Shown one piece after another: positions 1 through 64,000 of a stretch of 64,000 bases of DNA. Where the stretch lies: the IMG/VR virus record IMGVR_UViG_3300044644_001125, positions 1 through 64,000 of that record; one strand, given 5' to 3'. Position numbers and translations under genes: made by a program. Positions within the stretch are counted from its first letter, which is position 1. Every line of letters begins with the position of its first letter. Under the pieces are notes generated by a model. It searched no databases and was not told the origin of the DNA. It was given only the letters and a program-made list of their open reading frames with translations.

Positions 1-1
1 C

Positions 2-472
2 TACTTAATTGCAGTCGATACCAAAATGGTCAATGAAATTGTCTCAACTGGATACCAAGAAACCCACCAAGTTTGGACTAATCCCAATAGAGGGATTCAT
101 ACTAAAAAGAATCTTAACTTCTTTAGTCCACACAAAGGATGGAGCTCAGGTCCAACTGCTCTTTGGTTTGCCGCGTCTAATGGCCATTTGAAAATCTACA
201 TCCTTGGTTTTGACTTTCAAGGCATCGATGGAAAATTCAACAATGTCTACGCGGATACATACAATTACAAGAAAAGTAACGAAGCTGCTACTTATTACGG
301 TAATTGGGTTAACCAAACACAACGGATAATCGAAGAGTTTAAGCATATTAAGTTTACCAGAGTTGTTGAAGATAACGCGTTTAATCCTGAAATCTTCGGC
401 AATTTAAAAAACTTAAATACAGTTAGTTATAGCGAATTTCACGACATATTTCCTAATATACCGCGAAATTAA
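2..472 (+). CDS. 5'-truncated DUF115/Maf/MptE-like protein (putative sugar-related transferase)
   Basis: Frame is open from position 2 (YLIAVDTKMVNEI), so the gene starts upstream of the window; WSSGPTAL...IYILGFDF resembles the DUF115-family C-terminal motif. Confidence 0.5.
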   Translation, partial: YLIAVDTKMVNEIVSTGYQETHQVWTNPNRGIHTKKNLNFFSPHKGWSSGPTALWFAASNGHLKIYILGFDFQGIDGKFNNVYADTYNYKKSNEAATYYGNWVNQTQRIIEEFKHIKFTRVVEDNAFNPEIFGNLKNLNTVSYSEFHDIFPNIPRN

Positions 473-556
473 GCAAAAAACAAGCATTTTGAATACATTC
501 TTTTCAAGTGCGTTAAATATCAACACAGACTTATCAAACCCCAAAGGAGAACACTG

Positions 557-1339
557 ATGGCAAACTCATCCATTCTTGAAGAGATGTTAGAACATCTCGT
601 TAATGAAAACAGAACACAAGCGGAAGAATTATTCCACGACTACGTTGTGGCGAAATCACGCGAAATTTACGAATCTTTGTTAGAAGAATCTTACTCTGAC
701 GACGAAGCTGGTGATGACGAATACGAAGAAGCATTCGATTTCGGTAAATCAGCTAACGATGACGACTTCGGCGATGACGAAGACGACAAAGAAGACGATG
801 ACCAATTCGGCGAAAAAGAATTCGGTGACGAAGAAGAAGGCGAAGAAGGTTCTAAAGAAGAAATCTTCCAAAGTTTAGATGAAATCGTTGACGAATTACA
901 AGCTAAATTTGACGAACTTCGTGGCCTTACTGGTGCAGATGCAGCTAACGATGACGACTTCGGTGGCGATGCAACTGACGAATTGAATACTGAATTGGAT
1001 GACTCTGAAGACGAAAACGAATCTTTCGAATTAGAAACAGTTCGTGAATATGTTGAAAAAATCGGTACTGTTAAAGGCGGCGACAACGGCGCAAACGCAA
1101 AGTCTATCGTAGCTGGTAAAAATGATATGGGCGGTACTACTGCTAACTTGTTAAAAGGTGACACATCTGATACAGGCGGCACTCAAGGTGGCTTAGTTAA
1201 CCCTAAAACACAAGATTTGAAATCTGGAAACATCAATGTTCCAGGTGGTAAAGCAGGCGATGCTTTCAAAAAAGCTCCTGCTCCTAAAAAAGCAGACGAT
1301 GGCGCGAACTCAACTAGCTTATTTCGCAACAAACGATAG
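557..1339 (+). CDS. Highly acidic putative prohead core/internal head protein
   Basis: D/E-rich 260 aa ORF directly upstream of the prohead protease; AAGGAG RBS; TAAATA at 514-519. Confidence 0.6.
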   Translation: MANSSILEEMLEHLVNENRTQAEELFHDYVVAKSREIYESLLEESYSDDEAGDDEYEEAFDFGKSANDDDFGDDEDDKEDDDQFGEKEFGDEEEGEEGSKEEIFQSLDEIVDELQAKFDELRGLTGADAANDDDFGGDATDELNTELDDSEDENESFELETVREYVEKIGTVKGGDNGANAKSIVAGKNDMGGTTANLLKGDTSDTGGTQGGLVNPKTQDLKSGNINVPGGKAGDAFKKAPAPKKADDGANSTSLFRNKR

Positions 1340-1348
1340 GAAGCTAAC

Positions 1349-1975
1349 GTGAGAACTCCCTTAACTGAACATCTGAGTTTTGACCAAGCACACATCGTTC
1401 TTGAACACTCAAATGAAGGTGACCAAAAAGCTTTGCATCTTAACGGTATCTGCATCCAAGGCGATATCAAAAATGCAAATCAACGGGTCTACTCTTCTCA
1501 AGAAATCGGTAAAGCTGTTAAAACTCTTAACGAACAGATCTCAGGTGGCTACTCAGTTTTAGGCGAAGTTGACCACCCAGCAGACTTACGAATTAACCTC
1601 GATAGAGTCAGCCACATGATTACCAAAATGTGGATGGACGGTCCCAACGGCTACGGTAAACTTAAAATTTTACCAACTCCAATGGGTAAACTTATCGAAA
1701 CCATGCTAGAAGCCGGTGTAAAACTGGGAGTTTCAAGTAGAGGGTCTGGTGATGTAGATAACAACGGCTATGTCCAAGGTTTTGAAATCATTACCGTAGA
1801 TATCGTCGCACAACCTAGCGCACCAGGTGCTTACCCAACTCCCGTTTATGAACATATCATGAACGCAGCCGGTGGTAATACCGCTTTACGTATCGCTCAA
1901 GAAGTTCAAGGCGACCCAAAAGCACAGAAATACATCTCAGAGAGCTTGATGCGCATCATCAAGGGCCTGAACTAA
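1349..1975 (+). CDS. gp21: Prohead core protease (T4 gp21-like)
   Basis: NANQRVY, LGEVDHP..LRINLDRVSHMI and LGVSSRGSG motifs; lies upstream of scaffold and capsid genes; GTG start. Confidence 0.93.
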   Translation: MRTPLTEHLSFDQAHIVLEHSNEGDQKALHLNGICIQGDIKNANQRVYSSQEIGKAVKTLNEQISGGYSVLGEVDHPADLRINLDRVSHMITKMWMDGPNGYGKLKILPTPMGKLIETMLEAGVKLGVSSRGSGDVDNNGYVQGFEIITVDIVAQPSAPGAYPTPVYEHIMNAAGGNTALRIAQEVQGDPKAQKYISESLMRIIKGLN

Positions 1976-1999
1976 ATACACACAAGAGAGGAGAATCAC

Positions 2000-3088
2000 A
2001 TGCAGGATTTTGTAAAACAATTGTTTGAAAACAATGTGATTTCCGAGGATATGAAATCGGAAATTGAAAGCGCTTGGGAAAGTCGAATTCAAGAAAACCG
2101 TGATCAAGTCACTGCCACTCTACGTGAAGAATTTGCTCACAAATATGAGCACGATAAAGCCTCCTTACTCGAAGCTGTCGAAAACATGATTTCAGATAAA
2201 TTAGCTTCTGAACTTCAAGATTTCGCTGAAGACCGTCAAGGACTTATCGAAGCAAAAGCAAAATATGCTATGAAAATTGCTAAAGATACCAAAGCCATGG
2301 AATCTTTCGTTATGCAAAACCTTAGCAAAGAACTTGCCGAACTTAATGAAGACCGTAGAGCCGTTGCAGATAACATATCTAAATTGGAATCTTTTATCGT
2401 GGATGCACTAGCGAAAGAAATCGCAGATTTCCACACAGACAAAAAAGACTTAGCCGAAACTAAAGTTCGTTTAGTTAGAGAAAGTAAAGCTAAGTTCGAA
2501 GAAGTCAAAAAAGATTTCATTGCTCATTCAGCAGCTATCATCGAAAGCACCGTGACCAAAGGTCTTCGTGCAGAAATGACACAACTGAAAGAAGATATCG
2601 AATCAGCTCGCAGAAATGACTTCGGTCGCAGAATTTTTGAAAGTTTTGCCAGCGAATACGCAGCTAGTCACCTTAACGAGAAATCGGAAACTGTTAAATT
2701 GATGCAAGTCATTCAACAAAAAGAGATCGAGTTGGAAGAAGCAGCAAAAATCGTAGTACAAGCTAAACAACTCGCTGAAAGCAAAGAAGCTCAAGTACGA
2801 GTTCTTAAAGAATCAACTCAACGCAAAGACGTTCTTAACGAACTTCTCGGCCCATTAGTTGGCGATAAAAGAATCGTTATGAGTGAACTGCTCGAATCGG
2901 TACAAACAGATAAACTGTACGCAGCTTACGACAAATACCTACCTGCCGTCTTAGACAGCGGTGCTAGAACTTCTCGTAAAACTCTTACAGAATCTACAGA
3001 GATTACAGGTAACAAACAGGTACCGTCTTTCAGTGAAAAGACTGCCGAACTCACAGACATCCGCAGACTTGCGGGATTATCAGCTTAA
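2000..3088 (+). CDS. gp22: Prohead core scaffold protein (T4 gp22-like)
   Basis: Long coiled-coil, E/K/A-rich protein between protease and major capsid genes; GAGGAG RBS; CTAAATA at 1972-1978. Confidence 0.85.
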   Translation: MQDFVKQLFENNVISEDMKSEIESAWESRIQENRDQVTATLREEFAHKYEHDKASLLEAVENMISDKLASELQDFAEDRQGLIEAKAKYAMKIAKDTKAMESFVMQNLSKELAELNEDRRAVADNISKLESFIVDALAKEIADFHTDKKDLAETKVRLVRESKAKFEEVKKDFIAHSAAIIESTVTKGLRAEMTQLKEDIESARRNDFGRRIFESFASEYAASHLNEKSETVKLMQVIQQKEIELEEAAKIVVQAKQLAESKEAQVRVLKESTQRKDVLNELLGPLVGDKRIVMSELLESVQTDKLYAAYDKYLPAVLDSGARTSRKTLTESTEITGNKQVPSFSEKTAELTDIRRLAGLSA

Positions 3089-3099
3089 GGAGAACATAT

Positions 3100-4269
3100 A
3101 TGTCACAATTATTAGAATCACGTTGGTCAGAAACCAAAGAAGCACTTTTGGAAGGCTTACAAGGGAACAAAAGAACTGTTATGTCAACTGTTCTTGAAAA
3201 TACCCGCAAACAATTATCAGAATCTGCAACTGCAGGTGCTACTTCTGCAGGTAACGTTGCAACATTAAACCGCGTTATCTTACCAGTTATTCGTCGTGTT
3301 ATGCCGACTGTTATCGCAAATGAATTAGTTGGTGTACAACCAATGACTGGTCCTGTTGGCCAAATCCACACTCTTCGTGTGCGTTATTCTGATTCATTTA
3401 CTGGTTCAGCTGGTGGTTCAACAACTGCTGGTGACGAAGCATTATCACCATTCAAAATTGCTGAAGGTTACTCAGGTAACACTAACGGTAAAGCTGATGC
3501 AACTGCAGCAAAAGAAGCGGTAGCTGGTAACAAACTAAGCATCCAAATCTTAAAACAAACCGTTGAAGCAAAATCACGTAAATTGTCAGCACGTTGGACT
3601 TTCGAAGCTGCACAAGATGCACAAGCTCAACAAGGAATTGACATCGAAGCAGAAATCATGGCTGCATTGGCACAAGAAATCACTGCTGAGATCGATCAAG
3701 AAATCTTGTCAAGTTTGTCAACTTTAGCTGGTACTAACAACCTTATCGCTTGGAACCAAACTCAAGTTTCTGGTGTTGCTACTTTCGTTGGTGATGAACA
3801 TGCTTCATTGGCTGTTGCTATCAACCGAGTTGCAAACACTATCGCACAACGCACACGTCGTGGTGCTGGTAACTGGGCTGTTGTTTCACCAACTGCTTTA
3901 ACCATTTTACAATCAGCTACTACTTCAGCATTTGCTCGTACTACTGAAGGTACTTTCGAAGCGCCAACCAATACTAAATTTGTTGGTACATTGAACAGTG
4001 CAATGAAGATTTATGTTAATACATACGCAGCTAACGACGATGTATTGATCGGTTATAAAGGTACGACCGAAACTGATTCGGCTGCTTTCTTCTGCCCATA
4101 CATCCCCTTGATGTCAAGCGGCGTGGTACTTGACCCAAATACCTTCGAACCCTGCGTTTCTTTTCTTACCCGTTACGGTTACGCGGAACTCACCAATACT
4201 TCGAGCTCTTTGGGAAATTCTGCCGACTATTTGGGCAAAGTTACTGTTGCACAAGCATCATTCTTCTAA
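3100..4269 (+). CDS. gp23: Major capsid protein (T4 gp23-like)
   Basis: ELVGVQPMTGPVGQIHTLR, KSRKLSARWTFEAAQD, EITAEIDQEI and CPYIPL...FEP..SFLTRYG motifs. Confidence 0.97.
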   Translation: MSQLLESRWSETKEALLEGLQGNKRTVMSTVLENTRKQLSESATAGATSAGNVATLNRVILPVIRRVMPTVIANELVGVQPMTGPVGQIHTLRVRYSDSFTGSAGGSTTAGDEALSPFKIAEGYSGNTNGKADATAAKEAVAGNKLSIQILKQTVEAKSRKLSARWTFEAAQDAQAQQGIDIEAEIMAALAQEITAEIDQEILSSLSTLAGTNNLIAWNQTQVSGVATFVGDEHASLAVAINRVANTIAQRTRRGAGNWAVVSPTALTILQSATTSAFARTTEGTFEAPTNTKFVGTLNSAMKIYVNTYAANDDVLIGYKGTTETDSAAFFCPYIPLMSSGVVLDPNTFEPCVSFLTRYGYAELTNTSSSLGNSADYLGKVTVAQASFF

Positions 4270-4297
4270 GAACGTATCTTATTGTTTTTATTACACT

Positions 4298-4322
4298 AAA
4301 GCACCTTCGGGTGCTTTTTTGT
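4298..4322 (+). terminator. Rho-independent terminator after the capsid gene
   Basis: AAAGCACC-TTCG-GGTGCTTT followed by a T run; cUUCGg tetraloop. Confidence 0.9.
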
Positions 4323-4332
4323 TGCCTACCTA

Positions 4333-4394
4333 AAAAATAATTGAAAAATAATTGAAAAATAATGGTTGACATCTTGAAATACTAGAGATATACT
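4333..4394 (+). promoter_or_regulatory. Sigma70-type early promoter with three 11-bp upstream repeats
   Basis: TTGACA (4366-4371), 17 bp, TATACT (4389-4394); AAAAATAATTG x2 plus AAAAATAATGG at 4333-4365. Confidence 0.88.
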
Positions 4395-4425
4395 TCAATA
4401 AAACTAAACCTACAAAGGAAAACCA

Positions 4426-4884
4426 ATGACTACTATGAAAGAAAGAATTATTGAAATGGCTGATAAACAACGAGCTAGTACATTTGATTCTACGTTAAAA
4501 TCAAATCCAGATATGGCCTTATATGTACAAGGAGTTAAGGATATGTTAGGTACACGTAATACAAGTGAAACTGTTAGGTGTATAGTAACCAATGAAATGC
4601 CTAGTAAATGTCCATGTGGTAAAGTTGCATCGTACATTTCATTCAAAGATGGTTATCGTAAATACTGTGAGAATACTTGTCCAGCTAAAGGAAAAGCGCA
4701 TTCATCTAAAATGAAAGAAGTTTGGAAAGATCAAGACAAACTAGATAAGATGAATGAAACTAGAATGAATACTATGCAAGATAGATACCAAGCAAATGGA
4801 CCAATGCAAGTAGACGAATTTAAACAAAAGTGGATCACTAATCACGCAAACAAAACTGCGAATAATCACACCGAGGATATTTAA
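4426..4884 (+). CDS. Cys-rich protein resembling the N-terminal DNA-binding part of phage free-standing endonucleases (no nuclease domain seen)
   Basis: CPCG...GYRKYC..TC plus a helical (K/R)..T...RY repeat similar to ORFs 4887 and 38937. Confidence 0.5.
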   Translation: MTTMKERIIEMADKQRASTFDSTLKSNPDMALYVQGVKDMLGTRNTSETVRCIVTNEMPSKCPCGKVASYISFKDGYRKYCENTCPAKGKAHSSKMKEVWKDQDKLDKMNETRMNTMQDRYQANGPMQVDEFKQKWITNHANKTANNHTEDI

Positions 4885-4886
4885 TC

Positions 4887-6446
4887 ATGACCGATACGAC
4901 AGAAGAAGTAATTGAACAACTAAAAGATAAGCTAAGACACTTGGCAGCAACAACATCCAGTAAACACTTGGTGAAGGTAGTTAAACATCGACACCCAGAT
5001 CTAGTGGAAGTGATAACGAAATGCCATGGTGTTGAATTCCCTGAAAAGATGTATCAATTCTTACGTAACGAACCACACATTTGTCCAATAGGAAATAAGT
5101 ACAAGTTTGAGTCATTTGTCGATGGATATAAGAAATGTGGTAAAACTGGAAAATGCAAGTGTGCGAGTGCAATTGTTAGTAAGAAAGTATCAGATGATAA
5201 GCAATCTTATTCACCTGAACGTAAACAGGAAATAAACGCAAAGCGTGAAGCTACCAACTTACGCGATCATAATGTTAGTAACATTGGGCAAATCAAAAAA
5301 GCTAAAGATGCGCATGCTGCATTTTATGCAGATGACGAAAAAGTAGCAGAAGCAACCGCTAAGAACAAAGCAACCAAGTTATTGAATCATGGAAACGAGA
5401 ATTACAATAACATGGAACAAACCTTGAAAACTCGTGCTGAAAAATACAATCCTCAGTATTGGGCTGACAAGTACAATAATCAAAATTACCTAACATTGTA
5501 TGATAGGGATATGATGGAATTCTTAGTGAACAACTATACAATTCCAGAAATTGCAAGTTTATTACTGGTAACAACATCTACGGTTTGCCGCCATTTAAAT
5601 AGGCTTGAACTTAGAAGCCCATTTCAAAGTTCAGAAGAATTAGAAGTTGTTAGATTCTTGGAATCGTTGGGTATTACCAGTATCATTCGTAATTCAAGAA
5701 AGTTATTGGGTAATCGAAAAGAAATCGACATATACCTGCCTGATTTGAAAGTCGCCATTGAGTATAATGGTGTGTTTTGGCATCATACTGAGGTTCCGCA
5801 TATTACGGAATCATATCACTATGATAAGTTTAAAGTAAGCGAAGAACGCGGTATTAAGTTAATTACGTTATTTTCGAGTGTATGGAAAGCTAAACGAGAA
5901 CAAGTTCAATTGGAGTTAATCAACTCACTTGGGTTGAATACGATGACTGCACTTGCAAATGAATGTGATATTCGAATTATTTCTGAACACGAAGCCAATA
6001 GATTTCATACTTTATTCAATGTACTTGATGCCACTGACTCTGAAATTAGTTATGGACTTTTCTTTTCTGGTATGTTAGTATCTGTCATGTCTTTCCATAT
6101 TGCAGACGATGTAACTATTTCACGATACACATATCACACTGACGTTGTCGGCGGCACTAAAAGATTGTTGAATGCGTTTATTGATACATTTAATCCATCT
6201 AGGTTGGTTGCGTATACCGAAAACGAATGGATGTTGGGTGAAGTGTATAGTAAGGAAGGCTTTGTATTAGAACAAGACGTAAATCCAGTATGTTGGTATC
6301 TAAGTGACCGTTCTGAAGAATTATACACAGAGGTAGTCGAAGAACTAGTTGATACCGAGGATGAAGAAACAGGTGAACTCATTAAACGTTCCAAATTCAT
6401 GAAGGTTTGGAGTTGTGGTGGTAGAAAATGGGTTCTTGATATTTAA
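4887..6446 (+). CDS. Hef-like free-standing homing endonuclease (Vsr/PD-(D/E)XK-type)
   Basis: SSEELEV..FLESLG, EIDIYLPDLKVAIEYNGVFWH, YHYDK...RGIKLITLF..W, plus a C-terminal GNAT-like segment (ISRY...VVGG.KRLL...LGF-like). Confidence 0.75.
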   Translation: MTDTTEEVIEQLKDKLRHLAATTSSKHLVKVVKHRHPDLVEVITKCHGVEFPEKMYQFLRNEPHICPIGNKYKFESFVDGYKKCGKTGKCKCASAIVSKKVSDDKQSYSPERKQEINAKREATNLRDHNVSNIGQIKKAKDAHAAFYADDEKVAEATAKNKATKLLNHGNENYNNMEQTLKTRAEKYNPQYWADKYNNQNYLTLYDRDMMEFLVNNYTIPEIASLLLVTTSTVCRHLNRLELRSPFQSSEELEVVRFLESLGITSIIRNSRKLLGNRKEIDIYLPDLKVAIEYNGVFWHHTEVPHITESYHYDKFKVSEERGIKLITLFSSVWKAKREQVQLELINSLGLNTMTALANECDIRIISEHEANRFHTLFNVLDATDSEISYGLFFSGMLVSVMSFHIADDVTISRYTYHTDVVGGTKRLLNAFIDTFNPSRLVAYTENEWMLGEVYSKEGFVLEQDVNPVCWYLSDRSEELYTEVVEELVDTEDEETGELIKRSKFMKVWSCGGRKWVLDI

Positions 6447-6536
6447 TTACAACTTTAATGTGAATGACCATGATAGAATCAAGAAATAACAAACAGCTTA
6501 ATAAGCTAAATCCACAATTAACCTTGGAGTTTTCAG

Positions 6537-7379
6537 ATGAAACATCCGTATGAATATACCGTAATGGATAGCGATAGATTGGCTGCGTACATGAACCACG
6601 AAATACTTAGATATTGCAAATTACCGATTGATTCTGATAGAACTGATTCGTTACTTAATGCGTATCGAATGTCAGATGACAAAAAGTTAGCGAAAAGCAT
6701 AGATTTGTCTGGATGTAATGAATGTTTAGCAGCTATATATACCAACCCAATGAATCTTGAATTGGTCAAGTATCAAACAGAATTCCTATGTTTGGAAGCA
6801 GTAAAACTATATGGGTTTACATTAAGGTTTGTTAGAACGCAAACACCCGAAATATGCTTGGAAGCAGTGAAAAACTATCATTTGGCATTGCAGTGGGTTA
6901 AGAACCAAACACCCGAAATATGTTTGGCTGCTGTTGAGAAAAATGGATATGCGTTGCAGTACGTAAAAAACCAAACAGAAGAGATTTGTTTAGCTGCATT
7001 GCATTCCGAACCACGATCATTCTATATGATTAATGATCAAGAAGATTATATTGAATTAGCATTAAAGCTGGATTCATATAATATACGATTCGTTAAAAAT
7101 AGAACACCTGCAATGTGCATGGCATTAATTGACATGGATCCACTAGCGATATTTCACATAAACAGACCATCGCCTGAACTCTGTTTATATGCCATTCGAA
7201 AAGATTTACGTGCGATCGGATCGGTTCATTTTAGATGCATCCCAGAAGGTCCGATAAAAGTCGAATTGGCTAAGTGGTGTATGCAAGCTATCGTGAAATA
7301 TGGTGACAAGCTACGACATTATGAAGATTGCTGGTTTTTACCCAATCTCAAACACGAATTGGGTTATACCGTTAGATAA
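6537..7379 (+). CDS. DUF4116-like repeat protein
   Basis: Tandem QTPEICLEAVK.NG.AL.YVKN repeats. Confidence 0.75.
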   Translation: MKHPYEYTVMDSDRLAAYMNHEILRYCKLPIDSDRTDSLLNAYRMSDDKKLAKSIDLSGCNECLAAIYTNPMNLELVKYQTEFLCLEAVKLYGFTLRFVRTQTPEICLEAVKNYHLALQWVKNQTPEICLAAVEKNGYALQYVKNQTEEICLAALHSEPRSFYMINDQEDYIELALKLDSYNIRFVKNRTPAMCMALIDMDPLAIFHINRPSPELCLYAIRKDLRAIGSVHFRCIPEGPIKVELAKWCMQAIVKYGDKLRHYEDCWFLPNLKHELGYTVR

Positions 7380-7401
7380 CCAACCCAACACTTCATTCAA
7401 A

Positions 7402-7426
7402 AGAAAGCACCCGAAGGGTGCTTTCT
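7402..7426. terminator. GC-rich hairpin, probable terminator (U-tract better on the minus strand)
   Basis: Perfect 11-bp inverted repeat AGAAAGCACCC-GAA-GGGTGCTTTCT. Confidence 0.65.
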
Positions 7427-7521
7427 GCATTCTAGTCCCATGATAATCCCACGATAAATCCATAAACCCACAAATCCAACCATAATAAATACCAACAACA
7501 CTAAAACAGAGGGTATATATT

Positions 7522-8214
7522 ATGGATATTGAAGAGATCTTATATTATTATTTTGACGAGAATGAAGACGATGATTTGACAATTGACTTTCATGACTGGA
7601 GTGATCCAGAGTTTTGTTATTATGCGATGTTATGGAATGGGATGAATTTAAAGTATGCGAAGTATCAGGATGCAGGTATTAGGTATGCAGCGGTAGAGCA
7701 GAATGGAATGGCTATACAGTATGCGAAGAGAAAACCGCAGTATCTTTGTCATATGGCTGTGCAAGATGATGGTATGGCGTTGCAGTTTATCAAGAAGCAG
7801 GAAAGGTATATTTGTAAGTCTGCAATTCAGAATGATCCAAGAGCATTTAGATTCGTAATTAACCAAGATGAAGAGTTGTGTCAGATGGCTATTGATTTGG
7901 ATCCAAGAAATATTAGATTTGTCAAAGAAAAGACCCCTTTGTTATGTAAGTTAGCTATTGATACGAATCCATTTGCGATATTTGAAATTGAGATGCCTTC
8001 GGTTGAGTTGTGTGCGTATGCGGTGATGCAGGATTTGAGGACTATTGGTGCTGCAAATCATTATACGTTAGCGAGTCCATGGAAGGAGTTTTTCGAGCAT
8101 AATCGATTAATGGCTATGATGAAGTTTGGTGATAAGATGGTAAAGGATGGTAAGGATAGATGGAGTTACAATGGAATGATGTATGTACCTGGTCTTGGCA
8201 TCCCTGAATATTAA
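7522..8214 (+). CDS. DUF4116-like repeat protein (paralogue of 6537..7379)
   Basis: AVEQNGMAIQY, AIQNDPRAFRFVINQDEELC repeats; ATAAATA at 7485-7491. Confidence 0.72.
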   Translation: MDIEEILYYYFDENEDDDLTIDFHDWSDPEFCYYAMLWNGMNLKYAKYQDAGIRYAAVEQNGMAIQYAKRKPQYLCHMAVQDDGMALQFIKKQERYICKSAIQNDPRAFRFVINQDEELCQMAIDLDPRNIRFVKEKTPLLCKLAIDTNPFAIFEIEMPSVELCAYAVMQDLRTIGAANHYTLASPWKEFFEHNRLMAMMKFGDKMVKDGKDRWSYNGMMYVPGLGIPEY

Positions 8215-8290
8215 AGCTAAATACATCATCTAAGTAATTATGCAGAATCCCTCTGCGTAGACCTAGAACGTCAACTATAAGGAGAAACAA

Positions 8291-8674
8291 ATGGGACGTC
8301 CGTTAAAAAGAGATGTGAATGGTGTGGAAGTATTTGGTACATACGTAGGTGATGCTGGTATTCGTTGTGAAGCGTATATTGGTGGAAGTAATCAAAGTGA
8401 TGTATACATTGCACGTCAACGCGGTTCAAAAACATATCTAGTACATGATGTAAGTGCAAGCACTGAAGTGAAAGCAAGATTGGTAGCAGGTACACCTGCG
8501 GCTGTTGGTGAGATGCGTATTACTGGATATATTGATGGAGCAGATACACCGATTTACTTGAGAAAGTTAACTAAAAAGTCGGCAATTGATTTCAATGACA
8601 ACAAATATCATTGGGTATTGACCAACTATCAAGATTCTACAGCTGATCAGATCAAATTGACTCCATTCGTTTAA
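8291..8674 (+). CDS. Putative virion structural protein
   Basis: First gene after late-type promoter CTAAATA (8217-8223); AAGGAG RBS; heads the fibre block. Confidence 0.5.
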   Translation: MGRPLKRDVNGVEVFGTYVGDAGIRCEAYIGGSNQSDVYIARQRGSKTYLVHDVSASTEVKARLVAGTPAAVGEMRITGYIDGADTPIYLRKLTKKSAIDFNDNKYHWVLTNYQDSTADQIKLTPFV

Positions 8675-8684
8675 GGAGTAGCCC

Positions 8685-9866
8685 ATGGGACAAGTAATAC
8701 AAGTCAATGGTGACTATAATATAAAGACCAAGCCGACTGGCACAATCACGTTAGATACTGGTGATCGAAGTGGTAAAGTGGTTGTTACTGGTAATCTTGA
8801 GGTCAAGGGACATGTATTATCGGTCGCATCGGACGATTTAACAATCAAAGATAACATTGTTGTTTTGAACAATGGTGAGACTGGTGCTGGGGTTACTTTA
8901 GTAGATTCTGGATTATTGATTGATAGAGGAACCTTAGTACCTGCTGGTATATTGTACCACGAGCCAACTGATTCGTGGAATTTCGTACATGGATATGACG
9001 ATAGTACACATTTGTACTCATTCGCAAACAGTAATATTAAGGTAAAATCCATTCTCACTGATGTTTCAACTGACAATGGTGATTTGACGTTGATAGCTAC
9101 TGGTACTGGTGTAATTAAGGTTACAGGTACAACAGATTACGAAGACCGAATTCTCAATTATGACAATTTAGACGTTTTAGCAATTGATACGATTGCAAGA
9201 ACTGGATATGTAGCTACTATAACAACTAAACTACCACATGGAATAATTGCTGGTGATTTGGTTGATGTGTACTGCGCAACTGCATCTACCTTTAATGGTT
9301 CTAGTATACCGGTTATTTCGGTAACCGATTTAACTCTCACGTATGAGAGTGTGCATCCAGTGGTATTGGTTATGACGGTACTTGGGTATGTTAGAAAGAA
9401 TCCAGTAAAATCGGATGATTACATACCAAACATGCGAGCAGTTACCGATTATACTAGAAGTATTGTCAATACGTCAATTGATTACTTGAATGTAGCATTC
9501 AATTCTATCAGTGATTATAACACAGCCGTTACCGTAAACGATTCTTCCTCGGGTGGTGTTAGTCATATTTTATTTGAAGTTGATGGTGTTACTAGAGCAG
9601 TCATTAACAATTCAGGTTTATCAGTAGACAACATCAATATCTTTGGTAACACGATTTCCAGTAGTACGCATGCCATTAAATTGGACAGTGTATTAACTAT
9701 AAAAAATGTAGCATCCGATCCTGCGGTTGAAAGTGGACATTTGAGTTTGTATGCAAAGAGCGCGAGTGGACAGGGTGGGACTGGGTTATATTTCGTAAAT
9801 ACCGCTGGAACAACAGACGAATTAGTAAGTAGATCAAAAGCATTTCTATATTCGTTAATATTTTAA
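8685..9866 (+). CDS. Putative tail fibre/baseplate-associated structural protein
   Basis: Beta-rich G/T/V/D protein with GNLEVKG...DNIVVLN..ETGAGV motif typical of phage fibre shafts. Confidence 0.55.
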   Translation: MGQVIQVNGDYNIKTKPTGTITLDTGDRSGKVVVTGNLEVKGHVLSVASDDLTIKDNIVVLNNGETGAGVTLVDSGLLIDRGTLVPAGILYHEPTDSWNFVHGYDDSTHLYSFANSNIKVKSILTDVSTDNGDLTLIATGTGVIKVTGTTDYEDRILNYDNLDVLAIDTIARTGYVATITTKLPHGIIAGDLVDVYCATASTFNGSSIPVISVTDLTLTYESVHPVVLVMTVLGYVRKNPVKSDDYIPNMRAVTDYTRSIVNTSIDYLNVAFNSISDYNTAVTVNDSSSGGVSHILFEVDGVTRAVINNSGLSVDNINIFGNTISSSTHAIKLDSVLTIKNVASDPAVESGHLSLYAKSASGQGGTGLYFVNTAGTTDELVSRSKAFLYSLIF

Positions 9867-9875
9867 GGACATCAC

Positions 9876-10187
9876 ATGGCAATAAAGAACGCACTTCTGA
9901 CCAGCACCACATCGGCGATTACCGATTCGCTTGGCACGGATTCAGCCATTGTGAACATGCTGTTTTGTAATCTTAGTACTTCGATTGAGAAAATAGATGT
10001 TCACATTGTAAAATCGGGAGATACTCCTGGTGACATTAATAAGATATTAAATCAGGTTCCAATTGACTCACAAAACACATTTTCGTTTGGTTCCGATAAG
10101 TTAGTGTTGAGCGCGGGTGATCGAGTATACGCGGCGACAACTACTGATAATCACGTAAGTGCAACAATTAGTTATGTGGTGATGTAA
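9876..10187 (+). CDS. Small putative structural protein
   Basis: 103 aa beta-sandwich-like ORF in the structural operon with AAGGA RBS. Confidence 0.5.
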   Translation: MAIKNALLTSTTSAITDSLGTDSAIVNMLFCNLSTSIEKIDVHIVKSGDTPGDINKILNQVPIDSQNTFSFGSDKLVLSAGDRVYAATTTDNHVSATISYVVM

Positions 10188-10188
10188 C

Positions 10189-10905
10189 ATGCAATACATT
10201 AATACACAAACACCAGCATTAACTATATTACCGGTGAATAAGGGTGGTACTAATCTGACATCGGTTGGTGCCAGTGGAAATGTATTAACTAGCGATGGCT
10301 TGGTATGGGTCAGTGCACCGCCAACAATTCCAGTATTAACTGGTGATGTATCATCTGTTACTAATGTAGTAACATTGAATAACACTTCAGTAACTGGTCA
10401 ATTTCTGACTGGATTTACTGTCGGTGGTGGAGTTGTTACCGAAAATGATACGATATTGCATGCCATTGAAAAAATAGCAGGTAATGTTTCATCAGTTAGT
10501 TCAATTGGTGGTGTACTGACAATCAACGAAGTTACTAACTTAGCTACATTTTCAGGTTCTGTGCAAATAAATGAAGAGCTAGAGGTGCATGGTGTAGTCA
10601 ACACAGATATTACAACATCAACCATATTGAAATCTTTTTCATCAACTACGTATCGTAGTGGAAAATTCATATTACAAGTCAATTGTACACTTGGAACGGA
10701 TTCTGGTTCATATCAAACGAGTGAAGTTTTAGTGGTTCATGACGGAACTACTGCGTATCTTACTGAATATGGTATCGTTCAAACTGGAAATTCGTTGGTA
10801 GATTATACCGCGAGTATTGTAGCTGGTAATGTTAAACTAGCTGCGCAGGCTACATCCGATAATACAATATCGGTTAGGACAATTAGTAGTTTGATAATCG
10901 TATAG
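10189..10905 (+). CDS. Putative tail fibre-associated protein
   Basis: LPVNKGGT fibre motif shared with neighbouring fibre genes; C-terminal YRSGKF...EVLVVHDG..AYLTEYG domain. Confidence 0.55.
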   Translation: MQYINTQTPALTILPVNKGGTNLTSVGASGNVLTSDGLVWVSAPPTIPVLTGDVSSVTNVVTLNNTSVTGQFLTGFTVGGGVVTENDTILHAIEKIAGNVSSVSSIGGVLTINEVTNLATFSGSVQINEELEVHGVVNTDITTSTILKSFSSTTYRSGKFILQVNCTLGTDSGSYQTSEVLVVHDGTTAYLTEYGIVQTGNSLVDYTASIVAGNVKLAAQATSDNTISVRTISSLIIV

Positions 10906-10920
10906 GTCGAAGGAAAAATA

Positions 10921-13581
10921 ATGAATTTTACTAAAGCACAAGGGGTATTCACAAACATTACCCAATTAGAAACTGGAGACTTGTTATTAAGTCCAGCAAC
11001 TACATTAACCATTGATGGTAAACTAGGTGCGAATTTACCGGATAATACCGCTGATGCACTTCACTTCAGGGAAGAACAAACTGCATCAAATTACTTCAGT
11101 ATTGATACCTTAAATGGGTATGAATATGTTAAGTTTGGGACAACACCACGTATTTCATTTGCAAATTCCAGCCCAGCTGCTTCAATCAATGACGCTGCTG
11201 TTACATTCAGTGGTGGTGTTGGTGTAGCTAAAAATTTATACGTTGGGACGAACTTAGCTGTACATGGAAATTGTGTATTAAATGGTAATGTGACAGTCAA
11301 TGGAGTATTAACTTCTGCTGTGTTTAGAACAGCATTACATGTTGAAAACGGAATTATCGTATTAGGTGACATCCCGGGTGTACTGATTAGTGCATTTGGT
11401 ACTGTTGGATCGATTTCTGGAACCGGTCCGTGGACTGCAACCCTGACTGGTTTGTCAGATACCTCTGGAATTGCACCAGGTGCAGTGATAGTTGCAGTTG
11501 ATGGTGTTGGTACATTGGGTGGTGAAACATGCGTAGTTGATACCGTATCTACAAATTCGTTGACTTACACCGCAACTGGTACCATTTCCCCAGTTGCGGG
11601 TGGTATATCCAGTATTTCTGTATCTGGAGCTACCGACGTTACTGCGGATGGTTGTGGTATTGTATTAAAAGGTTCATCTGATAAAACCATTGCGTGGTTA
11701 TCATCAACTAACCGCTGGACATATAACACCGGAATAGAATCAACTGGCATCGAAAACACACCAGTTGGTGAATTAGTACCAAGCACAGGTACATTCACAG
11801 AATTGAAAATTGATGACTCATTGGTAATTCCAGTTGGCGACAGTTCATCAAGACCAGTACCAGGAACGACCGGTAATATTAGATTCAACACTTACATAAA
11901 AGAGTTTGAAGGATATTATGGTTCAAATTGGCGTGCTATTCGCGCAGGATTGAATCCAACTGTCATTCACGATGCATCCGTTACAGCGATTGAGAATGAA
12001 ATTATCATTACTGATTCATCGAATGGCAGTTATACCATAGATCTACCATCTGCTTTATCAGACGGCGATACCATAAGCGTGATTGATGGTAGTAATAGTT
12101 TCGGAATTTACCCAGTAACAGTAAAAGCTACTGGGTCTGTCACTATTGAAAACTCTGATTCATTGGTATTAGACGTAACCGGTTCCCAAATTACGGTAGT
12201 GTACAGTGCGGCAACTACAAATTGGGTGTTACAATACTTCCCGATTGGTTATATTGGTTCACCGAATTTGTTGACGCAAACTGCGATTATATCTACACAA
12301 TACAACGCGGCTGCAAATGATTTGGTTAGATTGGATGCAACGGGCAATTCATTCTTGGTGAATTTGCCGAATTCACCAAGTAACGGTACTGTTATCGGGT
12401 TTATTGATGCTACCGGTGGTTTGAGTTTAAATTCAGTAACTATACTACCGCATGCTGGGAATACTATATATGGCGATTCTTCGTTGGTATTGGATGTTGC
12501 TGGGACATATCTAACAGTTACATATAATTCTGGTAACTGGGTGGTTGATTATAATCCAGTTGGTTTTGTTGGTGATCCGAGTGCTATTGGATTAACAACT
12601 TCTGCTATTATAGCATCAAGTTCACCTAGTGTAGCAAATGAATTAGTTAGGTGTGATACTAGATTAAATTCCATTTCTATTACATTACCACTAAATCCAA
12701 CAAATGGATCTATTATTGGTATTGCAGATTGTTTTGCTGTCAGCGATACACATCCTATCGTCGTGTTACCAAATACTGGAGATACGATTAGTTCTGATAC
12801 ATCCCTCAACATAGATGTTGCTGGTGCGGTAGTGTTACTAAAATACAATTCAACTACCAATGATTGGAATCTACAGTATATTCCAGGTAATACCGGAGCA
12901 CATGGATTAACGCCAACCACAGTAACCCCACTAGTCAATGCTTCTGCATTTGAGTTGATCAGAGTTGATACAACGACTGACCGGATATCCGTTCAATTCC
13001 CAGCATCACCACTCGATGGTGATATTATCGGATTAGTTGACTTAGGTAATTCCCTGAGTGTGAATCCAGTGACTCTTATTGCGGGACCTGGGAAATTAAT
13101 ATCACATAATTCAACGATCACCATATCAGATAGTGGTAGTTATACCGAATACCTCTATGATGATTCATCACTTAATTGGAAACAAATAACACCGGTTACC
13201 GCAAATAGAACATATACACCTACAGTGAGTGGCACTGGTTCTGTAAATATCGATGTTGATTTCTCACTAATAGACGGCAAAACCGTAATTTTGCATCTAC
13301 CAACTGGTATAACGGGTGCATCTGTAAATTTCATCAACTTGGATAACAAGGCATATCTTGGTTCAGTATATGAATTCGATGTGATACTATCACATACGAG
13401 TAGTTTGAGTAATTCAACGGCAATTGTATTCAAATACAATACTACAAGTTTTCCAAAATGGTCTGGTGGGAGCATACCAGGTAGCACGGTAACAGCAGGC
13501 GCATTAGATAAATGGTCATTCTTCACATACGACGGTGGTAGTACATTGATCGGAAAGCAACAATTAGCAGATATTAAATAA
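10921..13581 (+). CDS. Tail fibre-like protein with repeated small beta domains
   Basis: 886 aa; four repeats of the type D..(GS)..I.LP..P..G..IG.(V/I)D......N...; IRFNT....FEGY motif. Confidence 0.65.
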   Translation: MNFTKAQGVFTNITQLETGDLLLSPATTLTIDGKLGANLPDNTADALHFREEQTASNYFSIDTLNGYEYVKFGTTPRISFANSSPAASINDAAVTFSGGVGVAKNLYVGTNLAVHGNCVLNGNVTVNGVLTSAVFRTALHVENGIIVLGDIPGVLISAFGTVGSISGTGPWTATLTGLSDTSGIAPGAVIVAVDGVGTLGGETCVVDTVSTNSLTYTATGTISPVAGGISSISVSGATDVTADGCGIVLKGSSDKTIAWLSSTNRWTYNTGIESTGIENTPVGELVPSTGTFTELKIDDSLVIPVGDSSSRPVPGTTGNIRFNTYIKEFEGYYGSNWRAIRAGLNPTVIHDASVTAIENEIIITDSSNGSYTIDLPSALSDGDTISVIDGSNSFGIYPVTVKATGSVTIENSDSLVLDVTGSQITVVYSAATTNWVLQYFPIGYIGSPNLLTQTAIISTQYNAAANDLVRLDATGNSFLVNLPNSPSNGTVIGFIDATGGLSLNSVTILPHAGNTIYGDSSLVLDVAGTYLTVTYNSGNWVVDYNPVGFVGDPSAIGLTTSAIIASSSPSVANELVRCDTRLNSISITLPLNPTNGSIIGIADCFAVSDTHPIVVLPNTGDTISSDTSLNIDVAGAVVLLKYNSTTNDWNLQYIPGNTGAHGLTPTTVTPLVNASAFELIRVDTTTDRISVQFPASPLDGDIIGLVDLGNSLSVNPVTLIAGPGKLISHNSTITISDSGSYTEYLYDDSSLNWKQITPVTANRTYTPTVSGTGSVNIDVDFSLIDGKTVILHLPTGITGASVNFINLDNKAYLGSVYEFDVILSHTSSLSNSTAIVFKYNTTSFPKWSGGSIPGSTVTAGALDKWSFFTYDGGSTLIGKQQLADIK

Positions 13582-13605
13582 TATCAATTAAAAAGGAAAT
13601 TAAAC

Positions 13606-15090
13606 ATGGCAAAAACTCTTTCAAGTATACTCCACATTGGAGCTCCAGTAACCGGATCAGGTAGCGCTATTCTTAGTGATAGTCCAGTAATAACATCGAA
13701 AATTGACACGTCAAGTACCAGTTTCGATTTAATTAACACGGCTGCGAGTACAGTGAATATTGCCGGTGCCGCGACCGCATTGGCACTCGCAGGTACTACT
13801 GGTACTACTACCATCCGTAACAATTTAACAGTAACCGGTAACATAACATACGGTGGTGGTGCAAACCAATTAAGTGCTACCAATTTGAGTGTGGACGACG
13901 CATTAATCTATTTGGCTGCGAATAATAGTGTTGCTGACATCATTGATATTGGTATTGTTGGTCGATACAATAATGGCGTTAACAATGATACGCATACTGG
14001 GCTTGTTCGGGATGCCACTGATAAATCATGGAAGTTGTTCAGTGGAATAACAACCGAACCGACAACCGTAGTTGATTTCACAAGTGCCACCTATGATAAC
14101 TTGAAGATCGGTGGATTAACCGCATCAACCGGTGTATTTTCTGGTCAAATAACCTCAAATATTACAACTGGGACAGCACCATTTGTGATTACATCAACAA
14201 CACCAGTCGCGAATTTGAATATCGGTGGTTATTCATCAGCGTTGAAATCAGCAACTACTATCATTGATGTTTCCGCTGCAGTGGCGCCATCGAATGGTAA
14301 AGTATTAACTGCAACTAGTGCAACAACTGCCGAATGGAAAGATCCAGTCGGTGGTGGCGGTGCTGGAACTGTGATTTCAGTCGGTGGTACTGGTAGTGTT
14401 AATGGTATTACATTATCTGGCACCGTAACTTCGTCCGGTAATTTAACACTAAGTGGTACGTTAAGTAATGTATCATTGACTTCGGCAGTTACTGGAACAT
14501 TACCTGTTGGAAATGGTGGTACTGGTGCTACTACGTTGACTGGATTGGTCAAAGGAAATGGAACTTCTGCGTTTACTGCAGCCAGTGCTGGTACTGACTT
14601 TGTCGCTCCCGGTGGTGTATTAGGAACTCCTTCTTCTGGTACATTAACTAATTGTACTGGTTTACTATTGACAACTGGTGTGACTGGTACGTTAGCAACT
14701 GCAAATGGTGGTACTGGCTCAACAACCTTGACTTTCCCATCAGGTACTGCATCAATTGGTTATTTGAACGTACCACAAGTATCACAAAGTGCTAACTACG
14801 AATGCGTATTATCAGATTCTGGTAAACACATTTTGCACCCAGCAGAAGATACTACGGCTAGAACTTTTACCATTCCGGCAAATGCTTTAGTGGCATTTCC
14901 AGTTGGAACTGTATTGACGTTTGTGAATGAACCTGGTGCTGGTAGTGTAGCCATTCAGGTAACTACTGATAGTCTATATCTCGCTGGTGCTGGTACGACA
15001 GGTATTAGAACTTTAGCTGCTCCTGGTATCGCAACTGCAATCAAAACATCAAGTACTACCTGGATTATTTCTGGAACTGGGTTGAGTTGA
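13606..15090 (+). CDS. Tail fibre protein
   Basis: Thr/Gly-rich LPV.NGGTG repeats; shares long modules with the downstream 1476 aa fibre. Confidence 0.75.
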   Translation: MAKTLSSILHIGAPVTGSGSAILSDSPVITSKIDTSSTSFDLINTAASTVNIAGAATALALAGTTGTTTIRNNLTVTGNITYGGGANQLSATNLSVDDALIYLAANNSVADIIDIGIVGRYNNGVNNDTHTGLVRDATDKSWKLFSGITTEPTTVVDFTSATYDNLKIGGLTASTGVFSGQITSNITTGTAPFVITSTTPVANLNIGGYSSALKSATTIIDVSAAVAPSNGKVLTATSATTAEWKDPVGGGGAGTVISVGGTGSVNGITLSGTVTSSGNLTLSGTLSNVSLTSAVTGTLPVGNGGTGATTLTGLVKGNGTSAFTAASAGTDFVAPGGVLGTPSSGTLTNCTGLLLTTGVTGTLATANGGTGSTTLTFPSGTASIGYLNVPQVSQSANYECVLSDSGKHILHPAEDTTARTFTIPANALVAFPVGTVLTFVNEPGAGSVAIQVTTDSLYLAGAGTTGIRTLAAPGIATAIKTSSTTWIISGTGLS

Positions 15091-15106
15091 TAATGTCTTA
15101 ATTCCA

Positions 15107-15136
15107 TAAAAAGCAGGCCTAGTGCCTGCTTTTTTG
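15107..15136 (+). terminator. Rho-independent terminator
   Basis: AAAAAGCAGGC-CTAGT-GCCTGCTTTTTT. Confidence 0.88.
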
Positions 15137-15182
15137 TGCCTATTAGTTCCTAAATACACCATTAGTGGAGAGGGAAACTAAC

Positions 15183-18100
15183 ATGAATGTAAATTTTATA
15201 GTAAAGAATGGTATTATAGTAACAACTGATGCTACCATCAATTCAACGACTGATACAACATCAAATACAACCGGAGCTCTTAAAGTAGCTGGTGGTGTTG
15301 GTATCACAAAAAAAGTCAAAGTAGGAACTGCTGCATCTGACAGTAGATTCCCAAATACTACAGTAGCTATTTCAAATTCGCCATCGGCTACTATTGAAAA
15401 TCATAATATTGGATTATTGGCAGAGGGAACTGCAAATCCAGCAAATCAATCAATTTATGGGGTTGGTGTTTACGGCGTTGGTTACACATCAGGTGCTACT
15501 AGATCAGGTGGTGTTGTCGGTGAAGGTCATGTAACATCAACAACTGATACCGGTTCAGCAATTGGTATTCGAGGATATTCAAATGATACACATTCTGGTG
15601 GTTCGAATATCGGCTTGTACGGCGATGCAACGAATGGTGCTAATAATTACGCATTGTATTTGAATAATGGTAACGTATACTCCAATTATGCACTCGCGTG
15701 GACATTAAATGGTGATTTAACATTTGCGGGTTCTCATACAGTAACAATTCCATCATTAGCGTTAACTAACGCATTACCTGTAACATCGGGTGGTACTGGA
15801 GTTACTACAAAGACTGGTACGGGTGATGTAGTACTATCAAGCAGTCCATCGTTAGTCACGCCAAGTTTGGGTTCGGCAACAGCAACGAGTATTAATGGGA
15901 TTGCATTTACGCCAACAACTGCTACTATTGGTTTGGCAAGTAATTCAAGTTTATTAACTATCGGTGGGTACAGTACTACAATCACTACAACTGGAACTAC
16001 CAATATAACGTTACCAACTACTGGAACATTGGTTAATTCCGCAGTTACCACACTAAGTTCATTAACCTCAGTTGGTACAATTGGTACTGGTACTTGGTCT
16101 GGTTTATTTGGGTCGGTTTCAGGTGCAAACTTAACCAACTTAACAGCTGCCAATTTGACTGGTACAATACCAAGTACTGTCCTAGGCAACTCATCAGTTT
16201 ATCTTGGAACCACTCCAATTACATTGAATAGAGGCAGTGGAAGTTTAACGTTAACGAGTGTTAATATCGATGGATATGCACAGTCATTGAAATCGGCATC
16301 TACTACTATTAATGTGTCATCAGCAACAGCACCAGCAGCCAATCAAGTATTGATGGCAACAAGTTCAACTGCAGCAACTTGGCAATCTATTTCGTTAACT
16401 AGTGCGGTTACTGGAACATTACCAGTTGCGAATGGTGGCACTGGCGTTACGACGAAAACTGGTACAGGTAGCGTAGTCTTATCAACCAGTCCAACTGTAA
16501 CCACGTCATTGGTTACCGATAGTACTAGTTTTGACTTAATAAACACCACTGCTACAAGTGTAAATTTCGCAAAAGCTGCGACAGCTGTATCTATGGGGGC
16601 ATCTAGTGGTACCACCACAATAAATCATGATTTATACGTGTCTGGTAACATTACATTTGGTGGCGGTGCAAATCAATTGAGTGCAACTAACTTAAGCGTA
16701 GACGATGCCTTAATTTATATTGCTGCTAATAATTCTTCAGATATAGTAGATATTGGTTTGGTTGGTGCTTACGATACCGGAACTCATATACATACTGGTT
16801 TGGTTAGGGATGCAACCGATAAAGTTTGGAAATTATTCAGTGGAATTGCAGCTGAACCAACAACTACAGTTGATTTCACCGGTGCTACCTACGATAACTT
16901 GAAAATCGGTGGTTTAACCGCATCTACTGGGTCATTTTCATCAACGATTACTGGCACACAACTAACATCTACTGTAGCAACTGGAACTGCACCGTTCGTT
17001 GTTACATCAACTACCCCTGTGTCTAATTTGAATATTGGCGGGTACTCCTCGGCGTTGAAATCATCTACCACAACCGTAGATGTATCTGCCGCAACCGCAC
17101 CATCAAATGGTCAGGTTTTGACTGCTACAAGCTCGACAACTGCAATCTGGAAAGATGCACCAACCGCTAATTTAACACCAACTGCAATAAAATCTGCAAA
17201 TTACACGGCAAATGCTTTTGAATTAGTAAGAGCGAATTCAACAAGTGGTTCATTTACGATAACATTACCAACATCACCAGTTGATGGTACTGTTATTGGT
17301 ATTATCGATTTATATAACAAATTCTCAACTAACAATGTAACTATTTCTGCTGGTTCTGGTAATACCGTTGAAAGTTCTATTTCCTTAGTTTTAGATATCG
17401 ATGGTGCATTTGCATCTTTTGTTTATACAACAGCAACCTCTGATTGGAAAATTCAACAAACACCAATGTCAGGTGGTACGGTAACTAGTGTTGGTGGTAC
17501 TGGTACAGTTAATGGTATTTCATTATCAGGAACGGTAACTGCTAGTGGTAACTTAACATTAGGTGGTACATTAACAGGAGTTGATTTGACCTCGGCGGTT
17601 ACAGGTACATTACCTGTTTTAAATGGTGGTACCGGTGTAACAACTAAAACCGGAACTGGTAATTTAGTATTATCAACCAGTCCGGTATTAACCACACCAT
17701 CGCTGGGTGTTGCAAGCGCTACAAGTATCAATGGCTTAACTGTATCAAGTACTACTGGTACATTAACATTAGCCAATAGTTCATCATTGATTACATCTGG
17801 TGGTTATAGCACAACTATCACTTCAACAGGTACAACTTCTGTTACATTACCAACATCTGGTACATTGGTAAATTCTGCAGTTACTACATTAAGTTCATTA
17901 ACCTCGGTTGGTACTATTAGCACTGGTACCTGGTCAGGGTCATTCGGTGCGGTCACTGGTGCTAACTTAACTAATTTAACTGCTGGTAATTTATCTGGTA
18001 CAATACCAAGTGCGGTTTTGGGTAACTCGACGCATTATATTGGAACTACCGCTGTAACTTTGAACAGAGCAAGTGGCAGTTTATCACTAGCCGGTGTTAA

Positions 18101-19613
18101 TATCGATGGGTATGCGGGTGCATTAAAATCTGCAACAACTACGGTTGATGTTTCCACGGCAACTGCACCCACATCTGGACAAGTATTGGTGGCAACCGGA
18201 CCAACGGCAGCAACCTGGCAATCATTACCAACTGGAACTGGTACAGTAACCAATGTCAGCGGTACAGGTACCGTTAATGGTATTTCATTATCTGGTAGTG
18301 TAACATCAACTGGCAGTTTAACTCTCGGTGGTACACTATCCGGGGTATCATTGACATCTCAAGTATCTGGAACCTTACCAGTTGCTAACGGTGGTACTGG
18401 TGTAACCACTTCTTCTGGTACTGGTAGTGTTGTATTAACCAACAGCCCGTCTTTAGTAACGCCGACTTTAGGTGCTGCAACCGCAACTAGCATTAATAAA
18501 TTAACGTTAACTGCTCCTACGACAAGTGCAACGTTAACGCTTGCTGATAGTTCTTCGCTAATTACAGTTGGTGGGTTCAGTACAACATTTACTTCCACGG
18601 GCATCACCTCGGTTACATTACCGACTTCTGGTACTTTAGTCAATACCACAGTTACTTCGTTGGGATCGTTGGCTACGGTCGGTACAATTACTTCTGGTAC
18701 TTGGTCTGGTTCTTTTGGTGCAGTATCTGGTGCTAATTTAACTAATTTAACCGCAGGTAACTTAACTGGTACTATTCCAAGTGCTGTTTTAGGTAACTCA
18801 ACACATTACATTGGAACCACTGCAGTAACATTAAATCGAGCCAGTGGCAGTTTAACTTTAACAGGTGTTAGTGTCGATGGGTATGCGGGTGCATTAAAAT
18901 CCGCAACCACAACGATTGACGTTTCAGCAGCATCGGCACCGTCCTCAAATCAAGTATTAATGGCAACCAGTTCAACCACTGCAACTTGGCAAATAGTATC
19001 GATGGCGAATGTATCAGGTACATTACCTGTTGCTAATGGTGGTACTGGTGCTACCACGTTGACTGGATTGGTCAAAGGAAATGGAACCTCTGCGTTTACT
19101 GCTGCCGTAGCTGGTACTGATTATGTGGTACCTAGTGGAGCTTTGGGGACTCCGGTCTCTGGTACATTGACTAGTTGTACTGGATTGCCATTAACAACTG
19201 GTGTTACTGGAACATTACCTGTTGCAAATGGTGGTACTGGGTCAACGACGTTAACATTCCCAAGTGGTACTGCATCGATTGGTTATTTGAATATCCCACA
19301 AGTATCACAAAGTGCAAATTATACATGTGTGTTAACTGATTCTGGTAAACACATCTACCACCCGAGTGCTGATACCACCGCAAGAACATTTACTATTCCA
19401 TCAAACGCGTCAGTTGCATATCCGATTGGAACGGCTATTATGTTCATGAATGATTCATCTGCTGGTGTTGTAACTATTGCTATCGATACTGATACGTTAG
19501 TATTAGCTGGTGCTGGTACTACTGGTAGTAGATCATTAGCTGCTAACGGAATTGCGACTGCAGTGAAAATGACATCCACACGATGGATGATTAGTGGAAC
19601 TAATTTAACTTAA
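15183..19613 (+). CDS. Long tail fibre protein with internal repeats
   Basis: ATG at 15183 after GGAGAGGG RBS and CTAAATA (15150-15156); three ~150 aa repeats and many LPVANGGTG motifs. Confidence 0.8.
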   Translation: MNVNFIVKNGIIVTTDATINSTTDTTSNTTGALKVAGGVGITKKVKVGTAASDSRFPNTTVAISNSPSATIENHNIGLLAEGTANPANQSIYGVGVYGVGYTSGATRSGGVVGEGHVTSTTDTGSAIGIRGYSNDTHSGGSNIGLYGDATNGANNYALYLNNGNVYSNYALAWTLNGDLTFAGSHTVTIPSLALTNALPVTSGGTGVTTKTGTGDVVLSSSPSLVTPSLGSATATSINGIAFTPTTATIGLASNSSLLTIGGYSTTITTTGTTNITLPTTGTLVNSAVTTLSSLTSVGTIGTGTWSGLFGSVSGANLTNLTAANLTGTIPSTVLGNSSVYLGTTPITLNRGSGSLTLTSVNIDGYAQSLKSASTTINVSSATAPAANQVLMATSSTAATWQSISLTSAVTGTLPVANGGTGVTTKTGTGSVVLSTSPTVTTSLVTDSTSFDLINTTATSVNFAKAATAVSMGASSGTTTINHDLYVSGNITFGGGANQLSATNLSVDDALIYIAANNSSDIVDIGLVGAYDTGTHIHTGLVRDATDKVWKLFSGIAAEPTTTVDFTGATYDNLKIGGLTASTGSFSSTITGTQLTSTVATGTAPFVVTSTTPVSNLNIGGYSSALKSSTTTVDVSAATAPSNGQVLTATSSTTAIWKDAPTANLTPTAIKSANYTANAFELVRANSTSGSFTITLPTSPVDGTVIGIIDLYNKFSTNNVTISAGSGNTVESSISLVLDIDGAFASFVYTTATSDWKIQQTPMSGGTVTSVGGTGTVNGISLSGTVTASGNLTLGGTLTGVDLTSAVTGTLPVLNGGTGVTTKTGTGNLVLSTSPVLTTPSLGVASATSINGLTVSSTTGTLTLANSSSLITSGGYSTTITSTGTTSVTLPTSGTLVNSAVTTLSSLTSVGTISTGTWSGSFGAVTGANLTNLTAGNLSGTIPSAVLGNSTHYIGTTAVTLNRASGSLSLAGVNIDGYAGALKSATTTVDVSTATAPTSGQVLVATGPTAATWQSLPTGTGTVTNVSGTGTVNGISLSGSVTSTGSLTLGGTLSGVSLTSQVSGTLPVANGGTGVTTSSGTGSVVLTNSPSLVTPTLGAATATSINKLTLTAPTTSATLTLADSSSLITVGGFSTTFTSTGITSVTLPTSGTLVNTTVTSLGSLATVGTITSGTWSGSFGAVSGANLTNLTAGNLTGTIPSAVLGNSTHYIGTTAVTLNRASGSLTLTGVSVDGYAGALKSATTTIDVSAASAPSSNQVLMATSSTTATWQIVSMANVSGTLPVANGGTGATTLTGLVKGNGTSAFTAAVAGTDYVVPSGALGTPVSGTLTSCTGLPLTTGVTGTLPVANGGTGSTTLTFPSGTASIGYLNIPQVSQSANYTCVLTDSGKHIYHPSADTTARTFTIPSNASVAYPIGTAIMFMNDSSAGVVTIAIDTDTLVLAGAGTTGSRSLAANGIATAVKMTSTRWMISGTNLT

Positions 19614-19996
19614 TTAGCTAATTCTAAGATAGTTTCTATCTTAGTTCTGATATAAGAGTTACTTAATGTAACTTTCAACCCAGTATGTAAGTGGTGTGGT
19701 AAGAAGTTGATATCACACCACGATATTGTTTTTGAACTGGTTGTTAAAAATTCAGTATCAACCAAACAAACATACGTACCATACTCAAAGCCTTTATCTT
19801 GAGAAAGATACAATTCAATTGGTACTATTTTACCAGTTGAATAACTTTCCATGAGAACATTTGCATCATCCAAAAGAATACCTTCTCTAATGAAAGTGGG
19901 TAAAGTCCATTTACCATTCTCCAAAATTAAAAGTATTCTACTAGTTGTTTTAGCTAAGAATAGTAAACCAGCACGTTGCGTTGGTTTTATACTCAT
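19610..19996 (-). CDS. NUDIX-fold-like hypothetical protein
   Basis: RAGLLFLA...RILLILE.GKW.LP, F.Y.TYV.LV..EF, LP..LH.GL pattern; catalytic Nudix box looks degenerate. Confidence 0.45.
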   Translation of the reverse strand: MSIKPTQRAGLLFLAKTTSRILLILENGKWTLPTFIREGILLDDANVLMESYSTGKIVPIELYLSQDKGFEYGTYVCLVDTEFLTTSSKTISWCDINFLPHHLHTGLKVTLSNSYIRTKIETILELAN

Positions 19997-21408
19997 GGTG
20001 CTAAGTTAAATCCCCAGAATCCAGCAACATATTCACCTTCAAATGCTCTAAGCCATTCTGTACCTTCCCATCTATATTTTATACCTGTTTTCAAGTTTTG
20101 AACATAGGTTGGTACTGTTGCAATTGTTTGATCAAATACTGCATTCCATTTAGTACCAGACCATTCTATGATTGAATTGGTTGGTATAATTGGGTCAGAA
20201 CCATCTAAATTTTTCCAAGCAATTGGTCCGATATAATCTGGACTAACATTTGGTATATCATTAACTGAACCTAACATCAAATATCTTATACCAACTGGTA
20301 TACCAGATTGATTTCCGTACACTTCGACTGGATTGTATTTGGCGGGGTCTATAATCGCATCGATAGTTCCTTTACCAGCCAATCCATTTACTGGGCTTTG
20401 AATAATGGTATTTGCAGGTATTGTATCTGCATCGAATGTAACAATTATTTTAGACGGATCAGTTTCTGATATGGTAAATGTACCAACCATATTGTACCCA
20501 GATGGTTGTTTAAAGTACACTTGGCTTAATGGCGAATAGTTGCCAGTAATATCAATAACAGTATGCCAGTCAATTGCTTTATCTAACATTGCAGTTAAGT
20601 CATAATCATACTGACCACCAGTTGCGGATTTAATCAAGAATACATTAATATCAGCTAATGTAGTAACCACTTGCATATCTGCTGCTTGTTGTTCATATAT
20701 CAATGAACTCAAATCAACGATATCACCGGCATCCGTGAATACGTTACTAATAATAGTTTGAATAATACCAAGTCTTTTTACTTTTGCTGGTGGTGAAATG
20801 TAAATTGGCATTGTAAATTCTAAACTACACACATCGATTTCAGATTCCAAACCTTGTGGTATTTGCCTTGATGAAAACGTAATATTTTTTACATTAACTA
20901 CTGATAAGCTAGTCCAATCAACGAAGTTATCGTTGGTTTGAATTTCCAAACTAGGGTTAAACATACCCAAAATCTGTTCAAGTAATTGCAACTTTTGGTC
21001 AGTATTACTTGTCCAAATGTCTGCTTTCATCGATAACATGAATGGTGTTGGCATTAGTCGTTCAACTGTATATCCACCACCTTGTACATTTTCATATTGC
21101 AGCGTATCACCTGAACCAGTGTATCTTCGTTGTCTAATGTTTATTTTACTAACAAATGTTGAATCTGAAGTTCTATCCCTATCCATTTCTAAACCAGTTA
21201 CATAGCATGATATTCTAGGAACGGTTAGCATTTTGTTTTCAGAATTCTCTTTAATAACACTTGCAACCTGTCTAGTCATATCACCGTACATAACTGGGAT
21301 ATGTTTTTCTTCAGGTGTTGATCCACCCGTTTTATATTTGAATCCAATGAATATACGCATGAACTGCGTTATATATCGTCGTATTTGCCCGTCGTACTGA
21401 TGGTCCAT
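19993..21408 (-). CDS. Tail completion/sheath stabiliser (T4 gp15-like) with C-terminal extension
   Basis: RRYITQFMRIF, PV.YGD, PRIS.Y..GL, MPTPF.L....DIW..N..QKLQLLEQI...FNP motifs. Confidence 0.7.
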   Translation of the reverse strand: MDHQYDGQIRRYITQFMRIFIGFKYKTGGSTPEEKHIPVMYGDMTRQVASVIKENSENKMLTVPRISCYVTGLEMDRDRTSDSTFVSKINIRQRRYTGSGDTLQYENVQGGGYTVERLMPTPFMLSMKADIWTSNTDQKLQLLEQILGMFNPSLEIQTNDNFVDWTSLSVVNVKNITFSSRQIPQGLESEIDVCSLEFTMPIYISPPAKVKRLGIIQTIISNVFTDAGDIVDLSSLIYEQQAADMQVVTTLADINVFLIKSATGGQYDYDLTAMLDKAIDWHTVIDITGNYSPLSQVYFKQPSGYNMVGTFTISETDPSKIIVTFDADTIPANTIIQSPVNGLAGKGTIDAIIDPAKYNPVEVYGNQSGIPVGIRYLMLGSVNDIPNVSPDYIGPIAWKNLDGSDPIIPTNSIIEWSGTKWNAVFDQTIATVPTYVQNLKTGIKYRWEGTEWLRAFEGEYVAGFWGFNLAP

Positions 21409-22670
21409 TAATTGTCTGCCTCTGGTCTTAATGCTTTTGATAAACTTTGTTTTTCTTTGATGACGTGACCATCAATAACATGGGTTGTGTCGTTATTAAT
21501 AAACGTACCACGCTGTGTTAATCTGACATCTTTACCTTCATATTCAGCACCTGGTTTAGTATCACTATATCCCAAGTTAGTCACTGTCATTCTTACAGAA
21601 TCTTCCATTTTAACCCACTTGTTATTCGTGAATTGGAATAATCTGTTAGGTGTATAATCAGTTCGTAAACAATACTGCCCATCGACAGGCGCGATCGGGA
21701 ATACAATACCGGCAGTGAACTGGGCACCATTTGGTGGAATACCATCACCTATTAAATATCCGTTATAGCCTGGTTTATTTGGATTTTGGAACATAGTAGA
21801 AGTCGTTGGATTTACATACACTGGATTGCCATTAGTATCAAATAAAGGATTGCCTGCTTTATCAGTAGCTTGAGTTTGAATAGTAGTATCTAAAGTATCG
21901 GAATTGGCTTGTACAATTTCAACTAATCCATATCTATCTTGTTGAATTGTATAGTATGGCGTTATATCATACCCACTCAATGGAAGATCTTTATCTGCTT
22001 GGTCTAATACCGCATGTGTGATTTGCATTTCTTTTTGGTAAGTTGACATGATATCTCTTAATGTCAATCCGTCATCATTTTCATCATCGGCTAATCCATC
22101 TAAAATATCTTTAAATTCTTGACTATCAACTAATGGTTTGCACTTAGCTCTGTATAAATGTGGGTACCAAAGAGCAGAAAAACCTTGACTAGCACGGCTA
22201 ACTTCTTCTACAACATAGAATCGTTTTAACGCATACTGTAGATCATTTAGGGCGTACTCATCTTTTAGATGTGGTAATTCGATAACATCACCTGATATAA
22301 TCTTTCTACCTAACTTTTCTACTGTATCATTAATATGAAAACTAATGAATATAGTATCATTCTGTAAGAATAAACCAAACTGACTTAAGTTAAAATCGAT
22401 GTCTTGTACATTATAATGTCCACGGAGTACATAAACTGATGGGTCGTATTTTCTATCACGGTTTTCTAAGAACAGCAAATCTTGAATCTGGGTTGGATCC
22501 GTAGTTGAATATGCAGGTGTTGTCGGTGTATTTTCTGCTGAATCACCTGGTCCAAGATAGCGGTGGACAAGCACATCCACACCACCAACTTGGAACATTT
22601 CCCAAATGGTTTTGTCTATGAACTTATAATCGCTTCCTTTCTCGGGTCTGTATAGTGAAAGTCTCGGCAC
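21408..22670 (-). CDS. Neck/head closure protein (T4 gp14-like)
   Basis: GTG start with GGAG RBS; FLENRDRKY, DFNLSQFGLFL, LGRKIISGDVIELP motifs; divergent from gp13-like gene. Confidence 0.72.
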   Translation of the reverse strand: MPRLSLYRPEKGSDYKFIDKTIWEMFQVGGVDVLVHRYLGPGDSAENTPTTPAYSTTDPTQIQDLLFLENRDRKYDPSVYVLRGHYNVQDIDFNLSQFGLFLQNDTIFISFHINDTVEKLGRKIISGDVIELPHLKDEYALNDLQYALKRFYVVEEVSRASQGFSALWYPHLYRAKCKPLVDSQEFKDILDGLADDENDDGLTLRDIMSTYQKEMQITHAVLDQADKDLPLSGYDITPYYTIQQDRYGLVEIVQANSDTLDTTIQTQATDKAGNPLFDTNGNPVYVNPTTSTMFQNPNKPGYNGYLIGDGIPPNGAQFTAGIVFPIAPVDGQYCLRTDYTPNRLFQFTNNKWVKMEDSVRMTVTNLGYSDTKPGAEYEGKDVRLTQRGTFINNDTTHVIDGHVIKEKQSLSKALRPEADN

Positions 22671-22690
22671 TTGAATCTCCTAGTTTCTAA

Positions 22691-22716
22691 TATTTAGCCG
22701 CATTTAGGGCTAAATA
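22691..22716. promoter_or_regulatory. Back-to-back late promoters for the two neck genes
   Basis: TATTTAGCC (22691-22699) and GGCTAAATA (22708-22716) form a perfect 9-bp inverted repeat between divergent genes. Confidence 0.75.
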
Positions 22717-22721
22717 CAAGC

Positions 22722-23483
22722 ATGAATACTAATATTGATCAAGCAAAACAAAGTGTATACGATTACTGCCGAGTATTTCTGGGCGAAGGATTAATTGATG
22801 TGGAATTGGATCCAATCCATTATGAAACTGCATTAAATCGAGCACTTGCTACCTTTAGACAACGCGGTGATAATTCCGTGGAAGAAAGTTATGCGTTCTT
22901 GACCTTAACAGAAAGTCAAAACACTTACATCCTACCGCAAGAAATCCAGCAAGTTCGTCAAATCTTTAGACGATCAGTTGGTTCTCGTACTGGTAATGGT
23001 ACTGGTGGTACCGTATTTGAACCATTCAATATGGCTTATACGAATACTTACTTGTTGAGTTCAACTAACATGGGTGGTTTATTGACATATGAATTATTTG
23101 CACAATATCAAGAATTAGTTGGTAAGATGTTTGGTTCTTATATCGCATTTACATGGAATCCACAATCACGTAAGTTGTTTATCGAACAACGGCCACGCGG
23201 TGAGGAAGAAGTACTGCTACATGTTTACAATACACGACCTGATAGCGCAATCATTAACGATACCTATGCTGGTCAATGGATTAAAGATTACACACTTGCT
23301 AATTGTAAGATAATTTTAGGACAAGCACGTGAGAAGTTTTCAACTATCGCTGGTCCACAAGGCGGTGGTACACTCAATGGTGCCCAATTGAAAGCAGAAG
23401 GTACTGCTGAAATTGAGAAGTTGATGAATGATCTCATCACATCGGTACCCGGCGGAACCGGATATACTTGGATCATCGGATAA
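22722..23483 (+). CDS. Neck/head-tail adaptor protein (T4 gp13-like)
   Basis: LG...IDVELD, WIKDYTLA.CK..LGQAR.KF..IAGPQGG.TLNG...K.E motifs. Confidence 0.85.
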   Translation: MNTNIDQAKQSVYDYCRVFLGEGLIDVELDPIHYETALNRALATFRQRGDNSVEESYAFLTLTESQNTYILPQEIQQVRQIFRRSVGSRTGNGTGGTVFEPFNMAYTNTYLLSSTNMGGLLTYELFAQYQELVGKMFGSYIAFTWNPQSRKLFIEQRPRGEEEVLLHVYNTRPDSAIINDTYAGQWIKDYTLANCKIILGQAREKFSTIAGPQGGGTLNGAQLKAEGTAEIEKLMNDLITSVPGGTGYTWIIG

Positions 23484-23548
23484 TTTATTGATTTATAACG
23501 AGTTTTTCTCATAATAATTACATGTTCAAACTCCTTTTTAATAGTTCA

Positions 23549-23585
23549 AAAGGTTAATTGGGTTTCCAATTAGCCTTTCTTTTTG
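23549..23585 (+). terminator. Probable terminator
   Basis: AAAGGTTAATTGG-GTTT-CCAATTAGCCTTT followed by CTTTTT. Confidence 0.7.
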
Positions 23586-23630
23586 TCTAGTGATAATGTA
23601 TAATAACCTAATACAACTTAGGAATTTCAC

Positions 23631-24287
23631 ATGACAAACAAACTTATTATTGGTATAGTTGGTAACATCGGTTGCGGTAAAGATACCATAGCACATTACT
23701 TAACGCAATTTCATGATTTCAACCAACTGAGTTTTGCAAACTCATTAAAAGATGCGGTATCCAGTGTCTTTGGTTGGGATAGGGAAATGGTTGAAGGTCG
23801 TACACAGGAATCAAGAGAATGGCGTGAAACAGTAGATCCATTCTGGTCAAAAAGATTATCAATGCCAACCTTAACTCCAAGATGGGTTTTACAACAATGG
23901 GGTACTGAGTTAGCTAGAAAGCATTTCCATGATGACATTTGGATTGCCAGTCTCGAGAATAAAATCAGTAAAGCGAATACAAACATCGTAATAAGTGATT
24001 GTAGATTTCCAAATGAGATTCAGGCTATTAGAGATTTAGGTGGAAGTATTATACGTGTTCAACGTGGTGAATTACCAGACTGGTATGCCGATGCAGAGTT
24101 GGCATTAACTGGTTCTATCATTGGTATTAATCGGTTAAAGGACAAACAAATCCACGCAAGTGAATGGGCATGGCTTGGTTCTAAGTTTGATATAGTTATC
24201 GACAATAACGGTACAGTTGATCAATTATACGGCCAAGTTTCTGCATTTATTGACAATAAGTTACAGATCAAAATCTCTCAAGCGTGA
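23631..24287 (+). CDS. Deoxynucleoside monophosphate kinase (T4 gp1-like)
   Basis: GIVGNIGCGKDT P-loop, SFANSLKD, PRWVLQQWGTE, VISDCRFPNE. Confidence 0.9.
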   Translation: MTNKLIIGIVGNIGCGKDTIAHYLTQFHDFNQLSFANSLKDAVSSVFGWDREMVEGRTQESREWRETVDPFWSKRLSMPTLTPRWVLQQWGTELARKHFHDDIWIASLENKISKANTNIVISDCRFPNEIQAIRDLGGSIIRVQRGELPDWYADAELALTGSIIGINRLKDKQIHASEWAWLGSKFDIVIDNNGTVDQLYGQVSAFIDNKLQIKISQA

Positions 24288-24306
24288 AATAGTCGTAAAC
24301 TCACCG

Positions 24307-24332
24307 AAAAGCCTACATTTTTGTAGGCTTTT
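24307..24332 (+). terminator. Rho-independent (possibly bidirectional) terminator
   Basis: AAAAGCCTACA-TTTT-TGTAGGCTTTT. Confidence 0.85.
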
Positions 24333-24417
24333 GTTGTTAAAATCACCCAAAATTTCGCAAGCCATTTCAGCATTGTAGCTAAATACTCCTAGTACACTAT
24401 TATCTAGGAGATTAAGT

Positions 24418-27400
24418 ATGGCATTACAATCACCCGGCGTACAAGTAACGGTAATAGATGAGAGTTTTTATACACCTGCAGCACCAGGTACAACTCCGTT
24501 GATCGTTATCGCCACAGGACAAAACAAAACAAACGCATCTGGTACCAGTATCGCTAGTGGTACAACAACAGCAACGATTGGTAAAGTTTATAATATCACA
24601 AGTCAACGAGATTTGGTTGATTTTTATGGTCTTCCCTATTTCCAAACTACACCTTCAGCTACTCCTATTCATGGCGGTGAACGCAATGAATATGGTCTTT
24701 TAGCTGCATATAGCTTTTTAGGTGTTAGTAATTCAGCATTTATTTTACGTGCTGATATCGACTTAGACCAATTGATGGGAGACGAAGTCGCTCCTGGTGC
24801 TAACCCAACTGATGGTACATGGTGGGTCGATACACGTACCTCACTTTGGGGTATTCATGAATGGAACGGTAGTGCTCCGACCGTTGCGCATGGTCAAACA
24901 TTTACAGCTAAAACACCGTTAGTGCTAAGTGACGCTGATGCAAGTCAAATTGATCCAGCTACACGCGCACCTATGGGTATTGGTGCAATTGGCGAATACG
25001 CAGTTGTATTCGAAACTATCAAAGGTGATGGTACATTTGCTGCTGACAAAGAACAAGCAAAATTATGGTACAAATCTGCTGGTAATGGCGAGATTGGTGT
25101 TGATGGATATCCAGGCGGGTTATCAGTTTCTGTATCAGCTGGTCAATGGGTATTGGTTGGTAGCCAAGAATGGGCTGCAAGTCACCCAACTGTTGTTGGT
25201 AGTAAAGTAGCTGCAATCGATTCATCTGCTGGTAAAGTATTCTCAATCAATGGTATCGATGTTACTATTGGTGCGCAATGGTCTTCATTGTCAGAATTAG
25301 TAACAACTATTAATGGTTTAGGTATCATTGGTGTTGCTGCTCGTGAAGTTAATGGAGTATTGAATCTATATACAGACGGCGTTAATGATTTGGGTCCTGG
25401 TGATTCAACATTAAGCAACGCAATCGTAATTGCTGCTGGTACTGCAACTTCTGGTATGTTATCTACTGATTTAGGTATCACAGTTGGTTCATACTACGGT
25501 CCTGCATTACAACAAGCACCGCACACTTCAGTTCCAGAATGGAAAATTTCTGATCAACCTTCAGTTTCTGATTACCCAACTGGTCGTCGTCCAAGTGGTT
25601 CTGTTTGGATTAAATCAACTAGTATCGGTGGTGGTGCACGTATTCGTGCAAAACGTTGGAGTTCAGCAACTTTATCTTGGGTTTCTTATGATGTCCCAAT
25701 GTATTCTTCTGCAAGCGCAGCATTATATGGATTGGATAGAACAAAAGGTGGTTTCAACATTCCAACAAATTCACTGTACATCCAAACTAACAGTGAAGAA
25801 AATAGTGGTTGGGATTCAACACCAGAAACAGCAACATTCCGCATGTGGCGTAGAGCAGCATCTGGTCAAACTACTGTAATTTCACCAAAATTAACTGCTA
25901 CTAGTATCAGCACTGGAAACAGCACTGTAACATTTAGTTTAGCAGAAACAGTTGAAGGTGAAGCTGCATTACGTCCAGCTAAAACCGTTTCATTCACTGC
26001 ACATGGTACAATTGCTGATTTAGTAACATTGGTTGATGCAATCAATGCTGCTGGTTTTGTTCATATCAAAGCAGAAAAAACTGCAAACAATGAATTGAAA
26101 CTTTACCACAAATTAGGTGGTGATATCAGAATCACTGATACAACTGCAACCATTGCTAAATTATTCACACCATTCAGTTTAGATACTTTATTGGGTACTG
26201 CTAACTTCTATGCTTTACCAGAAAATGCAGTTGGTGATTACTTAATTTCTAACTGGCAACCATTTGCAGCTAGTGGTTTTGAAGCAACTGATACTGCCCC
26301 ATTAAACACTCCAGATGACAATCAATTATGGTACGATACTCGTTTAGCTGAAGTTGATATCATGGTTCACAATGGTAAAACTTGGGTGGGTTATCGTTCA
26401 GAAACTGCTCCATATTTTGATATTGATAGAATTACGGTAGCCCCTATCGTTGCAGCATCTAACCCATGGACTTCTGATACACAAACTGGTGACTTATGGA
26501 TTTCTACTGCTGATTTAGAAAATTATCCATTAATCTATCGTTACAACAGCAACTTACGTGGTTCTGCATTATCAGAAAAATGGGAATTAGTTGACGTAAC
26601 TGATCAACAAACTGAAACTGGTATCTTATTTGCAGATGCTCGTTATGGAAATTCTGGTGAAACTGGTAACATTGAAGCAAGTATCGAATCTTTATTGGTT
26701 AGTAACTTCTTAGACCCAGATGCTCCAGATCCTGCTCTATATCCAAAAGGTATGTTGTTATGGAATCTCCGTAGAAGTGGTGGTAACGTTAAACGTTTCA
26801 AACAAAACTACTTCACAGTAGCTGAAGATAACGCAAGATATGATAACATTCACTCACCATTAGGTCAAACTTATGTTGCTGGCGAAAGTATGGTTGATTA
26901 TCAATTAGACCGTTGGGTTACTGCAAGTGCTAATAACGAAGATGGTTCTGGTTCATTCGGTCGTAAAGCACAACGTAGTGTTGTAGTTGCTTCATTAAGA
27001 ACTGCAGTTAACACTAGCTACGAAGCTCGTGATGAAGAACGTAGAAACTTCAACTTGATGGCATGTCCTGGATACCCTGAAGTAATGGGTGACTTAGTTA
27101 ACTTAAACATCGACCGTGGTTTAACTTCATTCGTTATTGGTGATACACCTTTACGTTTACCTGCTGATGCAACTTCAATCACTGATTGGGGTACTAATGC
27201 TCGTACTGTAGTTAGTAATGGTGATGCTGGTATGGTTACTTATGATGAATACTTGGCTGTGTTCTATCCAAATGGTATCACTGTTGATTTATCTGGTAAC
27301 AAAGTTGTTGTTCCAGCAAGTCACATGATGTTGAAAACAATTGCGTTATCAGACAACGTTTCATACCCTTGGTTTGCTCCAGCTGGTACACGCCGTGGTG

Positions 27401-27894
27401 CTATCACTAATGCTGATTCAGTTGGTTATATTGATGCTTCATCTGGTGAATACCAAACAGTTGCTCTTAACGAAGGTCAACGTGATACTCTCTATGATGC
27501 AAAAATTAACCCAATCACATTCTTTGTTGGTGCTGGTCATGTTAACTTTGGTCAAAAAACACGTGCGAAAAACGCAAGTGCATTAGATAGAATCAACGTA
27601 TCTCGTTTGACTGTTTACTTGAGAATTCAATTAAACAAACTATCACGTCCATTTATTTTTGAACCAAACGATAAAACTACACGCGACGAAATGAAACAAG
27701 CGTGTGAAAGTTTGTTATTAGAGTTGGTTGGTTTACGCGCAATTTCTGACTATGCAGTTGTTTGTGACTCATCAAATAACACACCTACACGAATTGACCG
27801 TAACGAATTATGGGTGGATATCGCTATTGTTCCAATCAAAGCGGTTGAATTCATCTATATCCCATTACGTGTTAAAAACACAGGAGCGATTTAA
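24418..27894 (+). CDS. gp18: Contractile tail sheath protein (T4 gp18-like), enlarged
   Basis: MALQSPGVQVTVIDES N-terminus; YPWFAPAG.RRG, INPI, GQKT, SALDRINV.RL, FEPND..TR C-terminus; CTAAATA at 24379-24385. Confidence 0.95.
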   Translation: MALQSPGVQVTVIDESFYTPAAPGTTPLIVIATGQNKTNASGTSIASGTTTATIGKVYNITSQRDLVDFYGLPYFQTTPSATPIHGGERNEYGLLAAYSFLGVSNSAFILRADIDLDQLMGDEVAPGANPTDGTWWVDTRTSLWGIHEWNGSAPTVAHGQTFTAKTPLVLSDADASQIDPATRAPMGIGAIGEYAVVFETIKGDGTFAADKEQAKLWYKSAGNGEIGVDGYPGGLSVSVSAGQWVLVGSQEWAASHPTVVGSKVAAIDSSAGKVFSINGIDVTIGAQWSSLSELVTTINGLGIIGVAAREVNGVLNLYTDGVNDLGPGDSTLSNAIVIAAGTATSGMLSTDLGITVGSYYGPALQQAPHTSVPEWKISDQPSVSDYPTGRRPSGSVWIKSTSIGGGARIRAKRWSSATLSWVSYDVPMYSSASAALYGLDRTKGGFNIPTNSLYIQTNSEENSGWDSTPETATFRMWRRAASGQTTVISPKLTATSISTGNSTVTFSLAETVEGEAALRPAKTVSFTAHGTIADLVTLVDAINAAGFVHIKAEKTANNELKLYHKLGGDIRITDTTATIAKLFTPFSLDTLLGTANFYALPENAVGDYLISNWQPFAASGFEATDTAPLNTPDDNQLWYDTRLAEVDIMVHNGKTWVGYRSETAPYFDIDRITVAPIVAASNPWTSDTQTGDLWISTADLENYPLIYRYNSNLRGSALSEKWELVDVTDQQTETGILFADARYGNSGETGNIEASIESLLVSNFLDPDAPDPALYPKGMLLWNLRRSGGNVKRFKQNYFTVAEDNARYDNIHSPLGQTYVAGESMVDYQLDRWVTASANNEDGSGSFGRKAQRSVVVASLRTAVNTSYEARDEERRNFNLMACPGYPEVMGDLVNLNIDRGLTSFVIGDTPLRLPADATSITDWGTNARTVVSNGDAGMVTYDEYLAVFYPNGITVDLSGNKVVVPASHMMLKTIALSDNVSYPWFAPAGTRRGAITNADSVGYIDASSGEYQTVALNEGQRDTLYDAKINPITFFVGAGHVNFGQKTRAKNASALDRINVSRLTVYLRIQLNKLSRPFIFEPNDKTTRDEMKQACESLLLELVGLRAISDYAVVCDSSNNTPTRIDRNELWVDIAIVPIKAVEFIYIPLRVKNTGAI

Positions 27895-27896
27895 TC

Positions 27897-28553
27897 ATGG
27901 CATTTAATTCATTAGATAATTTATCAGTTAAACCAGTAGGAGAGGCTAACGCCGTCCTATTGATGCCAAAACTGCAATACCGTTTTCGTGTAACGTTACT
28001 TGGTTTTGCGTCTGAAGCATCAACTGAATTAACCAAACAAGTTGTATCAGTTTCAAGACATACTGTTGGTTTTGAAGAAGTTGTACTTGACGTATACAAC
28101 TCAAAAGTATACTTAGCAGGTAAACCAAAATTCGAACCATTGAAATTAGTGGTTCGTGATGACGCGAATGGCGTTATGCAAAAATTGGTTGGTCAACAAA
28201 TTCAGAAACAATTCGACGTGTTGAACCAAGCAACTGCTAGAAGTGGTATCGATTACAAATTCACTATGCAAGTTGAAATTCTTGACGGTGGTAACGGTGC
28301 AACTTCAGTACAAACTTTAGAAACATCAATGTATTACGGTTGTTTCATTGCAAACGCTGAATATGGTCAATTGGAATATAAATCAAATGAACCAGTTACA
28401 GTGACTTTAACCGTTAGATTCGATAACCTCGAACAATGGGCTAAAGATCAAAACACTACATCAGTATCTGGTGGTATTGGTGCCGCAGTTGCAAGATCTG
28501 CTACATCATCAGCATCTACGGGTGCTGGTATGGGTACATCTGCAACAGGTTAA
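27897..28553 (+). CDS. gp19: Tail tube protein (T4 gp19-like)
   Basis: PKLQYRFRV, YLAGK..FEPL...VRDD, L...YGCFI....YG.L.Y; directly follows the sheath gene. Confidence 0.88.
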   Translation: MAFNSLDNLSVKPVGEANAVLLMPKLQYRFRVTLLGFASEASTELTKQVVSVSRHTVGFEEVVLDVYNSKVYLAGKPKFEPLKLVVRDDANGVMQKLVGQQIQKQFDVLNQATARSGIDYKFTMQVEILDGGNGATSVQTLETSMYYGCFIANAEYGQLEYKSNEPVTVTLTVRFDNLEQWAKDQNTTSVSGGIGAAVARSATSSASTGAGMGTSATG

Positions 28554-28567
28554 TCTCCCACACCATG

Positions 28568-28598
28568 AAAACCCGAGGTTTATCCTCGGGTTTTTTTT
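28568..28598 (+). terminator. Rho-independent terminator
   Basis: AAAACCCGAGG-TTTAT-CCTCGGGTTTTTTTT. Confidence 0.92.
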
Positions 28599-28612
28599 GC
28601 CTAAATACTGGT

Positions 28613-29686
28613 ATGGATAAATTCACTAGATACTTAACAGATTTTGCATCAGGCTTCGTTCAGGGAGTAACACACCCAAAAGGGTTGCTTTCTAACTGGA
28701 GACACGCTACACATTTGTTTGTTGACGACAATTACCGTCTAACACCACGATCAAGATTCTTATTTTATGTTAAATTTACAATGGATAAGAATGCTATTAG
28801 AGCCCCTGCATTTACTGCAAAACACGCAGACGAAGTGGGAATGCTTGTTAAATCGTCTGATTTGCCAAAAATGACATTCAATTCGATAACGAAAAATCAA
28901 TATAATCGCAAGAAACTACTTTATACAGACGTAACATACGAACCAATTAACATAAAATTACACGATGATGCGGATGGTGTTACCAACGCATTATGGGCGC
29001 AGTACTTTGGTTATTACTGTGCTGATAGAATGACAGCCACCTCGTCAAAAGCATACAAAGCCACCCATTATCACCCAACACTCGATCCAGTTGACAATTA
29101 CCGATTTGGTTTGGATAATAATATCACAGCACCATTCTTCACTAAGGTAACTATCTATACAATGAGTAGAAATAGATTCCTTGGTTATGAATTAGTCAAC
29201 CCAAGAATTAAAAAATGGGATCATGGTTCAATGGATCACGCGTCGAATGAGATGCAAGAAAGTATTATGTCTTTAGAATACGAGGCAGTTCGTTACTTAG
29301 GCGGTAATGTAACCACTGATATGCCAGGATTTGCATCACTGCATTACGATACCACACCGTCACCATTGGGTGTTGCTGGTGGTGGTACTGCATCATTAAC
29401 TGGTAATGGTGGTGTATTATCAGGGCTTGAGCAAATATTCGGAGATGTTGCCAATGGCGATTCATTTAGTACATTGGGTGGTTTAATTAGCACAGCCGTG
29501 AAAGCTAAGAATACATTTGATAATTTCAGCAAACTTACAACAGCTGGCGTTGTAAGTGAAGTTGTTGGTAATATCACTAACCCTGGATTATCAAATTCTG
29601 CACGTGGTACATTAGCAACTGATTATATAATGCCTATATTGGATGCACCGCTCGGTACATCAGCAACCCCTAAAAAAATGATATGA
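28613..29686 (+). CDS. Tube-like baseplate/tail tube initiator protein (gp48/gp54-like)
   Basis: True start at ATG 28613 after terminator and CTAAATA (28601-28607); DLPK..F....NQYNRK, YEPINI.LHDD, Y.L.NP.I..WDH tube-fold motifs. Confidence 0.65.
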   Translation: MDKFTRYLTDFASGFVQGVTHPKGLLSNWRHATHLFVDDNYRLTPRSRFLFYVKFTMDKNAIRAPAFTAKHADEVGMLVKSSDLPKMTFNSITKNQYNRKKLLYTDVTYEPINIKLHDDADGVTNALWAQYFGYYCADRMTATSSKAYKATHYHPTLDPVDNYRFGLDNNITAPFFTKVTIYTMSRNRFLGYELVNPRIKKWDHGSMDHASNEMQESIMSLEYEAVRYLGGNVTTDMPGFASLHYDTTPSPLGVAGGGTASLTGNGGVLSGLEQIFGDVANGDSFSTLGGLISTAVKAKNTFDNFSKLTTAGVVSEVVGNITNPGLSNSARGTLATDYIMPILDAPLGTSATPKKMI

Positions 29687-30111
29687 CAACAAATCTACCA
29701 TTCGTAAATCAATCAGATAATTCAGAATACCAAACTAAGGTATTACTAACTAGTACTGGCCAATCTGCATTGGAGTTCGCAACCACTGATTATGATATGA
29801 CTTTATCATTTTTTATTGGTCAAGGATTTTCCGATGATGCAGCATCAGTCGTTGCAAACGCAATATTAACACAAGCAAAGAAAGGTTATGTATACACTAT
29901 TTCTGATACCGGTGCTATTTTGATTACTAAAGGAAAGGCTGGACCAACCCCAGTTTTTAAAATATTAGATACATTAAAACCTGTCACTGGTACTATATTC
30001 ATGAGTACATTAGTTGGTAGTATATTAAATGGTGACCGAGGACCAACATCGATTCTAGGTTATAAACAACAAAACGATAATACCAAAGTTTCACGGAATG
30101 TGGCAGCATAA
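29683..30111 (+). CDS. Hypothetical (probable virion) protein
   Basis: 142 aa ORF coupled by ATGA-type overlaps in the structural operon. Confidence 0.5.
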   Translation: MTTNLPFVNQSDNSEYQTKVLLTSTGQSALEFATTDYDMTLSFFIGQGFSDDAASVVANAILTQAKKGYVYTISDTGAILITKGKAGPTPVFKILDTLKPVTGTIFMSTLVGSILNGDRGPTSILGYKQQNDNTKVSRNVAA

Positions 30112-30554
30112 TGGCAAGAGGACCTAAGTTCGCACAAGGTAAATTTGAGATGAAGAACCCAGACAAATACATTGGGACTTCTACTCCTTTAGCGCGTTCT
30201 AGTTGGGAATTTGTATTCATGAAAATGCTTGATGAACACCAAAGTGTTCAAAACTGGGCTAGTGAAAGTATCAAAATTCCATATAGAAATCCATTTACCG
30301 GTAAACAAACTGTTTATGTTCCAGACTTTTTCGTTGTATACATAGATAAGAATGGTAAAACACATGCTGAATTGATTGAAGTAAAGCCAGCCAACCAAAC
30401 CTTTGTTGAACAGGTTGGTAAAGGTCAATACAACAAACAACAGTATGTTAAAAACCTAGCTAAATGGGAAGCCGCTAGAGCTTATTGTAATAACAAGAAT
30501 ATCACCTTTCGTGTTGTAACCGAAAATGATATCTTTCATTCAGGAAAGAAGTAA
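30111..30554 (+). CDS. Head completion nuclease (T4 gp4-like)
   Basis: RSSWEF.FMK.LD, WASESIKIPY, YVPDF, LIEVKP, KW.AA motifs. Confidence 0.88.
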   Translation: MARGPKFAQGKFEMKNPDKYIGTSTPLARSSWEFVFMKMLDEHQSVQNWASESIKIPYRNPFTGKQTVYVPDFFVVYIDKNGKTHAELIEVKPANQTFVEQVGKGQYNKQQYVKNLAKWEAARAYCNNKNITFRVVTENDIFHSGKK

Positions 30555-31021
30555 TGACTAAAAAACTTGAAACTCTGCTTAATATCGAAGAAAAAGCACC
30601 ACTTAAAATCAAGTCAAATGAAGAAACACAAGCTGAAGTTGCTAGTATTCAACAAAGCTATAATGAAATCACCGAGATGGCTAAGGGATTACCTAGAATC
30701 CGTGAGTTAGAAAACTTAGGTGAAAGAGAACTTGAAAAACTTGCAAAGAAAGCAGAAGCTGCATACGATGACCTTATGGACTTGGGTATGAATGTAGAAG
30801 TCCGGTATGCAAGCAGAATCTTTGAAGTAGCAAGTAGTATGTTAGGGCACTCAATCTCAGCTAACACAGCTAAGATTGATAAGAAATTAAAAGCAGTTGA
30901 TATGCAACTCAAGAAACTTAAGATGGAAAACAGAGCACCAGAAGATGATATGATCGATGGTACTGCTTATGTTACCTTAGATAGAAACGAGTTGATGTCC
31001 AAACTTTCTGGTAAAGGCTAA
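30554..31021 (+). CDS. Putative terminase small subunit (gp16-like)
   Basis: Helical 155 aa protein with DLGMNVE.RYA.RIFEVA and a C-terminal RNEL; located near the large subunit. Confidence 0.5.
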   Translation: MTKKLETLLNIEEKAPLKIKSNEETQAEVASIQQSYNEITEMAKGLPRIRELENLGERELEKLAKKAEAAYDDLMDLGMNVEVRYASRIFEVASSMLGHSISANTAKIDKKLKAVDMQLKKLKMENRAPEDDMIDGTAYVTLDRNELMSKLSGKG

Positions 31022-31029
31022 ATATAATC

Positions 31030-31596
31030 ATGAAAACACTACATCAATATCTCGCAGAATCGAAAAAAGACTACAACTTTGTTGTTAAGATTGCTGGTCC
31101 GCTACCTGATGAATTTGAAGGTACCTTGAAATCTAAACTAGAACAATTCAAAGTGTTACATTTCGATAAAACAACGACAACACCAATTCAAAAGCAACCT
31201 ATTGACTTCCCAAATAAAGCAAATTGCGAAGTTCATGTGTTTGCTATTACTTGTGATTACCCAGTGATTCCACCTGAAATCGCACAACGTATCAAAGCAA
31301 CCGGTGTTGATGAATCGTCTATTCGAGTTCATAACGCAGAAGACCCTTCACTTGATTACATCCCAGTTGGTGAACAAGTTCCTTCTGGTCATGCGTTATT
31401 ATCAGACCCACATCACAAAGAAGCCCCTGCTATTAATCAAAAAGACCACTACGGTCCAGAATATAACAAAGGTTTCTTAAAAGGTTTGGCTGCTCAAGCC
31501 AAAGACCGTAAGAAAGAATTGGGTCAAAACGTCGAATACAAGATCGCAAAACAGAAAATAGATAAGACTGGCCTTAACAGCGCCATAGGGAGTTAA
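31030..31596 (+). CDS. Putative head/internal virion protein
   Basis: MKTLHQYLAES N-terminus ending in L-x-E; CTAAATA at 31018-31024. Confidence 0.55.
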   Translation: MKTLHQYLAESKKDYNFVVKIAGPLPDEFEGTLKSKLEQFKVLHFDKTTTTPIQKQPIDFPNKANCEVHVFAITCDYPVIPPEIAQRIKATGVDESSIRVHNAEDPSLDYIPVGEQVPSGHALLSDPHHKEAPAINQKDHYGPEYNKGFLKGLAAQAKDRKKELGQNVEYKIAKQKIDKTGLNSAIGS

Positions 31597-31598
31597 AC

Positions 31599-32306
31599 AT
31601 GGATTTTCACAGCCTAGTGGCAAAAATGGGTGAGTTAAGCAAACCCTTAACAGAAAGCGAAGTTAAAATTGGTGAATGCGGAATGGATGCAACTACTCCA
31701 CACAACCCACCTACAATGACAGTTAGCTTGAATGCAAATGGCTTAGATGATATCTCTAGCCTAATGCGATTACTGGTTAAAGTTAACCCAGATATGATGC
31801 CTAAAGATGACAAAGGTCCTACTTTATCAGCAGATCCAAATATCTTAACCATTTCTAACAATCACCCAGAACCTCTTAAAATGCTGCCTGAACCAGCAGA
31901 TTTAGATGGTGATGAAGACGGTGATTTAGATAATGACGAAGATGAAGGAATGGCTGGTTCTATCGCAGGCGGTATTGCCGGTGGAATGGCTACTAAATCT
32001 CTAACAGGTGCTTCTACTGGTGCTAAAATCGGATCAGAAATTCAGGATAAATTCTTTGGTGATGAAGAAGAAACCGAAGAAGATTTAGATGGTGGCTTCC
32101 AATCAGCCAATACTTCAAACAAAGATACCAAAACCTTTGATACTGACAAACTAGTTGGTAAAAGTAATGGCATCGATAAAGAAAAAGATATGGTGAAACA
32201 TAGTTACAAGCAAGGTGATAACCCAATGGCTATGAAAGATCGTGACTTTAAAGAATCAATCAAACTTGATTTACAACAACGTTTGGCTGAAATCAAAGCA
32301 CGTTAA
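31599..32306 (+). CDS. Putative acidic head/internal virion protein
   Basis: PLTES processing-type motif and D/E-rich tracts; in the late operon. Confidence 0.5.
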   Translation: MDFHSLVAKMGELSKPLTESEVKIGECGMDATTPHNPPTMTVSLNANGLDDISSLMRLLVKVNPDMMPKDDKGPTLSADPNILTISNNHPEPLKMLPEPADLDGDEDGDLDNDEDEGMAGSIAGGIAGGMATKSLTGASTGAKIGSEIQDKFFGDEEETEEDLDGGFQSANTSNKDTKTFDTDKLVGKSNGIDKEKDMVKHSYKQGDNPMAMKDRDFKESIKLDLQQRLAEIKAR

Positions 32307-32326
32307 TCTAAAGATTAATCCAAAAG

Positions 32327-32349
32327 AAAGGCACCTACTCGGTGCCTTT
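32327..32349. terminator. Bidirectional terminator between convergent genes
   Basis: AAAGGCACC-TACTC-GGTGCCTTT. Confidence 0.8.
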
Positions 32350-32499
32350 TCTGTTTAATATGTTATAGATTTCCAACTGGCGGTTCAAGTTTTCCAATAC
32401 TTTCTTAGTATAGTAGCATTCACCTAGTTCACTTAGAAGTTTTTCATACCCAATCTTGAATTGATTATAAACTGTCAATTGTTGTTCTGCTTGTGTCAT
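32335..32499 (-). CDS. Small hypothetical protein (54 aa, MTQAEQQLTVYNQF...), not in ORF track
   Basis: ATG at 32499 with AGGAG RBS upstream; open to TAG at 32335. Confidence 0.65.
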   Translation of the reverse strand: MTQAEQQLTVYNQFKIGYEKLLSELGECYYTKKVLENLNRQLEIYNILNRKGTE

Positions 32500-32646
32500 A
32501 GCTTTCTCCTTTCTTGTATTTACATTGGCTCGCTCCTAGCGGAGCTCGCAGCATCTATTATAGGTTTTTAGCACATAATCAACAATAAGTCAATTATCTT
32601 TTAGGGTAAATACAACTAATTAAACCACATAAGGAAATAACCAAAG

Positions 32647-34266
32647 ATGGCAAACAGAAACCTAGATGGCGTTCAAATCTTAAGAGCACATCAAAAACAA
32701 CAATACACACTTGAACAAGTACAACACTTAGAGAAATGTATGGATCCAGTTACTGGACCTCTTTACTTCTGCAAAAACTTCTTGAAAATCCAGCATCCAA
32801 CTAGAGGTGCAATCCCATTTGAACCATACGAATATCAAGAAAGATTGATTCAAGCATATAACGATAATACTTATACAATCGCTATGCTACCACGTCAGAT
32901 GGGTAAAGCACTTTGCAACGAAACTCCTGTATTAACACCAAATGGATTCAAACGAATGGGTGATATCCAAGTCGGTGATACTATCTATACACCTAAAGGT
33001 ACACCAACTGAAGTAACTTTCATTACTGAAACGATGACAAATCGTACTTGTTACAATGTTGAATTCTCACACGGTGAAAGTATTATCGCAGATGCACACC
33101 ACCTTTGGACTTGGTTTGACCCAGGCTACAATGACTTGATTACTGAAAATACCGAATACCTGATTAAACGTGTTAATAAGTTTAAAACGTCAAACATTAG
33201 ACTCAGTATGGATTATACAAAACTCATTGAATTCGACAAGAAACCAATGAAACTAGATCCATATCTAATCGGTATTTGGATGGGTAATGACCCAGAAGTA
33301 AATCAAATGAGATGCTATACTCACGAATATACCAGATATAACGAGATGTTTAAATCCCATGGTCTTACTATGTCTGAATTAACACTAAGAAGACACAGTA
33401 AACGATTGGGTATGTACTCAGTTAATAACCTAGAGTTCATGGTAAAACCGGTTCTTAATAAGGATAATACCTTACCAGAAGAGCTCATGCTCAATGATTC
33501 TGAAACTCGTTTACAAATCATTAGAGGTATTATGGATGTATGCGGTAGTGTATCAGATACTGGGTACTGTACTTTTAAACATACCAATGAGAAAATCATG
33601 GAACAAACACGTTTCATGTTGGCTACTCTAGGTGTTAAAACCCATTTGAAAGTCGAAGTCTGTAAGTTTAAAACCAATTACTATCTTAATTTTTCAACTA
33701 AAGACTTAAGACTATTCAATCTGTCTGAGAAAGTTGATAAAGCTGCATTGAGTAATCACTTCCCAAATAATGAAAGAGTTTATATCAAAAGCATTACCAA
33801 AGCAAAATCAGTACCAGTTAGATGTTTACAAGTGGCAGATAGAAAACATCTATTCCTAGTGGGTAAAACTCTAGTACCAACACATAACACTACTTGTGCA
33901 TGTGGATTCTTGCTCTGGTATACCATGTTTGTTCCCGAAGCCCAAGTACTGATTGCTGCTCACAAATACGCCGGTGCACAAGATATTATGAACCGATATC
34001 GATATGGCTACGAGAACTTACCAGACTTTATCCGTGCCGGTGTTTATTCATATAACAGGAATACAATCGAATTTGATAATGGTGCTCGTATCCAAGCAAC
34101 TACCACTACTGAAAATACAGGTCGAGGTAAGTCGCTCTCTTTGATTTATTGCTTAGATGGAGATACTACTGTTCGTATCAGACACAAGGAAACCCTTGTA
34201 GAAGAAGAGATATCACTCGCTGCGTTATATCAACGACTTGACCCAGCGGTACAGGTTATTGCTTAA
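32647..34266 (+). CDS. terL: Terminase large subunit, fragment 1 (N-extein, cis intein, extein, split-intein N-part)
   Basis: gp17-like IQHP.RG.IPF.PYEYQ; Walker A PRQMGK|TT interrupted by an intein; GRGKSLSLIY followed by CLDGDT intein start and a stop codon. Confidence 0.93.
   Translation: MANRNLDGVQILRAHQKQQYTLEQVQHLEKCMDPVTGPLYFCKNFLKIQHPTRGAIPFEPYEYQERLIQAYNDNTYTIAMLPRQMGKALCNETPVLTPNGFKRMGDIQVGDTIYTPKGTPTEVTFITETMTNRTCYNVEFSHGESIIADAHHLWTWFDPGYNDLITENTEYLIKRVNKFKTSNIRLSMDYTKLIEFDKKPMKLDPYLIGIWMGNDPEVNQMRCYTHEYTRYNEMFKSHGLTMSELTLRRHSKRLGMYSVNNLEFMVKPVLNKDNTLPEELMLNDSETRLQIIRGIMDVCGSVSDTGYCTFKHTNEKIMEQTRFMLATLGVKTHLKVEVCKFKTNYYLNFSTKDLRLFNLSEKVDKAALSNHFPNNERVYIKSITKAKSVPVRCLQVADRKHLFLVGKTLVPTHNTTCACGFLLWYTMFVPEAQVLIAAHKYAGAQDIMNRYRYGYENLPDFIRAGVYSYNRNTIEFDNGARIQATTTTENTGRGKSLSLIYCLDGDTTVRIRHKETLVEEEISLAALYQRLDPAVQVIA
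32908..33888 (+). mobile_element. Class-3-type cis intein (327 aa) with degenerate LAGLIDADG domain, in the terminase Walker A
   Basis: Starts with Ala (ALCNETPV), block B HHLW, block F VRCLQV, ends PTHN followed by Thr; LDPYLIGIWMGND and RGIMDVCG endonuclease-like blocks. Confidence 0.85.
34150..34266 (+). mobile_element. Split intein 1, N-fragment (38 aa)
   Basis: CLDGDTTVRIR...EEISLAALY then stop, just before the Walker B acidic residues. Confidence 0.88.
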
Positions 34267-34330
34267 TGGCTCGCTGACGCTCGCACATATAATATGAAAC
34301 TAAAAGACGTAACTATCCATTAATAGAATA

Positions 34331-34683
34331 CTAAAAGATGATTGTCTTATTAGGTATATTATCTTTTAGTTATGATGTTCTTATAGATGATGTTTATATT
34401 TGATCTATTATCTTTTAGTTATGATGTTCTTATAGATGTTTGTATTAATGGTCTTATTGATGTGAGTTATTAGATAATTATCTTTTAGTTCAAAATGTAT
34501 GGGTTCGTATGGAGTTTATAACGTATGTGTGCATCTGGTAAAAAGCTATAATGTATGGGTTCGAATAGATCTAAAATGTATGTGCGCGAATGGAAACAGC
34601 TATAAGGGAATTATCTTTTAGAGTCAAAATGCGTGTGCGCGTGGCTTAAGCAGGTAGGAAGTAATGGATTCATTATCTTTTAG
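34331..34683. repeat. AT-rich repeat array containing ATTATCTTTTAG x5 and longer direct repeats
   Basis: Copies at 34358, 34407, 34477, 34610, 34672; 33-bp direct repeat 34357-34389 and 34406-34438; 14-bp AATGTATGGGTTCG at 34494 and 34550. Confidence 0.85.
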
Positions 34684-34749
34684 AATTATCTTATACGCTC
34701 CTACTATAATAGATTTAAGATAGAATCATTAATAGCTTTAATAATAGAG

Positions 34750-35230
34750 GCTTTTAATACTGCGGTATGTGGAGCGGAACATCTTAACCCGAAAAACTCG
34801 GGTTAATTCAAAGCATTCTCAATTGGGTTTTAAGTAATTGAAAAGTTCTGCGTACAAGTATCGCATCACAGCAGCAGTAGAGCGTTACAGAGGCGGTCAG
34901 CCGGTACCTCGAGCTCAGTCTTATTAATCTGACGGTGGCCACATGAACAACTGCTACCTCATTCATGCGACGTGGACTTTTTAGTCCATCTTTAGCCTTT
35001 GTAAATCTTTTCGCTATAACACAAATGGGTTGTATGAAGGCATATCCCATAACTCATCTGGTGGGGTAGTGTGTTATATCTCCGTTGCTAACTTCGGAAC
35101 TTCCATCCCTTGTGATCAAGTAGTCCAAGGTTTAAGGGCATCATATCAGTCGCCGATGCAGGCTTTCTTAGCAATTCTCTCGTCTTTCTATGTTCTATCT
35201 AGTAATTCGACGAGCAAGGTTTGGCTGGTG
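34750..35230 (-). ncRNA. Candidate large structured non-coding RNA (family unidentified, ends approximate)
   Basis: No credible ORF; more GC-rich than flanks; stems at 34784-34806, 34890-34910, 34973-34988, 35015-35078, 35108-35130, 35179-35214; strong promoters upstream on the minus strand. Confidence 0.55.
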
Positions 35231-35240
35231 CCTAAAAGAT

Positions 35241-35339
35241 AATAGACTTGGTGTCGGTATTGTATATAGTTCAAATAGACTTTGTGTCGGTAGGATTTGG
35301 TCTCTAAAAGATAATTGAGTAATAGACTTGGTGTCGGTA
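35241..35339. repeat. Three copies of a 19-bp repeat AATAGACTT(G/T)GTGTCGGTA
   Basis: Copies at 35241, 35274 and 35321, interleaved with CTAAAAGATAAT at 35232 and 35304. Confidence 0.85.
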
Positions 35340-35386
35340 TGGATTTGAGATGGTCTCGGTAAACTGCTTTTGTGTAAGTATGATTA

Positions 35387-35415
35387 ATTATAACTTAGAT
35401 TATGGGGACTGTCAA
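35387..35415 (-). promoter_or_regulatory. Consensus sigma70 promoter facing the non-coding region
   Basis: Minus strand TTGACA (35415-35410), 17 bp, TATAAT (35392-35387). Confidence 0.9.
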
Positions 35416-35457
35416 CCTATTTTTCAAGGTATCTCGGGTAATTCTTTAGTATAGTTA

Positions 35458-35486
35458 ATTGTAATCTATTTTGATTGGGTTGTCAA
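35458..35486 (-). promoter_or_regulatory. Second tandem sigma70 promoter
   Basis: Minus strand TTGACA (35486-35481), 17 bp, TACAAT (35463-35458). Confidence 0.85.
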
Positions 35487-35489
35487 CTG

Positions 35490-36203
35490 TTATTTTGGAA
35501 GATTATCGAAAAACTCTGTGTATGGGTCGTTTTTGATATTACTGTACTCAACTCGCAATCCTTTTAATTTTTCTTCCTGACCAGCAATTAGATCATCAAA
35601 ATTGCCATTTTGATTATGTTTATGTAATGCTTCTATTGCTGCTTTTATTTGTTCAGCTTGGTTTTTGATGCCTTCTAATTGAGTATTAACTAGTTTATTA
35701 TGATATTCAATTGCTTTGGCTTTGGTCGCTTCCCAGTCATATTCCACTCCATTGGAATTAAGAAACTTTTCTACTTTAGCCTTGCGACCGTATTCGTTCG
35801 CAACTCTCTGCAAATTACCCATTTCATCCCTAGCCAACATCTCATCAATGTTAGCCTGTAGGTCATCAACAAAACGAATCTTAGATTTTATTTTCTCACT
35901 TTGTTGTTTCGGTGCACCTTCAGCCGAACGCTCCCATTGAATAACGGTACCACCTTTATTTGTTGTTTTTTCAACTCTGGTAATACCAATATCGTCTAAG
36001 TAGAAATCAATACGAAATTGATTCTTATACATAGAACCTTGGGTAGAAAAGAACTTTTCACCGTCTAAGTCGTGTGCGTTTGATAGGATGAATTTAGCTT
36101 GTTTCTCTGATTTAAACTTACCATCATTGTAATCTTTTAAACCATATAATGTTTTTGCAATATCACCCTCTGTGGCTTCTGCTAATATGTCTTTTACTTG
36201 CAT
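35490..36203 (-). CDS. Putative internal head protein, coiled-coil C-terminus
   Basis: MQVKDILAEA N-terminus; GAGGA RBS; late-type ATAAATA on the minus strand at 36236-36230. Confidence 0.6.
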   Translation of the reverse strand: MQVKDILAEATEGDIAKTLYGLKDYNDGKFKSEKQAKFILSNAHDLDGEKFFSTQGSMYKNQFRIDFYLDDIGITRVEKTTNKGGTVIQWERSAEGAPKQQSEKIKSKIRFVDDLQANIDEMLARDEMGNLQRVANEYGRKAKVEKFLNSNGVEYDWEATKAKAIEYHNKLVNTQLEGIKNQAEQIKAAIEALHKHNQNGNFDDLIAGQEEKLKGLRVEYSNIKNDPYTEFFDNLPK

Positions 36204-36253
36204 TGAATTTCCTCATTTAACTGATCTTGTATTTATGATGCATCAATTATCTT

Positions 36254-36532
36254 TTAGACATCACGAACAGCAAGCACACTCCATTTACAACTTTTCAAAT
36301 CAGTGCCACGTTCAACAAGATCTGGAAATGGATATAAACTTTTAGCATGTCGATCACCATGCTCTTCACTCGACCAATACCAGTGAATTCCTGTAAATGC
36401 TCTAAACTCCCTAAACTCTGCTTCAGTTGGCAATCTCCAACCAATTCTACCATCTACATTTAATGCAAAACAGTAAAATTTGGCAGTATCCCAGTCCATG
36501 CTTAATTTGGTTTCGTAGAATTCTAGGGTCAT
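36254..36532 (-). CDS. DUF1566/Lcl C-terminal (C-type-lectin-like) domain protein
   Basis: WDTAKFYC..L...GWRLPTEAE, YWSS, VLAVR; start at 36532 by TAATG coupling. Confidence 0.75.
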   Translation of the reverse strand: MTLEFYETKLSMDWDTAKFYCFALNVDGRIGWRLPTEAEFREFRAFTGIHWYWSSEEHGDRHAKSLYPFPDLVERGTDLKSCKWSVLAVRDV

Positions 36533-37131
36533 TAGAGATCTCTTACCGGGTGAATTAAACACGTTTCATCCGGATCATTGCCAATATCATCGGAATGCCA
36601 AAAATAAGCATGCATAAGGTTAAAGTAATAACATTCTTCCGGTGTGGGAAACCGCCAGCCAACCTTACCATCGATATTAAGTGAAAAACAATACATCTGC
36701 GCTTCTTCTAATGATGTAGCTTTGATATACGACTGTGGTGCTAACTCAACTGGTATGTTATAAAATGGTTCTATTGTTCTAACAGCTCTAACATGCAATT
36801 CATAATCATCAAACCCCTCATCGTCTGAATCAGTTAGGAAGTCGTAGGTTTGTATAACAGTAAGCGGTTCTTCTTCTGATTCAACTATTCTATAACTACT
36901 AGACCAATATTCTGGAGTCTCAACCGATCCATCAACATACGCATCGCATAACTTAGTATCTAATCTAACTTCTTGTATGTATTGTTCCCGTATTATGTAC
37001 ATTTCGATGATGGTAGGTAACCTCCAACCTTCTTTATCATCTGCTACAAGATTGTCACAGTATTCAAGGGCATCTTCCCAAGTCGATACAACCTCTGTGC
37101 TTTTTGGTGCTAATTCTAAGTTAAAGTTCAT
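36532..37131 (-). CDS. Tandem DUF1566/Lcl domain protein
   Basis: WEDALEYC...GWRLPT..E...YWSSS...VRAVR followed by a second EEAQMYC...GWRFPT..E domain; ATG at 37131. Confidence 0.75.
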   Translation of the reverse strand: MNFNLELAPKSTEVVSTWEDALEYCDNLVADDKEGWRLPTIIEMYIIREQYIQEVRLDTKLCDAYVDGSVETPEYWSSSYRIVESEEEPLTVIQTYDFLTDSDDEGFDDYELHVRAVRTIEPFYNIPVELAPQSYIKATSLEEAQMYCFSLNIDGKVGWRFPTPEECYYFNLMHAYFWHSDDIGNDPDETCLIHPVRDL

Positions 37132-37164
37132 ATAGATATCAAAATGTAAGTTATTGGTATGGTA

Positions 37165-37193
37165 ACTATACCATATAAGTAGACGTGACGCAA
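37165..37193 (-). promoter_or_regulatory. Sigma70-type promoter for the DUF1566 pair
   Basis: Minus strand TTGCGT (37193-37188), 17 bp, TATAGT (37170-37165). Confidence 0.6.
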
Positions 37194-37264
37194 ACATTAT
37201 CTTTTAGAAATGTTAAATAGAGGTAATAAACTAATTACTTATTAATTTCAAACGGTGAACTATC

Positions 37265-38894
<1,630 letters not shown>

Positions 38895-38936
38895 ATACAC
38901 GAAACCATTACTTAAATTTTCATCAGGGATTATCAC

Positions 38937-39965
38937 ATGAGCAAGGCAACCTATTTATTATCTCCAATTGACGGAAACACCTACTGCAAAACCAATGGTA
39001 AGTTCACTATACATCTTAGGGAATATGGACTTACCTATCAAGATTATTATGAAACTTATATACTTGGGTATTGTCCAATATGTGCATGCGGGTCTAAAGT
39101 TACGATGAATGTATCGACCCATTTACATCCACGCAGTTGTGGAAAGCCTGTGTGTGTTGGTAAAATCACCAGCGATGTTAAACAGAATTGGACTCCGGAA
39201 CAGAGAGAGCAGGATTCAGCCAATAAGAAAGCCGCAAGTGCTGCAGAGACACCGGAGAAAAAACAACAGCGAAACGATAAACGTAAAGCAACTAACTTAA
39301 AAAATCACGGCGTTGAGTGGTCTACCCAGTCGGAAACAATGAAATCTAAGTCAAAACAGACTAAACTTGTACGACACGGTGATGAAAACTACAATAACAG
39401 CAAGATGATCAGTGCAACCAATCTAGCAAAACCTAGAGAGGAAAAAGACGAGATCAATGAAAAACGACGTCTAACTAATTTAGATATGCATGGTGTCGAA
39501 AACTGCTGTTTGATTCCGGGAAATTCGAGTAAATCGAATAAAGGAAACGCGAAGATTAAAGATTACACATTGCCATCTGGTAAGGTTATTGGAGTTCGTG
39601 GTTACGAACCAAATGCAATGGATACCTTATTAGAATCGTATCAAGAATCTGATATATTGATGCACGATGATTACTCAGAATATCAAATCCAAGTTTTCAG
39701 CTATACCTCGGACAAAGGTAGAATCGCGAAATACTACCCAGACATTTATATCCCTTCGGAAAACCGAATTATTGAGATCAAAAGTCAATGGTGGTGGGAT
39801 GGTAATGGTAAGACTGACGAAAAATATACAACCCGACTTGCGAATAATCTTAGAAAAAGGCAAGCCGTGATTGATGCTGGATATAATTACGAAGTGTGGT
39901 TATTTACTAGCAAGACAAACTATAGAGTACTAAAAGATGATGCAGACTTTCAAACCAAACACTAA
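38937..39965 (+). CDS. Free-standing PD-(D/E)XK-type endonuclease
   Basis: VRGYEP, YYPDIYIPSENRIIEIKS motif; N-terminal Cys motif and K..TNL..HGVE repeats; TTAAATA at 38891-38897. Confidence 0.72.
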   Translation: MSKATYLLSPIDGNTYCKTNGKFTIHLREYGLTYQDYYETYILGYCPICACGSKVTMNVSTHLHPRSCGKPVCVGKITSDVKQNWTPEQREQDSANKKAASAAETPEKKQQRNDKRKATNLKNHGVEWSTQSETMKSKSKQTKLVRHGDENYNNSKMISATNLAKPREEKDEINEKRRLTNLDMHGVENCCLIPGNSSKSNKGNAKIKDYTLPSGKVIGVRGYEPNAMDTLLESYQESDILMHDDYSEYQIQVFSYTSDKGRIAKYYPDIYIPSENRIIEIKSQWWWDGNGKTDEKYTTRLANNLRKRQAVIDAGYNYEVWLFTSKTNYRVLKDDADFQTKH

Positions 39966-40278
39966 GAACTTAAAGGTACTAACACCAGATGGATTCCAAC
40001 CCTTCTCTGGTGTTAGTATGCGTGGAGTTAAACCAATTATTCGATTAACATTCGAAAAAGACGTATGGATAGAATGCACACCTGAGCATAAATTCTACAT
40101 CTCTGAAACTGAACAAAAGTTAGCAAGTGATTTTAGGATTGGTGATACCATATTAAGTTCGGATGGTGATTTGAAGTTAATCACTTCTGAAGATTTGGGT
40201 AGAACTGAACCAGTATACGATTTAATTGAAGTTGCTAACGGTCATCGGTTCTATGCGAATTCACTATTAAGTTCGAAT
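39937..40278 (+). mobile_element. Split intein 2, C-fragment (114 aa)
   Basis: VLTPDGF, block B CTPEHKF, FRIGD, block F VYDLIEV, HRFYANSLLSSN|C. Confidence 0.88.
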
Positions 40279-41040
40279 TGCGAATTCTTAATTGATGATG
40301 AAACGTTAATTAATTCGGTTAAATTGGCAGAACTAAAGGGTGTAGATCCGCTATTGACGATGGGGCAAATGCGTTGGTATAAAGAAATCAATCCATTGTC
40401 AACCTATCTAGTATCACTAGACCCAAGTTTGGGAACAGGCGGTGACTTTGCTGCTATGCAAGTATTTGAAATGCCTAGTATGGAACAAGTGGGTGAATGG
40501 CGACACAATACCACACCTGTTCAAACGCAGATAAGGCATTTGAGGGATATCTTAAAACACATCCATGATAGTGGTATTGAAAAATCTGGGTTTGCTCCAA
40601 CTACATATTACAGTATGGAGAATAATACACTAGGTGAAGCAGCCCTAATCGTTATTGAGAGTATTGGTGAGGAGAACTTTCATGGGTTATTCCTGTCAGA
40701 ACCGATTAAGAAAGGGCATATCAGGAAGTTCCGTAAAGGGTTTAATACCACACATAGAACAAAAGTTACTGCATGTAGTCAGTTTAAAAACTTATTAGAA
40801 ACTGGTAAGATGAAGATTAACTCTAAAGTTCTAGTATCTGAGTTGAAAACTTATATCTCAAGGGGTGTTGGGTTTGGTGCTAAATCAGGTGAGAATGACG
40901 ATTTGATTTCTGCAGTTCTTCTTATTATAAGAATGGCAACTGTATTATCTGATTGGGATCCATCGATATATGATAAGATGTCTGAGAAACTGACTGAAGA
41001 TCAGATGCCATTGCCTATCTTTATTAGTAGTGGATTCTAA
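39937..41040 (+). CDS. terL: Terminase large subunit, fragment 3 (IntC2 plus C-terminal nuclease domain)
   Basis: 114 aa intein C-part ending SSN, then CEFL, LDPSLGTGGDFAA, ENNTLG, GENDDL RNase H-like nuclease motifs. Confidence 0.93.
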   Translation: MMQTFKPNTKNLKVLTPDGFQPFSGVSMRGVKPIIRLTFEKDVWIECTPEHKFYISETEQKLASDFRIGDTILSSDGDLKLITSEDLGRTEPVYDLIEVANGHRFYANSLLSSNCEFLIDDETLINSVKLAELKGVDPLLTMGQMRWYKEINPLSTYLVSLDPSLGTGGDFAAMQVFEMPSMEQVGEWRHNTTPVQTQIRHLRDILKHIHDSGIEKSGFAPTTYYSMENNTLGEAALIVIESIGEENFHGLFLSEPIKKGHIRKFRKGFNTTHRTKVTACSQFKNLLETGKMKINSKVLVSELKTYISRGVGFGAKSGENDDLISAVLLIIRMATVLSDWDPSIYDKMSEKLTEDQMPLPIFISSGF

Positions 41041-41140
41041 AAGATAATCGAACCCAATAAACCCAAGGCTAAAAGATAATTGAAACCCACGTACCATAAG
41101 CTAAAAGATAATTGACCTACCATAAACTATTATCTTTTAG
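41037..41140. repeat. Array of the 12-bp motif: three copies at 32-bp period plus one inverted copy
   Basis: CTAAAAGATAAT at 41037, 41069, 41101; ATTATCTTTTAG at 41129. Confidence 0.9.
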
Positions 41141-41161
41141 CTATAACCAAAAGGACAACTA

Positions 41162-41569
41162 ATGAGAGAAACAATAGACGAAATACACAACTTGAAATAC
41201 GAAGAACACGACAAGTTGAATGAAAATTCCATAGACGATGCAATCGTGTTCCTACAGCAATTGTTACCTGGTACTAAACAACCAACGGTAGAAGTTCAGT
41301 TTGATGGTGAGATTGAATTGTATTGGGCAAAAGATTACTTGGAATTACAGGTTGGGTTCTATGGAGATGGTACGTATTCGTTCTATGCGAAAAACAACAA
41401 ACTCGATGACACTATCTCAGGTGATAACATCCCAGTAAATATCATCAGTCAGCGAATCGTACCTTATATTAACCCAAGAAAGGTCTTTGGATTAGAGGGA
41501 TTAACTGACGAAGACATAAAACGACTAGAAGGCATCAGTCAACTGAATGACCAAAGTCCCACAGAATAG
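41162..41569 (+). CDS. Hypothetical protein
   Basis: 135 aa ORF with AAGGA RBS. Confidence 0.6.
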   Translation: MRETIDEIHNLKYEEHDKLNENSIDDAIVFLQQLLPGTKQPTVEVQFDGEIELYWAKDYLELQVGFYGDGTYSFYAKNNKLDDTISGDNIPVNIISQRIVPYINPRKVFGLEGLTDEDIKRLEGISQLNDQSPTE

Positions 41570-41583
41570 GCTAAATACCGATT

Positions 41584-43302
41584 ATGGATACACGAAATAA
41601 CATTGCAACAGATTTATTTTACAAAATACGAAGCAGATTCTCTGGTCTAAAATTAGGAACGGAATCTGGTGAGATAACTATTATCCCAGAGGATGCACGT
41701 TTCTTCGATTTTGATTATATGGAAGGTGAAACCGCTATTGGTCATGTGAGTATTAGTTTGGCTGAACAGAATTCCATGAAGGTATATTTCTCACATGGAA
41801 TTACCGAAACCATGGATACAAATCAAAAGAACAACTGGTATGGGTTTTTAAAGGAGTTAAGGATATTTGCAAAACGCAGGCTGTTAAACTTCGATCCTAG
41901 AGACATTGCCAAAGACAACCTAGATCAAAGAGACTATTCGTTCTTGAGCCAAAATGCAAAATCTGCAACACCAGCACCAATTGGAGAAAGTATAATGAGT
42001 GAAAGTAACCTTTATGGTACTAAAAACGTAAGCTATCAGAAGTTGATGGATACACGATTAATTATCAAGCACAGTAAAACCTTGAATGATGATATGGCAC
42101 CTGGGTCTCGTTCACGCAACATCTCAGCTTTATTCGTAGAGAATAGTGATGGTGAAAGATTCAAATACCCATTCAAACACTTGGCTGGTGCTAGAGCTAT
42201 GCAACGACATGTTGCTAATGGTGGTTTGCCTTATGATGAACTTGGTAAATCTATTACTGGTATGAGTGAAGAAATTGCACAGTTGAAAAGTTTTGGTAAC
42301 TATGTTGTTAGAAACGATTTGATGAATTCAGATACTAATAATATGGTTGAACGTAGTACTGCCCAATTGGACCATCTACGCGAAACTTTACACAAATTAG
42401 CAAAACAACACCACTACGAATCATACAAAGAAAACTTCAAAGCTGCCGCACCAATGGAAATGCCGCAATCTGTAGTTGAAGAATATAAAGATAAGTTCAC
42501 TGTACGTAACTTCAAAGAAGATATCGCATCTGTGTTTCCCGTTATCTATAGATTGATGCAAGAAAACGGCATCGAGTATTCTGATATTGTTAACATGACT
42601 TCTTCAGATGAACCCGTTTCTGAAGAAATCTCGGTTATTGACCCAATGACTAAATTTGAACAATGGGCTATGAACTTAGGTGAAGAAGATGCTATTGTTA
42701 GTTCAGACCCAGAAAATCAAAAGTCTGCTATTGCTGAACTACAAGACTTAGTTAAAGAACCTTTACCTGCTGGTGTCGATGGGTTGAATGCCATTGAAAG
42801 CCTAAAAGGTATTATCGATGAACCCGCTTTGAATAGAGCAATCGTTAAATCTGCTAACGAAGATCCTGAAAAATGCGTGATTCCTTTGATTCACTCTTTC
42901 TTGCAACAACGTGCACCTGAAGTAGTTGATCAAATCGATTGGGAACATGGTCATGAATCGGAACATTCTGATACTGGTGAAACTGAAGTTGAAAAACTTG
43001 AGAAAGAAGACGTAGCCTCTGAATGCGGTGATTCCGATGAAGAAGAACGTGGTCACGGTAACGTAGATATGAATGAACTATTCGAATACGTTAAATCTTT
43101 CTACGACCACATGGAAAACAAATTCCCATTAGGTCCAGAAAAAGTAACCATCATGGTTGGTAAGAAGTTCGGTGAATCAGCAGCCAATGCAGTTAAGAAA
43201 CTAATTGAACGTATGGCTCCTGAACAAGCTAGTGTTGGTATTCACGCTGCCCCTGAAGAATCTTCTGAAATCGCTCGCTTTAAACAGTTAGCTGGAATTT
43301 AA
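41584..43302 (+). CDS. Large putative head-associated virion protein
   Basis: CTAAATA at 41571-41577; acidic central/C-terminal region; ends RFKQLAGI like the scaffold (RRLAGLSA); no gp20 portal motifs seen. Confidence 0.55.
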   Translation: MDTRNNIATDLFYKIRSRFSGLKLGTESGEITIIPEDARFFDFDYMEGETAIGHVSISLAEQNSMKVYFSHGITETMDTNQKNNWYGFLKELRIFAKRRLLNFDPRDIAKDNLDQRDYSFLSQNAKSATPAPIGESIMSESNLYGTKNVSYQKLMDTRLIIKHSKTLNDDMAPGSRSRNISALFVENSDGERFKYPFKHLAGARAMQRHVANGGLPYDELGKSITGMSEEIAQLKSFGNYVVRNDLMNSDTNNMVERSTAQLDHLRETLHKLAKQHHYESYKENFKAAAPMEMPQSVVEEYKDKFTVRNFKEDIASVFPVIYRLMQENGIEYSDIVNMTSSDEPVSEEISVIDPMTKFEQWAMNLGEEDAIVSSDPENQKSAIAELQDLVKEPLPAGVDGLNAIESLKGIIDEPALNRAIVKSANEDPEKCVIPLIHSFLQQRAPEVVDQIDWEHGHESEHSDTGETEVEKLEKEDVASECGDSDEEERGHGNVDMNELFEYVKSFYDHMENKFPLGPEKVTIMVGKKFGESAANAVKKLIERMAPEQASVGIHAAPEESSEIARFKQLAGI

Positions 43303-43357
43303 AGGTTGACTTTGTACCCTTTGGTTTATAAGATTGAAGGGTACTTGGAGAGCTACT

Positions 43358-43672
43358 ATGACCTTAACTGAAATATTCAATTTAGATCCACCCGAAGATG
43401 AATGGGATTTACCACAGATCGAATTCGTCATGTTTGAAATCGGTTCTGGTAAGTTGTACATCTCAAGTAAAATAGCAGGTCGGGTATGTGCAGTTCAGTA
43501 CTTAATTGATGACAATAATATACGTATTGAATACCCATTTTCAGATGTAGAAGGTAAGTTAGCTGATTTCTTAGTTAAAAATCGATCTGCTATCCTAGAG
43601 TTTTGGGAATGTGGTGGTTCGTTTATGTTATGTGAGTTGGTTAATTTCGTTGAGAATCGATTTACGGATTGA
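43358..43672 (+). CDS. Hypothetical protein
   Basis: ATG at 43358 after GGAG; TTGACT-17-TAAGAT at 43306-43334. Confidence 0.55.
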   Translation: MTLTEIFNLDPPEDEWDLPQIEFVMFEIGSGKLYISSKIAGRVCAVQYLIDDNNIRIEYPFSDVEGKLADFLVKNRSAILEFWECGGSFMLCELVNFVENRFTD

Positions 43673-43734
43673 TTAATTGATGCACCGATTGATGCACCGA
43701 TTGGTTAGACCGGTGCATGCTGGATGCTTATCTT

Positions 43735-44740
43735 TTAGAGCAGTTCTTGAATAGATGCCCAAGAAAGTTGATGCTTGGTCAATATATGAATAATAACATT
43801 ATTATCTTTCATAGCTTGATTGATCTTAGGGATATCTTTAGGTATAATCCAATCGTTCTTTGGATCTAAGTAAATATCTTGATCGGGTAAGTAAAAGTCA
43901 GCAAAATACTTTTTCTTTAATCCATTAAGGACGTAATACATGTAAGGTGGTCTTGTCAACGGAATACCATGATCATCCAAATCTTTGGCAACTCGATACT
44001 CGTAAGAGGATTCTAACCAAACACGACCAGCGAATGGTGAATCATACCAACCATACGCGTGGTTATTTTGATTACCACCGAAGTTTGGATTATTAGTTGC
44101 AGTTCTTGATATAATCGCTCTAGCGCATTTAGTAGAACACGTGGATCTCTCGGTCGTATTGTGAAACCATTTACCACATTCTTTACATTGCGACACCTTA
44201 GAATATGGTGGTTTAGTTGGACGATTATATGAAGATTTTTTAGTTTTGGTGGTATTACTACTTTTTGCAGTACTATCACTTTCTGGCAATCTCACACCCA
44301 TAGCTGTTTTTGCACAAGTATCAGAACAAGTTAACCGTTTTCCAGTCTTAGGAAACCATTTACCGCATACTTTGCACTGCGATACTAGGGTATACGGTCC
44401 TTGTTGAGTAATTGTCCTTTAATGACGAACTCGTTTCAATACCAACCGAGTTTCTAGGAGTACGGAATTTGTTATTAACGGTGGCCGCACAACTAGATGA
44501 GCAGTATTTGTTGAAACTGGTACTAGTTTTCTTACCGCAGCATATGCAGCTTGATAGACTATCAATATGATCTTTTAATTCGGATACGTACATCTCCTTT
44601 TTAGAATAAATACAACAGCACAGTAGTTCAATACGACGATTGGTTGGTTTACCACTGTTTTGGTGCTTACGGAAGATATGATGCTTGAGCATTCTCTTGT
44701 TTGTGTATTGTCTACTGCAGGTTTCACATGTATGAATCAT
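43735..44740 (-). pseudogene. Frameshifted Zn-finger-repeat PD-(D/E)XK (TnsA-like) endonuclease
   Basis: ORFs 44360..44740 and 43735..44301 join by a +1 shift near 44418-44363; repeated CK.CGKWF...TCS..C units; ESSYE...YFADFYLP...YLDPKN. Confidence 0.65.
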
Positions 44741-44767
44741 AAGTTTTAAATTAAAGTTGAGTTAATC

Positions 44768-44793
44768 GGTTGTGTATGGCCCCATACACAACC
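44768..44793. other. 12-bp inverted repeat next to a minus-strand late promoter
   Basis: GGTTGTGTATGG-CC-CCATACACAACC; ATAAATA on the minus strand at 44801-44795. Confidence 0.6.
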
Positions 44794-44899
44794 ATATTTA
44801 TGAACGGTTTTCATTATCTTTTAGCTAAATACCTAGTCTAAAAGATGATTTTCTCAAGGTGGTTTTCATTATCTTTTAGATAAATACAATATATGAAGT

Positions 44900-44974
44900 G
44901 CCGGTGTAGCTCAGTAGTAGAGCAGCTGTCTAGTAAACAGCAGGTCATGTGTGCAATCCACATTACCGGCTCCA
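44900..44974 (+). tRNA. tRNA-Thr (anticodon AGT), CCA encoded
   Basis: Acceptor GCCGGTG/TACCGGC, D stem GCTC/GAGC, anticodon stem GCTGT/ACAGC with loop CT-AGT-AA, T stem ATGTG/CACAT, ends TCCA. Confidence 0.9.
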
Positions 44975-45075
44975 GATATAAATCAATGACTTACGACTAA
45001 AAGATAATAGTTCCCTAAAGCTAATCAATAGGTAACCTGTTCGAATCAAACATAAAGCAATACATAAAATAAACC

Positions 45076-45104
45076 TTGACATACTAAAACAAAACACATA
45101 TACT
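45076..45104 (+). promoter_or_regulatory. Sigma70-type early promoter
   Basis: TTGACA (45076-45081), 17 bp, TATACT (45099-45104). Confidence 0.88.
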
Positions 45105-45146
45105 TAACAAATGCAGTAACCCTTCAATAACTTAAGAGGTAGTAAA

Positions 45147-45317
45147 ATGGAAGATTTAAAATCAATGTCAGCACAAGAACTTTTCGATTTGTATTACACC
45201 AAATCATGGGAATTAGTAAAAGCAATTCACTCTATCAAAGATGAACTTCCTGAAGAAATCACGTCTATTGCAGCTTTAATGATCGATGCAAATGATCAAC
45301 GATTATCGTTAGATTAA
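45147..45317 (+). CDS. Small hypothetical early protein (56 aa, MEDLKSMSAQELF...), not in ORF track
   Basis: GAGG RBS, its own consensus promoter, open to TAA at 45317. Confidence 0.7.
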   Translation: MEDLKSMSAQELFDLYYTKSWELVKAIHSIKDELPEEITSIAALMIDANDQRLSLD

Positions 45318-45319
45318 TA

Positions 45320-45348
45320 TTGACAAACTAAAACACTTACTTTATACT
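45320..45348 (+). promoter_or_regulatory. Sigma70-type promoter for the gp32-like gene
   Basis: TTGACA (45320-45325), 17 bp, TATACT (45343-45348). Confidence 0.88.
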
Positions 45349-45488
45349 AAACACTCTGGGCTAAGAAACCCTTAGCCCAAACTTTCAAAAGCAACCTAGG
45401 ACGGCAATATGATTTAGATATATACTTACAACAGAGTTACAATTCACAAGAGCAGTACAAACTTTTTACTTTTTATAGGAATACAAAA

Positions 45489-46499
45489 ATGGCATCTTTA
45501 GCTGAAATCCGCGCAAAACTTCAAGCATCACAAAACAACCAATCTAACAGTGGTTCTAATGGCGAACCAAGCGTTATCTATCCACACTGGAACATTACCG
45601 ATGGTAATGAAACAACAATCCGATTCTTACCGGATGCAGACACAACCAATGATTTCTTCTGGGTTGAAAAACAAATGATTAGACTTCCCTTCGCTGGCAT
45701 TAAAGGCGAGGCAGATTCACGTCCAGTTGTTGTTCAAGTTCCATGTATTGAGATGTATGATGCAAAAGCATACTGCCCAATTTTAACCGAGGTTCGTGGT
45801 TGGTTCAAAGACAAATCATTAGAAGAAATGGGTCGTAAGTATTGGAAAAAACGTACGTTCTTAGCACAAGGATTTGTTGTTGAAGATGGCTTGAAAGAAG
45901 AAAACCCACCTGAAAACAAAATCCGTAGATTCATTATCAGTCCACAAATCTTTGGTTTGATTAAATCTGCCTTATTAGATCCAGAGTTAGATGAATTACC
46001 AACTGATTACTTACGCGGTCTTGACTTCCGTATTTGCAAAACCTCAAAAGGTGGATTTGCTGATTACTCAACTTCTAAATGGAGCCGTCGTGAACGTGCT
46101 TTAAATGAAGAAGAATTGCAAGCAATTGCTGACCATGGGTTATTCAACTTAGCTGACTTCTTACCTAAACGTCCTGGTGAAGTTGAGTTGAAAGTTATTA
46201 AAGAAATGTTTGAAGCATCTGTTGTTGGTGAAGCCTATGATGTTGAAAGATGGGGTCAATACTATCGTCCAAATGGAATTCAAGCACCTACTACAGAAAC
46301 TCGTGTAGTTGCTGCACCTGCGGCATCAGTTGCTGATTCTGTTGTTTCTGCTCCTTTATCATCAGCTGATGATTTACCATGGGAAACTCCTGCAGCACCT
46401 TCTTATGCAACACCAGCGGTTGCACCTGAAACATCTGCTGAAGGCGCAAGTCGTGCACAAGACATTCTTAAAATGATTCGTGACCGTCAAACGGCTTAA
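45489..46499 (+). CDS. gp32: Single-stranded DNA-binding protein (T4 gp32-like)
   Basis: IRFLPD, FFWVE, V.VPC.EMY...CPIL.EVR.WFKD, GRKYWKKR, GGFADYSTSKW motifs. Confidence 0.93.
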   Translation: MASLAEIRAKLQASQNNQSNSGSNGEPSVIYPHWNITDGNETTIRFLPDADTTNDFFWVEKQMIRLPFAGIKGEADSRPVVVQVPCIEMYDAKAYCPILTEVRGWFKDKSLEEMGRKYWKKRTFLAQGFVVEDGLKEENPPENKIRRFIISPQIFGLIKSALLDPELDELPTDYLRGLDFRICKTSKGGFADYSTSKWSRRERALNEEELQAIADHGLFNLADFLPKRPGEVELKVIKEMFEASVVGEAYDVERWGQYYRPNGIQAPTTETRVVAAPAASVADSVVSAPLSSADDLPWETPAAPSYATPAVAPETSAEGASRAQDILKMIRDRQTA

Positions 46500-46509
46500 T
46501 CAGTAGTAT

Positions 46510-46544
46510 AGGGTGTGCAGGGTAATTCCTGTACACCCTTTTTT
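46510..46544 (+). terminator. Rho-independent terminator
   Basis: AGGGTGTGCAGG-GTAATT-CCTGTACACCCT followed by TTTTT. Confidence 0.85.
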
Positions 46545-46563
46545 CGTTTATAGAGGAGAGGTA

Positions 46564-48060
46564 ATGAAAGCATTTGACGTAAGTAAATTTCGTAAAACAT
46601 TAACCAAGTCTATCGAAGGTCTTGGTGTTGGTTTCAATGACCCAACTGATTGGATTAGTTGTGGTAACTATGCACTTAACTATTTGATTAGTGGTGATTT
46701 CAATAAAGGTATTCCATTAGGTAAGGTTACAGTCTTTGCCGGGGAATCTGGTTGCTTACCAGCATTGGCTAAGGTCGATGTCAAGTACACAATTGATGAT
46801 GTTGAGGTTGCTGAAACGGTGACAGTTTCTAAACTTCGTGAATTGGTTCATGATTCAGCTGTTGAAAAATTAAAAATTTCAACACCAGATGATTATCAAC
46901 TCGTTGGCCAGTGGTTCGACAAAGGGTCATTAGCTGTTGTTCGTATTTCAACTGCTACTAGAAGTGCAGAATCAGCAACAAGCCACTTGTATCAGTTGGA
47001 AGATGGTGAATGGGTTGCTGCTGGAGCATTGACCATCGGTGATTCGGTGATGACAGTTGATGGTGCTGAAGAAATCGTTAGTAAAGAATTCTTGGCAGAT
47101 GCTGAGTGTTACGATTTCGAGGTGTTACATCCAAACCACCGTTATTGGAGTGATGGTTTCTCAAGTCACAACAGTGGAAAGTCATATATTTGTTCAGGTA
47201 ACATTGTTAAAAATGCACAGGAACAAGGTATCTTTGTTGTATTGATTGATACAGAAAACGCGTTGGATGAGGCATGGCTTCATGCGTTGGGTGTTGATAC
47301 GGCTGAAGATAAACTTATGCGTTTAAGTATGTCGATGATTGATGACGTAGCTAAGACTATTTCTGAATTCATGAAAGAAATTAAAGGAATGGATGAAGCA
47401 GATAGACCTAAAGTCCTGTTTGTAATTGACTCACTTGGTATGCTACTAACGCCAGTTGACGTGAACCAATTCGATAGTGGTGATCTCAAAGGTGATATGG
47501 GTCGTAAACCAAAAGCATTAATGGCATTAGTTCGTAATAGTGTTAATTTGTTTGGTAATTATAACGTCGGTATGGTGTGTACTAACCACACATATGACTC
47601 TCAAGACCCCTACAATCCTGATCCGCGTATAAGTGGGGGTTCGGGTTTTGTGTTTGCTTCAAGTATTGTTGTGGCAATGAAGAAGCTGAAACTAAAAGAG
47701 GATGAAGACGGTGCAAAAACCAAAACTGTCCAGGGTATTCGTTCTGGTTGTAAGATCATGAAAACTCGTTACGCTCAACCATTCACTGACATCGAAGTTC
47801 AAATTCCATACAATGAAGGTATGAGTTTATATAGCGGCATGTTTAGCTTACTGGAAGGTAAGAATCTTATAACTAAGGATGGAAATAGATACTGCTACGT
47901 TGATACTGCTGGAGTTACACATAAGTATTTCCGTAAAGAGTGGAATCGCAATGAGAATGGCATTTTGGATTTAGTTATCTCGGAATTTGCCAAAAAAGTT
48001 GAAGCAGTAGAAGTTGCTGCAGAATTGGCAGATGATTTTATTGAAGAGGATCTCGATTAG
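46564..48060 (+). CDS. uvsX: RecA-like recombinase UvsX with mini-intein
   Basis: ATG at 46564 after AGGAG; GIPLGKVTVFAGESG|SGKS Walker A; LIDTENALD, VLFVIDSLG, GDMGRK, KTRY. Confidence 0.93.
   Translation: MKAFDVSKFRKTLTKSIEGLGVGFNDPTDWISCGNYALNYLISGDFNKGIPLGKVTVFAGESGCLPALAKVDVKYTIDDVEVAETVTVSKLRELVHDSAVEKLKISTPDDYQLVGQWFDKGSLAVVRISTATRSAESATSHLYQLEDGEWVAAGALTIGDSVMTVDGAEEIVSKEFLADAECYDFEVLHPNHRYWSDGFSSHNSGKSYICSGNIVKNAQEQGIFVVLIDTENALDEAWLHALGVDTAEDKLMRLSMSMIDDVAKTISEFMKEIKGMDEADRPKVLFVIDSLGMLLTPVDVNQFDSGDLKGDMGRKPKALMALVRNSVNLFGNYNVGMVCTNHTYDSQDPYNPDPRISGGSGFVFASSIVVAMKKLKLKEDEDGAKTKTVQGIRSGCKIMKTRYAQPFTDIEVQIPYNEGMSLYSGMFSLLEGKNLITKDGNRYCYVDTAGVTHKYFRKEWNRNENGILDLVISEFAKKVEAVEVAAELADDFIEEDLD
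46753..47172 (+). mobile_element. Mini-intein (140 aa) in the UvsX Walker A
   Basis: Starts CLPA, block F CYDFEV, ends SSHN followed by Ser; no endonuclease domain. Confidence 0.9.
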
Positions 48061-48069
48061 TTCGTACCA

Positions 48070-48100
48070 AAAAACCCGTCTTTTTACGAGGCGGGTTTTT
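48070..48100 (+). terminator. Probable terminator after uvsX
   Basis: AAAAACCCGTCT ... AGGCGGGTTTTT hairpin. Confidence 0.75.
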
Positions 48101-48152
48101 CAAAATGATACATAAGGTCAGTTAACATTTTTAATTAAGGAGAAAACAACCC

Positions 48153-48368
48153 ATGAAAGAAGCATTAATCACTGACATTTGGACTGTATTAGTTGAGCAC
48201 TTATCAGAAAGGCAACGCAAGAATGCGGCAGTTGAGTATGTAAATGTATTACAAGACCACGGGATTAAAGAAACGACGTTAGAAAGTTTAGTGGGTGTAG
48301 ACCCATACTTAGACTTTGCATTAGAAGCAGTTATGGATGACGAAGACGAAGATTACGACGACGAATAA
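48153..48368 (+). CDS. Small acidic hypothetical protein
   Basis: 71 aa with AAGGAG RBS, between uvsX and uvsY. Confidence 0.7.
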   Translation: MKEALITDIWTVLVEHLSERQRKNAAVEYVNVLQDHGIKETTLESLVGVDPYLDFALEAVMDDEDEDYDDE

Positions 48369-48377
48369 GAGGCGGAA

Positions 48378-48836
48378 ATGACCAACTGGTATGACAAGGT
48401 TTCACGGGATATAACGAATGTTCCACACGCAATTACCCATTATCGGTCAGAATTAGGTTCTGCCAAGGTAGACGTTAAGATTTCTGGTAGTATTGAACGT
48501 GCGGCAGCTGCAATGCCAGGGATTGTTGAAACACGTTTTTGCCAGTTACAAGAGATTGAGGCTATATTGGAATACTTGAACATTTGTTTGAAGCAGATGA
48601 AAAGTCAACATTTCCAAAAGTATCTTGAAACATATCAACGTTCTTTGAGTAGTAGAGATTGTGATAGATATGTAGATGGAGAACAAGACGTGGTTGATTT
48701 TGAGATTTTAATCAATGACGTTGCCTTACTCAGAAATCAGTATCTTGGTGTTATCAAAGGATTGGATATTAAGCAATGGCAGTTATCCAATATTGTTAAG
48801 TTAAGAACTGCTGGATTGGATGATGCGTCTATCTAA
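48378..48836 (+). CDS. uvsY: Recombination mediator UvsY
   Basis: QLQEIEAILEYL, F.KYLE.Y.R.LS, YVDGE, RNQYLGVIKGLD.KQWQL; downstream of uvsX. Confidence 0.85.
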   Translation: MTNWYDKVSRDITNVPHAITHYRSELGSAKVDVKISGSIERAAAAMPGIVETRFCQLQEIEAILEYLNICLKQMKSQHFQKYLETYQRSLSSRDCDRYVDGEQDVVDFEILINDVALLRNQYLGVIKGLDIKQWQLSNIVKLRTAGLDDASI

Positions 48837-48874
48837 AAGATAATTGATACACTTTGTATCCACCATTGACACGG

Positions 48875-48899
48875 AAGCCCACTCTCGAGTGGGCTTTTT
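48875..48899 (+). terminator. Rho-independent terminator
   Basis: AAGCCCACT-CTCG-AGTGGGCTTTTT. Confidence 0.85.
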
Positions 48900-48948
48900 G
48901 TTACCTACAAATTTCAATAAATATAGGAAAAACTACGAGGTTACATCC

Positions 48949-49632
48949 ATGAGAATAACAGATATCATCGGCGAATCAGCAATCGATGAAGCACCACTCC
49001 CACCAGATTGGGATAAATCGGTATACACACCAAAAACATCATACAAGAAAAGAATTGAATATGCGGTAGCACGTGCCCAAAAGATGGGTAAAGGATCATC
49101 GAGAACTGCTTTTGATATTGAATACGAAGGTAGACCAACTGTTCTTAAAGTTGCGCATAATGTAAAAGGAATGGCACAGAACAAAGAAGAAGCAGAAATA
49201 CTAGATGATGGTTATGTGCAAGATTTGGGAATTACTATCCCAATTATCGATTATGATGAAGAGCATGATGAACCGGTTTGGATTCATACAGAAAAAGCAC
49301 AGAAAGCTACTGAAAAACAATTGTGCAACTTGATGAAATGTGGTACTTTACGTTTATTGGTTGCTATGGCATTTGCTAGTACTGGTAAGAAAGGTGGAAC
49401 CTTAAGTCACGAAGAAGTTATTCGTGAGTTGAAATCAGACCGCTTTAAGTACACAGACGAAGATGTTGAGTTGTGTGAAGAATATGCACAGGCATTAACT
49501 GAACTTGCAGTTAATTTTGATGTAGGTTTATGGGATTTTGTAAGAACAGCCAACTGGGGTTTATTTAATGGTAAACCTGTTGTAATTGATGTTGGTTATA
49601 CTGATGCAGTTCACGCGGCACACTATCGATGA
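48949..49632 (+). CDS. Protein-kinase-like fold protein, possibly virion-packaged
   Basis: ATG at 48949 after ATAAATA (48917-48923); GKGSSRTAF, VLKVA, QNKEE, DFVRTANWG, PVVIDVG. Confidence 0.6.
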   Translation: MRITDIIGESAIDEAPLPPDWDKSVYTPKTSYKKRIEYAVARAQKMGKGSSRTAFDIEYEGRPTVLKVAHNVKGMAQNKEEAEILDDGYVQDLGITIPIIDYDEEHDEPVWIHTEKAQKATEKQLCNLMKCGTLRLLVAMAFASTGKKGGTLSHEEVIRELKSDRFKYTDEDVELCEEYAQALTELAVNFDVGLWDFVRTANWGLFNGKPVVIDVGYTDAVHAAHYR

Positions 49633-50366
49633 ATACAATAGTAATAGTAACTGGTGGCTTTGATCCGATTCATTCTGGTCACATAGAATACTTGAAGGCT
49701 GCGAAGTCATTAGGTGATATTCTTGTTGTTGGTGTGAATAGTGATGAATGGCTTGTTCGTAAGAAAGGTCAGGCTTTCATGCCACTTGACGAGCGGGTAT
49801 CTATCATTCAGAATCTAAAGATGGTTGATGATTGTATTGTATTTGATGATACGAATGGTGATGCAATTGATGCTATCAATCGAGTCAAAAATTTATACCC
49901 AGATAACCGGTATATCTTTGCTAACGGTGGTGATAGAACGGCTAGTAATATCCCAGAGATGTCAGTCAAAAATGTAGAATTTGCATTTGGTGTTGGTGGT
50001 ACTAATAAAAAGAATTCAAGTTCATGGATATTAACTGAGTGGAAATCACCCAAGACCGAAAGACCATGGGGATATTATCGAGTATTGCATGATGTTCCTG
50101 GAATAAAAGTTAAAGAATTAACAGTAAATCCCCAGTCATCATTATCAATGCAACGACATGAATCTCGGTCTGAGTATTGGATGGTAGCTGAAGGTACGGC
50201 AACTGTTACTAGTTCTGATTCGATTTCTACATTGGTTACACATGATGAATATCACGTACCTGAGCATACTTGGCATCAATTGAGTAATATCACAGATAGA
50301 CCACTAAGAATAATTGAAATACAATACGGTGAAAGTTGTGTTGAAGAGGATATTGAAAGAAAATGA
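49629..50366 (+). CDS. Cytidylyltransferase (RfaE-II/TagD-like) fused to a type II mannose-6-phosphate-isomerase-like cupin
   Basis: TGGFDPIHSGH HxGH motif, ANGGDRT; RPWGYYRVL, LSMQRH..RSEYW, IIEIQYG. Confidence 0.88.
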   Translation: MNTIVIVTGGFDPIHSGHIEYLKAAKSLGDILVVGVNSDEWLVRKKGQAFMPLDERVSIIQNLKMVDDCIVFDDTNGDAIDAINRVKNLYPDNRYIFANGGDRTASNIPEMSVKNVEFAFGVGGTNKKNSSSWILTEWKSPKTERPWGYYRVLHDVPGIKVKELTVNPQSSLSMQRHESRSEYWMVAEGTATVTSSDSISTLVTHDEYHVPEHTWHQLSNITDRPLRIIEIQYGESCVEEDIERK

Positions 50367-51046
50367 TTACAGTATTCATTGGGTATGATCCACGAGAAGC
50401 AATAGCTTATCATGTATGTGCTAATAGTATTATTAGGCATAGTTCAAAGCCAGTTGCATTAGTTCCATTGGCTTTAGATAATCTAAAAGATTATGCAGAA
50501 ACGCACGACGATGGTAGTAATCAATTCATTTATAGTCGATTCTTAGTTCCTAGTTTAATGGATTATGAAGGATGGGCAATCTTTATCGATGGTGATATGT
50601 TACTACGTGAAGATATTGCTAAACTCTGGGAGTTGCGAGATCCGACAAAAGCAGTTCAATGCGTTCATCATAATTATGAAACTAAGATGACTACCAAGTA
50701 CTTGGGTTCAGTTAATCAAAATTATCCACGTAAGAATTGGTCTAGTGTGGTAATGTGGAATTGTGCACATCCAGCCAATGCTGTATTAACCTCTGGTTTA
50801 ATACAAGCCTCCTCTGGTGCATTTTTACATCGTTTTACTTGGTTAACTGATGATTTGATTGGTGAATTGCCAGTTGAATGGAATTGGTTACCTGATGAAT
50901 TTGGTGCTAATCCTGATGCTAAACTTCTACACTATACACTTGGAACGCCTTGTTTCCATGATTTTGCACTAACTCCAATGGCAGACGAATGGCACAGAGA
51001 AAGAATGTTAACAAACTACTCGACTCAAGTAAATGCAATTTCTTAG
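50363..51046 (+). CDS. GT-A fold glycosyltransferase (GT8-like)
   Basis: IFIGYD.RE, FIYSRFLVP, DGDML, RKNWSSV, LP.EWNWL, LLHYT.G.P. Confidence 0.85.
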   Translation: MITVFIGYDPREAIAYHVCANSIIRHSSKPVALVPLALDNLKDYAETHDDGSNQFIYSRFLVPSLMDYEGWAIFIDGDMLLREDIAKLWELRDPTKAVQCVHHNYETKMTTKYLGSVNQNYPRKNWSSVVMWNCAHPANAVLTSGLIQASSGAFLHRFTWLTDDLIGELPVEWNWLPDEFGANPDAKLLHYTLGTPCFHDFALTPMADEWHRERMLTNYSTQVNAIS

Positions 51047-51815
51047 TAAGAATCTTCAAGATGAGTACGTGGGTATGCTTGCGACTAGCCATAATCATGA
51101 TGTGGTTGGATATCATGTTTTTGATTACGATGCTAGTACAGACCCTCTTGTCATCCGAGGTATTCTCAAACATAAACTTATCAAGCGTTGTTGGGCGGAT
51201 AATCGCGATTTCTACTACATAGATAGTGGGTATTTTGGAAATAGCAAGTATAATAAGAATCCATTGGGTAATAAGTTATATCATCGAATTGTAAAGAATG
51301 ATTTGCAACATGGTGCTGTAGTTGAAAGACCTGCGGATCGATGGTTGAAACTAGGATTGACACTTTCTAATTGGCGAAATACTGGTAGAAATATACTAGT
51401 TGCTGCACCGGATGAAAAGCCTTGTAAGTTTTATGGCGTCGATAAAGATACTTGGATTGCTGAAACAGTTGCTACTATTAAACAACATACGGATAGACCA
51501 GTGGTTGTTCGGGATAGAGCAAAGTTACGCAGTGAGAGAATAACAAATACTTTACAAGAAGCGTTATCAGATACGTTTGCATTAGTTACGTTTAATAGCG
51601 TAGCAGCCACTGAAGCAATTATGTATGGAATACCGGCATTTACCTTAGTGAACAATGCGGCTAGTCCAGTTTCATTACAAGATTTAAGCAAAATAGAAAC
51701 ACCTTATTATCCAACTATGGATGAACGTTACGCATGGGCTTGTCACTTAGCCTATGGTCAATTTCACGTCACTGAACTAAAAGATGGTTCAGCCCTACGA
51801 ATTTTAGAAATATGA
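51033..51815 (+). CDS. Capsule-polysaccharide-biosynthesis-like (KpsS/KpsC-type) transferase
   Basis: YYIDSGYF, VVVR, LVTFNS.AA.EA...GIP, W...LAY.QF. Confidence 0.6.
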   Translation: MQFLSKNLQDEYVGMLATSHNHDVVGYHVFDYDASTDPLVIRGILKHKLIKRCWADNRDFYYIDSGYFGNSKYNKNPLGNKLYHRIVKNDLQHGAVVERPADRWLKLGLTLSNWRNTGRNILVAAPDEKPCKFYGVDKDTWIAETVATIKQHTDRPVVVRDRAKLRSERITNTLQEALSDTFALVTFNSVAATEAIMYGIPAFTLVNNAASPVSLQDLSKIETPYYPTMDERYAWACHLAYGQFHVTELKDGSALRILEI

Positions 51816-52798
51816 AGATATTAGTTAGTATTGCATCTGGTGCAAATAATACTGAACGTAATGTATTGCGTTCATTCTATGAAGGTATTGAACGGTATTA
51901 CTTTCAGTTATTTGCGGTTAATAATCAACGCATGTTGAAAAAACAGCATGGTATTGATTTGCGGATGAGTTACGATACTGAAATAGAATCGTGTGATATT
52001 GCTGTGCAGTTTGGTACGGTTAAACCTAGATCAGCCGAACATCATGTAACACGGCAAAGTATTCAAAAGAAGGCTGAACAAGTAATCTATATTGAAACTC
52101 CACTATTGGGTAGAACTATTGTAGAAGGTAGTAAACATCAATATTATCGAGTTGGTATCAATGGATTTATGAATAATGATGGTATATTCTACGGTGATTC
52201 AATTGATAAAACTCGTTTACCAGAAATGCGCAACCATCTTACTATCCCAGAATTTGCTGGTTGGAAAGATCATTCGGTGGGTAATATATTGGTGTTGCTG
52301 CAATTACCAGGCGATGCAAGTTTACGTGGCCAAAAGATGAGTGAGTGGCTATTAGAAACTCTATCATCTATAAGAGAAATAACCAATAGACCAATCGTAG
52401 TTCGATTTCACCCAGCAATGAGTGTTAAAGGTCGTGCTGAATTTTATAGTGAAATTGGCGATGTGTTATTCAAGAATTATCAAAATATAACTTGGTCTAA
52501 TGGATTAGATCGAAGTTTACAGGAGGAGTTATCGGATGCTGGAGTTTGCGTTACATATACCAGTGGATCAGCAATTGATGCAGTGCTGGCAGGAGTACCC
52601 GTTATTGCAATGGATGAAGGAAACATGGGATATCCAATTTCAAGTCATCGTATTAGTGAATTGTTAAATCCAAAGAAAGTGGGTAAACTTGAAATAAACC
52701 GATGGGTTGCTCAGTTAGCAAATAGTCAATGGTCTGAATCTGAGATGATTGAATCTAAAGTTTGGCAGCATTTGTTGCCACTGATTGGTGATTTGTGA
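51812..52798 (+). CDS. Capsule-polysaccharide-biosynthesis-like transferase
   Basis: LLQLPGDASL, IVVRFHP, VTYTSGSAIDAVLAGVP, LA.SQW. Confidence 0.65.
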   Translation: MKILVSIASGANNTERNVLRSFYEGIERYYFQLFAVNNQRMLKKQHGIDLRMSYDTEIESCDIAVQFGTVKPRSAEHHVTRQSIQKKAEQVIYIETPLLGRTIVEGSKHQYYRVGINGFMNNDGIFYGDSIDKTRLPEMRNHLTIPEFAGWKDHSVGNILVLLQLPGDASLRGQKMSEWLLETLSSIREITNRPIVVRFHPAMSVKGRAEFYSEIGDVLFKNYQNITWSNGLDRSLQEELSDAGVCVTYTSGSAIDAVLAGVPVIAMDEGNMGYPISSHRISELLNPKKVGKLEINRWVAQLANSQWSESEMIESKVWQHLLPLIGDL

Positions 52799-53712
52799 AA
52801 GTAGCAATCTATCATAGGTCAGTTCCTAATGCCAAGAACCAAGAGAAAGTTGATTTATTAAATCACTTTGCTACTGGAGTTGCGCGTAATGGTGATGCGG
52901 TTATTAATGTAAATGATTTGATGTATCAATCCACTGATGTTGGTGTTATACAAGGTTGGGTTAGTAATGATATTAAAAGACCTCATTTGAGATTGCGAAA
53001 TACCGTAGTTGAAGAACAAATCAAATCTGGTAAGTATGCGGTTGCAGTTGATAGCAACTTGTTTCTTTATAACGATACTACAAATGCGTTACATTATTTA
53101 AGATATAGTTTTAACGGTATATTTCCAAACACAGGAATCTACTGCGATTCTGTGATAGATCCTACTAGATGGCAGAAGATAAGTAAGAACTTAAACTTAA
53201 GTCTAAAAGATAATAGAACTACCGGTAATCATATCTTAATTTGCATGCAACGGAATGGTGGTTGGAGCATGGGTGGTGCGGATGTTCAAGATTGGGCTAT
53301 TTCTACAATAAATGAATTAAGAAAGTACACCGATAGACCAATTGTTATTAGACCACATCCAGGTGATAAAGCAACGAAGGAGTTGCTTAATTCTACAAAT
53401 GCAACGAATAAGTTGCGTGGTTTGACTATCAGTGGCAATCCAAATCTAAAAGATGATTTAATCAATTGTTGGGCAGTGGTGAATTGCAATTCTAGTCCAG
53501 TAGTTGGTGCTGCTATTGAGGGATTCCCTATCTTCGTTACTGACCCTGATAAAAGTCAATGTAGAGAAGTAGCAAACTTGAGTTTATCTGATATAGAAAA
53601 CCCATTACTACCAGATAGGCAGCAATGGGTTGAAAGACTATCCATGTTTCACTGGAACTTTGATGAGTTAAAGTCTGGTGAATGTTGGGCTCATATGCGT
53701 AGTTTTATTTGA
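52795..53712 (+). CDS. Capsule-polysaccharide-biosynthesis-like transferase
   Basis: GTG start; ILICMQ, IVIRPHPG, VVN.NSSP.V.AAIEG.P, L..FHW. Confidence 0.65.
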   Translation: MKVAIYHRSVPNAKNQEKVDLLNHFATGVARNGDAVINVNDLMYQSTDVGVIQGWVSNDIKRPHLRLRNTVVEEQIKSGKYAVAVDSNLFLYNDTTNALHYLRYSFNGIFPNTGIYCDSVIDPTRWQKISKNLNLSLKDNRTTGNHILICMQRNGGWSMGGADVQDWAISTINELRKYTDRPIVIRPHPGDKATKELLNSTNATNKLRGLTISGNPNLKDDLINCWAVVNCNSSPVVGAAIEGFPIFVTDPDKSQCREVANLSLSDIENPLLPDRQQWVERLSMFHWNFDELKSGECWAHMRSFI

Positions 53713-54364
53713 AATTTTCGATAAACTTCTGTAGTAATGCGACATCTGCATCCCGATAGTGTACGGTTTTATCCCAGATCCAATCATCTCTTTCACGCAT
53801 CCATGAATGATGATAGGTCCTATTAACCGCGTCTTTTATATTTTCAATTGGCATTTCGAAATCTGCGATCAAGTGAAATCTACCAAGTGACATTGCAACT
53901 TCACGGATCCAGGTGTCAACGTACCAGTGATAAAACACGGGTGGTAAGAAATAACCAACCGTGTTAATCCAGTTTTTATGTAAGCAAAAATGTGGGTTCT
54001 TTTTCTTACCAACTGATGGAGCTCTTGGATATATACATGCGATTTTATCTGGGTATTGGTTAAATGCATTGATTACTTTTAAACCCCAATTGGCACAATC
54101 AAATTGAGCATCATCACCAACTAAGAATAATATATCATGTGTAGCTTTTTCAGCCATCAAGTTCCAACTATAGCAGGTGCTTTGATTTGGACCAATTATA
54201 TATTGCGTTACATTCAAGAATGAAAGATAATCTTGTAGTAATGGGTCGTCTGCGTTCAAATAAAACTTGATATCTACTTCACAACCAGCAGATTTAAACG
54301 CGGAATCCATCATACGTTTTGCTAATTCTGGTCTACTTCTACTAGGTGTTAAGATGCTAATCAT
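53705..54364 (-). CDS. GT2-family glycosyltransferase
   Basis: ISILTPSRSRP, ADD, LFLVGDD, HWYVDTWI; start set by ATGA overlap. Confidence 0.75.
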   Translation of the reverse strand: MISILTPSRSRPELAKRMMDSAFKSAGCEVDIKFYLNADDPLLQDYLSFLNVTQYIIGPNQSTCYSWNLMAEKATHDILFLVGDDAQFDCANWGLKVINAFNQYPDKIACIYPRAPSVGKKKNPHFCLHKNWINTVGYFLPPVFYHWYVDTWIREVAMSLGRFHLIADFEMPIENIKDAVNRTYHHSWMRERDDWIWDKTVHYRDADVALLQKFIENFK

Positions 54365-54924
54365 ACAGACCAATTAATTGAATTAATTTCGGCTATTAAT
54401 TCAGAATTTGCTGATAACACGCCAAGACCAGCAGAATGGGCGAATCGCATTTTTGGTAAATCTATATTATCGAACACATTCCTTACCTCCTTAAATGCAG
54501 ACGTGTCATGCATTATAATAACTGCATTTGGTGTTAAAAATTTACGCCAGGTTTGATAATCATTCATTGCTGCTTCGTATGTGTGTAAACCGTCGATATG
54601 CAAAATATCTATGGGTTTATCCCAGCCACCGGCAACATCGTTAAAAAAACCTTTAATGATTTCGATATTCCCGTATCCATTTGAGTTGATAATCGACATC
54701 ACGGTATCATACGCATCCGGGTGGTGCCCTGCATGAATATCACCTTCGAATGAGTCAATACCATAAACAGTTCCGATATTTGGATTTGCTAGGCAAAACA
54801 AACTGTACCCGTAATCGACTCCTAGATCAACGGATGTAGTTGGTTTTACTTTATTAACCAGCCATTCAGCGAACACGCGATGACCTTTCCACGCACTTGC
54901 TAGTTGTTCTATATCGTATTTCAT
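54361..54924 (-). CDS. Class I SAM-dependent methyltransferase (Methyltransf_24-like)
   Basis: VDLGVDYGYS, YGIDSF, IDILHIDGLHTYE, IIMHD. Confidence 0.85.
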   Translation of the reverse strand: MKYDIEQLASAWKGHRVFAEWLVNKVKPTTSVDLGVDYGYSLFCLANPNIGTVYGIDSFEGDIHAGHHPDAYDTVMSIINSNGYGNIEIIKGFFNDVAGGWDKPIDILHIDGLHTYEAAMNDYQTWRKFLTPNAVIIMHDTSAFKEVRNVFDNIDLPKMRFAHSAGLGVLSANSELIAEINSINWSV

Positions 54925-55610
54925 TGGTTTCCTTTGTATAATGATTTGGGGTAAGCTGATCTATAATGATCAACATTACTGTTGTGTAAGGTAACTGCAT
55001 TTGGTTTTCCAATACCAATCCAAAATTCGGCATCGTGCCGGTATGGGTAATTTTCAAAATTAAATTGCGATGCATTACTATCTGCCACTGGTAAAATGAA
55101 ACTTGGTAACTTCTGAATATATTCAGAAGTAGCCCACCAGAAATTACCAGCATAATGAGGGTATTTAGAGTTTTCCATCCAGTTTACACCGACTGTGTCA
55201 AAACCAGCATTCAAGTAAGTTACACACTGTTTCCAACAGTCAACTGTGTAGAATAGCATTAGCTCACGCCAGTCCGTTATATTCGCTGTTTTCTTTGACT
55301 TCAATTTCGATGCACCTTTGTGATGTAAATACAAAACATACGAATCCGATGTGTCGCATATCAATTTTAACTCATTTAGTGTTGGTATTTCGTATTCATA
55401 TGTATTAGTTTCTGGGTATAGAACGAGCGCATTGGGATATTCCTGCATTTTAGTTTCCACCCAGCTGAAATTTGCTTTATCATACTGGCAATATATGAAC
55501 ACTCTTGCGTGGTTGATTAGGTCAGATTCTATCACATGATTTAAAATGTCAATAGCAATGTGTTCAGAACCAGGTATATCTACTAAGTGAATGAATACAT
55601 TAAGTTCCAT
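54921..55610 (-). CDS. Putative glycosyltransferase-like protein
   Basis: VLYLH.KG, GVN, HYAGNFWWATSEYI..LP, R..AEFWIG; located in the sugar island. Confidence 0.5.
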   Translation of the reverse strand: MELNVFIHLVDIPGSEHIAIDILNHVIESDLINHARVFIYCQYDKANFSWVETKMQEYPNALVLYPETNTYEYEIPTLNELKLICDTSDSYVLYLHHKGASKLKSKKTANITDWRELMLFYTVDCWKQCVTYLNAGFDTVGVNWMENSKYPHYAGNFWWATSEYIQKLPSFILPVADSNASQFNFENYPYRHDAEFWIGIGKPNAVTLHNSNVDHYRSAYPKSLYKGNQ

Positions 55611-56445
55611 GTGGTATCCTAAGCAACTCTTCCAATGTGTATAGTTGTTTCATATGCTTTGATGGATTTGATAATACACTGTATTCAATATCCCCGGGTC
55701 GTCTATTACCAACGGATACCTTAAACTCTACAGAATTTACCATTTTAAATGTCTCTACGATTTGGTTTACACTAATTCCGATACCATGGCCTAAGTTTTC
55801 AATTTGATTTGTTGGGTTTTTTATTACTGATATTATTGAGTTGCATATTTCATTGACATGCGTGTAATCCCGAATACATGTACCATCGAATGTATTGTAA
55901 TCGTTTCCAAATATTGTAAAATTACCACTAGTTCTAGCATTCATTAATGAGTAGAATAAACCATCTGGGTTTGTCGGAGTTATACCATCACAGCCGATTA
56001 CGTTGTAAAATCTAAAAATGGTGAATTGTATGTCGTTTTCGATGCAGTGCTGTATTGATATATCTTCGGCCATTTTCTTAGAAAGTCCATATGGACTTTC
56101 TAAGTTATCAGCAGCCCCAGTAGATGCTAGAATATAATGCGATGTTTTTATATGCCGTAATATATTTAATGTACCGGACACGTTTGTTGTGTAGTATGCA
56201 ACTGGATTTATAGTACTTTCGGCCACTGATACCAAGGCGGCTAAATGTATTACGCAATCAAACTCTATACCAATCATATCAGCTTCGCACAAGGTAGTTA
56301 TATCAGCTGCGTAGAATGTATCAACTGGAATAGCTGGTTGATTTCTGTCTAAACCTGATACACTGAAACAACCAGCGGCATTCAGTAATTTGGTTAAATG
56401 TGAACCGATATACCCAGAATTACCGGTTATTAATATGCGTTTCAT
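55600..56445 (-). CDS. NAD-dependent epimerase/dehydratase (UDP-glucose 4-epimerase-like)
   Basis: ILITGNSGYIGSH, VIHLAA..SV.ES, YGLSK, FRFYNV, CIRDY.HV, RRPGD. Confidence 0.9.
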   Translation of the reverse strand: MKRILITGNSGYIGSHLTKLLNAAGCFSVSGLDRNQPAIPVDTFYAADITTLCEADMIGIEFDCVIHLAALVSVAESTINPVAYYTTNVSGTLNILRHIKTSHYILASTGAADNLESPYGLSKKMAEDISIQHCIENDIQFTIFRFYNVIGCDGITPTNPDGLFYSLMNARTSGNFTIFGNDYNTFDGTCIRDYTHVNEICNSIISVIKNPTNQIENLGHGIGISVNQIVETFKMVNSVEFKVSVGNRRPGDIEYSVLSNPSKHMKQLYTLEELLRIPHGT

Positions 56446-57413
56446 GTTGATTTTTTACCAAAGTACGCGTCTAATCCTTCATTTTTATACGAACGACCGC
56501 CACTGATTGATTTGATCGTTTCGTTTTCAAATGCATCTATTTGGCAATTTGGATTCAACCCAACCTGCTGGTATAGTGGTTCGAATCGGTTACCATAAAT
56601 ATTAAACAGTAAGTTAAGAGTCCCACCAATATACAACGCCTGTTTACCCATTTCTGATTTTATGTAGTTTCCAATAAACATGGCATACGAACCGCATGAT
56701 AGAAACGCAATATCAAACTCAATTTCTTTAATTTCAGCAACCATCCGATGGCATTCATCATGCCAATTTACTGTCGTTAGATTTAGATTATCAGCAGAAT
56801 CACCAGCATCATTATACGTGATGTTTGTGTTGTATGTTTTTAGTATAAAATTTGGGAATTTGTAATCGTAAAACAATTCATCTTTTCGGGTGAATTGGTA
56901 CTCAATACTTTTTGAAAACGGGCTTACTATTAGGATAGTTTTATTATCACCCCAGGATTTAAACGATTCCAAGAACGGTTTTACTGGTTGTACGTATTGG
57001 TTCCAGTTGAATAAAACTTTGTTTTCTGATATATATGATATAAATGGCTCGTATCTTTGGTCAAATTCTGATTTACCACGCAGCATGAATTTAAAATGTT
57101 TCTCCTGTTTACCAGCATATCCGATTAAATCGCCATTTGTATAATAGGTAATCATTGATTCCAAAAATAGCCTGAAGCAATCTTTACTATTATTAAAATC
57201 AAAATAGCCGTTTAATTCTTTAACTCTTCTGGTAGCTCTATTATACCAAGCATCGTCATGTATGATTTCGTTGTTGTTAAAATAATCACACACTAATTCA
57301 AAATCAGACCCACCAATTCTACTAATAAACATTGGGTGTGGTCTAGCCATATAGTCGGTAAAATACTTCATGATATCTGTAGTATCGTGCAGTACATTGA
57401 CTTTGTTAATCAT
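56442..57413 (-). CDS. Putative GT-D-fold-like sugar transferase
   Basis: ISRIGGSD, ILIVSPF, FDIAFLSCGSYA, ALYIGG.L.LLF.I.G.R. Confidence 0.5.
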   Translation of the reverse strand: MINKVNVLHDTTDIMKYFTDYMARPHPMFISRIGGSDFELVCDYFNNNEIIHDDAWYNRATRRVKELNGYFDFNNSKDCFRLFLESMITYYTNGDLIGYAGKQEKHFKFMLRGKSEFDQRYEPFISYISENKVLFNWNQYVQPVKPFLESFKSWGDNKTILIVSPFSKSIEYQFTRKDELFYDYKFPNFILKTYNTNITYNDAGDSADNLNLTTVNWHDECHRMVAEIKEIEFDIAFLSCGSYAMFIGNYIKSEMGKQALYIGGTLNLLFNIYGNRFEPLYQQVGLNPNCQIDAFENETIKSISGGRSYKNEGLDAYFGKKST

Positions 57414-58093
57414 TTATGCTCCCAAAAATTGGTTCGTGTCAGGCTTTTCTTGCCGTCTTTCTTTGTTAGGGCAGTACCCATAGTATAATTGTGTATTTGA
57501 ATCTTAACATGGTATTGATTAATCGCATTATCTGCTGGCAGGAATGTATTCGCATATGTTTCAATTAGTTTCTTAGCAGCATGTGGTTTGATAGCATATC
57601 CACAGCAACCGGGCATTGACGAATTCCTGTACTCAGAAGCTGCAGGTTCACTGGTTGGATCTAAAAGATAATTGATATACCGTTCACTTTTCGCTGGATG
57701 TCCCAATGCAACTACAAGTACATCATCCCATTCTACTGGGATAAACTCTCTGGTTAATACAATATCATCTTCCCATATGATAATGGGTTCATCCAACTCA
57801 ACGCATTTCTTCCATAGGTTATAGTGACTGAAGAAACAGCCTTTGACACCAGGTGAACTCATTTTAGAAACTGCTTTGGAATCTACATCATCTGTATCTA
57901 TCGGGCCTTTAATACCAAATGGGTGTAAAGTTCTTCCTTCTTGTTCCATTTGCAATACCGCATCATTACCATAAGTACCTTCGAATAGTTCAACTGTTGC
58001 TCCAAAAGATTCTAAATTATCTTTTAGGTTAGTAGCTGTTTCCAAAGAAGCTGGAATCTTTGATAGATGGATGATATAGTTGTTCATTGCCAA
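57410..58093 (-). CDS. GT25-family glycosyltransferase
   Basis: YIIHL, GCFFSHYNLWKKC, IIWEDD, GYAIKP.AAKKL, LPAD. Confidence 0.85.
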   Translation of the reverse strand: MAMNNYIIHLSKIPASLETATNLKDNLESFGATVELFEGTYGNDAVLQMEQEGRTLHPFGIKGPIDTDDVDSKAVSKMSSPGVKGCFFSHYNLWKKCVELDEPIIIWEDDIVLTREFIPVEWDDVLVVALGHPAKSERYINYLLDPTSEPAASEYRNSSMPGCCGYAIKPHAAKKLIETYANTFLPADNAINQYHVKIQIHNYTMGTALTKKDGKKSLTRTNFWEHK

Positions 58094-58887
58094 TAAGCCT
58101 CGGTTCTTGGAACTTTCAAATCAGATAAATTGCTACGGGCTGCTTGCTTTCTATCACCTTTCAAGTGGTCTAAGTACGCACCCCATTCACTGTTAATCAA
58201 TGGATGACCTTCACCAGCAATCAAATGACTACTCCAATCTAATTCATTCAAGTCAAATAGCTTTCTAACTGCATCGAATACATAACTATCATGCCATTCT
58301 TCTAATGTGAAAATACCATTCTCAGCATCATCATAATAACGTTGGAACTTAGCTAAGAATCGACGAACCTTTTCACTCTTTAAATTCATGGCATATAAGC
58401 CACATTCGGTGTACTTTCCTTTACGACCTAAGAAACAAATGTCTTTATTAGGTGGACATAATCTTTCGATTTCAGCCATCGTAATTGGACTATGGCAAAT
58501 CGTGTCAGCATCCATCCAAATTAACATATCTGCTTTAGAACGACTGGCGCAGTGAAATATACTGTAAACCTTGTGAGCGAAGCGAACTGCATCCCATTTG
58601 AAACCAACCTTTTGTGTTTTATCTGGGTGCTTCTGAGTTGAATCTTCACACCAACCAGTAGCCATTGGAATATCTTTCCACTTGTCTTTAAATGCCATTA
58701 ACTCTGGTACATTTACTAGGTTGAATAAACTGGCATTGTCAACATGTTCAATATTAGGCTTGCAATTCTCTGGGTATAGTTGTAAAGTGACCTCTTTAGG
58801 CCAGTTCTCATTGAATGAATCGATCATTCGTTGAGCATACGTGGTCAAACCTTTTTGATTAAATGTTGTTACTACAGTGACTTTCAT
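58084..58887 (-). CDS. Nucleotide-diphospho-sugar transferase (GT-A fold)
   Basis: VTTFN, WDAVRFAHKVY, IWMDAD, WHDSYVFD, DHLKG. Confidence 0.75.
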   Translation of the reverse strand: MKVTVVTTFNQKGLTTYAQRMIDSFNENWPKEVTLQLYPENCKPNIEHVDNASLFNLVNVPELMAFKDKWKDIPMATGWCEDSTQKHPDKTQKVGFKWDAVRFAHKVYSIFHCASRSKADMLIWMDADTICHSPITMAEIERLCPPNKDICFLGRKGKYTECGLYAMNLKSEKVRRFLAKFQRYYDDAENGIFTLEEWHDSYVFDAVRKLFDLNELDWSSHLIAGEGHPLINSEWGAYLDHLKGDRKQAARSNLSDLKVPRTEAYWQ

Positions 58888-58901
58888 ATTTTCTCTATTC
58901 G

Positions 58902-58917
58902 TTAAATAACTATTTAG
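58902..58917. promoter_or_regulatory. Overlapping divergent late-type promoters
   Basis: TTAAATA on plus (58902-58908) and CTAAATA on minus (58917-58911) between divergent sugar genes. Confidence 0.6.
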
Positions 58918-58928
58918 TGAGGTTTACA

Positions 58929-59753
58929 ATGCGATTTCGGTTATATAGAGAGTTCGGTGCAATGAATAGCGGTCCAGTATTCGATGCGTTTGAACAAGGA
59001 TTACTGGCATTAGGCCATAGCGTAGTAGACGAAGATTCCGATGTTGATGTTATCTGGTCAGTTCTATGGAAAGGCAGAATGGCTCCGAATGCTGGAATAT
59101 ATGAATCAGCTAAAGTTACCAATAAACCAATTGTCATACTAGAAATTGGAAGCCTAATACGTGGAACTACATGGAAAGTTTCGCTGAATCACATGAATGC
59201 GCTAGGGTTCTACGGCCATGAAACTGATTTGGATGAAAACAGACCAGCTAAGTTAGGACTGGCACTAAAAGATAATGCAACCAGAAAACCTGAAATTCTA
59301 CTTGCATTGCAACATCAAGATAGTTTACAATGGCAACATCAAATGCCAACGGTTGACTGGATTGAACAAACCATCGCAGTAATCAGACAATATACCGATA
59401 GAACTGTAGTAGTAAGACCGCATCCTAGGTCAATTATATATGTACCAATTAGAAAAGATGTTCACTGTGAACGTCCAAACCGAGTTACTGGAACTTACGA
59501 TAGCTACGATATAGATTACAATTATCATTGTGTAGTTAACCACAATAGTGGTCCTTCTATACAAGCCGCTATTCATGGAACACCTGTTATTTGTGATAGT
59601 ACTAGTCTGGCATACCCAGTAAGTTCACCGATGAAAACAGTACACAACCCAGTATTACCCGATAGAGAAGATTGGTTTTTAAAATTAACACATACGGAAT
59701 GGACTTTAGATGAAATTACCACTGGCCTACCTTTAAAAAGACTACTTATATGA
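58929..59753 (+). CDS. Capsule-polysaccharide-biosynthesis-like transferase
   Basis: ILL.LQH..SLQW, VVVRPHPR, VVNHNSGP.IQAAI.G.P, L...EW. Confidence 0.62.
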   Translation: MRFRLYREFGAMNSGPVFDAFEQGLLALGHSVVDEDSDVDVIWSVLWKGRMAPNAGIYESAKVTNKPIVILEIGSLIRGTTWKVSLNHMNALGFYGHETDLDENRPAKLGLALKDNATRKPEILLALQHQDSLQWQHQMPTVDWIEQTIAVIRQYTDRTVVVRPHPRSIIYVPIRKDVHCERPNRVTGTYDSYDIDYNYHCVVNHNSGPSIQAAIHGTPVICDSTSLAYPVSSPMKTVHNPVLPDREDWFLKLTHTEWTLDEITTGLPLKRLLI

Positions 59754-60877
59754 TACCTTATATTGAAGACGTATACCCATTATTCTACGGATTAGTTGAG
59801 AAATTTGATCCATCAGTTGCAACCGCAGCTAAACAATTTAAAACAATGTGTCAGGATGGTAAACAATTCACCGACAAACAAGCCGGTTATTTGTTATCCA
59901 TAATGTCTAGTCACAAACATCAAGTACCAGTTGACTTATCTCCGGTACTTGACAACCCTAGTTGGAAATTATCTTTTAGACAAATAGATACCGGTAAACG
60001 GGTCTGGATTACAGATAATCGAGTACATATACAATTTCCGTTTAGTATCAAAGCCAACTTCGAATCTGAATTTGATGATGAATCTACTAGTTGGAATTCC
60101 GAGTTACGATATCGCACAGGTAGTCTATTTGATATTAATGTCATACAGTTATACGATTTTGCATTAAGACATGGTTTTGAAATAGACCCGTCATTTGAAA
60201 CTATTGCGTTTGAAACCGAAGATTGCCTAGCTGAAGAAAAGCAAGCATCTCCGCATAGTGTGGTTATCGATAAGCAAGTATATTTGGTTAACTCAACCGA
60301 AGAAACCGATACTTGGTTTGATTCACATAAAACCGGTAATCGACTTCAAGACCTATTCTTAGCAAAACACATGGGATATTTGTATGCTGGTAGACCAAGA
60401 AACTTAGTAGAACGCATCGCTTCATTACCTGAAAATGCTTTTTGGTTAACAGATATCGATAGATTCTTGGTACTTTGCCACCATATACAAGGTAAAGTGT
60501 GTATTGTACTAGATAGAGCAAGCAACAATTATTATTGGTTACAAGATTTCATCGAAGAAGTTAAACGCTCACCTATTTCAATGGACGAGGTTAAGTATGG
60601 GTCTGCGGTAAAAGGTAACAATCCACTCAATGATATAGTCATTGAATATGGGTTGAATAAGAATGTACGTTCTGGAAAAATCATAATAAGTATCTACAGA
60701 CCGAATAATTGGTTGATAGATCAATCAGAAAATGTTATGATGCTAGTTACAAACAACATATACCCGTCAACAAATGTAGTAACCAGAGAATGGCTAGATT
60801 CGCATCCTTGTGTTATTCATTTAAGCGAATATAAACCAACAATCCACCACTGGAGTAAGAACCTTGTCAAACTGTAA
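59750..60877 (+). CDS. Hypothetical protein upstream of uvsW
   Basis: 375 aa ORF coupled by overlaps to both neighbours. Confidence 0.6.
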   Translation: MIPYIEDVYPLFYGLVEKFDPSVATAAKQFKTMCQDGKQFTDKQAGYLLSIMSSHKHQVPVDLSPVLDNPSWKLSFRQIDTGKRVWITDNRVHIQFPFSIKANFESEFDDESTSWNSELRYRTGSLFDINVIQLYDFALRHGFEIDPSFETIAFETEDCLAEEKQASPHSVVIDKQVYLVNSTEETDTWFDSHKTGNRLQDLFLAKHMGYLYAGRPRNLVERIASLPENAFWLTDIDRFLVLCHHIQGKVCIVLDRASNNYYWLQDFIEEVKRSPISMDEVKYGSAVKGNNPLNDIVIEYGLNKNVRSGKIIISIYRPNNWLIDQSENVMMLVTNNIYPSTNVVTREWLDSHPCVIHLSEYKPTIHHWSKNLVKL

Positions 60878-62939
60878 ATTAATAATTAAGGATGAAGTAA
60901 ACATCCAAATCGATGGGTTAGCGGTTGAAACCCGTCGTAAACTAGTTAGTAAATTGAAATATGAATTACCTTATGCTCGTCATATGCCAGCCTATAAACT
61001 TGGTCGCTGGGATGGTACTAAAACATTCTTTAGTATCGGTGGCACTGGGTTCTTAGCCCATTTAGATGTTATATTACCTATTATTCAAAACGATGGATAT
61101 GAAATCGAGATTGAAGATAAAAGAAAACCAATTGATTTGAAATTCGATCCGATAACTGAATCATACTGGGCAGACCAAGGTAAAGTTTGGCCAGAAGGTC
61201 ATCGATACGCTGGTGAACCTATTATGCTACGTGAGGACCAAGCACATGCAGTTAATATGTATTTGCAAAATCCACAGTCACTTCAATCCATATCAACAGG
61301 TGCGGGTAAGTGTCAACCATTAACCTGTAACGTATTGACACCAACTGGTTTTAGACCAATTGGTGATATTCAAGTTGGAGATTTGGTATTAACACCGACT
61401 GGCGAATCAGTTGCAGTACTTGATGTATTCGAGCCTGGTAACAAAGACGTTTATGCGTTAACATTTGAAGATGGTAGAACTACTCGTGCTTGTGGTGATC
61501 ATATTTGGAAGGTATTTGTCAATTCAGATTGGAGTCATGTAACCACTGAAAGTCTTATTGTTCTACTTGGTGGGACATCTGCATTAAGCATTCCAATGGT
61601 TACAATGGATCACCAATCTGCATCGAATCCTGTTGATTTATCGATGCGGTTGCATCTAATTGAACAACTTAACAAACTTCTTGGCACACCGTTAGTGACT
61701 GCATTAAAATCGGAAGCAGAGGGATTCCAGCAACTTGTTAGAAGTATTGGTGGTTTGGCTCGATTAGCTTATAATGATGGTAAGTATACAGTTGATGCGA
61801 CTCTACCTGTACCGGATTTAAAACTACAAATCAGTGACATCAAATTGGTTTCCAATGAACCAGTTAAGTGTATTATGATTGATAGTCCAGAACATCTATA
61901 TGTAACAGATGATTTCATCGTAACACATAACACGATCACAACGGCTACCCTAAGTCAGTTATGCGAACCTTATGGTCGTTCTATGGTTATTGTACCTAGT
62001 AAAGATTTGGTACTACAAACCGAAGAAGATTACAAAAACGTAGGACTTGATGTTGGTGTTTATTACGGTGATAGAAAAGAACTTGGCAAAACCCACACCA
62101 TTTGTACATGGCAAAGTTTAGAAGCACTCGATAAGAAAGACCCAGACCAAGCGATTTTATCACTTGCTGAGTTTATTGACGGTGTAACTGCTGTTATCGT
62201 GGACGAGTGTCACGCGGCCTCCGCTTCAATTCTAACCAAACTTCTTACCCAGAATTTCAAGCACTGTCCTATTAGATGGGGATTAACTGGTACCGTACCA
62301 AAAGAACCGCATGAATTCCAAGGGATTCTTGCGAGTCTTGGTTCCGTTATTAATACTGTTACAGCTAAAGATTTACAGGATCTAGGTATTCTTGCTGACT
62401 TGCATATCAATATTCTACAAACCAATGATGTGCAATCATTTAAAAACTACCAAGCGGAGTATGATTTTTTGGTAACTGATACACGTAGACTTACTTGGAT
62501 GGCAAGTAAAATCGTTGAAATGACGGCTACTGGTAACACATTAGTGCTTGTTAACAGAATTGAAACTGGTAAGGTGTTAACTGATTTGATCCCCAACAGC
62601 ACATTCATTAATGGTAGTGTTAAGTCTAAAAACCGTAAAACTGAATACGATGAAATCAAAACCAGTGATGATAAAGTTATTATCGCAACGTTTGGCGTAG
62701 CCAGTACCGGTATTAACTTACCACGTATCTTTAACCTAGTATTAGTCGAGCCTGGTAAGAGTTTCACCCGAGTTATTCAGTCAATTGGTCGTGGTATTCG
62801 TAAAGCCGATGACAAAGATTATGTTGATGTGTATGATATCACCAGTGCTTGTAAGTATGCTAAAAAACATTTGACTGAACGTAAACGGTATTACAAAGAG
62901 GCTCAATATCCATTCACTGTTACTAAAGTAAATCTGTAA
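60864..62939 (+). CDS. uvsW: SF2 DNA helicase UvsW-like with intein
   Basis: GRWDG, STGAGK|TI Walker A, VIVDECH, WGLTGT, ATFGVASTGIN, QSIGRGIR. Confidence 0.9.
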   Translation: MSNCKLIIKDEVNIQIDGLAVETRRKLVSKLKYELPYARHMPAYKLGRWDGTKTFFSIGGTGFLAHLDVILPIIQNDGYEIEIEDKRKPIDLKFDPITESYWADQGKVWPEGHRYAGEPIMLREDQAHAVNMYLQNPQSLQSISTGAGKCQPLTCNVLTPTGFRPIGDIQVGDLVLTPTGESVAVLDVFEPGNKDVYALTFEDGRTTRACGDHIWKVFVNSDWSHVTTESLIVLLGGTSALSIPMVTMDHQSASNPVDLSMRLHLIEQLNKLLGTPLVTALKSEAEGFQQLVRSIGGLARLAYNDGKYTVDATLPVPDLKLQISDIKLVSNEPVKCIMIDSPEHLYVTDDFIVTHNTITTATLSQLCEPYGRSMVIVPSKDLVLQTEEDYKNVGLDVGVYYGDRKELGKTHTICTWQSLEALDKKDPDQAILSLAEFIDGVTAVIVDECHAASASILTKLLTQNFKHCPIRWGLTGTVPKEPHEFQGILASLGSVINTVTAKDLQDLGILADLHINILQTNDVQSFKNYQAEYDFLVTDTRRLTWMASKIVEMTATGNTLVLVNRIETGKVLTDLIPNSTFINGSVKSKNRKTEYDEIKTSDDKVIIATFGVASTGINLPRIFNLVLVEPGKSFTRVIQSIGRGIRKADDKDYVDVYDITSACKYAKKHLTERKRYYKEAQYPFTVTKVNL
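61311..61931 (+). mobile_element. Intein (207 aa) with eroded endonuclease remnant in the UvsW Walker A
   Basis: Starts CQPL..VLTP.G, block B ACGDHIW, block F VKCIMI, ends VTHN followed by Thr. Confidence 0.9.
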
Positions 62940-62968
62940 TTGACAAATCACTACTGAAGATGTACAAT
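62940..62968 (+). promoter_or_regulatory. Sigma70-type promoter
   Basis: TTGACA (62940-62945), 17 bp, TACAAT (62963-62968) with extended TG. Confidence 0.85.
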
Positions 62969-63000
62969 TGGATATTAAACATTATTAATCAAGGACCCAC

Positions 63001-63507
63001 ATGCGAATTTTAACATTGAACAATAAGTCTTATAACTTGAATGATTTACCTGACGTGATTGAAGAAGATATCCGTTATAGTGTATTAGATAATTCAAACT
63101 CAGAAAACCCAGACTTCTTTTTCCATCCATTGATTTTCATGGAATCATTTAATAGTCCAGCTATTCAACTTAAAATCGATAGCTACACTATCCAAATGCC
63201 ACTTGATTGGCATATCCTAGTGGGTGATCAAGAGTGTGGATTAGATCCAGAAGCAATCCCATTGACTAGCTTGAATCAACGTAAGTTTGAAGCATTTACT
63301 TTCAACCCAATGACTGGCTTTGGTGCTGAATTCTCTGAGATTAAAATTGCAAATATCTTCCAAGATGTCAAATGGTTCTTTCCTAAGTTGAGAAATGGAC
63401 ATTACTTATCAGTCCCATTAGGTGATGACGAGAATCCAAGATGCGTCTTTTTCATTAAAGACGTAACTAAACAATGCGAATCTTTGAAAATCGACCAGAT
63501 CATGTGA
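63001..63507 (+). CDS. Hypothetical protein
   Basis: 168 aa ORF with AAGGA RBS directly after the promoter. Confidence 0.7.
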   Translation: MRILTLNNKSYNLNDLPDVIEEDIRYSVLDNSNSENPDFFFHPLIFMESFNSPAIQLKIDSYTIQMPLDWHILVGDQECGLDPEAIPLTSLNQRKFEAFTFNPMTGFGAEFSEIKIANIFQDVKWFFPKLRNGHYLSVPLGDDENPRCVFFIKDVTKQCESLKIDQIM

Positions 63508-63513
63508 CGTTGT

Positions 63514-63741
63514 ATGGCATATCGATATAATACATTCACGCAATTCTTCGAATTGATGGCGTGGGAGTTAAAGTTATCTTGGCTTCCACGTCGATGTGCC
63601 AAAAGTGACGATCATATATGGTTAGAATTGGCATATCGAGGTCGAAGAAAAGTAAAGGTATTCAACGAAGATATAACAATCGAACATTGGATTTCACGTA
63701 AACATTTTGATATAGGAACTAATAATGATAATCGCAGGTAA
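63514..63741 (+). CDS. Small hypothetical protein
   Basis: 75 aa ORF in the same operon. Confidence 0.5.
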   Translation: MAYRYNTFTQFFELMAWELKLSWLPRRCAKSDDHIWLELAYRGRRKVKVFNEDITIEHWISRKHFDIGTNNDNRR

Positions 63742-64000
63742 AGTATGGGGTCAAACCGAGCTACTAGAAGCAAATGGAGTACTTGAATTCCATCGTATAC
63801 AAGCTATTGCTGGTGGTACTTGTTCTAAACACAAGCACAAATACAAATGGAATGGGTTCTTTGTTGAATCTGGTAAGATGATAATCCGTGTTTGGAAGAA
63901 CAACTACGACTTAGTAGATACCACTGTATTAACCGCAGGTCAGTATACTAAAGTCGCACCAGGCGAATATCATCAGTTCGAAGCGGTTGAAGATACAGTT
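63725..64000 (+). CDS. 3'-truncated cupin-domain protein, not in ORF track
   Basis: MIIAGKVWGQTE...CSKHKH..KWNGFFVESG...PGEYHQF is open to the window end; cupin His motifs. Confidence 0.75.
   Translation, partial: MIIAGKVWGQTELLEANGVLEFHRIQAIAGGTCSKHKHKYKWNGFFVESGKMIIRVWKNNYDLVDTTVLTAGQYTKVAPGEYHQFEAVEDTV

What the first reader, a model, noticed from the sequence alone, without database searches (positions are those of the whole stretch)
48949..49632. Late, possibly capsid-packaged protein-kinase-like enzyme
The ORF shows kinase-fold landmarks in order: Gly loop GKGSSRTAF, VLKVA lysine, helix-C glutamate QNKEE, catalytic-loop-like DFVRTANWG and metal-binding IDVG. It has a late promoter and a capsid-cargo-like N-terminus (MRITDIIGES...IDEA). 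A kinase injected with the DNA could disable host defences before any phage gene is expressed, unlike the early-expressed T7 gp0.7. It could alternatively phosphorylate sugars for the adjacent island.
Basis: partly seen in the sequence, partly recalled or inferred. Interest (0 to 1): 0.6.

Follow-up and report, generated by a model that had tools for sequence, protein, structure and literature searches.

The report
Late phage kinase with capsid-targeting leader
A 327-kb T4-like jumbo phage makes, late in infection, a stripped-down protein-kinase-fold enzyme whose first nine residues are a tag shared by nine other proteins of the phage and resemble the T4 signal that loads proteins into the capsid, so it is probably delivered into the next host with the DNA.

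Summary
A confident AlphaFold model (pLDDT 88.7) matches only protein-kinase-like folds. The Gly-loop, Lys67, Glu81, Asp196, Asn202 and Asp214 are invariant in 50 aligned homologues. No Pfam model matches; the family is PHROG 4301 ("unknown"), virus-only, with more than 270 metagenomic members.

The "late promoter" holds as a variant, [C/A]TAAATA[C/T]. This motif is about 16-fold enriched upstream of genes, precedes the tail sheath, large terminase and adaptor genes, and lies 32 nt before this ATG. The phage has a gp55-like sigma factor.

The strongest new result concerns the N-terminus. The leader M-R-x-x-E/D-h-h-x-E/D occurs exactly 10 times in the six-frame translation of the genome, always at a gene start (0.14 expected). 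It resembles the T4 capsid-targeting sequence, and the phage has a gp21-type prohead protease. Other carriers include a second, T7-gp0.7-like kinase and an ART-PolyVal-like protein. Related phages use their own leader on the kinase and its neighbours.

The sugar-kinase alternative is weak: the glycosyltransferase island is adjacent only in this phage and one close relative. Packaging, cleavage, activity and substrate remain untested.

The parts
48867..48903 (+). Intrinsic terminator hairpin ending the gp32-UvsX-UvsY unit, followed by a T run
   Evidence: RNA fold dG -19.4 kcal/mol, z = -4.8, 0 of 200 shuffles fold as well. The hairpin is conserved in the close relative L021.
48917..48924 (+). 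Late-promoter-like motif ATAAATAT, 32 nt before the ATG
   Evidence: 7-mers ATAAATA and CTAAATA are 15-16x enriched in upstream regions. About 60 genes carry the motif, mostly 25-45 nt before the start, including tail sheath 24418, TerL 32647, adaptor 22722 and virion protein 21408-22670. Relative L021 has CTAAATAC at the same place.
48937..48940 (+). Ribosome-binding site GAGG, 8 nt before the ATG
   Evidence: Read from the sequence.
48949..48975 (+). Shared N-terminal leader MRITDIIGE (residues 1-9), a putative capsid-targeting sequence
   Evidence: The pattern M[KR]xx[DEQN]hhx[DE] occurs 10 times in the six-frame translation of the 327-kb genome, all at starts of ORFs of 82 aa or more, against 0.14 expected. 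The codons differ between copies, so the peptide is what is conserved. 87 of 120 family members carry it.
48976..48990 (+). Residues 10-14 (SAIDE), ending in the family-invariant Glu14. Putative prohead-protease site I-D-E | A-P-L-P.
   Evidence: E14, P16 and P18 are invariant. 114 of 120 members carry h-x-E-[AMVTS]-P-[LM]-P. Residues 1-15 have pLDDT below 50.
48991..49629 (+). Predicted mature kinase-fold domain (A15-R227), ending 13 residues after the DFG-equivalent Asp, so no C-terminal subdomain
   Evidence: AF2 model; fold matches.
49087..49104 (+). Gly-rich loop G47-K-G-S-S-R52
   Evidence: G47, G49, S50 and R52 are invariant. The loop lies between strands 44-48 and 52-59.
49147..49149 (+). 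Lys67, the strand-3 lysine of VLKVA
   Evidence: Invariant.
49189..49191 (+). Glu81 on the helix-C equivalent (helix 72-86)
   Evidence: Invariant.
49534..49554 (+). Catalytic-loop equivalent, D196 to N202 (DFVRTAN)
   Evidence: D196, N202 and W203 are invariant. The spacing is D+6, one residue longer than the usual D+5.
49588..49590 (+). Asp214 of IDVG, the DFG-equivalent metal-binding Asp
   Evidence: D214 and G216 are invariant.
49629..53712 (+). Downstream genes in the same orientation: nucleotidyltransferase+cupin, a GT8-like gene and three glycosyltransferase-like genes. The first start overlaps the kinase stop (ATGA).
   Evidence: ORF list; Pfam PF01467+PF01050, PF01501 and weak DUF6716/AGT matches. 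Adjacency is kept only in the 83%-identical relative L021.
1349..1975 (+). T4 gp21-type prohead protease, the enzyme expected to remove the leader
   Evidence: PF03420 Peptidase_S77, E 4.1e-24, above the cut-off.
3100..4269 (+). gp23-type major capsid protein whose N-terminal propeptide is rich in h-x-E sites
   Evidence: PF07068, E 3e-96; N-terminus read.

Best explanation
The gene encodes a minimal protein-kinase-fold phosphotransferase, about 213 residues when mature. It has a complete ATP-binding and catalytic residue set but nothing after the DFG-equivalent Asp. It is transcribed from a T4-type late promoter variant. Its first nine residues are a phage-wide leader that works like the T4 capsid-targeting sequence: it directs the protein into the scaffolding core of the prohead. 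The gp21-type prohead protease then cuts after Glu, most likely at the invariant Glu14, leaving a mature protein that starts with APLP. The enzyme stays in the DNA-filled head and is ejected into the next host with the genome. There it would phosphorylate host (or host-defence) proteins before any phage gene is expressed, in the manner of T4 Alt but with the chemistry of T7 gp0.7. Shown: ORF, fold, conserved catalytic residues, promoter-motif class, leader sharing, and presence of the protease. Inferred: packaging, cleavage, ejection, activity and substrate.
For: Fold: AF2 pLDDT 88.7. The Foldseek PDB top 50 are all kinase-like (APH(4)-Ia 1.7e-4, CK2, APH(2''), PRPK, Ark1). VIA-align gives ULK4 Z 9.1, Rio2 8.8 and APH(2'') 8.6. 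BFVD returns small jumbo-phage proteins and T7-like protein kinases. Catalytic residues are invariant. Late class; gp55-like sigma; the early promoter/5'UTR cassette is absent; the motif is conserved in relative L021. Leader: 10 of 10 genome-wide occurrences are at gene starts, against 0.14 expected. The carriers are effector-like: a second kinase matching phrog_15752 (T7 gp0.7 type) at E 1.6e-7, and GP88, DUF6321 and weak metallopeptidase matches, plus an ART-PolyVal-like protein by language-model features, 0.95. None is a replication protein. Seven of the ten lie behind a late motif directly or through an operon. The leader tracks the phage rather than the cargo. Slicko01 has MKIYNLYSTLLE on the kinase and MKIDNLYESLLE on its neighbour. 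The 364-kb contig L017 has MRAFEFLGE, MRAEEFLFE and MRATEFITE, the last on a GH19 enzyme. L022 has five leader genes in a row. In 32 of 120 homologues a GNAT or DUF6934 domain is inserted between the leader and the h-x-E|APLP site. The T4 CTS is MKTYQEFIAE and is cut once (PMC8442874). T4-type proteases cut after Glu, and T4 CTS propeptides are 10-20 aa (PMC5694885). A gp21-type protease is present here and in XacN1 and Slicko01. Precedent for predicted injected, C-terminally truncated kinases: PMC5512222.
Against: There are no virion proteomics for this phage. The gel-band proteome of XacN1 does not list the homologue ORF170. XacN1's virion chitinase has no obvious leader. Leader sharing in XacN1 and Slicko01 is seen only for two adjacent genes. 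The gene is translationally coupled to a glycosylation island, which suggests a metabolic role. The best PDB matches include small-molecule kinases (APH, NahK, MTR kinase). The D196-N202 spacing is one residue longer than canonical. A late motif shows transcription class only by analogy.
Confidence: 0.55

Rival explanations
1. The kinase is made late but is not packaged. The shared leader has another job, such as efficient translation initiation, binding to an assembly chaperone, or targeting to another intracellular site. The kinase would then act in the producing cell on host or phage proteins during assembly or lysis.
For: Only sequence evidence links the leader to the capsid. XacN1 virion proteomics does not report the homologue. 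The leader region is AT-rich at the 5' end of the mRNA.
Against: The codons of the leader vary while the peptide is kept. The pattern ends in hydrophobic-x-Glu like T4 CTS and gp21 sites. The leader is retained at the extreme N-terminus even when a whole domain is inserted behind it. Its carriers are of the classes known from injected polyvalent proteins: kinase, ART, peptidase, GNAT.
Confidence: 0.25
2. It is a small-molecule (sugar anomeric) kinase that supplies sugar-1-phosphate to the nucleotidyltransferase+cupin enzyme encoded immediately downstream. This would feed the glycosyltransferases that decorate virion proteins or DNA.
For: The stop and start codons overlap (ATGA at 49629) and no promoter motif lies between the genes. 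PF01467+PF01050 and GT-like genes follow. Foldseek hits include APH enzymes, N-acetylhexosamine 1-kinase and methylthioribose kinase. The arrangement is kept in the 83%-identical relative.
Against: In seven more distant contexts no sugar gene is adjacent: XacN1, Slicko01, L017, L019, L020, L022 and the P0030 contig. The recurrent neighbours are instead Endonuclease_NS, GNAT, 5'-nucleotidase, GP88 and other leader-bearing proteins. The downstream sugar genes have no leader. A leader and Glu-site propeptide are unexplained for a metabolic enzyme.
Confidence: 0.12
3. It is a catalytically dead kinase-fold protein that serves as a structural or scaffolding component of the head.
For: The catalytic loop has a non-canonical D-x5-N spacing. 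No sequence model of an active kinase family matches.
Against: Every residue needed for ATP binding and phosphotransfer is invariant over sequences down to 50% identity. That pattern is not expected of a pseudokinase.
Confidence: 0.05

Closest known systems
T4 internal proteins IPI-III and Alt, loaded through the capsid-targeting sequence (CTS)
   Same: A short N-terminal leader (T4: MKTYQEFIAE; here MRITDIIGE, family consensus MRAxEFIxE) is shared by unrelated late proteins. It ends in hydrophobic-x-Glu. A gp21-type protease and a gp23-type capsid are present. Alt is a packaged host-modifying enzyme.
   Different: The cargo is a kinase, which is not known among T4 cargo. The leader is 9 rather than 10 residues. 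A second invariant Glu site follows 5 residues later. In many homologues an extra enzyme domain sits between the leader and that site. Packaging here is inferred, not shown.
Kinase-PolyVal (PF18762), the kinase domain of phage and conjugative-element polyvalent proteins (Iyer et al. 2017, PMC5512222)
   Same: A protein-kinase core that has lost the whole C-terminal subdomain but keeps its active-site residues. It is predicted to be delivered with the DNA and co-occurs with ART, GNAT and peptidase effector domains. Language-model feature similarity is 0.93.
   Different: No HMM match. The protein stands alone with its own leader instead of being one domain of a giant protein. It comes from T4-like jumbo phages, not Bacteroidetes or Verrucomicrobia (pro)phages.
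T7 gp0.7 protein kinase family (phrog_15752, PF27024)
   Same: A small phage kinase of similar size. BFVD structural matches to T7-like 'protein kinase' entries (IME278 E 5.6e-6, Q19, SK1). Feature similarity to a cluster carrying Phage_T7_kinase.
   Different: No PHROG or Pfam sequence match for this protein. gp0.7 is an early gene made after entry, whereas this gene sits behind a late motif and carries a leader. A different protein of this phage (G000 112494-113210) is the one that matches phrog_15752.
Aminoglycoside and sugar anomeric kinases of the APH fold (APH(4)-Ia, APH(2''), NahK, MTR kinase)
   Same: These are the best Foldseek PDB E-values (1.7e-4 to 2e-3). The D...N...D catalytic arrangement matches. 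Some homologues are fused to a GNAT, which recalls AAC-APH enzymes.
   Different: TM-scores are only 0.35-0.40 with rmsd around 15 A. The helical substrate-binding subdomain after the catalytic region is absent. There is no conserved link to sugar or antibiotic genes.
Minimal atypical kinases: RIO1/RIO2, Bud32/PRPK, archaeal Ark1
   Same: Similar size and no activation segment. VIA-align Z 8.8 (Rio2), 7.9 (Rio1, Ark1) and 7.5 (Bud32).
   Different: No sequence similarity and no ribosome or tRNA-modification context. The Z values lie in the range the tool calls middling.

Membership tests
Protein-kinase-like (PKL) fold superfamily | Bilobal fold: N-lobe beta-sheet plus helix C, and a helical C-lobe carrying the catalytic loop | tested here: met
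   AF2 pLDDT 88.7. All top Foldseek PDB hits (prob 1.00, E down to 1.7e-4) and VIA-align hits (Z up to 9.1) are PKL folds. ESM Atlas row 4 is a Kdo/Pkinase cluster with TM 0.50.
Protein-kinase-like (PKL) fold superfamily | Gly-rich loop, strand-3 Lys, helix-C Glu, catalytic Asp and Asn, and metal-binding Asp, in that order | tested here: met
   G47/G49, K67, E81, D196, N202 and D214 are invariant in 50 and 16 sequences. D-to-N spacing is 6 instead of 5. The 3D contacts (Lys-Glu pair) could not be measured.
Protein-kinase-like (PKL) fold superfamily | ATP-dependent phosphotransfer | not testable with these tools
   Needs a biochemical assay.
T4-type CTS cargo (internal proteins, Alt) | A roughly 10-residue N-terminal leader shared by otherwise unrelated proteins of the same phage | tested here: met
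   10 proteins carry it, against 0.14 expected, and the pattern occurs nowhere else in six frames.
T4-type CTS cargo (internal proteins, Alt) | The leader ends in a hydrophobic-x-Glu protease site, and a gp21-type prohead protease is encoded | tested here: met
   I-G-E9 and I-D-E14 are present, and E14 is invariant. PF03420 is found at 1349-1975. Cleavage after Glu is documented in PMC5694885.
T4-type CTS cargo (internal proteins, Alt) | Late expression together with head genes | tested here: inconclusive
   Late-type motif 32 nt upstream, the same motif before structural genes, and a gp55-like sigma. No transcript data.
T4-type CTS cargo (internal proteins, Alt) | Presence of the processed protein in virions and ejection into the host | not testable with these tools
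   The XacN1 gel-band proteome does not list ORF170. That is uninformative at that depth.
Kinase-PolyVal (PF18762) | Match to the family HMM | tested here: not met
   No hit for P0001, for any of 50 homologues at E up to 10, or anywhere in the genome. Only language-model similarity of 0.93 with 166 shared features, below the tool's 170 guide.
Kinase-PolyVal (PF18762) | Loss of the C-terminal kinase subdomain with active-site residues kept (PMC5512222) | tested here: met
   The protein ends 13 residues after D214, with a single short helix 219-226.
T7 gp0.7 kinase family (phrog_15752) | Match to the family profile | tested here: not met
   The PHROG scan gives only phrog_4301. hhalign of A1 against the phage's own phrog_15752-like protein aligns only the leader. 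PF27024 is not in the Pfam copy at hand.
T7 gp0.7 kinase family (phrog_15752) | Early expression after DNA entry | tested here: not met
   The gene has a late motif and no early TTGACA-N17 cassette.
APH-fold small-molecule or sugar kinases | Conserved genomic link to the substrate pathway | tested here: not met
   Sugar genes are adjacent only here and in the 83%-identical relative, and are absent in 7 other contexts.
APH-fold small-molecule or sugar kinases | Helical substrate-binding subdomain beyond the catalytic core | tested here: inconclusive
   Nothing follows D214, but a variable helical region (residues 120-190) precedes the catalytic loop.

The most novel reading that the evidence does not exclude
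T4-like jumbo phages of the XacN1 kind carry a modular cargo-tagging system. Any enzyme given the 9-residue leader plus a Glu site is loaded into the head as a separately encoded effector. Examples seen here are two kinases, an ART, a peptidase, GH19, GNAT, GP88 and DUF6321. This would be an unbundled counterpart of polyvalent proteins. In the GNAT-kinase and DUF6934-kinase fusions, the prohead protease would cut a two-enzyme polyprotein into separate cargo. The kinase would be the first packaged, injected protein kinase of a bacterial virus, acting on host targets before transcription starts.
Probability: 0.4. Interest if true: 0.75.

Novelty: new variant of a known kind. Interest (0 to 1): 0.62.

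Why it matters
Phage kinases such as T7 gp0.7 and its relatives are early gene products, and some are reported to counter host defences (abstract of PMC12345140). A kinase already present in the virion would act before any transcription, at the moment when the incoming genome is most exposed. The shared leader also gives a simple sequence rule for listing the probable packaged effectors of a whole clade of uncultured jumbo phages. Ten are listed here, most with no known function. It also suggests a natural tag for loading foreign proteins into large capsids. The kinase family itself has more than 270 members, is virus-only, and has no Pfam model, so it deserves a family definition.

Tried and rejected
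- Sequence family searches on the kinase gave nothing useful. Pfam and NCBIfam returned only a sub-threshold PglW N-lobe hit, E 0.0028. A profile search of PDB sequences found no kinase at E up to 10.
- The T4 consensus TATAAATA has 0 matches in the window. The exact 12-mer around the motif is unique. The generic sigma-70/terminator scan was at chance level and missed the uvsY terminator.
- megablast of the region against cultured phages found no match.
- hhalign of the family against the phage's second kinase aligned only the leader.
- The XacN1 paper and its supplement do not list ORF170 among virion proteins. The packaged chitinase ORF272 and lipase ORF279 show no leader. This gives no experimental support either way.
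- DNA patterns for the leader in Slicko01 found only the kinase and its neighbour.
- Pfam scans of leader-bearing neighbours from other phages gave nothing significant.
- The AF2 model of a GNAT-kinase fusion was poor, with pLDDT 59 from 13 close sequences. Only the N-terminal domain (residues 10-95) and part of the kinase C-lobe were confident, and the linker 100-143 was below 50, so no conclusion was drawn.
- PF27024 is not in the Pfam copy at hand.
- Not run: the large representative-protein search (fold and family were already settled, and it is costly), complex prediction (no defined partner), and sequencing-run searches (uncultured phage).

Full report
**What is there.** The window is the first 64 kb of a 327-kb virus record (IMG/VR, about 92% complete). 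It is a T4-like jumbo phage.
- Near the start lies a head module: a gp21-type prohead protease (PF03420, 1349-1975), a scaffold-like protein and a gp23-type major capsid protein (PF07068, 3100-4269).
- Further on lie tail sheath, adaptor and large terminase genes.
- Then comes a gp32 / UvsX / UvsY block at 45489-48836.
- The finding is the next gene, ATG 48949 to TGA 49632, 227 aa.
- A strong hairpin with a T run (48867-48903, dG -19.4, z -4.8) separates it from uvsY.
- A GAGG lies 8 nt before the ATG.
- The longer TTG-initiated frame from 48844 runs through the terminator and is not supported. Met1 is invariant in homologues.

**The observation.**
- The word search found more than 270 relatives, nearly all unnamed metagenomic proteins.
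- Cultured carriers are Xanthomonas jumbo phages XacN1 and Xoo-sp13 and two Alishewanella myophages.
- In 50 aligned homologues (50-88% identity), G47, G49, S50, R52, K67, N71, K73, Q77, N78, E81, D87, D101, D103, E115, D196, N202, W203, D214 and G216 are invariant.
- The same residues are invariant in fusion proteins.

**Fold.** AlphaFold2 on this alignment gives mean pLDDT 88.7 and pTM 0.83. Only residues 1-15 are disordered.
- The element order is that of a protein kinase: strand, Gly-loop, strand, Lys strand, helix C, two strands, a helical C-lobe, catalytic loop, two short strands, then the metal-binding Asp.
- Foldseek against the PDB returns only kinase-like folds: APH(4)-Ia at 1.7e-4, then CK2, APH(2''), IRAK, RAF, PRPK and Ark1.
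- VIA-align against 48,161 representative chains puts ULK4 (Z 9.1), Rio2 (8.8) and APH(2'') (8.6) on top, with kinases filling nearly the whole list. These Z values are middling, so what carries weight is that the list consists almost entirely of kinase-like folds.
- In BFVD the nearest named proteins are T7-like phage protein kinases. The closest overall are small uncharacterised proteins of jumbo phages such as RaK2 and CBB.
- ESM Atlas clusters of this shape are 98-100% viral.
- No Pfam, NCBIfam or PDB sequence model matches. PHROGs files the protein under phrog_4301, function unknown.
- The protein ends 13 residues after D214, so the whole post-DFG subdomain of ordinary protein kinases is missing.
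- The D196-to-N202 spacing is one residue longer than usual.

**Late promoter.** The T4 consensus TATAAATA does not occur in the window at all. A k-mer survey of 251 upstream regions of the whole genome shows two clean promoter classes.
- *First class.* [C/A]TAAATA[C/T] is 15-16-fold enriched and usually lies 25-45 nt before the start codon. It precedes the tail sheath (24418), large terminase (32647), head-tail adaptor (22722), a virion structural protein (21408-22670, minus strand) and many others.
- *Second class.* TTGACA-N17-TAnAnT followed by a conserved 5' leader sequence precedes about 30 small genes at 76-99 kb. This looks like an early-gene cassette.
- The kinase has ATAAATAT 32 nt upstream and nothing of the early kind.
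- The 83%-identical relative has CTAAATAC at the same position.
- The genome encodes a gp55-like late sigma factor (E 4.2e-9 to T4 gp55).

Late expression is therefore well supported by analogy, though not by transcript data.

**The N-terminus.** This is the main new result.
- The pattern Met-Lys/Arg-x-x-acidic/amide-hydrophobic-hydrophobic-x-acidic occurs exactly ten times in the six-frame translation of all 327 kb. All ten are at the start of an ORF of 82-397 aa. From the pattern's internal frequency, 0.14 such N-termini are expected.
- The codons differ between copies, so the peptide is what is conserved.
- The other nine proteins are unrelated to one another:
  - a second minimal kinase that matches the T7 gp0.7 PHROG (E 1.6e-7);
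  - a GP88-domain protein;
  - a DUF6321 protein;
  - a weak metallopeptidase-like protein;
  - four short proteins with no significant family match;
  - a 196-aa protein that language-model features place with ART-PolyVal ADP-ribosyltransferases (0.95, 204 shared features).
- None of the ten is a replication or metabolic enzyme.
- Seven of the ten lie behind a late motif, directly or through an upstream overlapping gene.

**The leader compared with T4.**
- The T4 capsid-targeting sequence is MKTYQEFIAE. It is shared by the otherwise diverse internal proteins and is cut off once in the prohead (PMC8442874; PMC3012670).
- T4-type prohead proteases cut after Glu, and T4 propeptides are 10-20 residues long (PMC5694885).
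- The consensus of the kinase family's own N-terminus, MRAxEFIxE, shares the EFIxE core with T4.

**The leader in other phages.** The leader goes with the phage, not with the cargo.
- In Alishewanella phage Slicko01 the kinase begins MKIYNLYSTLLE followed by APLP. The gene upstream, an unrelated protein, begins MKIDNLYESLLE.
- In a 364-kb metagenomic phage, the kinase, the next gene and a GH19 enzyme all begin MRA-x-EF.
- In a 185-kb contig, five leader genes lie close together around the kinase.
- Of 120 family members, 87 match the strict leader. 114 have hydrophobic-x-Glu directly before the invariant Pro-Leu-Pro.
- In 32 members, a GNAT or DUF6934 domain is inserted between the leader and this site. 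A targeting tag followed by a protease-separable polyprotein would produce this layout.
- XacN1 and Slicko01 also encode the gp21-type protease.

**The sugar island.**
- The kinase stop overlaps the start of a nucleotidyltransferase+cupin gene. A GT8-like gene and three glycosyltransferase-like genes follow.
- The arrangement is kept in the 83%-identical relative.
- Sugar genes are absent next to the kinase in XacN1, Slicko01 and five more distant metagenomic contexts.
- The neighbours that recur there are Endonuclease_NS, GNAT, 5'-nucleotidase, GP88 and other leader-bearing proteins.
- The sugar genes themselves carry no leader.

I rate the sugar-kinase reading at about 0.12.

**Comparison with what is known.** Three precedents frame the finding.
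- T4 loads IPI-III and the ADP-ribosyltransferase Alt through a CTS. The present case looks like the same mechanism with a different leader and a kinase as cargo.
- Iyer et al. 2017 (PMC5512222) predicted that polyvalent proteins of phages are injected with the DNA. They described in them a kinase clade that has lost the C-terminal subdomain but keeps its active site, alongside ART, GNAT and peptidase domains. The truncation and the company of domains are the same here. The Pfam model of that clade does not match, and the protein stands alone.
- T7 gp0.7 is the functional model for a host-directed phage kinase. It is an early gene and is not a sequence relative of this protein.

I found no paper that describes this family or a leader-tagged packaged kinase. 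The library is not exhaustive.

**Verdict.**

| Claim | Estimate |
|---|---|
| Kinase fold | about 0.95 |
| Active enzyme | about 0.85 |
| Late class | about 0.8 |
| Leader acts as capsid-targeting propeptide | about 0.6 |
| Host-protein substrate, given packaging | about 0.5 |

The finding is a new variant of a known kind: CTS-type capsid cargo, with a novel Pfam-less kinase family as the cargo.

Noticed in passing
G000 (own genome) 70975-71340, 72026-73219, 111705-112424(-), 112494-113210, 113535-114341(-), 125452-125802(-), 144846-145106, 162440-163030(-), 250984-251232: Nine further genes share the leader MR[IML]x[ED]hhx[ED]. Among them are a second minimal kinase (phrog_15752, T7 gp0.7 type), a GP88-domain protein, a DUF6321 protein, a weak metallopeptidase-like protein and an ART-PolyVal-like protein. 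Three of them sit side by side at 111.7-114.3 kb.
   Followed up: partly
window 46753-47172 (within the uvsX ORF 46513-48060): A 140-aa mini-intein-like insertion (Cys at its first residue, His-Asn at its end, Ser as the next residue) splits the Walker A motif of the UvsX recombinase (GESG | SGKS). There is a weak PT-HINT Pfam match.
   Followed up: partly
G000 about 76000-99200, minus strand: About 30 small genes each carry the same cassette: TTGACA-N17-TAnAnT, then CACCTTAACAAAGCACTACGGAGTAAA, then the ATG. It is a repeated early promoter plus 5'UTR module, reminiscent of T4 early-gene cassettes.
   Followed up: partly
window 49629-53712: Late-operon sugar island: a cytidylyltransferase-like domain fused to a mannose-6-P-isomerase-type cupin, a GT8-like protein, and three DUF6716/AGT-like putative glycosyltransferases. 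XacN1 is reported to have glycosylated virion proteins (PMC5852040), so the target could be virion proteins or DNA.
   Followed up: no
window 45076-45104 and 45320-45348: Two identical near-consensus sigma-70 promoters (TTGACA-17-TATACT) lie in the long intergenic region before gp32.
   Followed up: no
G000 250984-251232 versus window 3100-4269: The 82-aa leader protein continues after its leader with SAGATSAG. The same string follows a Leu-Ser-Glu site in the capsid protein's N-terminal region (SATAGATSAG). It may be a small protein that mimics the capsid protein's processed N-terminus.
   Followed up: no
window, whole: The T4 late consensus TATAAATA is absent (0 matches against 7.2 expected), whereas ATAAATA and CTAAATA are strongly enriched upstream of genes.
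   Followed up: yes
L020 (306-kb contig) 1-121 and L017 4072-7494: Relatives carry LPD29 and a 1140-aa DUF6321 protein close to the kinase. Polyvalent-protein-type domains therefore lie beside the solo leader-tagged effectors.
   Followed up: no
L019 (NCBI GCA_043956695.1, contig of 1.14 Mb): One homologue lies on a 1.1-Mb contig among phage-like genes (a tRNA synthetase, Endonuclease_NS, a T4_Y16D-like protein with the leader). The contig could be a very large phage, a prophage region or a chimeric assembly.
   Followed up: no

What the first reader, a model, noticed from the sequence alone, without database searches (positions are those of the whole stretch)
49629..59753. Twelve-gene glycan-synthesis island under late-type promoters
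The island holds four KpsS/KpsC-like paralogues, GT8-, GT2-, GT25- and other GT-like enzymes, a methyltransferase, an epimerase and a nucleotidyltransferase-cupin fusion, arranged as tightly overlapped convergent/divergent operons. The visible promoters (48917, 58902, 58911) are late type, which favours building a complex methylated glycan on virion proteins (the fibres are Ser/Thr-rich) or late host-surface remodelling over DNA modification. Virion glycosylation is documented in some mycobacteriophages with far fewer enzymes.
Basis: partly seen in the sequence, partly recalled or inferred. Interest (0 to 1): 0.68.

Follow-up and report, generated by a model that had tools for sequence, protein, structure and literature searches.

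The report
Late-expressed glycan-building island in a lake jumbo phage
A 327-kb freshwater phage carries about 13 sugar-handling genes behind late-type promoters; a conserved core sits beside a swappable gene cassette, it most likely decorates virion proteins with a complex, strain-variable sugar chain, but the target is not proven.

Summary
Window 49629-59753 has 13 ORFs, not 12:
- a nucleotidyltransferase-cupin fusion
- a GT8-like enzyme
- four true paralogues whose fold matches retaining Kdo transferases (KpsC/WbbB/KrkA, Z 13-15)
- two further GT-A enzymes
- a GT-D-like and a GT25 enzyme
- a methyltransferase, a GalE-like epimerase and one unknown

Only one paralogue (g04) keeps both catalytic motifs, QXXXD and RXHP. 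The other three carry their own conserved substitutions.

I derived the phage's late-promoter word de novo as [C/A]TAAATAC. It stands before the sheath, terminase and adaptor genes. Near-consensus copies head all three island transcription units, and the word is kept at the same junctions in diverged relatives.

About 70 related viral contigs share a conserved core (g01-g05, g12, g13) between uvsX and uvsW. The g06-g11 cassette is swapped at gene boundaries even between 92-99% identical strains.

All island proteins look soluble. The genome lacks detectable ThyA-like, TET or C5-methylase genes.

The best cellular relative of g04 lies with g02 and g12 homologues in a flagellar gene cluster. That architecture is a flagellin-glycosylation island.

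- Best reading: late glycosylation of virion proteins (0.42).
- Main rival: host envelope remodelling (0.3).
- DNA modification is unlikely (0.1).

The parts
48876..48899 (+). Hairpin plus T-run terminator that closes the uvsX-side operon just before the island
   Evidence: Read directly from the sequence: a G+C-rich inverted repeat followed by TTTTT. It is kept in close relatives L004, L006 and L010.
48917..48924 (+). Late-type promoter word ATAAATAT, 24 nt before the ATG of g00
   Evidence: This variant lies upstream of genes in 5 of its 13 genome copies, against a 4.5% background. 18 of 21 distinct junctions in relatives carry TAAATA at this position.
48949..49632 (+). g00, 227 aa, first gene of the + operon; function unknown (phrog_4301); present only in the closest relatives
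49629..50366 (+). g01, nucleotidyltransferase (HxGH class) fused to a phosphomannose-isomerase-type cupin; conserved core
   Evidence: Pfam. NCBIfam: rfaE domain II 2.1e-21, GMP_PMI 4.5e-23. PDB: cytidylyltransferases ECT and TagD. The N-domain is 54% identical to cyanomyovirus proteins.
50363..51046 (+). g02, GT8-like retaining GT-A glycosyltransferase; conserved core
   Evidence: Pfam GT8 at 1.1e-5. 42-71% identical in relatives. 33% identical (E 1e-32) to a gene in a bacterial flagellar cluster.
51075..51815 (+). g03, KpsC/WbbB-like paralogue lacking Q, D and HP; its own conserved signature is P[DS]xKP[CA]K
51812..52798 (+). g04, KpsC/WbbB-like paralogue with complete QXXXD (QLPGD) and RXHP (RFHP) motifs; candidate retaining CMP-ulosonic-acid transferase
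   Evidence: Motif definition from PMC12887879.
52795..53712 (+). g05, KpsC/WbbB-like paralogue with Q and RXHP kept and the nucleophile Asp replaced by Gly (QRNGG)
   Evidence: AlphaFold2 model pLDDT 95. Fold matches. Motifs.
53705..54364 (-). g06, GT-A-like glycosyltransferase; first gene of the variable cassette by position, last in its operon
   Evidence: phrog_14945 at 1.2e-26. Weak GT2 match.
54361..54924 (-). g07, SAM-dependent methyltransferase (Methyltransf_24); variable cassette
54921..55610 (-). g08, 229 aa, no family match; variable cassette
55600..56445 (-). g09, short-chain NAD-dependent sugar epimerase, closest to GalE; variable cassette
56442..57413 (-). g10, GT-D-like glycosyltransferase (match over the C-terminal part only); variable cassette
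57410..58087 (-). g11, GT25 glycosyltransferase; variable cassette, frequent but not universal in relatives
58084..58887 (-). g12, retaining GT-A glycosyltransferase (GT6/GT8-like fold, DAD motif); conserved core and first gene of the - operon
   Evidence: Alignment. Model pLDDT 92.7. Foldseek matches BoGT6a, alpha-3GalT and glycogenin at about 1e-7.
58902..58917 (.). Two overlapping divergent late-type words: TTAAATAA (+, 19 nt before the g13 ATG) and CTAAATAG (-, 22 nt before the g12 ATG)
   Evidence: Of 26 distinct junctions in relatives, 24 carry the word towards g12 and 15 towards g13.
58929..59753 (+). g13, KpsC/WbbB-like paralogue with Q and RXHP kept and Ser at the nucleophile position (QHQDS)
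59750..60877 (+). g14, 375 aa, virus-only family of unknown function; overlaps g13 and uvsW and is probably co-transcribed with them.

Best explanation
The window is the first 64 kb of a 327-kb freshwater T4-like jumbo phage.

Expression (inferred from promoter words). Late in infection the phage transcribes three units from its own late-type promoters: g00-g05, g12-g06 and g13-g14-uvsW. A terminator upstream insulates them from the uvsX-side operon.

Products (shown by sequence and fold). The island encodes about 13 soluble cytoplasmic enzymes.

Chemistry (inferred from families).
- A conserved core builds the invariant part of an oligosaccharide.
- g01 isomerises and nucleotide-activates a sugar phosphate of heptose or mannose type.
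- g02 and g12 are retaining GT-A enzymes that would use host UDP-sugars.
- g03, g04, g05 and g13 are phage-specific relatives of retaining Kdo/pseudaminic-acid transferases.
- g04 has the complete QXXXD nucleophile and RXHP CMP-binding motifs. It probably transfers a CMP-activated ulosonic acid, such as host CMP-Kdo.

Variable part (shown). The cassette g06-g11 holds a GT-A enzyme, an O-methyltransferase, an unknown, a GalE-like epimerase, a GT-D-like enzyme and a GT25 enzyme. It would add strain-specific outer residues. It is exchanged at gene boundaries between near-identical strains.

Acceptor (inferred, the weakest step). The target is phage structural proteins made at the same time. This would parallel flagellin glycosylation and would give virions a variable glycan coat.
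For: Families and folds.

Motifs per orthologue group, over 44-60 distinct relatives each. Motif definition from PMC12887879.

Late word.
- TAAATAC has 98 copies, and 62 of them lie within 200 nt upstream of a gene on the same strand.
- It stands before the tail sheath, large terminase, head-tail adaptor and a virion protein.
- Late-type and sigma70-type sites are nearly exclusive: 71 and 86 genes, with only 5 having both. By that strict scan the first 60 kb holds late-type sites only; the looser scan does place two sigma70-like sites at 45076 and 45320, before the island.
- Island sites.
- The word is conserved at the same junctions in relatives while the flanks diverge.

No strong sigma70-like site lies inside the island, and a terminator stands before it.

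All island proteins lack transmembrane-like segments, and most are acidic to neutral (pI 5.1-6.5 for 11 of 13; g05 7.6 and g03 8.3).

Core and cassette.
- Synteny across about 70 viral contigs.
- Cassette length 0.56-5.7 kb in 56 loci.
- Nucleotide breakpoints at gene boundaries among strains with 92-99% identical flanks.
- A population joint 53704->58088 in a lake metagenome.

Protein-target analogy. In a Halieaceae MAG the order is flgG-H-I-K-L-fliD, then a g02 homologue (33%, E 1e-32), a g04-type homologue (32%, E 1e-46, QLPGDAS), a GT4, a g12-like gene (E 9e-9), methyltransferases and a GT2, with a flagellin gene 27 kb further on. Glycosylation islands beside flagellar genes are an established architecture (PMC4875605, PMC7874193). 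Ser/Thr-O-Kdo on flagellin has been reported (bioRxiv 2020.06.03.131540).

Metatranscriptome contigs lie on g11, g12 and g13.
Against: - No acceptor is identified and no initiating protein glycosyltransferase is recognised.
- GT8, GT25, heptose-type nucleotidyltransferase and Kdo-transferase-like enzymes are classic LPS-core families. Their usual acceptors are lipid-linked.
- Only one of seven cellular genomes with a family member has it next to flagellar genes. The context is known for one other, G364, where it sits in an operon that looks like glycolipid or LPS synthesis. One (G024) was not examined, and in three the neighbours were not annotated.
- The island's promoter words differ from the consensus at their last base (T, G or A instead of C).
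- Timing is predicted from sequence, not measured.
- The RNA libraries can hold DNA, and only contigs were available.
- Three paralogues lack the nucleophile Asp, so their chemistry is unknown.
- Ser/Thr richness of fibres is generic.
Confidence: 0.42

Rival explanations
1. Host-envelope remodelling. The same enzymes act at the cytoplasmic face of the inner membrane on the host's lipid A-core, a phosphatidylglycerol-linked Kdo primer or another glycolipid. The host's own transport machinery carries the altered glycolipid to the surface. The altered surface masks the receptor, which limits superinfection or the loss of progeny on debris. A variant of this reading is that the island glycosylates the host's flagellin or pilin.
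For: - The families present are those of LPS/LOS core synthesis: GT8, GT25, rfaE-domain-II-like nucleotidyltransferase, GalE-like epimerase and a Kdo-transferase-like fold.
- The solved relatives KpsC and WbbB act on lipid-linked acceptors (PMC12887879).
- A bacterial homologue (G364) sits in an operon with an AMP-binding enzyme, an aminotransferase, an ELM1-like protein, a 2OG oxygenase and two GT4 genes, away from flagellin genes.
- Similar gene sets in large cyanomyoviruses are conventionally read as host-surface modification (PMC12801897).
- Cassette swapping between near-identical strains could track strain-level LPS diversity in the host.
Against: - Late-type promoters and no sigma70-type site in the island. 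Surface remodelling for exclusion is expected early.
- No membrane protein, flippase, polymerase or ABC exporter is present.
- The core is conserved across phages whose UvsX proteins are only 61-68% identical. These phages presumably infect different hosts with different acceptors.
- The only cellular locus holding homologues of three core genes together is flagellar.
Confidence: 0.3
2. DNA hypermodification. The glycosyltransferases decorate a hydroxylated base in phage DNA with a sugar chain that protects it from nucleases.
For: - The island lies between gp32/uvsX and uvsW.
- In more distant phages a g04-like plus g12-like pair sits among RNR, ThyX, dCMP deaminase, PhoH and exonuclease genes.
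- Phage GT-B enzymes add Kdo to 5hmC. With a cytidylyltransferase they add one or two heptoses. Phage DNA GT-A enzymes resemble GT8 LPS enzymes and PBCV-1 A64R (bioRxiv 2023.12.21.572611).
- Poly-arabinosylated cytosine exists, and such group transfer can occur late (PMC13326640).
- The best PDB sequence hit of the g12 profile is A64R, but it is not significant (E 0.19).
Against: - No ThyA homologue, TET/JBP, C5 cytosine methylase, 2OG-FeII_Oxy_2 or 2OG-FeII_Oxy_3 was found in a genome estimated 92% complete. The TET search had no positive control.
- ThyX and dCMP deaminase are present, as in phages with ordinary bases.
- Nine or ten transferases are far more than any known DNA glycan needs.
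- The fold neighbours are Kdo transferases; T4 beta-glucosyltransferase is not among the matches listed.
- Most island proteins are acidic to neutral and none is strongly basic (highest pI 8.3, g03).
Confidence: 0.1
3. An auxiliary metabolic set with no defined polymer. In this reading the genes are a loose collection of horizontally acquired sugar genes sitting in a hypervariable slot next to uvsX, without a joint product.
For: - The slot beside uvsX also holds unrelated accessory genes in cyanomyoviruses.
- The cassette content varies widely between relatives.
Against: - Seven core genes keep their order and orientation across about 70 diverged contigs.
- Each paralogue group keeps its own strict active-site signature.
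- The genes overlap translationally and share promoters.
Confidence: 0.08

Closest known systems
Retaining beta-Kdo glycosyltransferases KpsC (GT107), WbbB (GT99) and KrkA (GT140), and the KpsS-like pseudaminic-acid transferase
   Same: - Modified GT-B fold: the g05 model matches them at Z 13.0-15.1 over about 250 residues.
- g04 and its orthologues have QXXXD and (K/R)XHP in register with WbbB.
- Several modules are used in series, as in KpsS plus the two KpsC modules.
   Different: - No significant sequence similarity: profile E 0.075-1.1, and no paralogue of the window matches Pfam Capsule_synth.
- Single-module proteins of about 250-330 aa.
- Three of the four paralogue groups have replaced the nucleophile Asp with Gly or Ser, or have lost all the motifs.
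- The g04-type signature is essentially viral: 87 IMG/VR contigs against 1 of 185,579 species genomes.
- No kps export genes accompany them.
Glycosyltransferase / 'LPS and cell-wall' gene clusters of large aquatic T4-like myoviruses (P-SSM2, S-SCSM1, S-SCSM2R, S-SSM7; Pelagibacter phage Mosig)
   Same: - T4-like backbone.
- Many small soluble GTs, epimerases and methyltransferases.
- A g01-type nucleotidyltransferase 54% identical, placed next to uvsX in S-SSM7.
- A g12-like gene inside a cluster of methyltransferase, GT and sulfotransferase genes beside RNR in Mosig.
- Their function is untested in every case (PMC12801897).
   Different: - The four KpsC-like paralogues were not found in any named cultured phage: one uncultured record is the only hit.
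- Here the cluster has a defined conserved core, a swappable cassette and late-type promoters.
- The genome is larger, at 327 kb.
Bacterial flagellin glycosylation islands
   Same: - Soluble cytoplasmic enzymes that decorate Ser/Thr of a self-assembling extracellular protein before assembly.
- They often use CMP-ulosonic acids.
- Conserved and variable parts.
- One such locus holds homologues of g02, g04 and g12.
   Different: - No Maf-type transferase or nonulosonic-acid synthesis genes here.
- The target would be virion proteins.
- The link rests on a single metagenome-assembled genome.
Virion glycosylation in mycobacteriophages and glycan gene clusters of chloroviruses and mimiviruses
   Same: - Virus-encoded cytoplasmic GTs decorate structural proteins.
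- The chlorovirus glycan has a conserved core with strain-specific outer residues and methylated sugars (own knowledge; mycobacteriophage work cited via PMC12619734).
   Different: - Mycobacteriophages use about two GTs.
- No sequence relationship was shown apart from a non-significant A64R hit.
- Nothing has been tested experimentally for this lineage.

Membership tests
Retaining beta-Kdo transferases (GT99/GT107/GT140 structural group) | Modified GT-B fold closest to KpsC/WbbB/KrkA | tested here: met
   g05 model, pLDDT 95. The top 15 PDB chains are all of this group (Z 13.0-15.1, rmsd 3.7-4.9 A, 237-254 residues aligned). The next folds reach Z 11 or less. Only g05 was modelled; the other three paralogues are tied to it by BLASTP.
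Retaining beta-Kdo transferases (GT99/GT107/GT140 structural group) | QXXXD motif (Gln binds the carboxylate, Asp is the nucleophile) | tested here: inconclusive
   - Met in g04 (QLPGD) and in all 56 members of its orthologue group.
- Not met in g05 (QRNGG).
- Not met in g13 (QHQDS, Ser at Q+4).
- Not met in g03 (no Gln).
Definition from PMC12887879.
Retaining beta-Kdo transferases (GT99/GT107/GT140 structural group) | (K/R)XHP CMP-binding motif | tested here: inconclusive
   Met in g04 (RFHP), g05 (RPHP) and g13 (RPHP). Not met in g03 (RDRA) or its orthologues.
Retaining beta-Kdo transferases (GT99/GT107/GT140 structural group) | Sequence membership (Pfam Capsule_synth PF05159, or a significant hit to a family member) | tested here: not met
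   No Pfam hit for any of the four paralogues even at E up to 10. One of 52 relatives hits at E 0.0028. The profile scores 0.075 against WbbB and 1.1 against KpsC.
Retaining beta-Kdo transferases (GT99/GT107/GT140 structural group) | CMP-beta-Kdo donor and retention of configuration | not testable with these tools
   Needs an enzyme assay or adduct trapping. The genome encodes no KdsB/NeuA-type synthetase, so a host-supplied donor would be required.
T4-type late transcription unit | Late promoter word at about -10 and no -35 element, upstream of structural genes | tested here: met
   [C/A]TAAATAC is enriched upstream of genes and stands before the sheath, TerL, adaptor and virion protein genes. 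It is nearly exclusive of sigma70-type sites. The island sites are one-base variants of it and are conserved in relatives.
T4-type late transcription unit | Phage late sigma factor (gp55-like) and measured late timing | not tested
   I did not search for gp55/gp33 homologues. No time-resolved RNA exists for this uncultured phage.
Group 2 capsule (kps) locus | ABC exporter KpsMT and KpsDE, with lipid-linked poly-Kdo synthesis | tested here: not met
   No island protein has a transmembrane-like segment, and no export family was found among the island proteins.
Phage DNA glycosylation pathway | An enzyme that makes a hydroxylated pyrimidine acceptor (ThyA homologue, or C5-methylase plus TET-like dioxygenase) | tested here: not met
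   The whole 327-kb record has no match to PF00303, PF12851, PF00145, PF13532 or PF13640. The PF12851 search had no positive control. The record is estimated 92% complete.
Flagellin-glycosylation-island-like protein glycosylation module | Homologues located inside a flagellar gene cluster between flgL/fliD and a flagellin gene | tested here: met
   Met in one genome, G001. Not met in four of the other six genomes that carry a family member (G364, G561, G465, G642); G024 was not checked.
Cyanomyovirus-type glycan gene cluster | Shared genes at a shared position on a T4-like backbone | tested here: met
   The g01 N-domain is 54% identical to genes of S-SSM7, P-TIM68 and S-SCSM2R, and lies next to uvsX in S-SSM7. 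A g12-like gene is present in Pelagibacter phage Mosig.

The most novel reading that the evidence does not exclude
A globally distributed lineage of freshwater jumbo phages coats its virions with a complex glycan containing ulosonic acid. The glycan is built by a phage-specific glycosyltransferase family related to Kdo and pseudaminic-acid transferases. This family has diversified into four fixed paralogues, three of which have new active-site chemistry. The outer part of the glycan is re-programmed by swapping a gene cassette, which would give virion 'serotypes' analogous to capsule or flagellin glycotypes.
Probability: 0.3. Interest if true: 0.8.

Novelty: new variant of a known kind. Interest (0 to 1): 0.6.

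Why it matters
Glycosyltransferase clusters in aquatic T4-like phages have been noted for twenty years and are labelled 'LPS genes' without any test. This island supplies testable structure:
- a defined conserved core
- a cassette that recombines at gene boundaries between near-identical strains
- predicted late timing
- a cellular counterpart in a flagellar glycosylation locus

If virion glycosylation is confirmed, protein glycosylation of phage particles would extend from actinobacteriophages to abundant environmental myoviruses. Particle 'glycotypes' would then become a new axis of phage-host and phage-grazer interaction.

The four paralogues also define a large, almost purely viral glycosyltransferase family: about 4,800 clusters at 50% identity. 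They offer natural variants at the nucleophile position of the double-displacement Kdo-transferase mechanism.

Tried and rejected
- DNA searches of the island against 50,697 phage records, both near and distant modes, found nothing.
- Pfam gave nothing for g08, g12, g13 and g14 beyond one non-significant GT2 match for g12 (E 0.046), and only sub-threshold DUF6716 hits for the paralogues.
- The four-sequence profile found no meaningful PDB hit.
- The broad alignment A2 was too diverse for the pattern-based locus finder. I used a g04-type alignment instead.
- PADLOC and NCBIfam hits for g00 (PglW, E 0.003-0.007) and g10 (Cas6, 1.7e-5, over the GT-D segment) are too weak or off-target, and I discarded them.
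- g14: no PDB sequence hit, and the Atlas returned only virus-only unnamed clusters.
- Cluster look-up returned only 'hypothetical protein', plus one 'LPS glycosyltransferase' label on a fusion protein.
- The 'moraphage' paper (PMC12619734) and the huge-phage envelope preprint do not describe this island.
One Atlas call failed as busy.
- Read laying was given 5,991 letters. Only contigs were available, so no transcript starts, strand or expression levels could be read.
- I considered a kps-like capsule locus and rejected it as a membership claim, because no exporters or membrane proteins are present.
- I did not use complex prediction. No specific enzyme-acceptor pair is well enough motivated.

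Full report
**Setting.** The window is the first 64 kb of a single 327,256-bp IMG/VR virus record. The record is linear, 38% G+C and estimated 92% complete. It is a T4-like jumbo myovirus. It encodes a gp32-like protein, UvsX and UvsW. It also has a 1158-aa tail sheath, a large terminase and a head-tail adaptor. Ribonucleotide reductase, ThyX, dCMP deaminase and PhoH are present too. The island DNA has no match among 50,697 phage records. Its 31-mers occur in lake and freshwater metagenomes of 20 studies, and its proteins have thousands of unnamed metagenomic relatives.

**Observation.** Between 49629 and 59753 there are 13 ORFs, not 12. They form a + block of five, a - block of seven and one + gene. 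Neighbours overlap by 4-14 nt, the convergent pair overlaps by 8 nt, and the divergent gap is 41 nt.

Family assignments:
- g01: an HxGH nucleotidyltransferase fused to a phosphomannose-isomerase-type cupin.
- g02: GT8, just above the Pfam cut-off.
- g06: a PHROG glycosyltransferase family.
- g07: Methyltransf_24.
- g09: a GalE-like epimerase.
- g10: GT-D-like, C-terminal part only.
- g11: GT25.
- g08: no match in any library.

**The four paralogues.** g03, g04, g05 and g13 match each other at 1e-11 to 1e-23, but no Pfam model above threshold. A profile of the four finds 4,783 cluster representatives among 1.84 billion proteins.
- An AlphaFold2 model of g05 (pLDDT 95) has KpsC, WbbB or KrkA as all of its 15 best PDB matches. 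These score Z 13.0-15.1, against 11 or less for generic GT-B folds.
- The literature defines this structural group by a QXXXD motif, where the Asp is the nucleophile, and a (K/R)XHP motif that binds CMP (PMC12887879).
- An HMM alignment puts the family's Q..GD in register with WbbB's motif.

Across 44-60 distinct orthologues per group, the signatures are strict:

| Group | Nucleophile motif | CMP-binding motif |
|---|---|---|
| g04 | QL[PA]GD | RxHP |
| g05 | QRNGG | RxHP |
| g13 | QxxxSxQ | RxHP |
| g03 | P[DS]xKP[CA]K | Rx[RK][AP] |

So 'KpsS/KpsC-like' is right for the fold. Only g04 has the full catalytic set. The other three are conserved variants of unknown chemistry.

**g12.** A 34-sequence alignment shows an invariant DAD motif. 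The model (pLDDT 92.7) matches retaining GT-A enzymes of the GT6 and GT8 families. This is not GT2.

**Promoters.** I derived the motifs from the genome itself.
- The word TAAATAC has 98 copies. Of these, 62 lie within 200 nt upstream of a same-strand gene start. By the stricter 60-nt test the strongest variants score 59-72%, against a 4.5% background.
- It precedes the sheath, terminase, adaptor and a virion protein gene.
- Late-type sites (71 genes) and sigma70-type sites (86 genes) overlap in only 5 genes. They are also spatially separate, with sigma70-type sites concentrated at 70-110 kb.

The island has three such words:
- ATAAATAT at 48917, 24 nt before the g00 ATG. It lies just after a hairpin-plus-T-run terminator at 48876-48899.
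- CTAAATAG on the - strand at 58917-58910, 22 nt before the g12 ATG.
- TTAAATAA at 58902, 19 nt before the g13 ATG.

Each is a one-base variant of the consensus. Each variant class is itself enriched at least six-fold upstream of genes. In relatives whose flanks have diverged, 24 of 26 distinct g12|g13 junctions keep the word towards g12 and 15 keep it towards g13. Before the first island gene, 18 of 21 junctions keep it. No strong sigma70-like site lies inside the island. The third unit runs on into uvsW, which is a late gene in T4 (own knowledge). Timing is therefore predicted, not measured.

**Comparative anatomy.** An IMG/VR scan with the g04-type signature returned 87 viral contigs. The same kind of scan over one genome for each of 185,579 prokaryote species returned one.
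- In about 70 of the viral contigs the order is uvsX - two small genes - g01 - g02 - g03 - g04 - g05 - [variable] - g12(-) - g13(+) - (g14) - uvsW.
- The variable stretch between g05 and g12 is 0.56-5.7 kb, median 2.1 kb, in 56 loci. It holds GT25 genes, extra GT-A or KpsC-like paralogues, epimerases, dehydratases and methyltransferases.
- Strains whose flanks are 92-99% identical to the window break off at 53716-53726, 55337, 57411-57422 and 58088. All but 55337, which lies inside g08, are gene boundaries.
- One lake metagenome holds a contig that joins 53704 to 58088, skipping exactly g06-g11.

The island is thus a conserved core plus a swappable cassette.

**Which acceptor?**
- All island proteins lack transmembrane-like segments, and most are acidic to neutral; only g03 (pI 8.3) and g05 (7.6) are mildly basic. 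No exporter, flippase or polymerase is present.
- The genome has no detectable ThyA homologue, TET/JBP, C5-methylase or 2OG oxygenase, and no KdsB/NeuA-type synthetase.
- Cellular members of the paralogue family are rare: 3 of 401 and 4 of 401 sampled genomes.

The closest cellular member is in a Halieaceae MAG. It lies directly after flgG-flgH-flgI-flgK-flgL-fliD, next to a g02 homologue (33%, E 1e-32) and a g12-like gene. A GT4, a 2OG oxygenase, an FkbM methyltransferase, a GT2 and WbqC follow, and a flagellin gene lies 27 kb further on. This is the architecture of flagellin glycosylation islands (PMC4875605, PMC7874193). O-linked Kdo on flagellin has been reported.

A second bacterial member sits in a glycolipid-like operon far from flagellin genes. 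Three more are not near flagellin genes either, and one further match (G024) was not examined.

The Ser/Thr-rich fibre-like proteins at 10.2-19.6 kb exist. Such composition is common in fibres and proves nothing.

**Rivals.**
- Host-envelope remodelling is supported by the LPS-core flavour of the families and by the conventional reading of cyanophage clusters (PMC12801897).
- DNA glycosylation has precedents with Kdo and heptose (bioRxiv 2023.12.21.572611) and with poly-arabinose (PMC13326640). The island does sit among replication genes. Against this, the acceptor-forming enzymes are missing and the number of transferases is excessive.

**Known relatives.** The g01 N-domain is 54% identical to genes of the cyanomyoviruses S-SSM7, P-TIM68 and S-SCSM2R. 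In S-SSM7 that gene lies next to uvsX. A g12-like gene lies in a small cluster of methyltransferase, GT and sulfotransferase genes in Pelagibacter phage Mosig. The KpsC-like paralogues hit only one uncultured phage record.

**Expression in nature.** Two metatranscriptome runs of one sample hold short contigs on g11, g12, g13 and the g05/g06 junction. One of them ends 6 nt upstream of the g12 ATG. DNA carry-over cannot be excluded, and contigs give no strand or expression level.

**Verdict.** I rank the readings as follows:
- virion-protein glycosylation: 0.42
- host-envelope remodelling: 0.30
- DNA modification: 0.10
- no joint pathway: 0.08

The kind of feature, a glycan gene cluster in an aquatic T4-like phage, is known. 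New here are the viral KpsC-like family with its fixed active-site variants, the core-plus-cassette organisation, the late-type promoters and the flagellar-island counterpart.

Noticed in passing
window 46564-48060: UvsX is 498 aa against 352 aa in a relative. About 140 extra residues sit inside the Walker-A loop (GESG | C...| SGKS). The insert begins with Cys and is followed by Ser, which looks like a mini-intein.
   Followed up: partly
G000:C1:192825-195401 (outside the window): The ribonucleotide reductase large subunit carries Intein_splicing and HINT domains. This would be a second intein in the genome.
   Followed up: no
G000:C1 about 75,000-100,300, minus strand: At least 21 small genes are each preceded by a near-identical cassette, CCCACCTTAACAAAGCACTACGGAGTAAA, then 8 nt, then ATG. 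This is a repeated early-region leader with a ribosome-binding element, and the region is also rich in sigma70-type promoters.
   Followed up: partly
window 22711; G000:C1 125813, 173790, 185562, 186419, 326716: Many late-type words lie only 3-5 nt before the ATG. The expected transcript start then falls on or next to the start codon, so these may be leaderless late mRNAs. The same is seen before g01 in several relatives.
   Followed up: no
window 44815-44890 and 32596; elsewhere in the genome: The word TTATCTTTTAG, or its complement, recurs directly beside late-type words, twice in front of tRNA-Thr(AGT) at 44900-44974. Its meaning is unknown.
   Followed up: no
window 10189-19613: A run of fibre-like proteins with 23-34% Ser+Thr and repeated GTLPVANGGTG-type units. 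The 1476-aa protein follows a consensus late word.
   Followed up: partly
G000:C1:190171-191694: A 507-aa protein with a pectate-lyase-like domain and an Mtd_N domain, behind a consensus late word. It is probably a polysaccharide-degrading tail spike, which implies a host with a surface polysaccharide.
   Followed up: no
window 55167 (minus strand), inside g08: A perfect consensus late word, CTAAATAC, lies inside the g08 coding sequence, 236 nt upstream of g07. It may be an internal promoter or a chance copy.
   Followed up: no
L009, L038, L067 (relatives lacking g13): Where g13 is absent, g14 is preceded by a sigma70-like TTGAC/TTGAT-N17-TAnnAT site, while g12 keeps its late-type word. The timing of g14/uvsW may therefore differ between relatives.
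   Followed up: no
L001 2440-4625 (278-kb relative): This relative has a haem-oxygenase-like gene (HamA_HO-like) and a radical-SAM gene between gp32 and uvsX. Both are absent at that place in the window.
   Followed up: no
L099 and L100 (bacterial loci): In both bacterial loci with strong family members, a 2OG-Fe(II) oxygenase of the prolyl-hydroxylase type lies two to three genes from the KpsC-like gene. It may hydroxylate the acceptor or the sugar.
   Followed up: no
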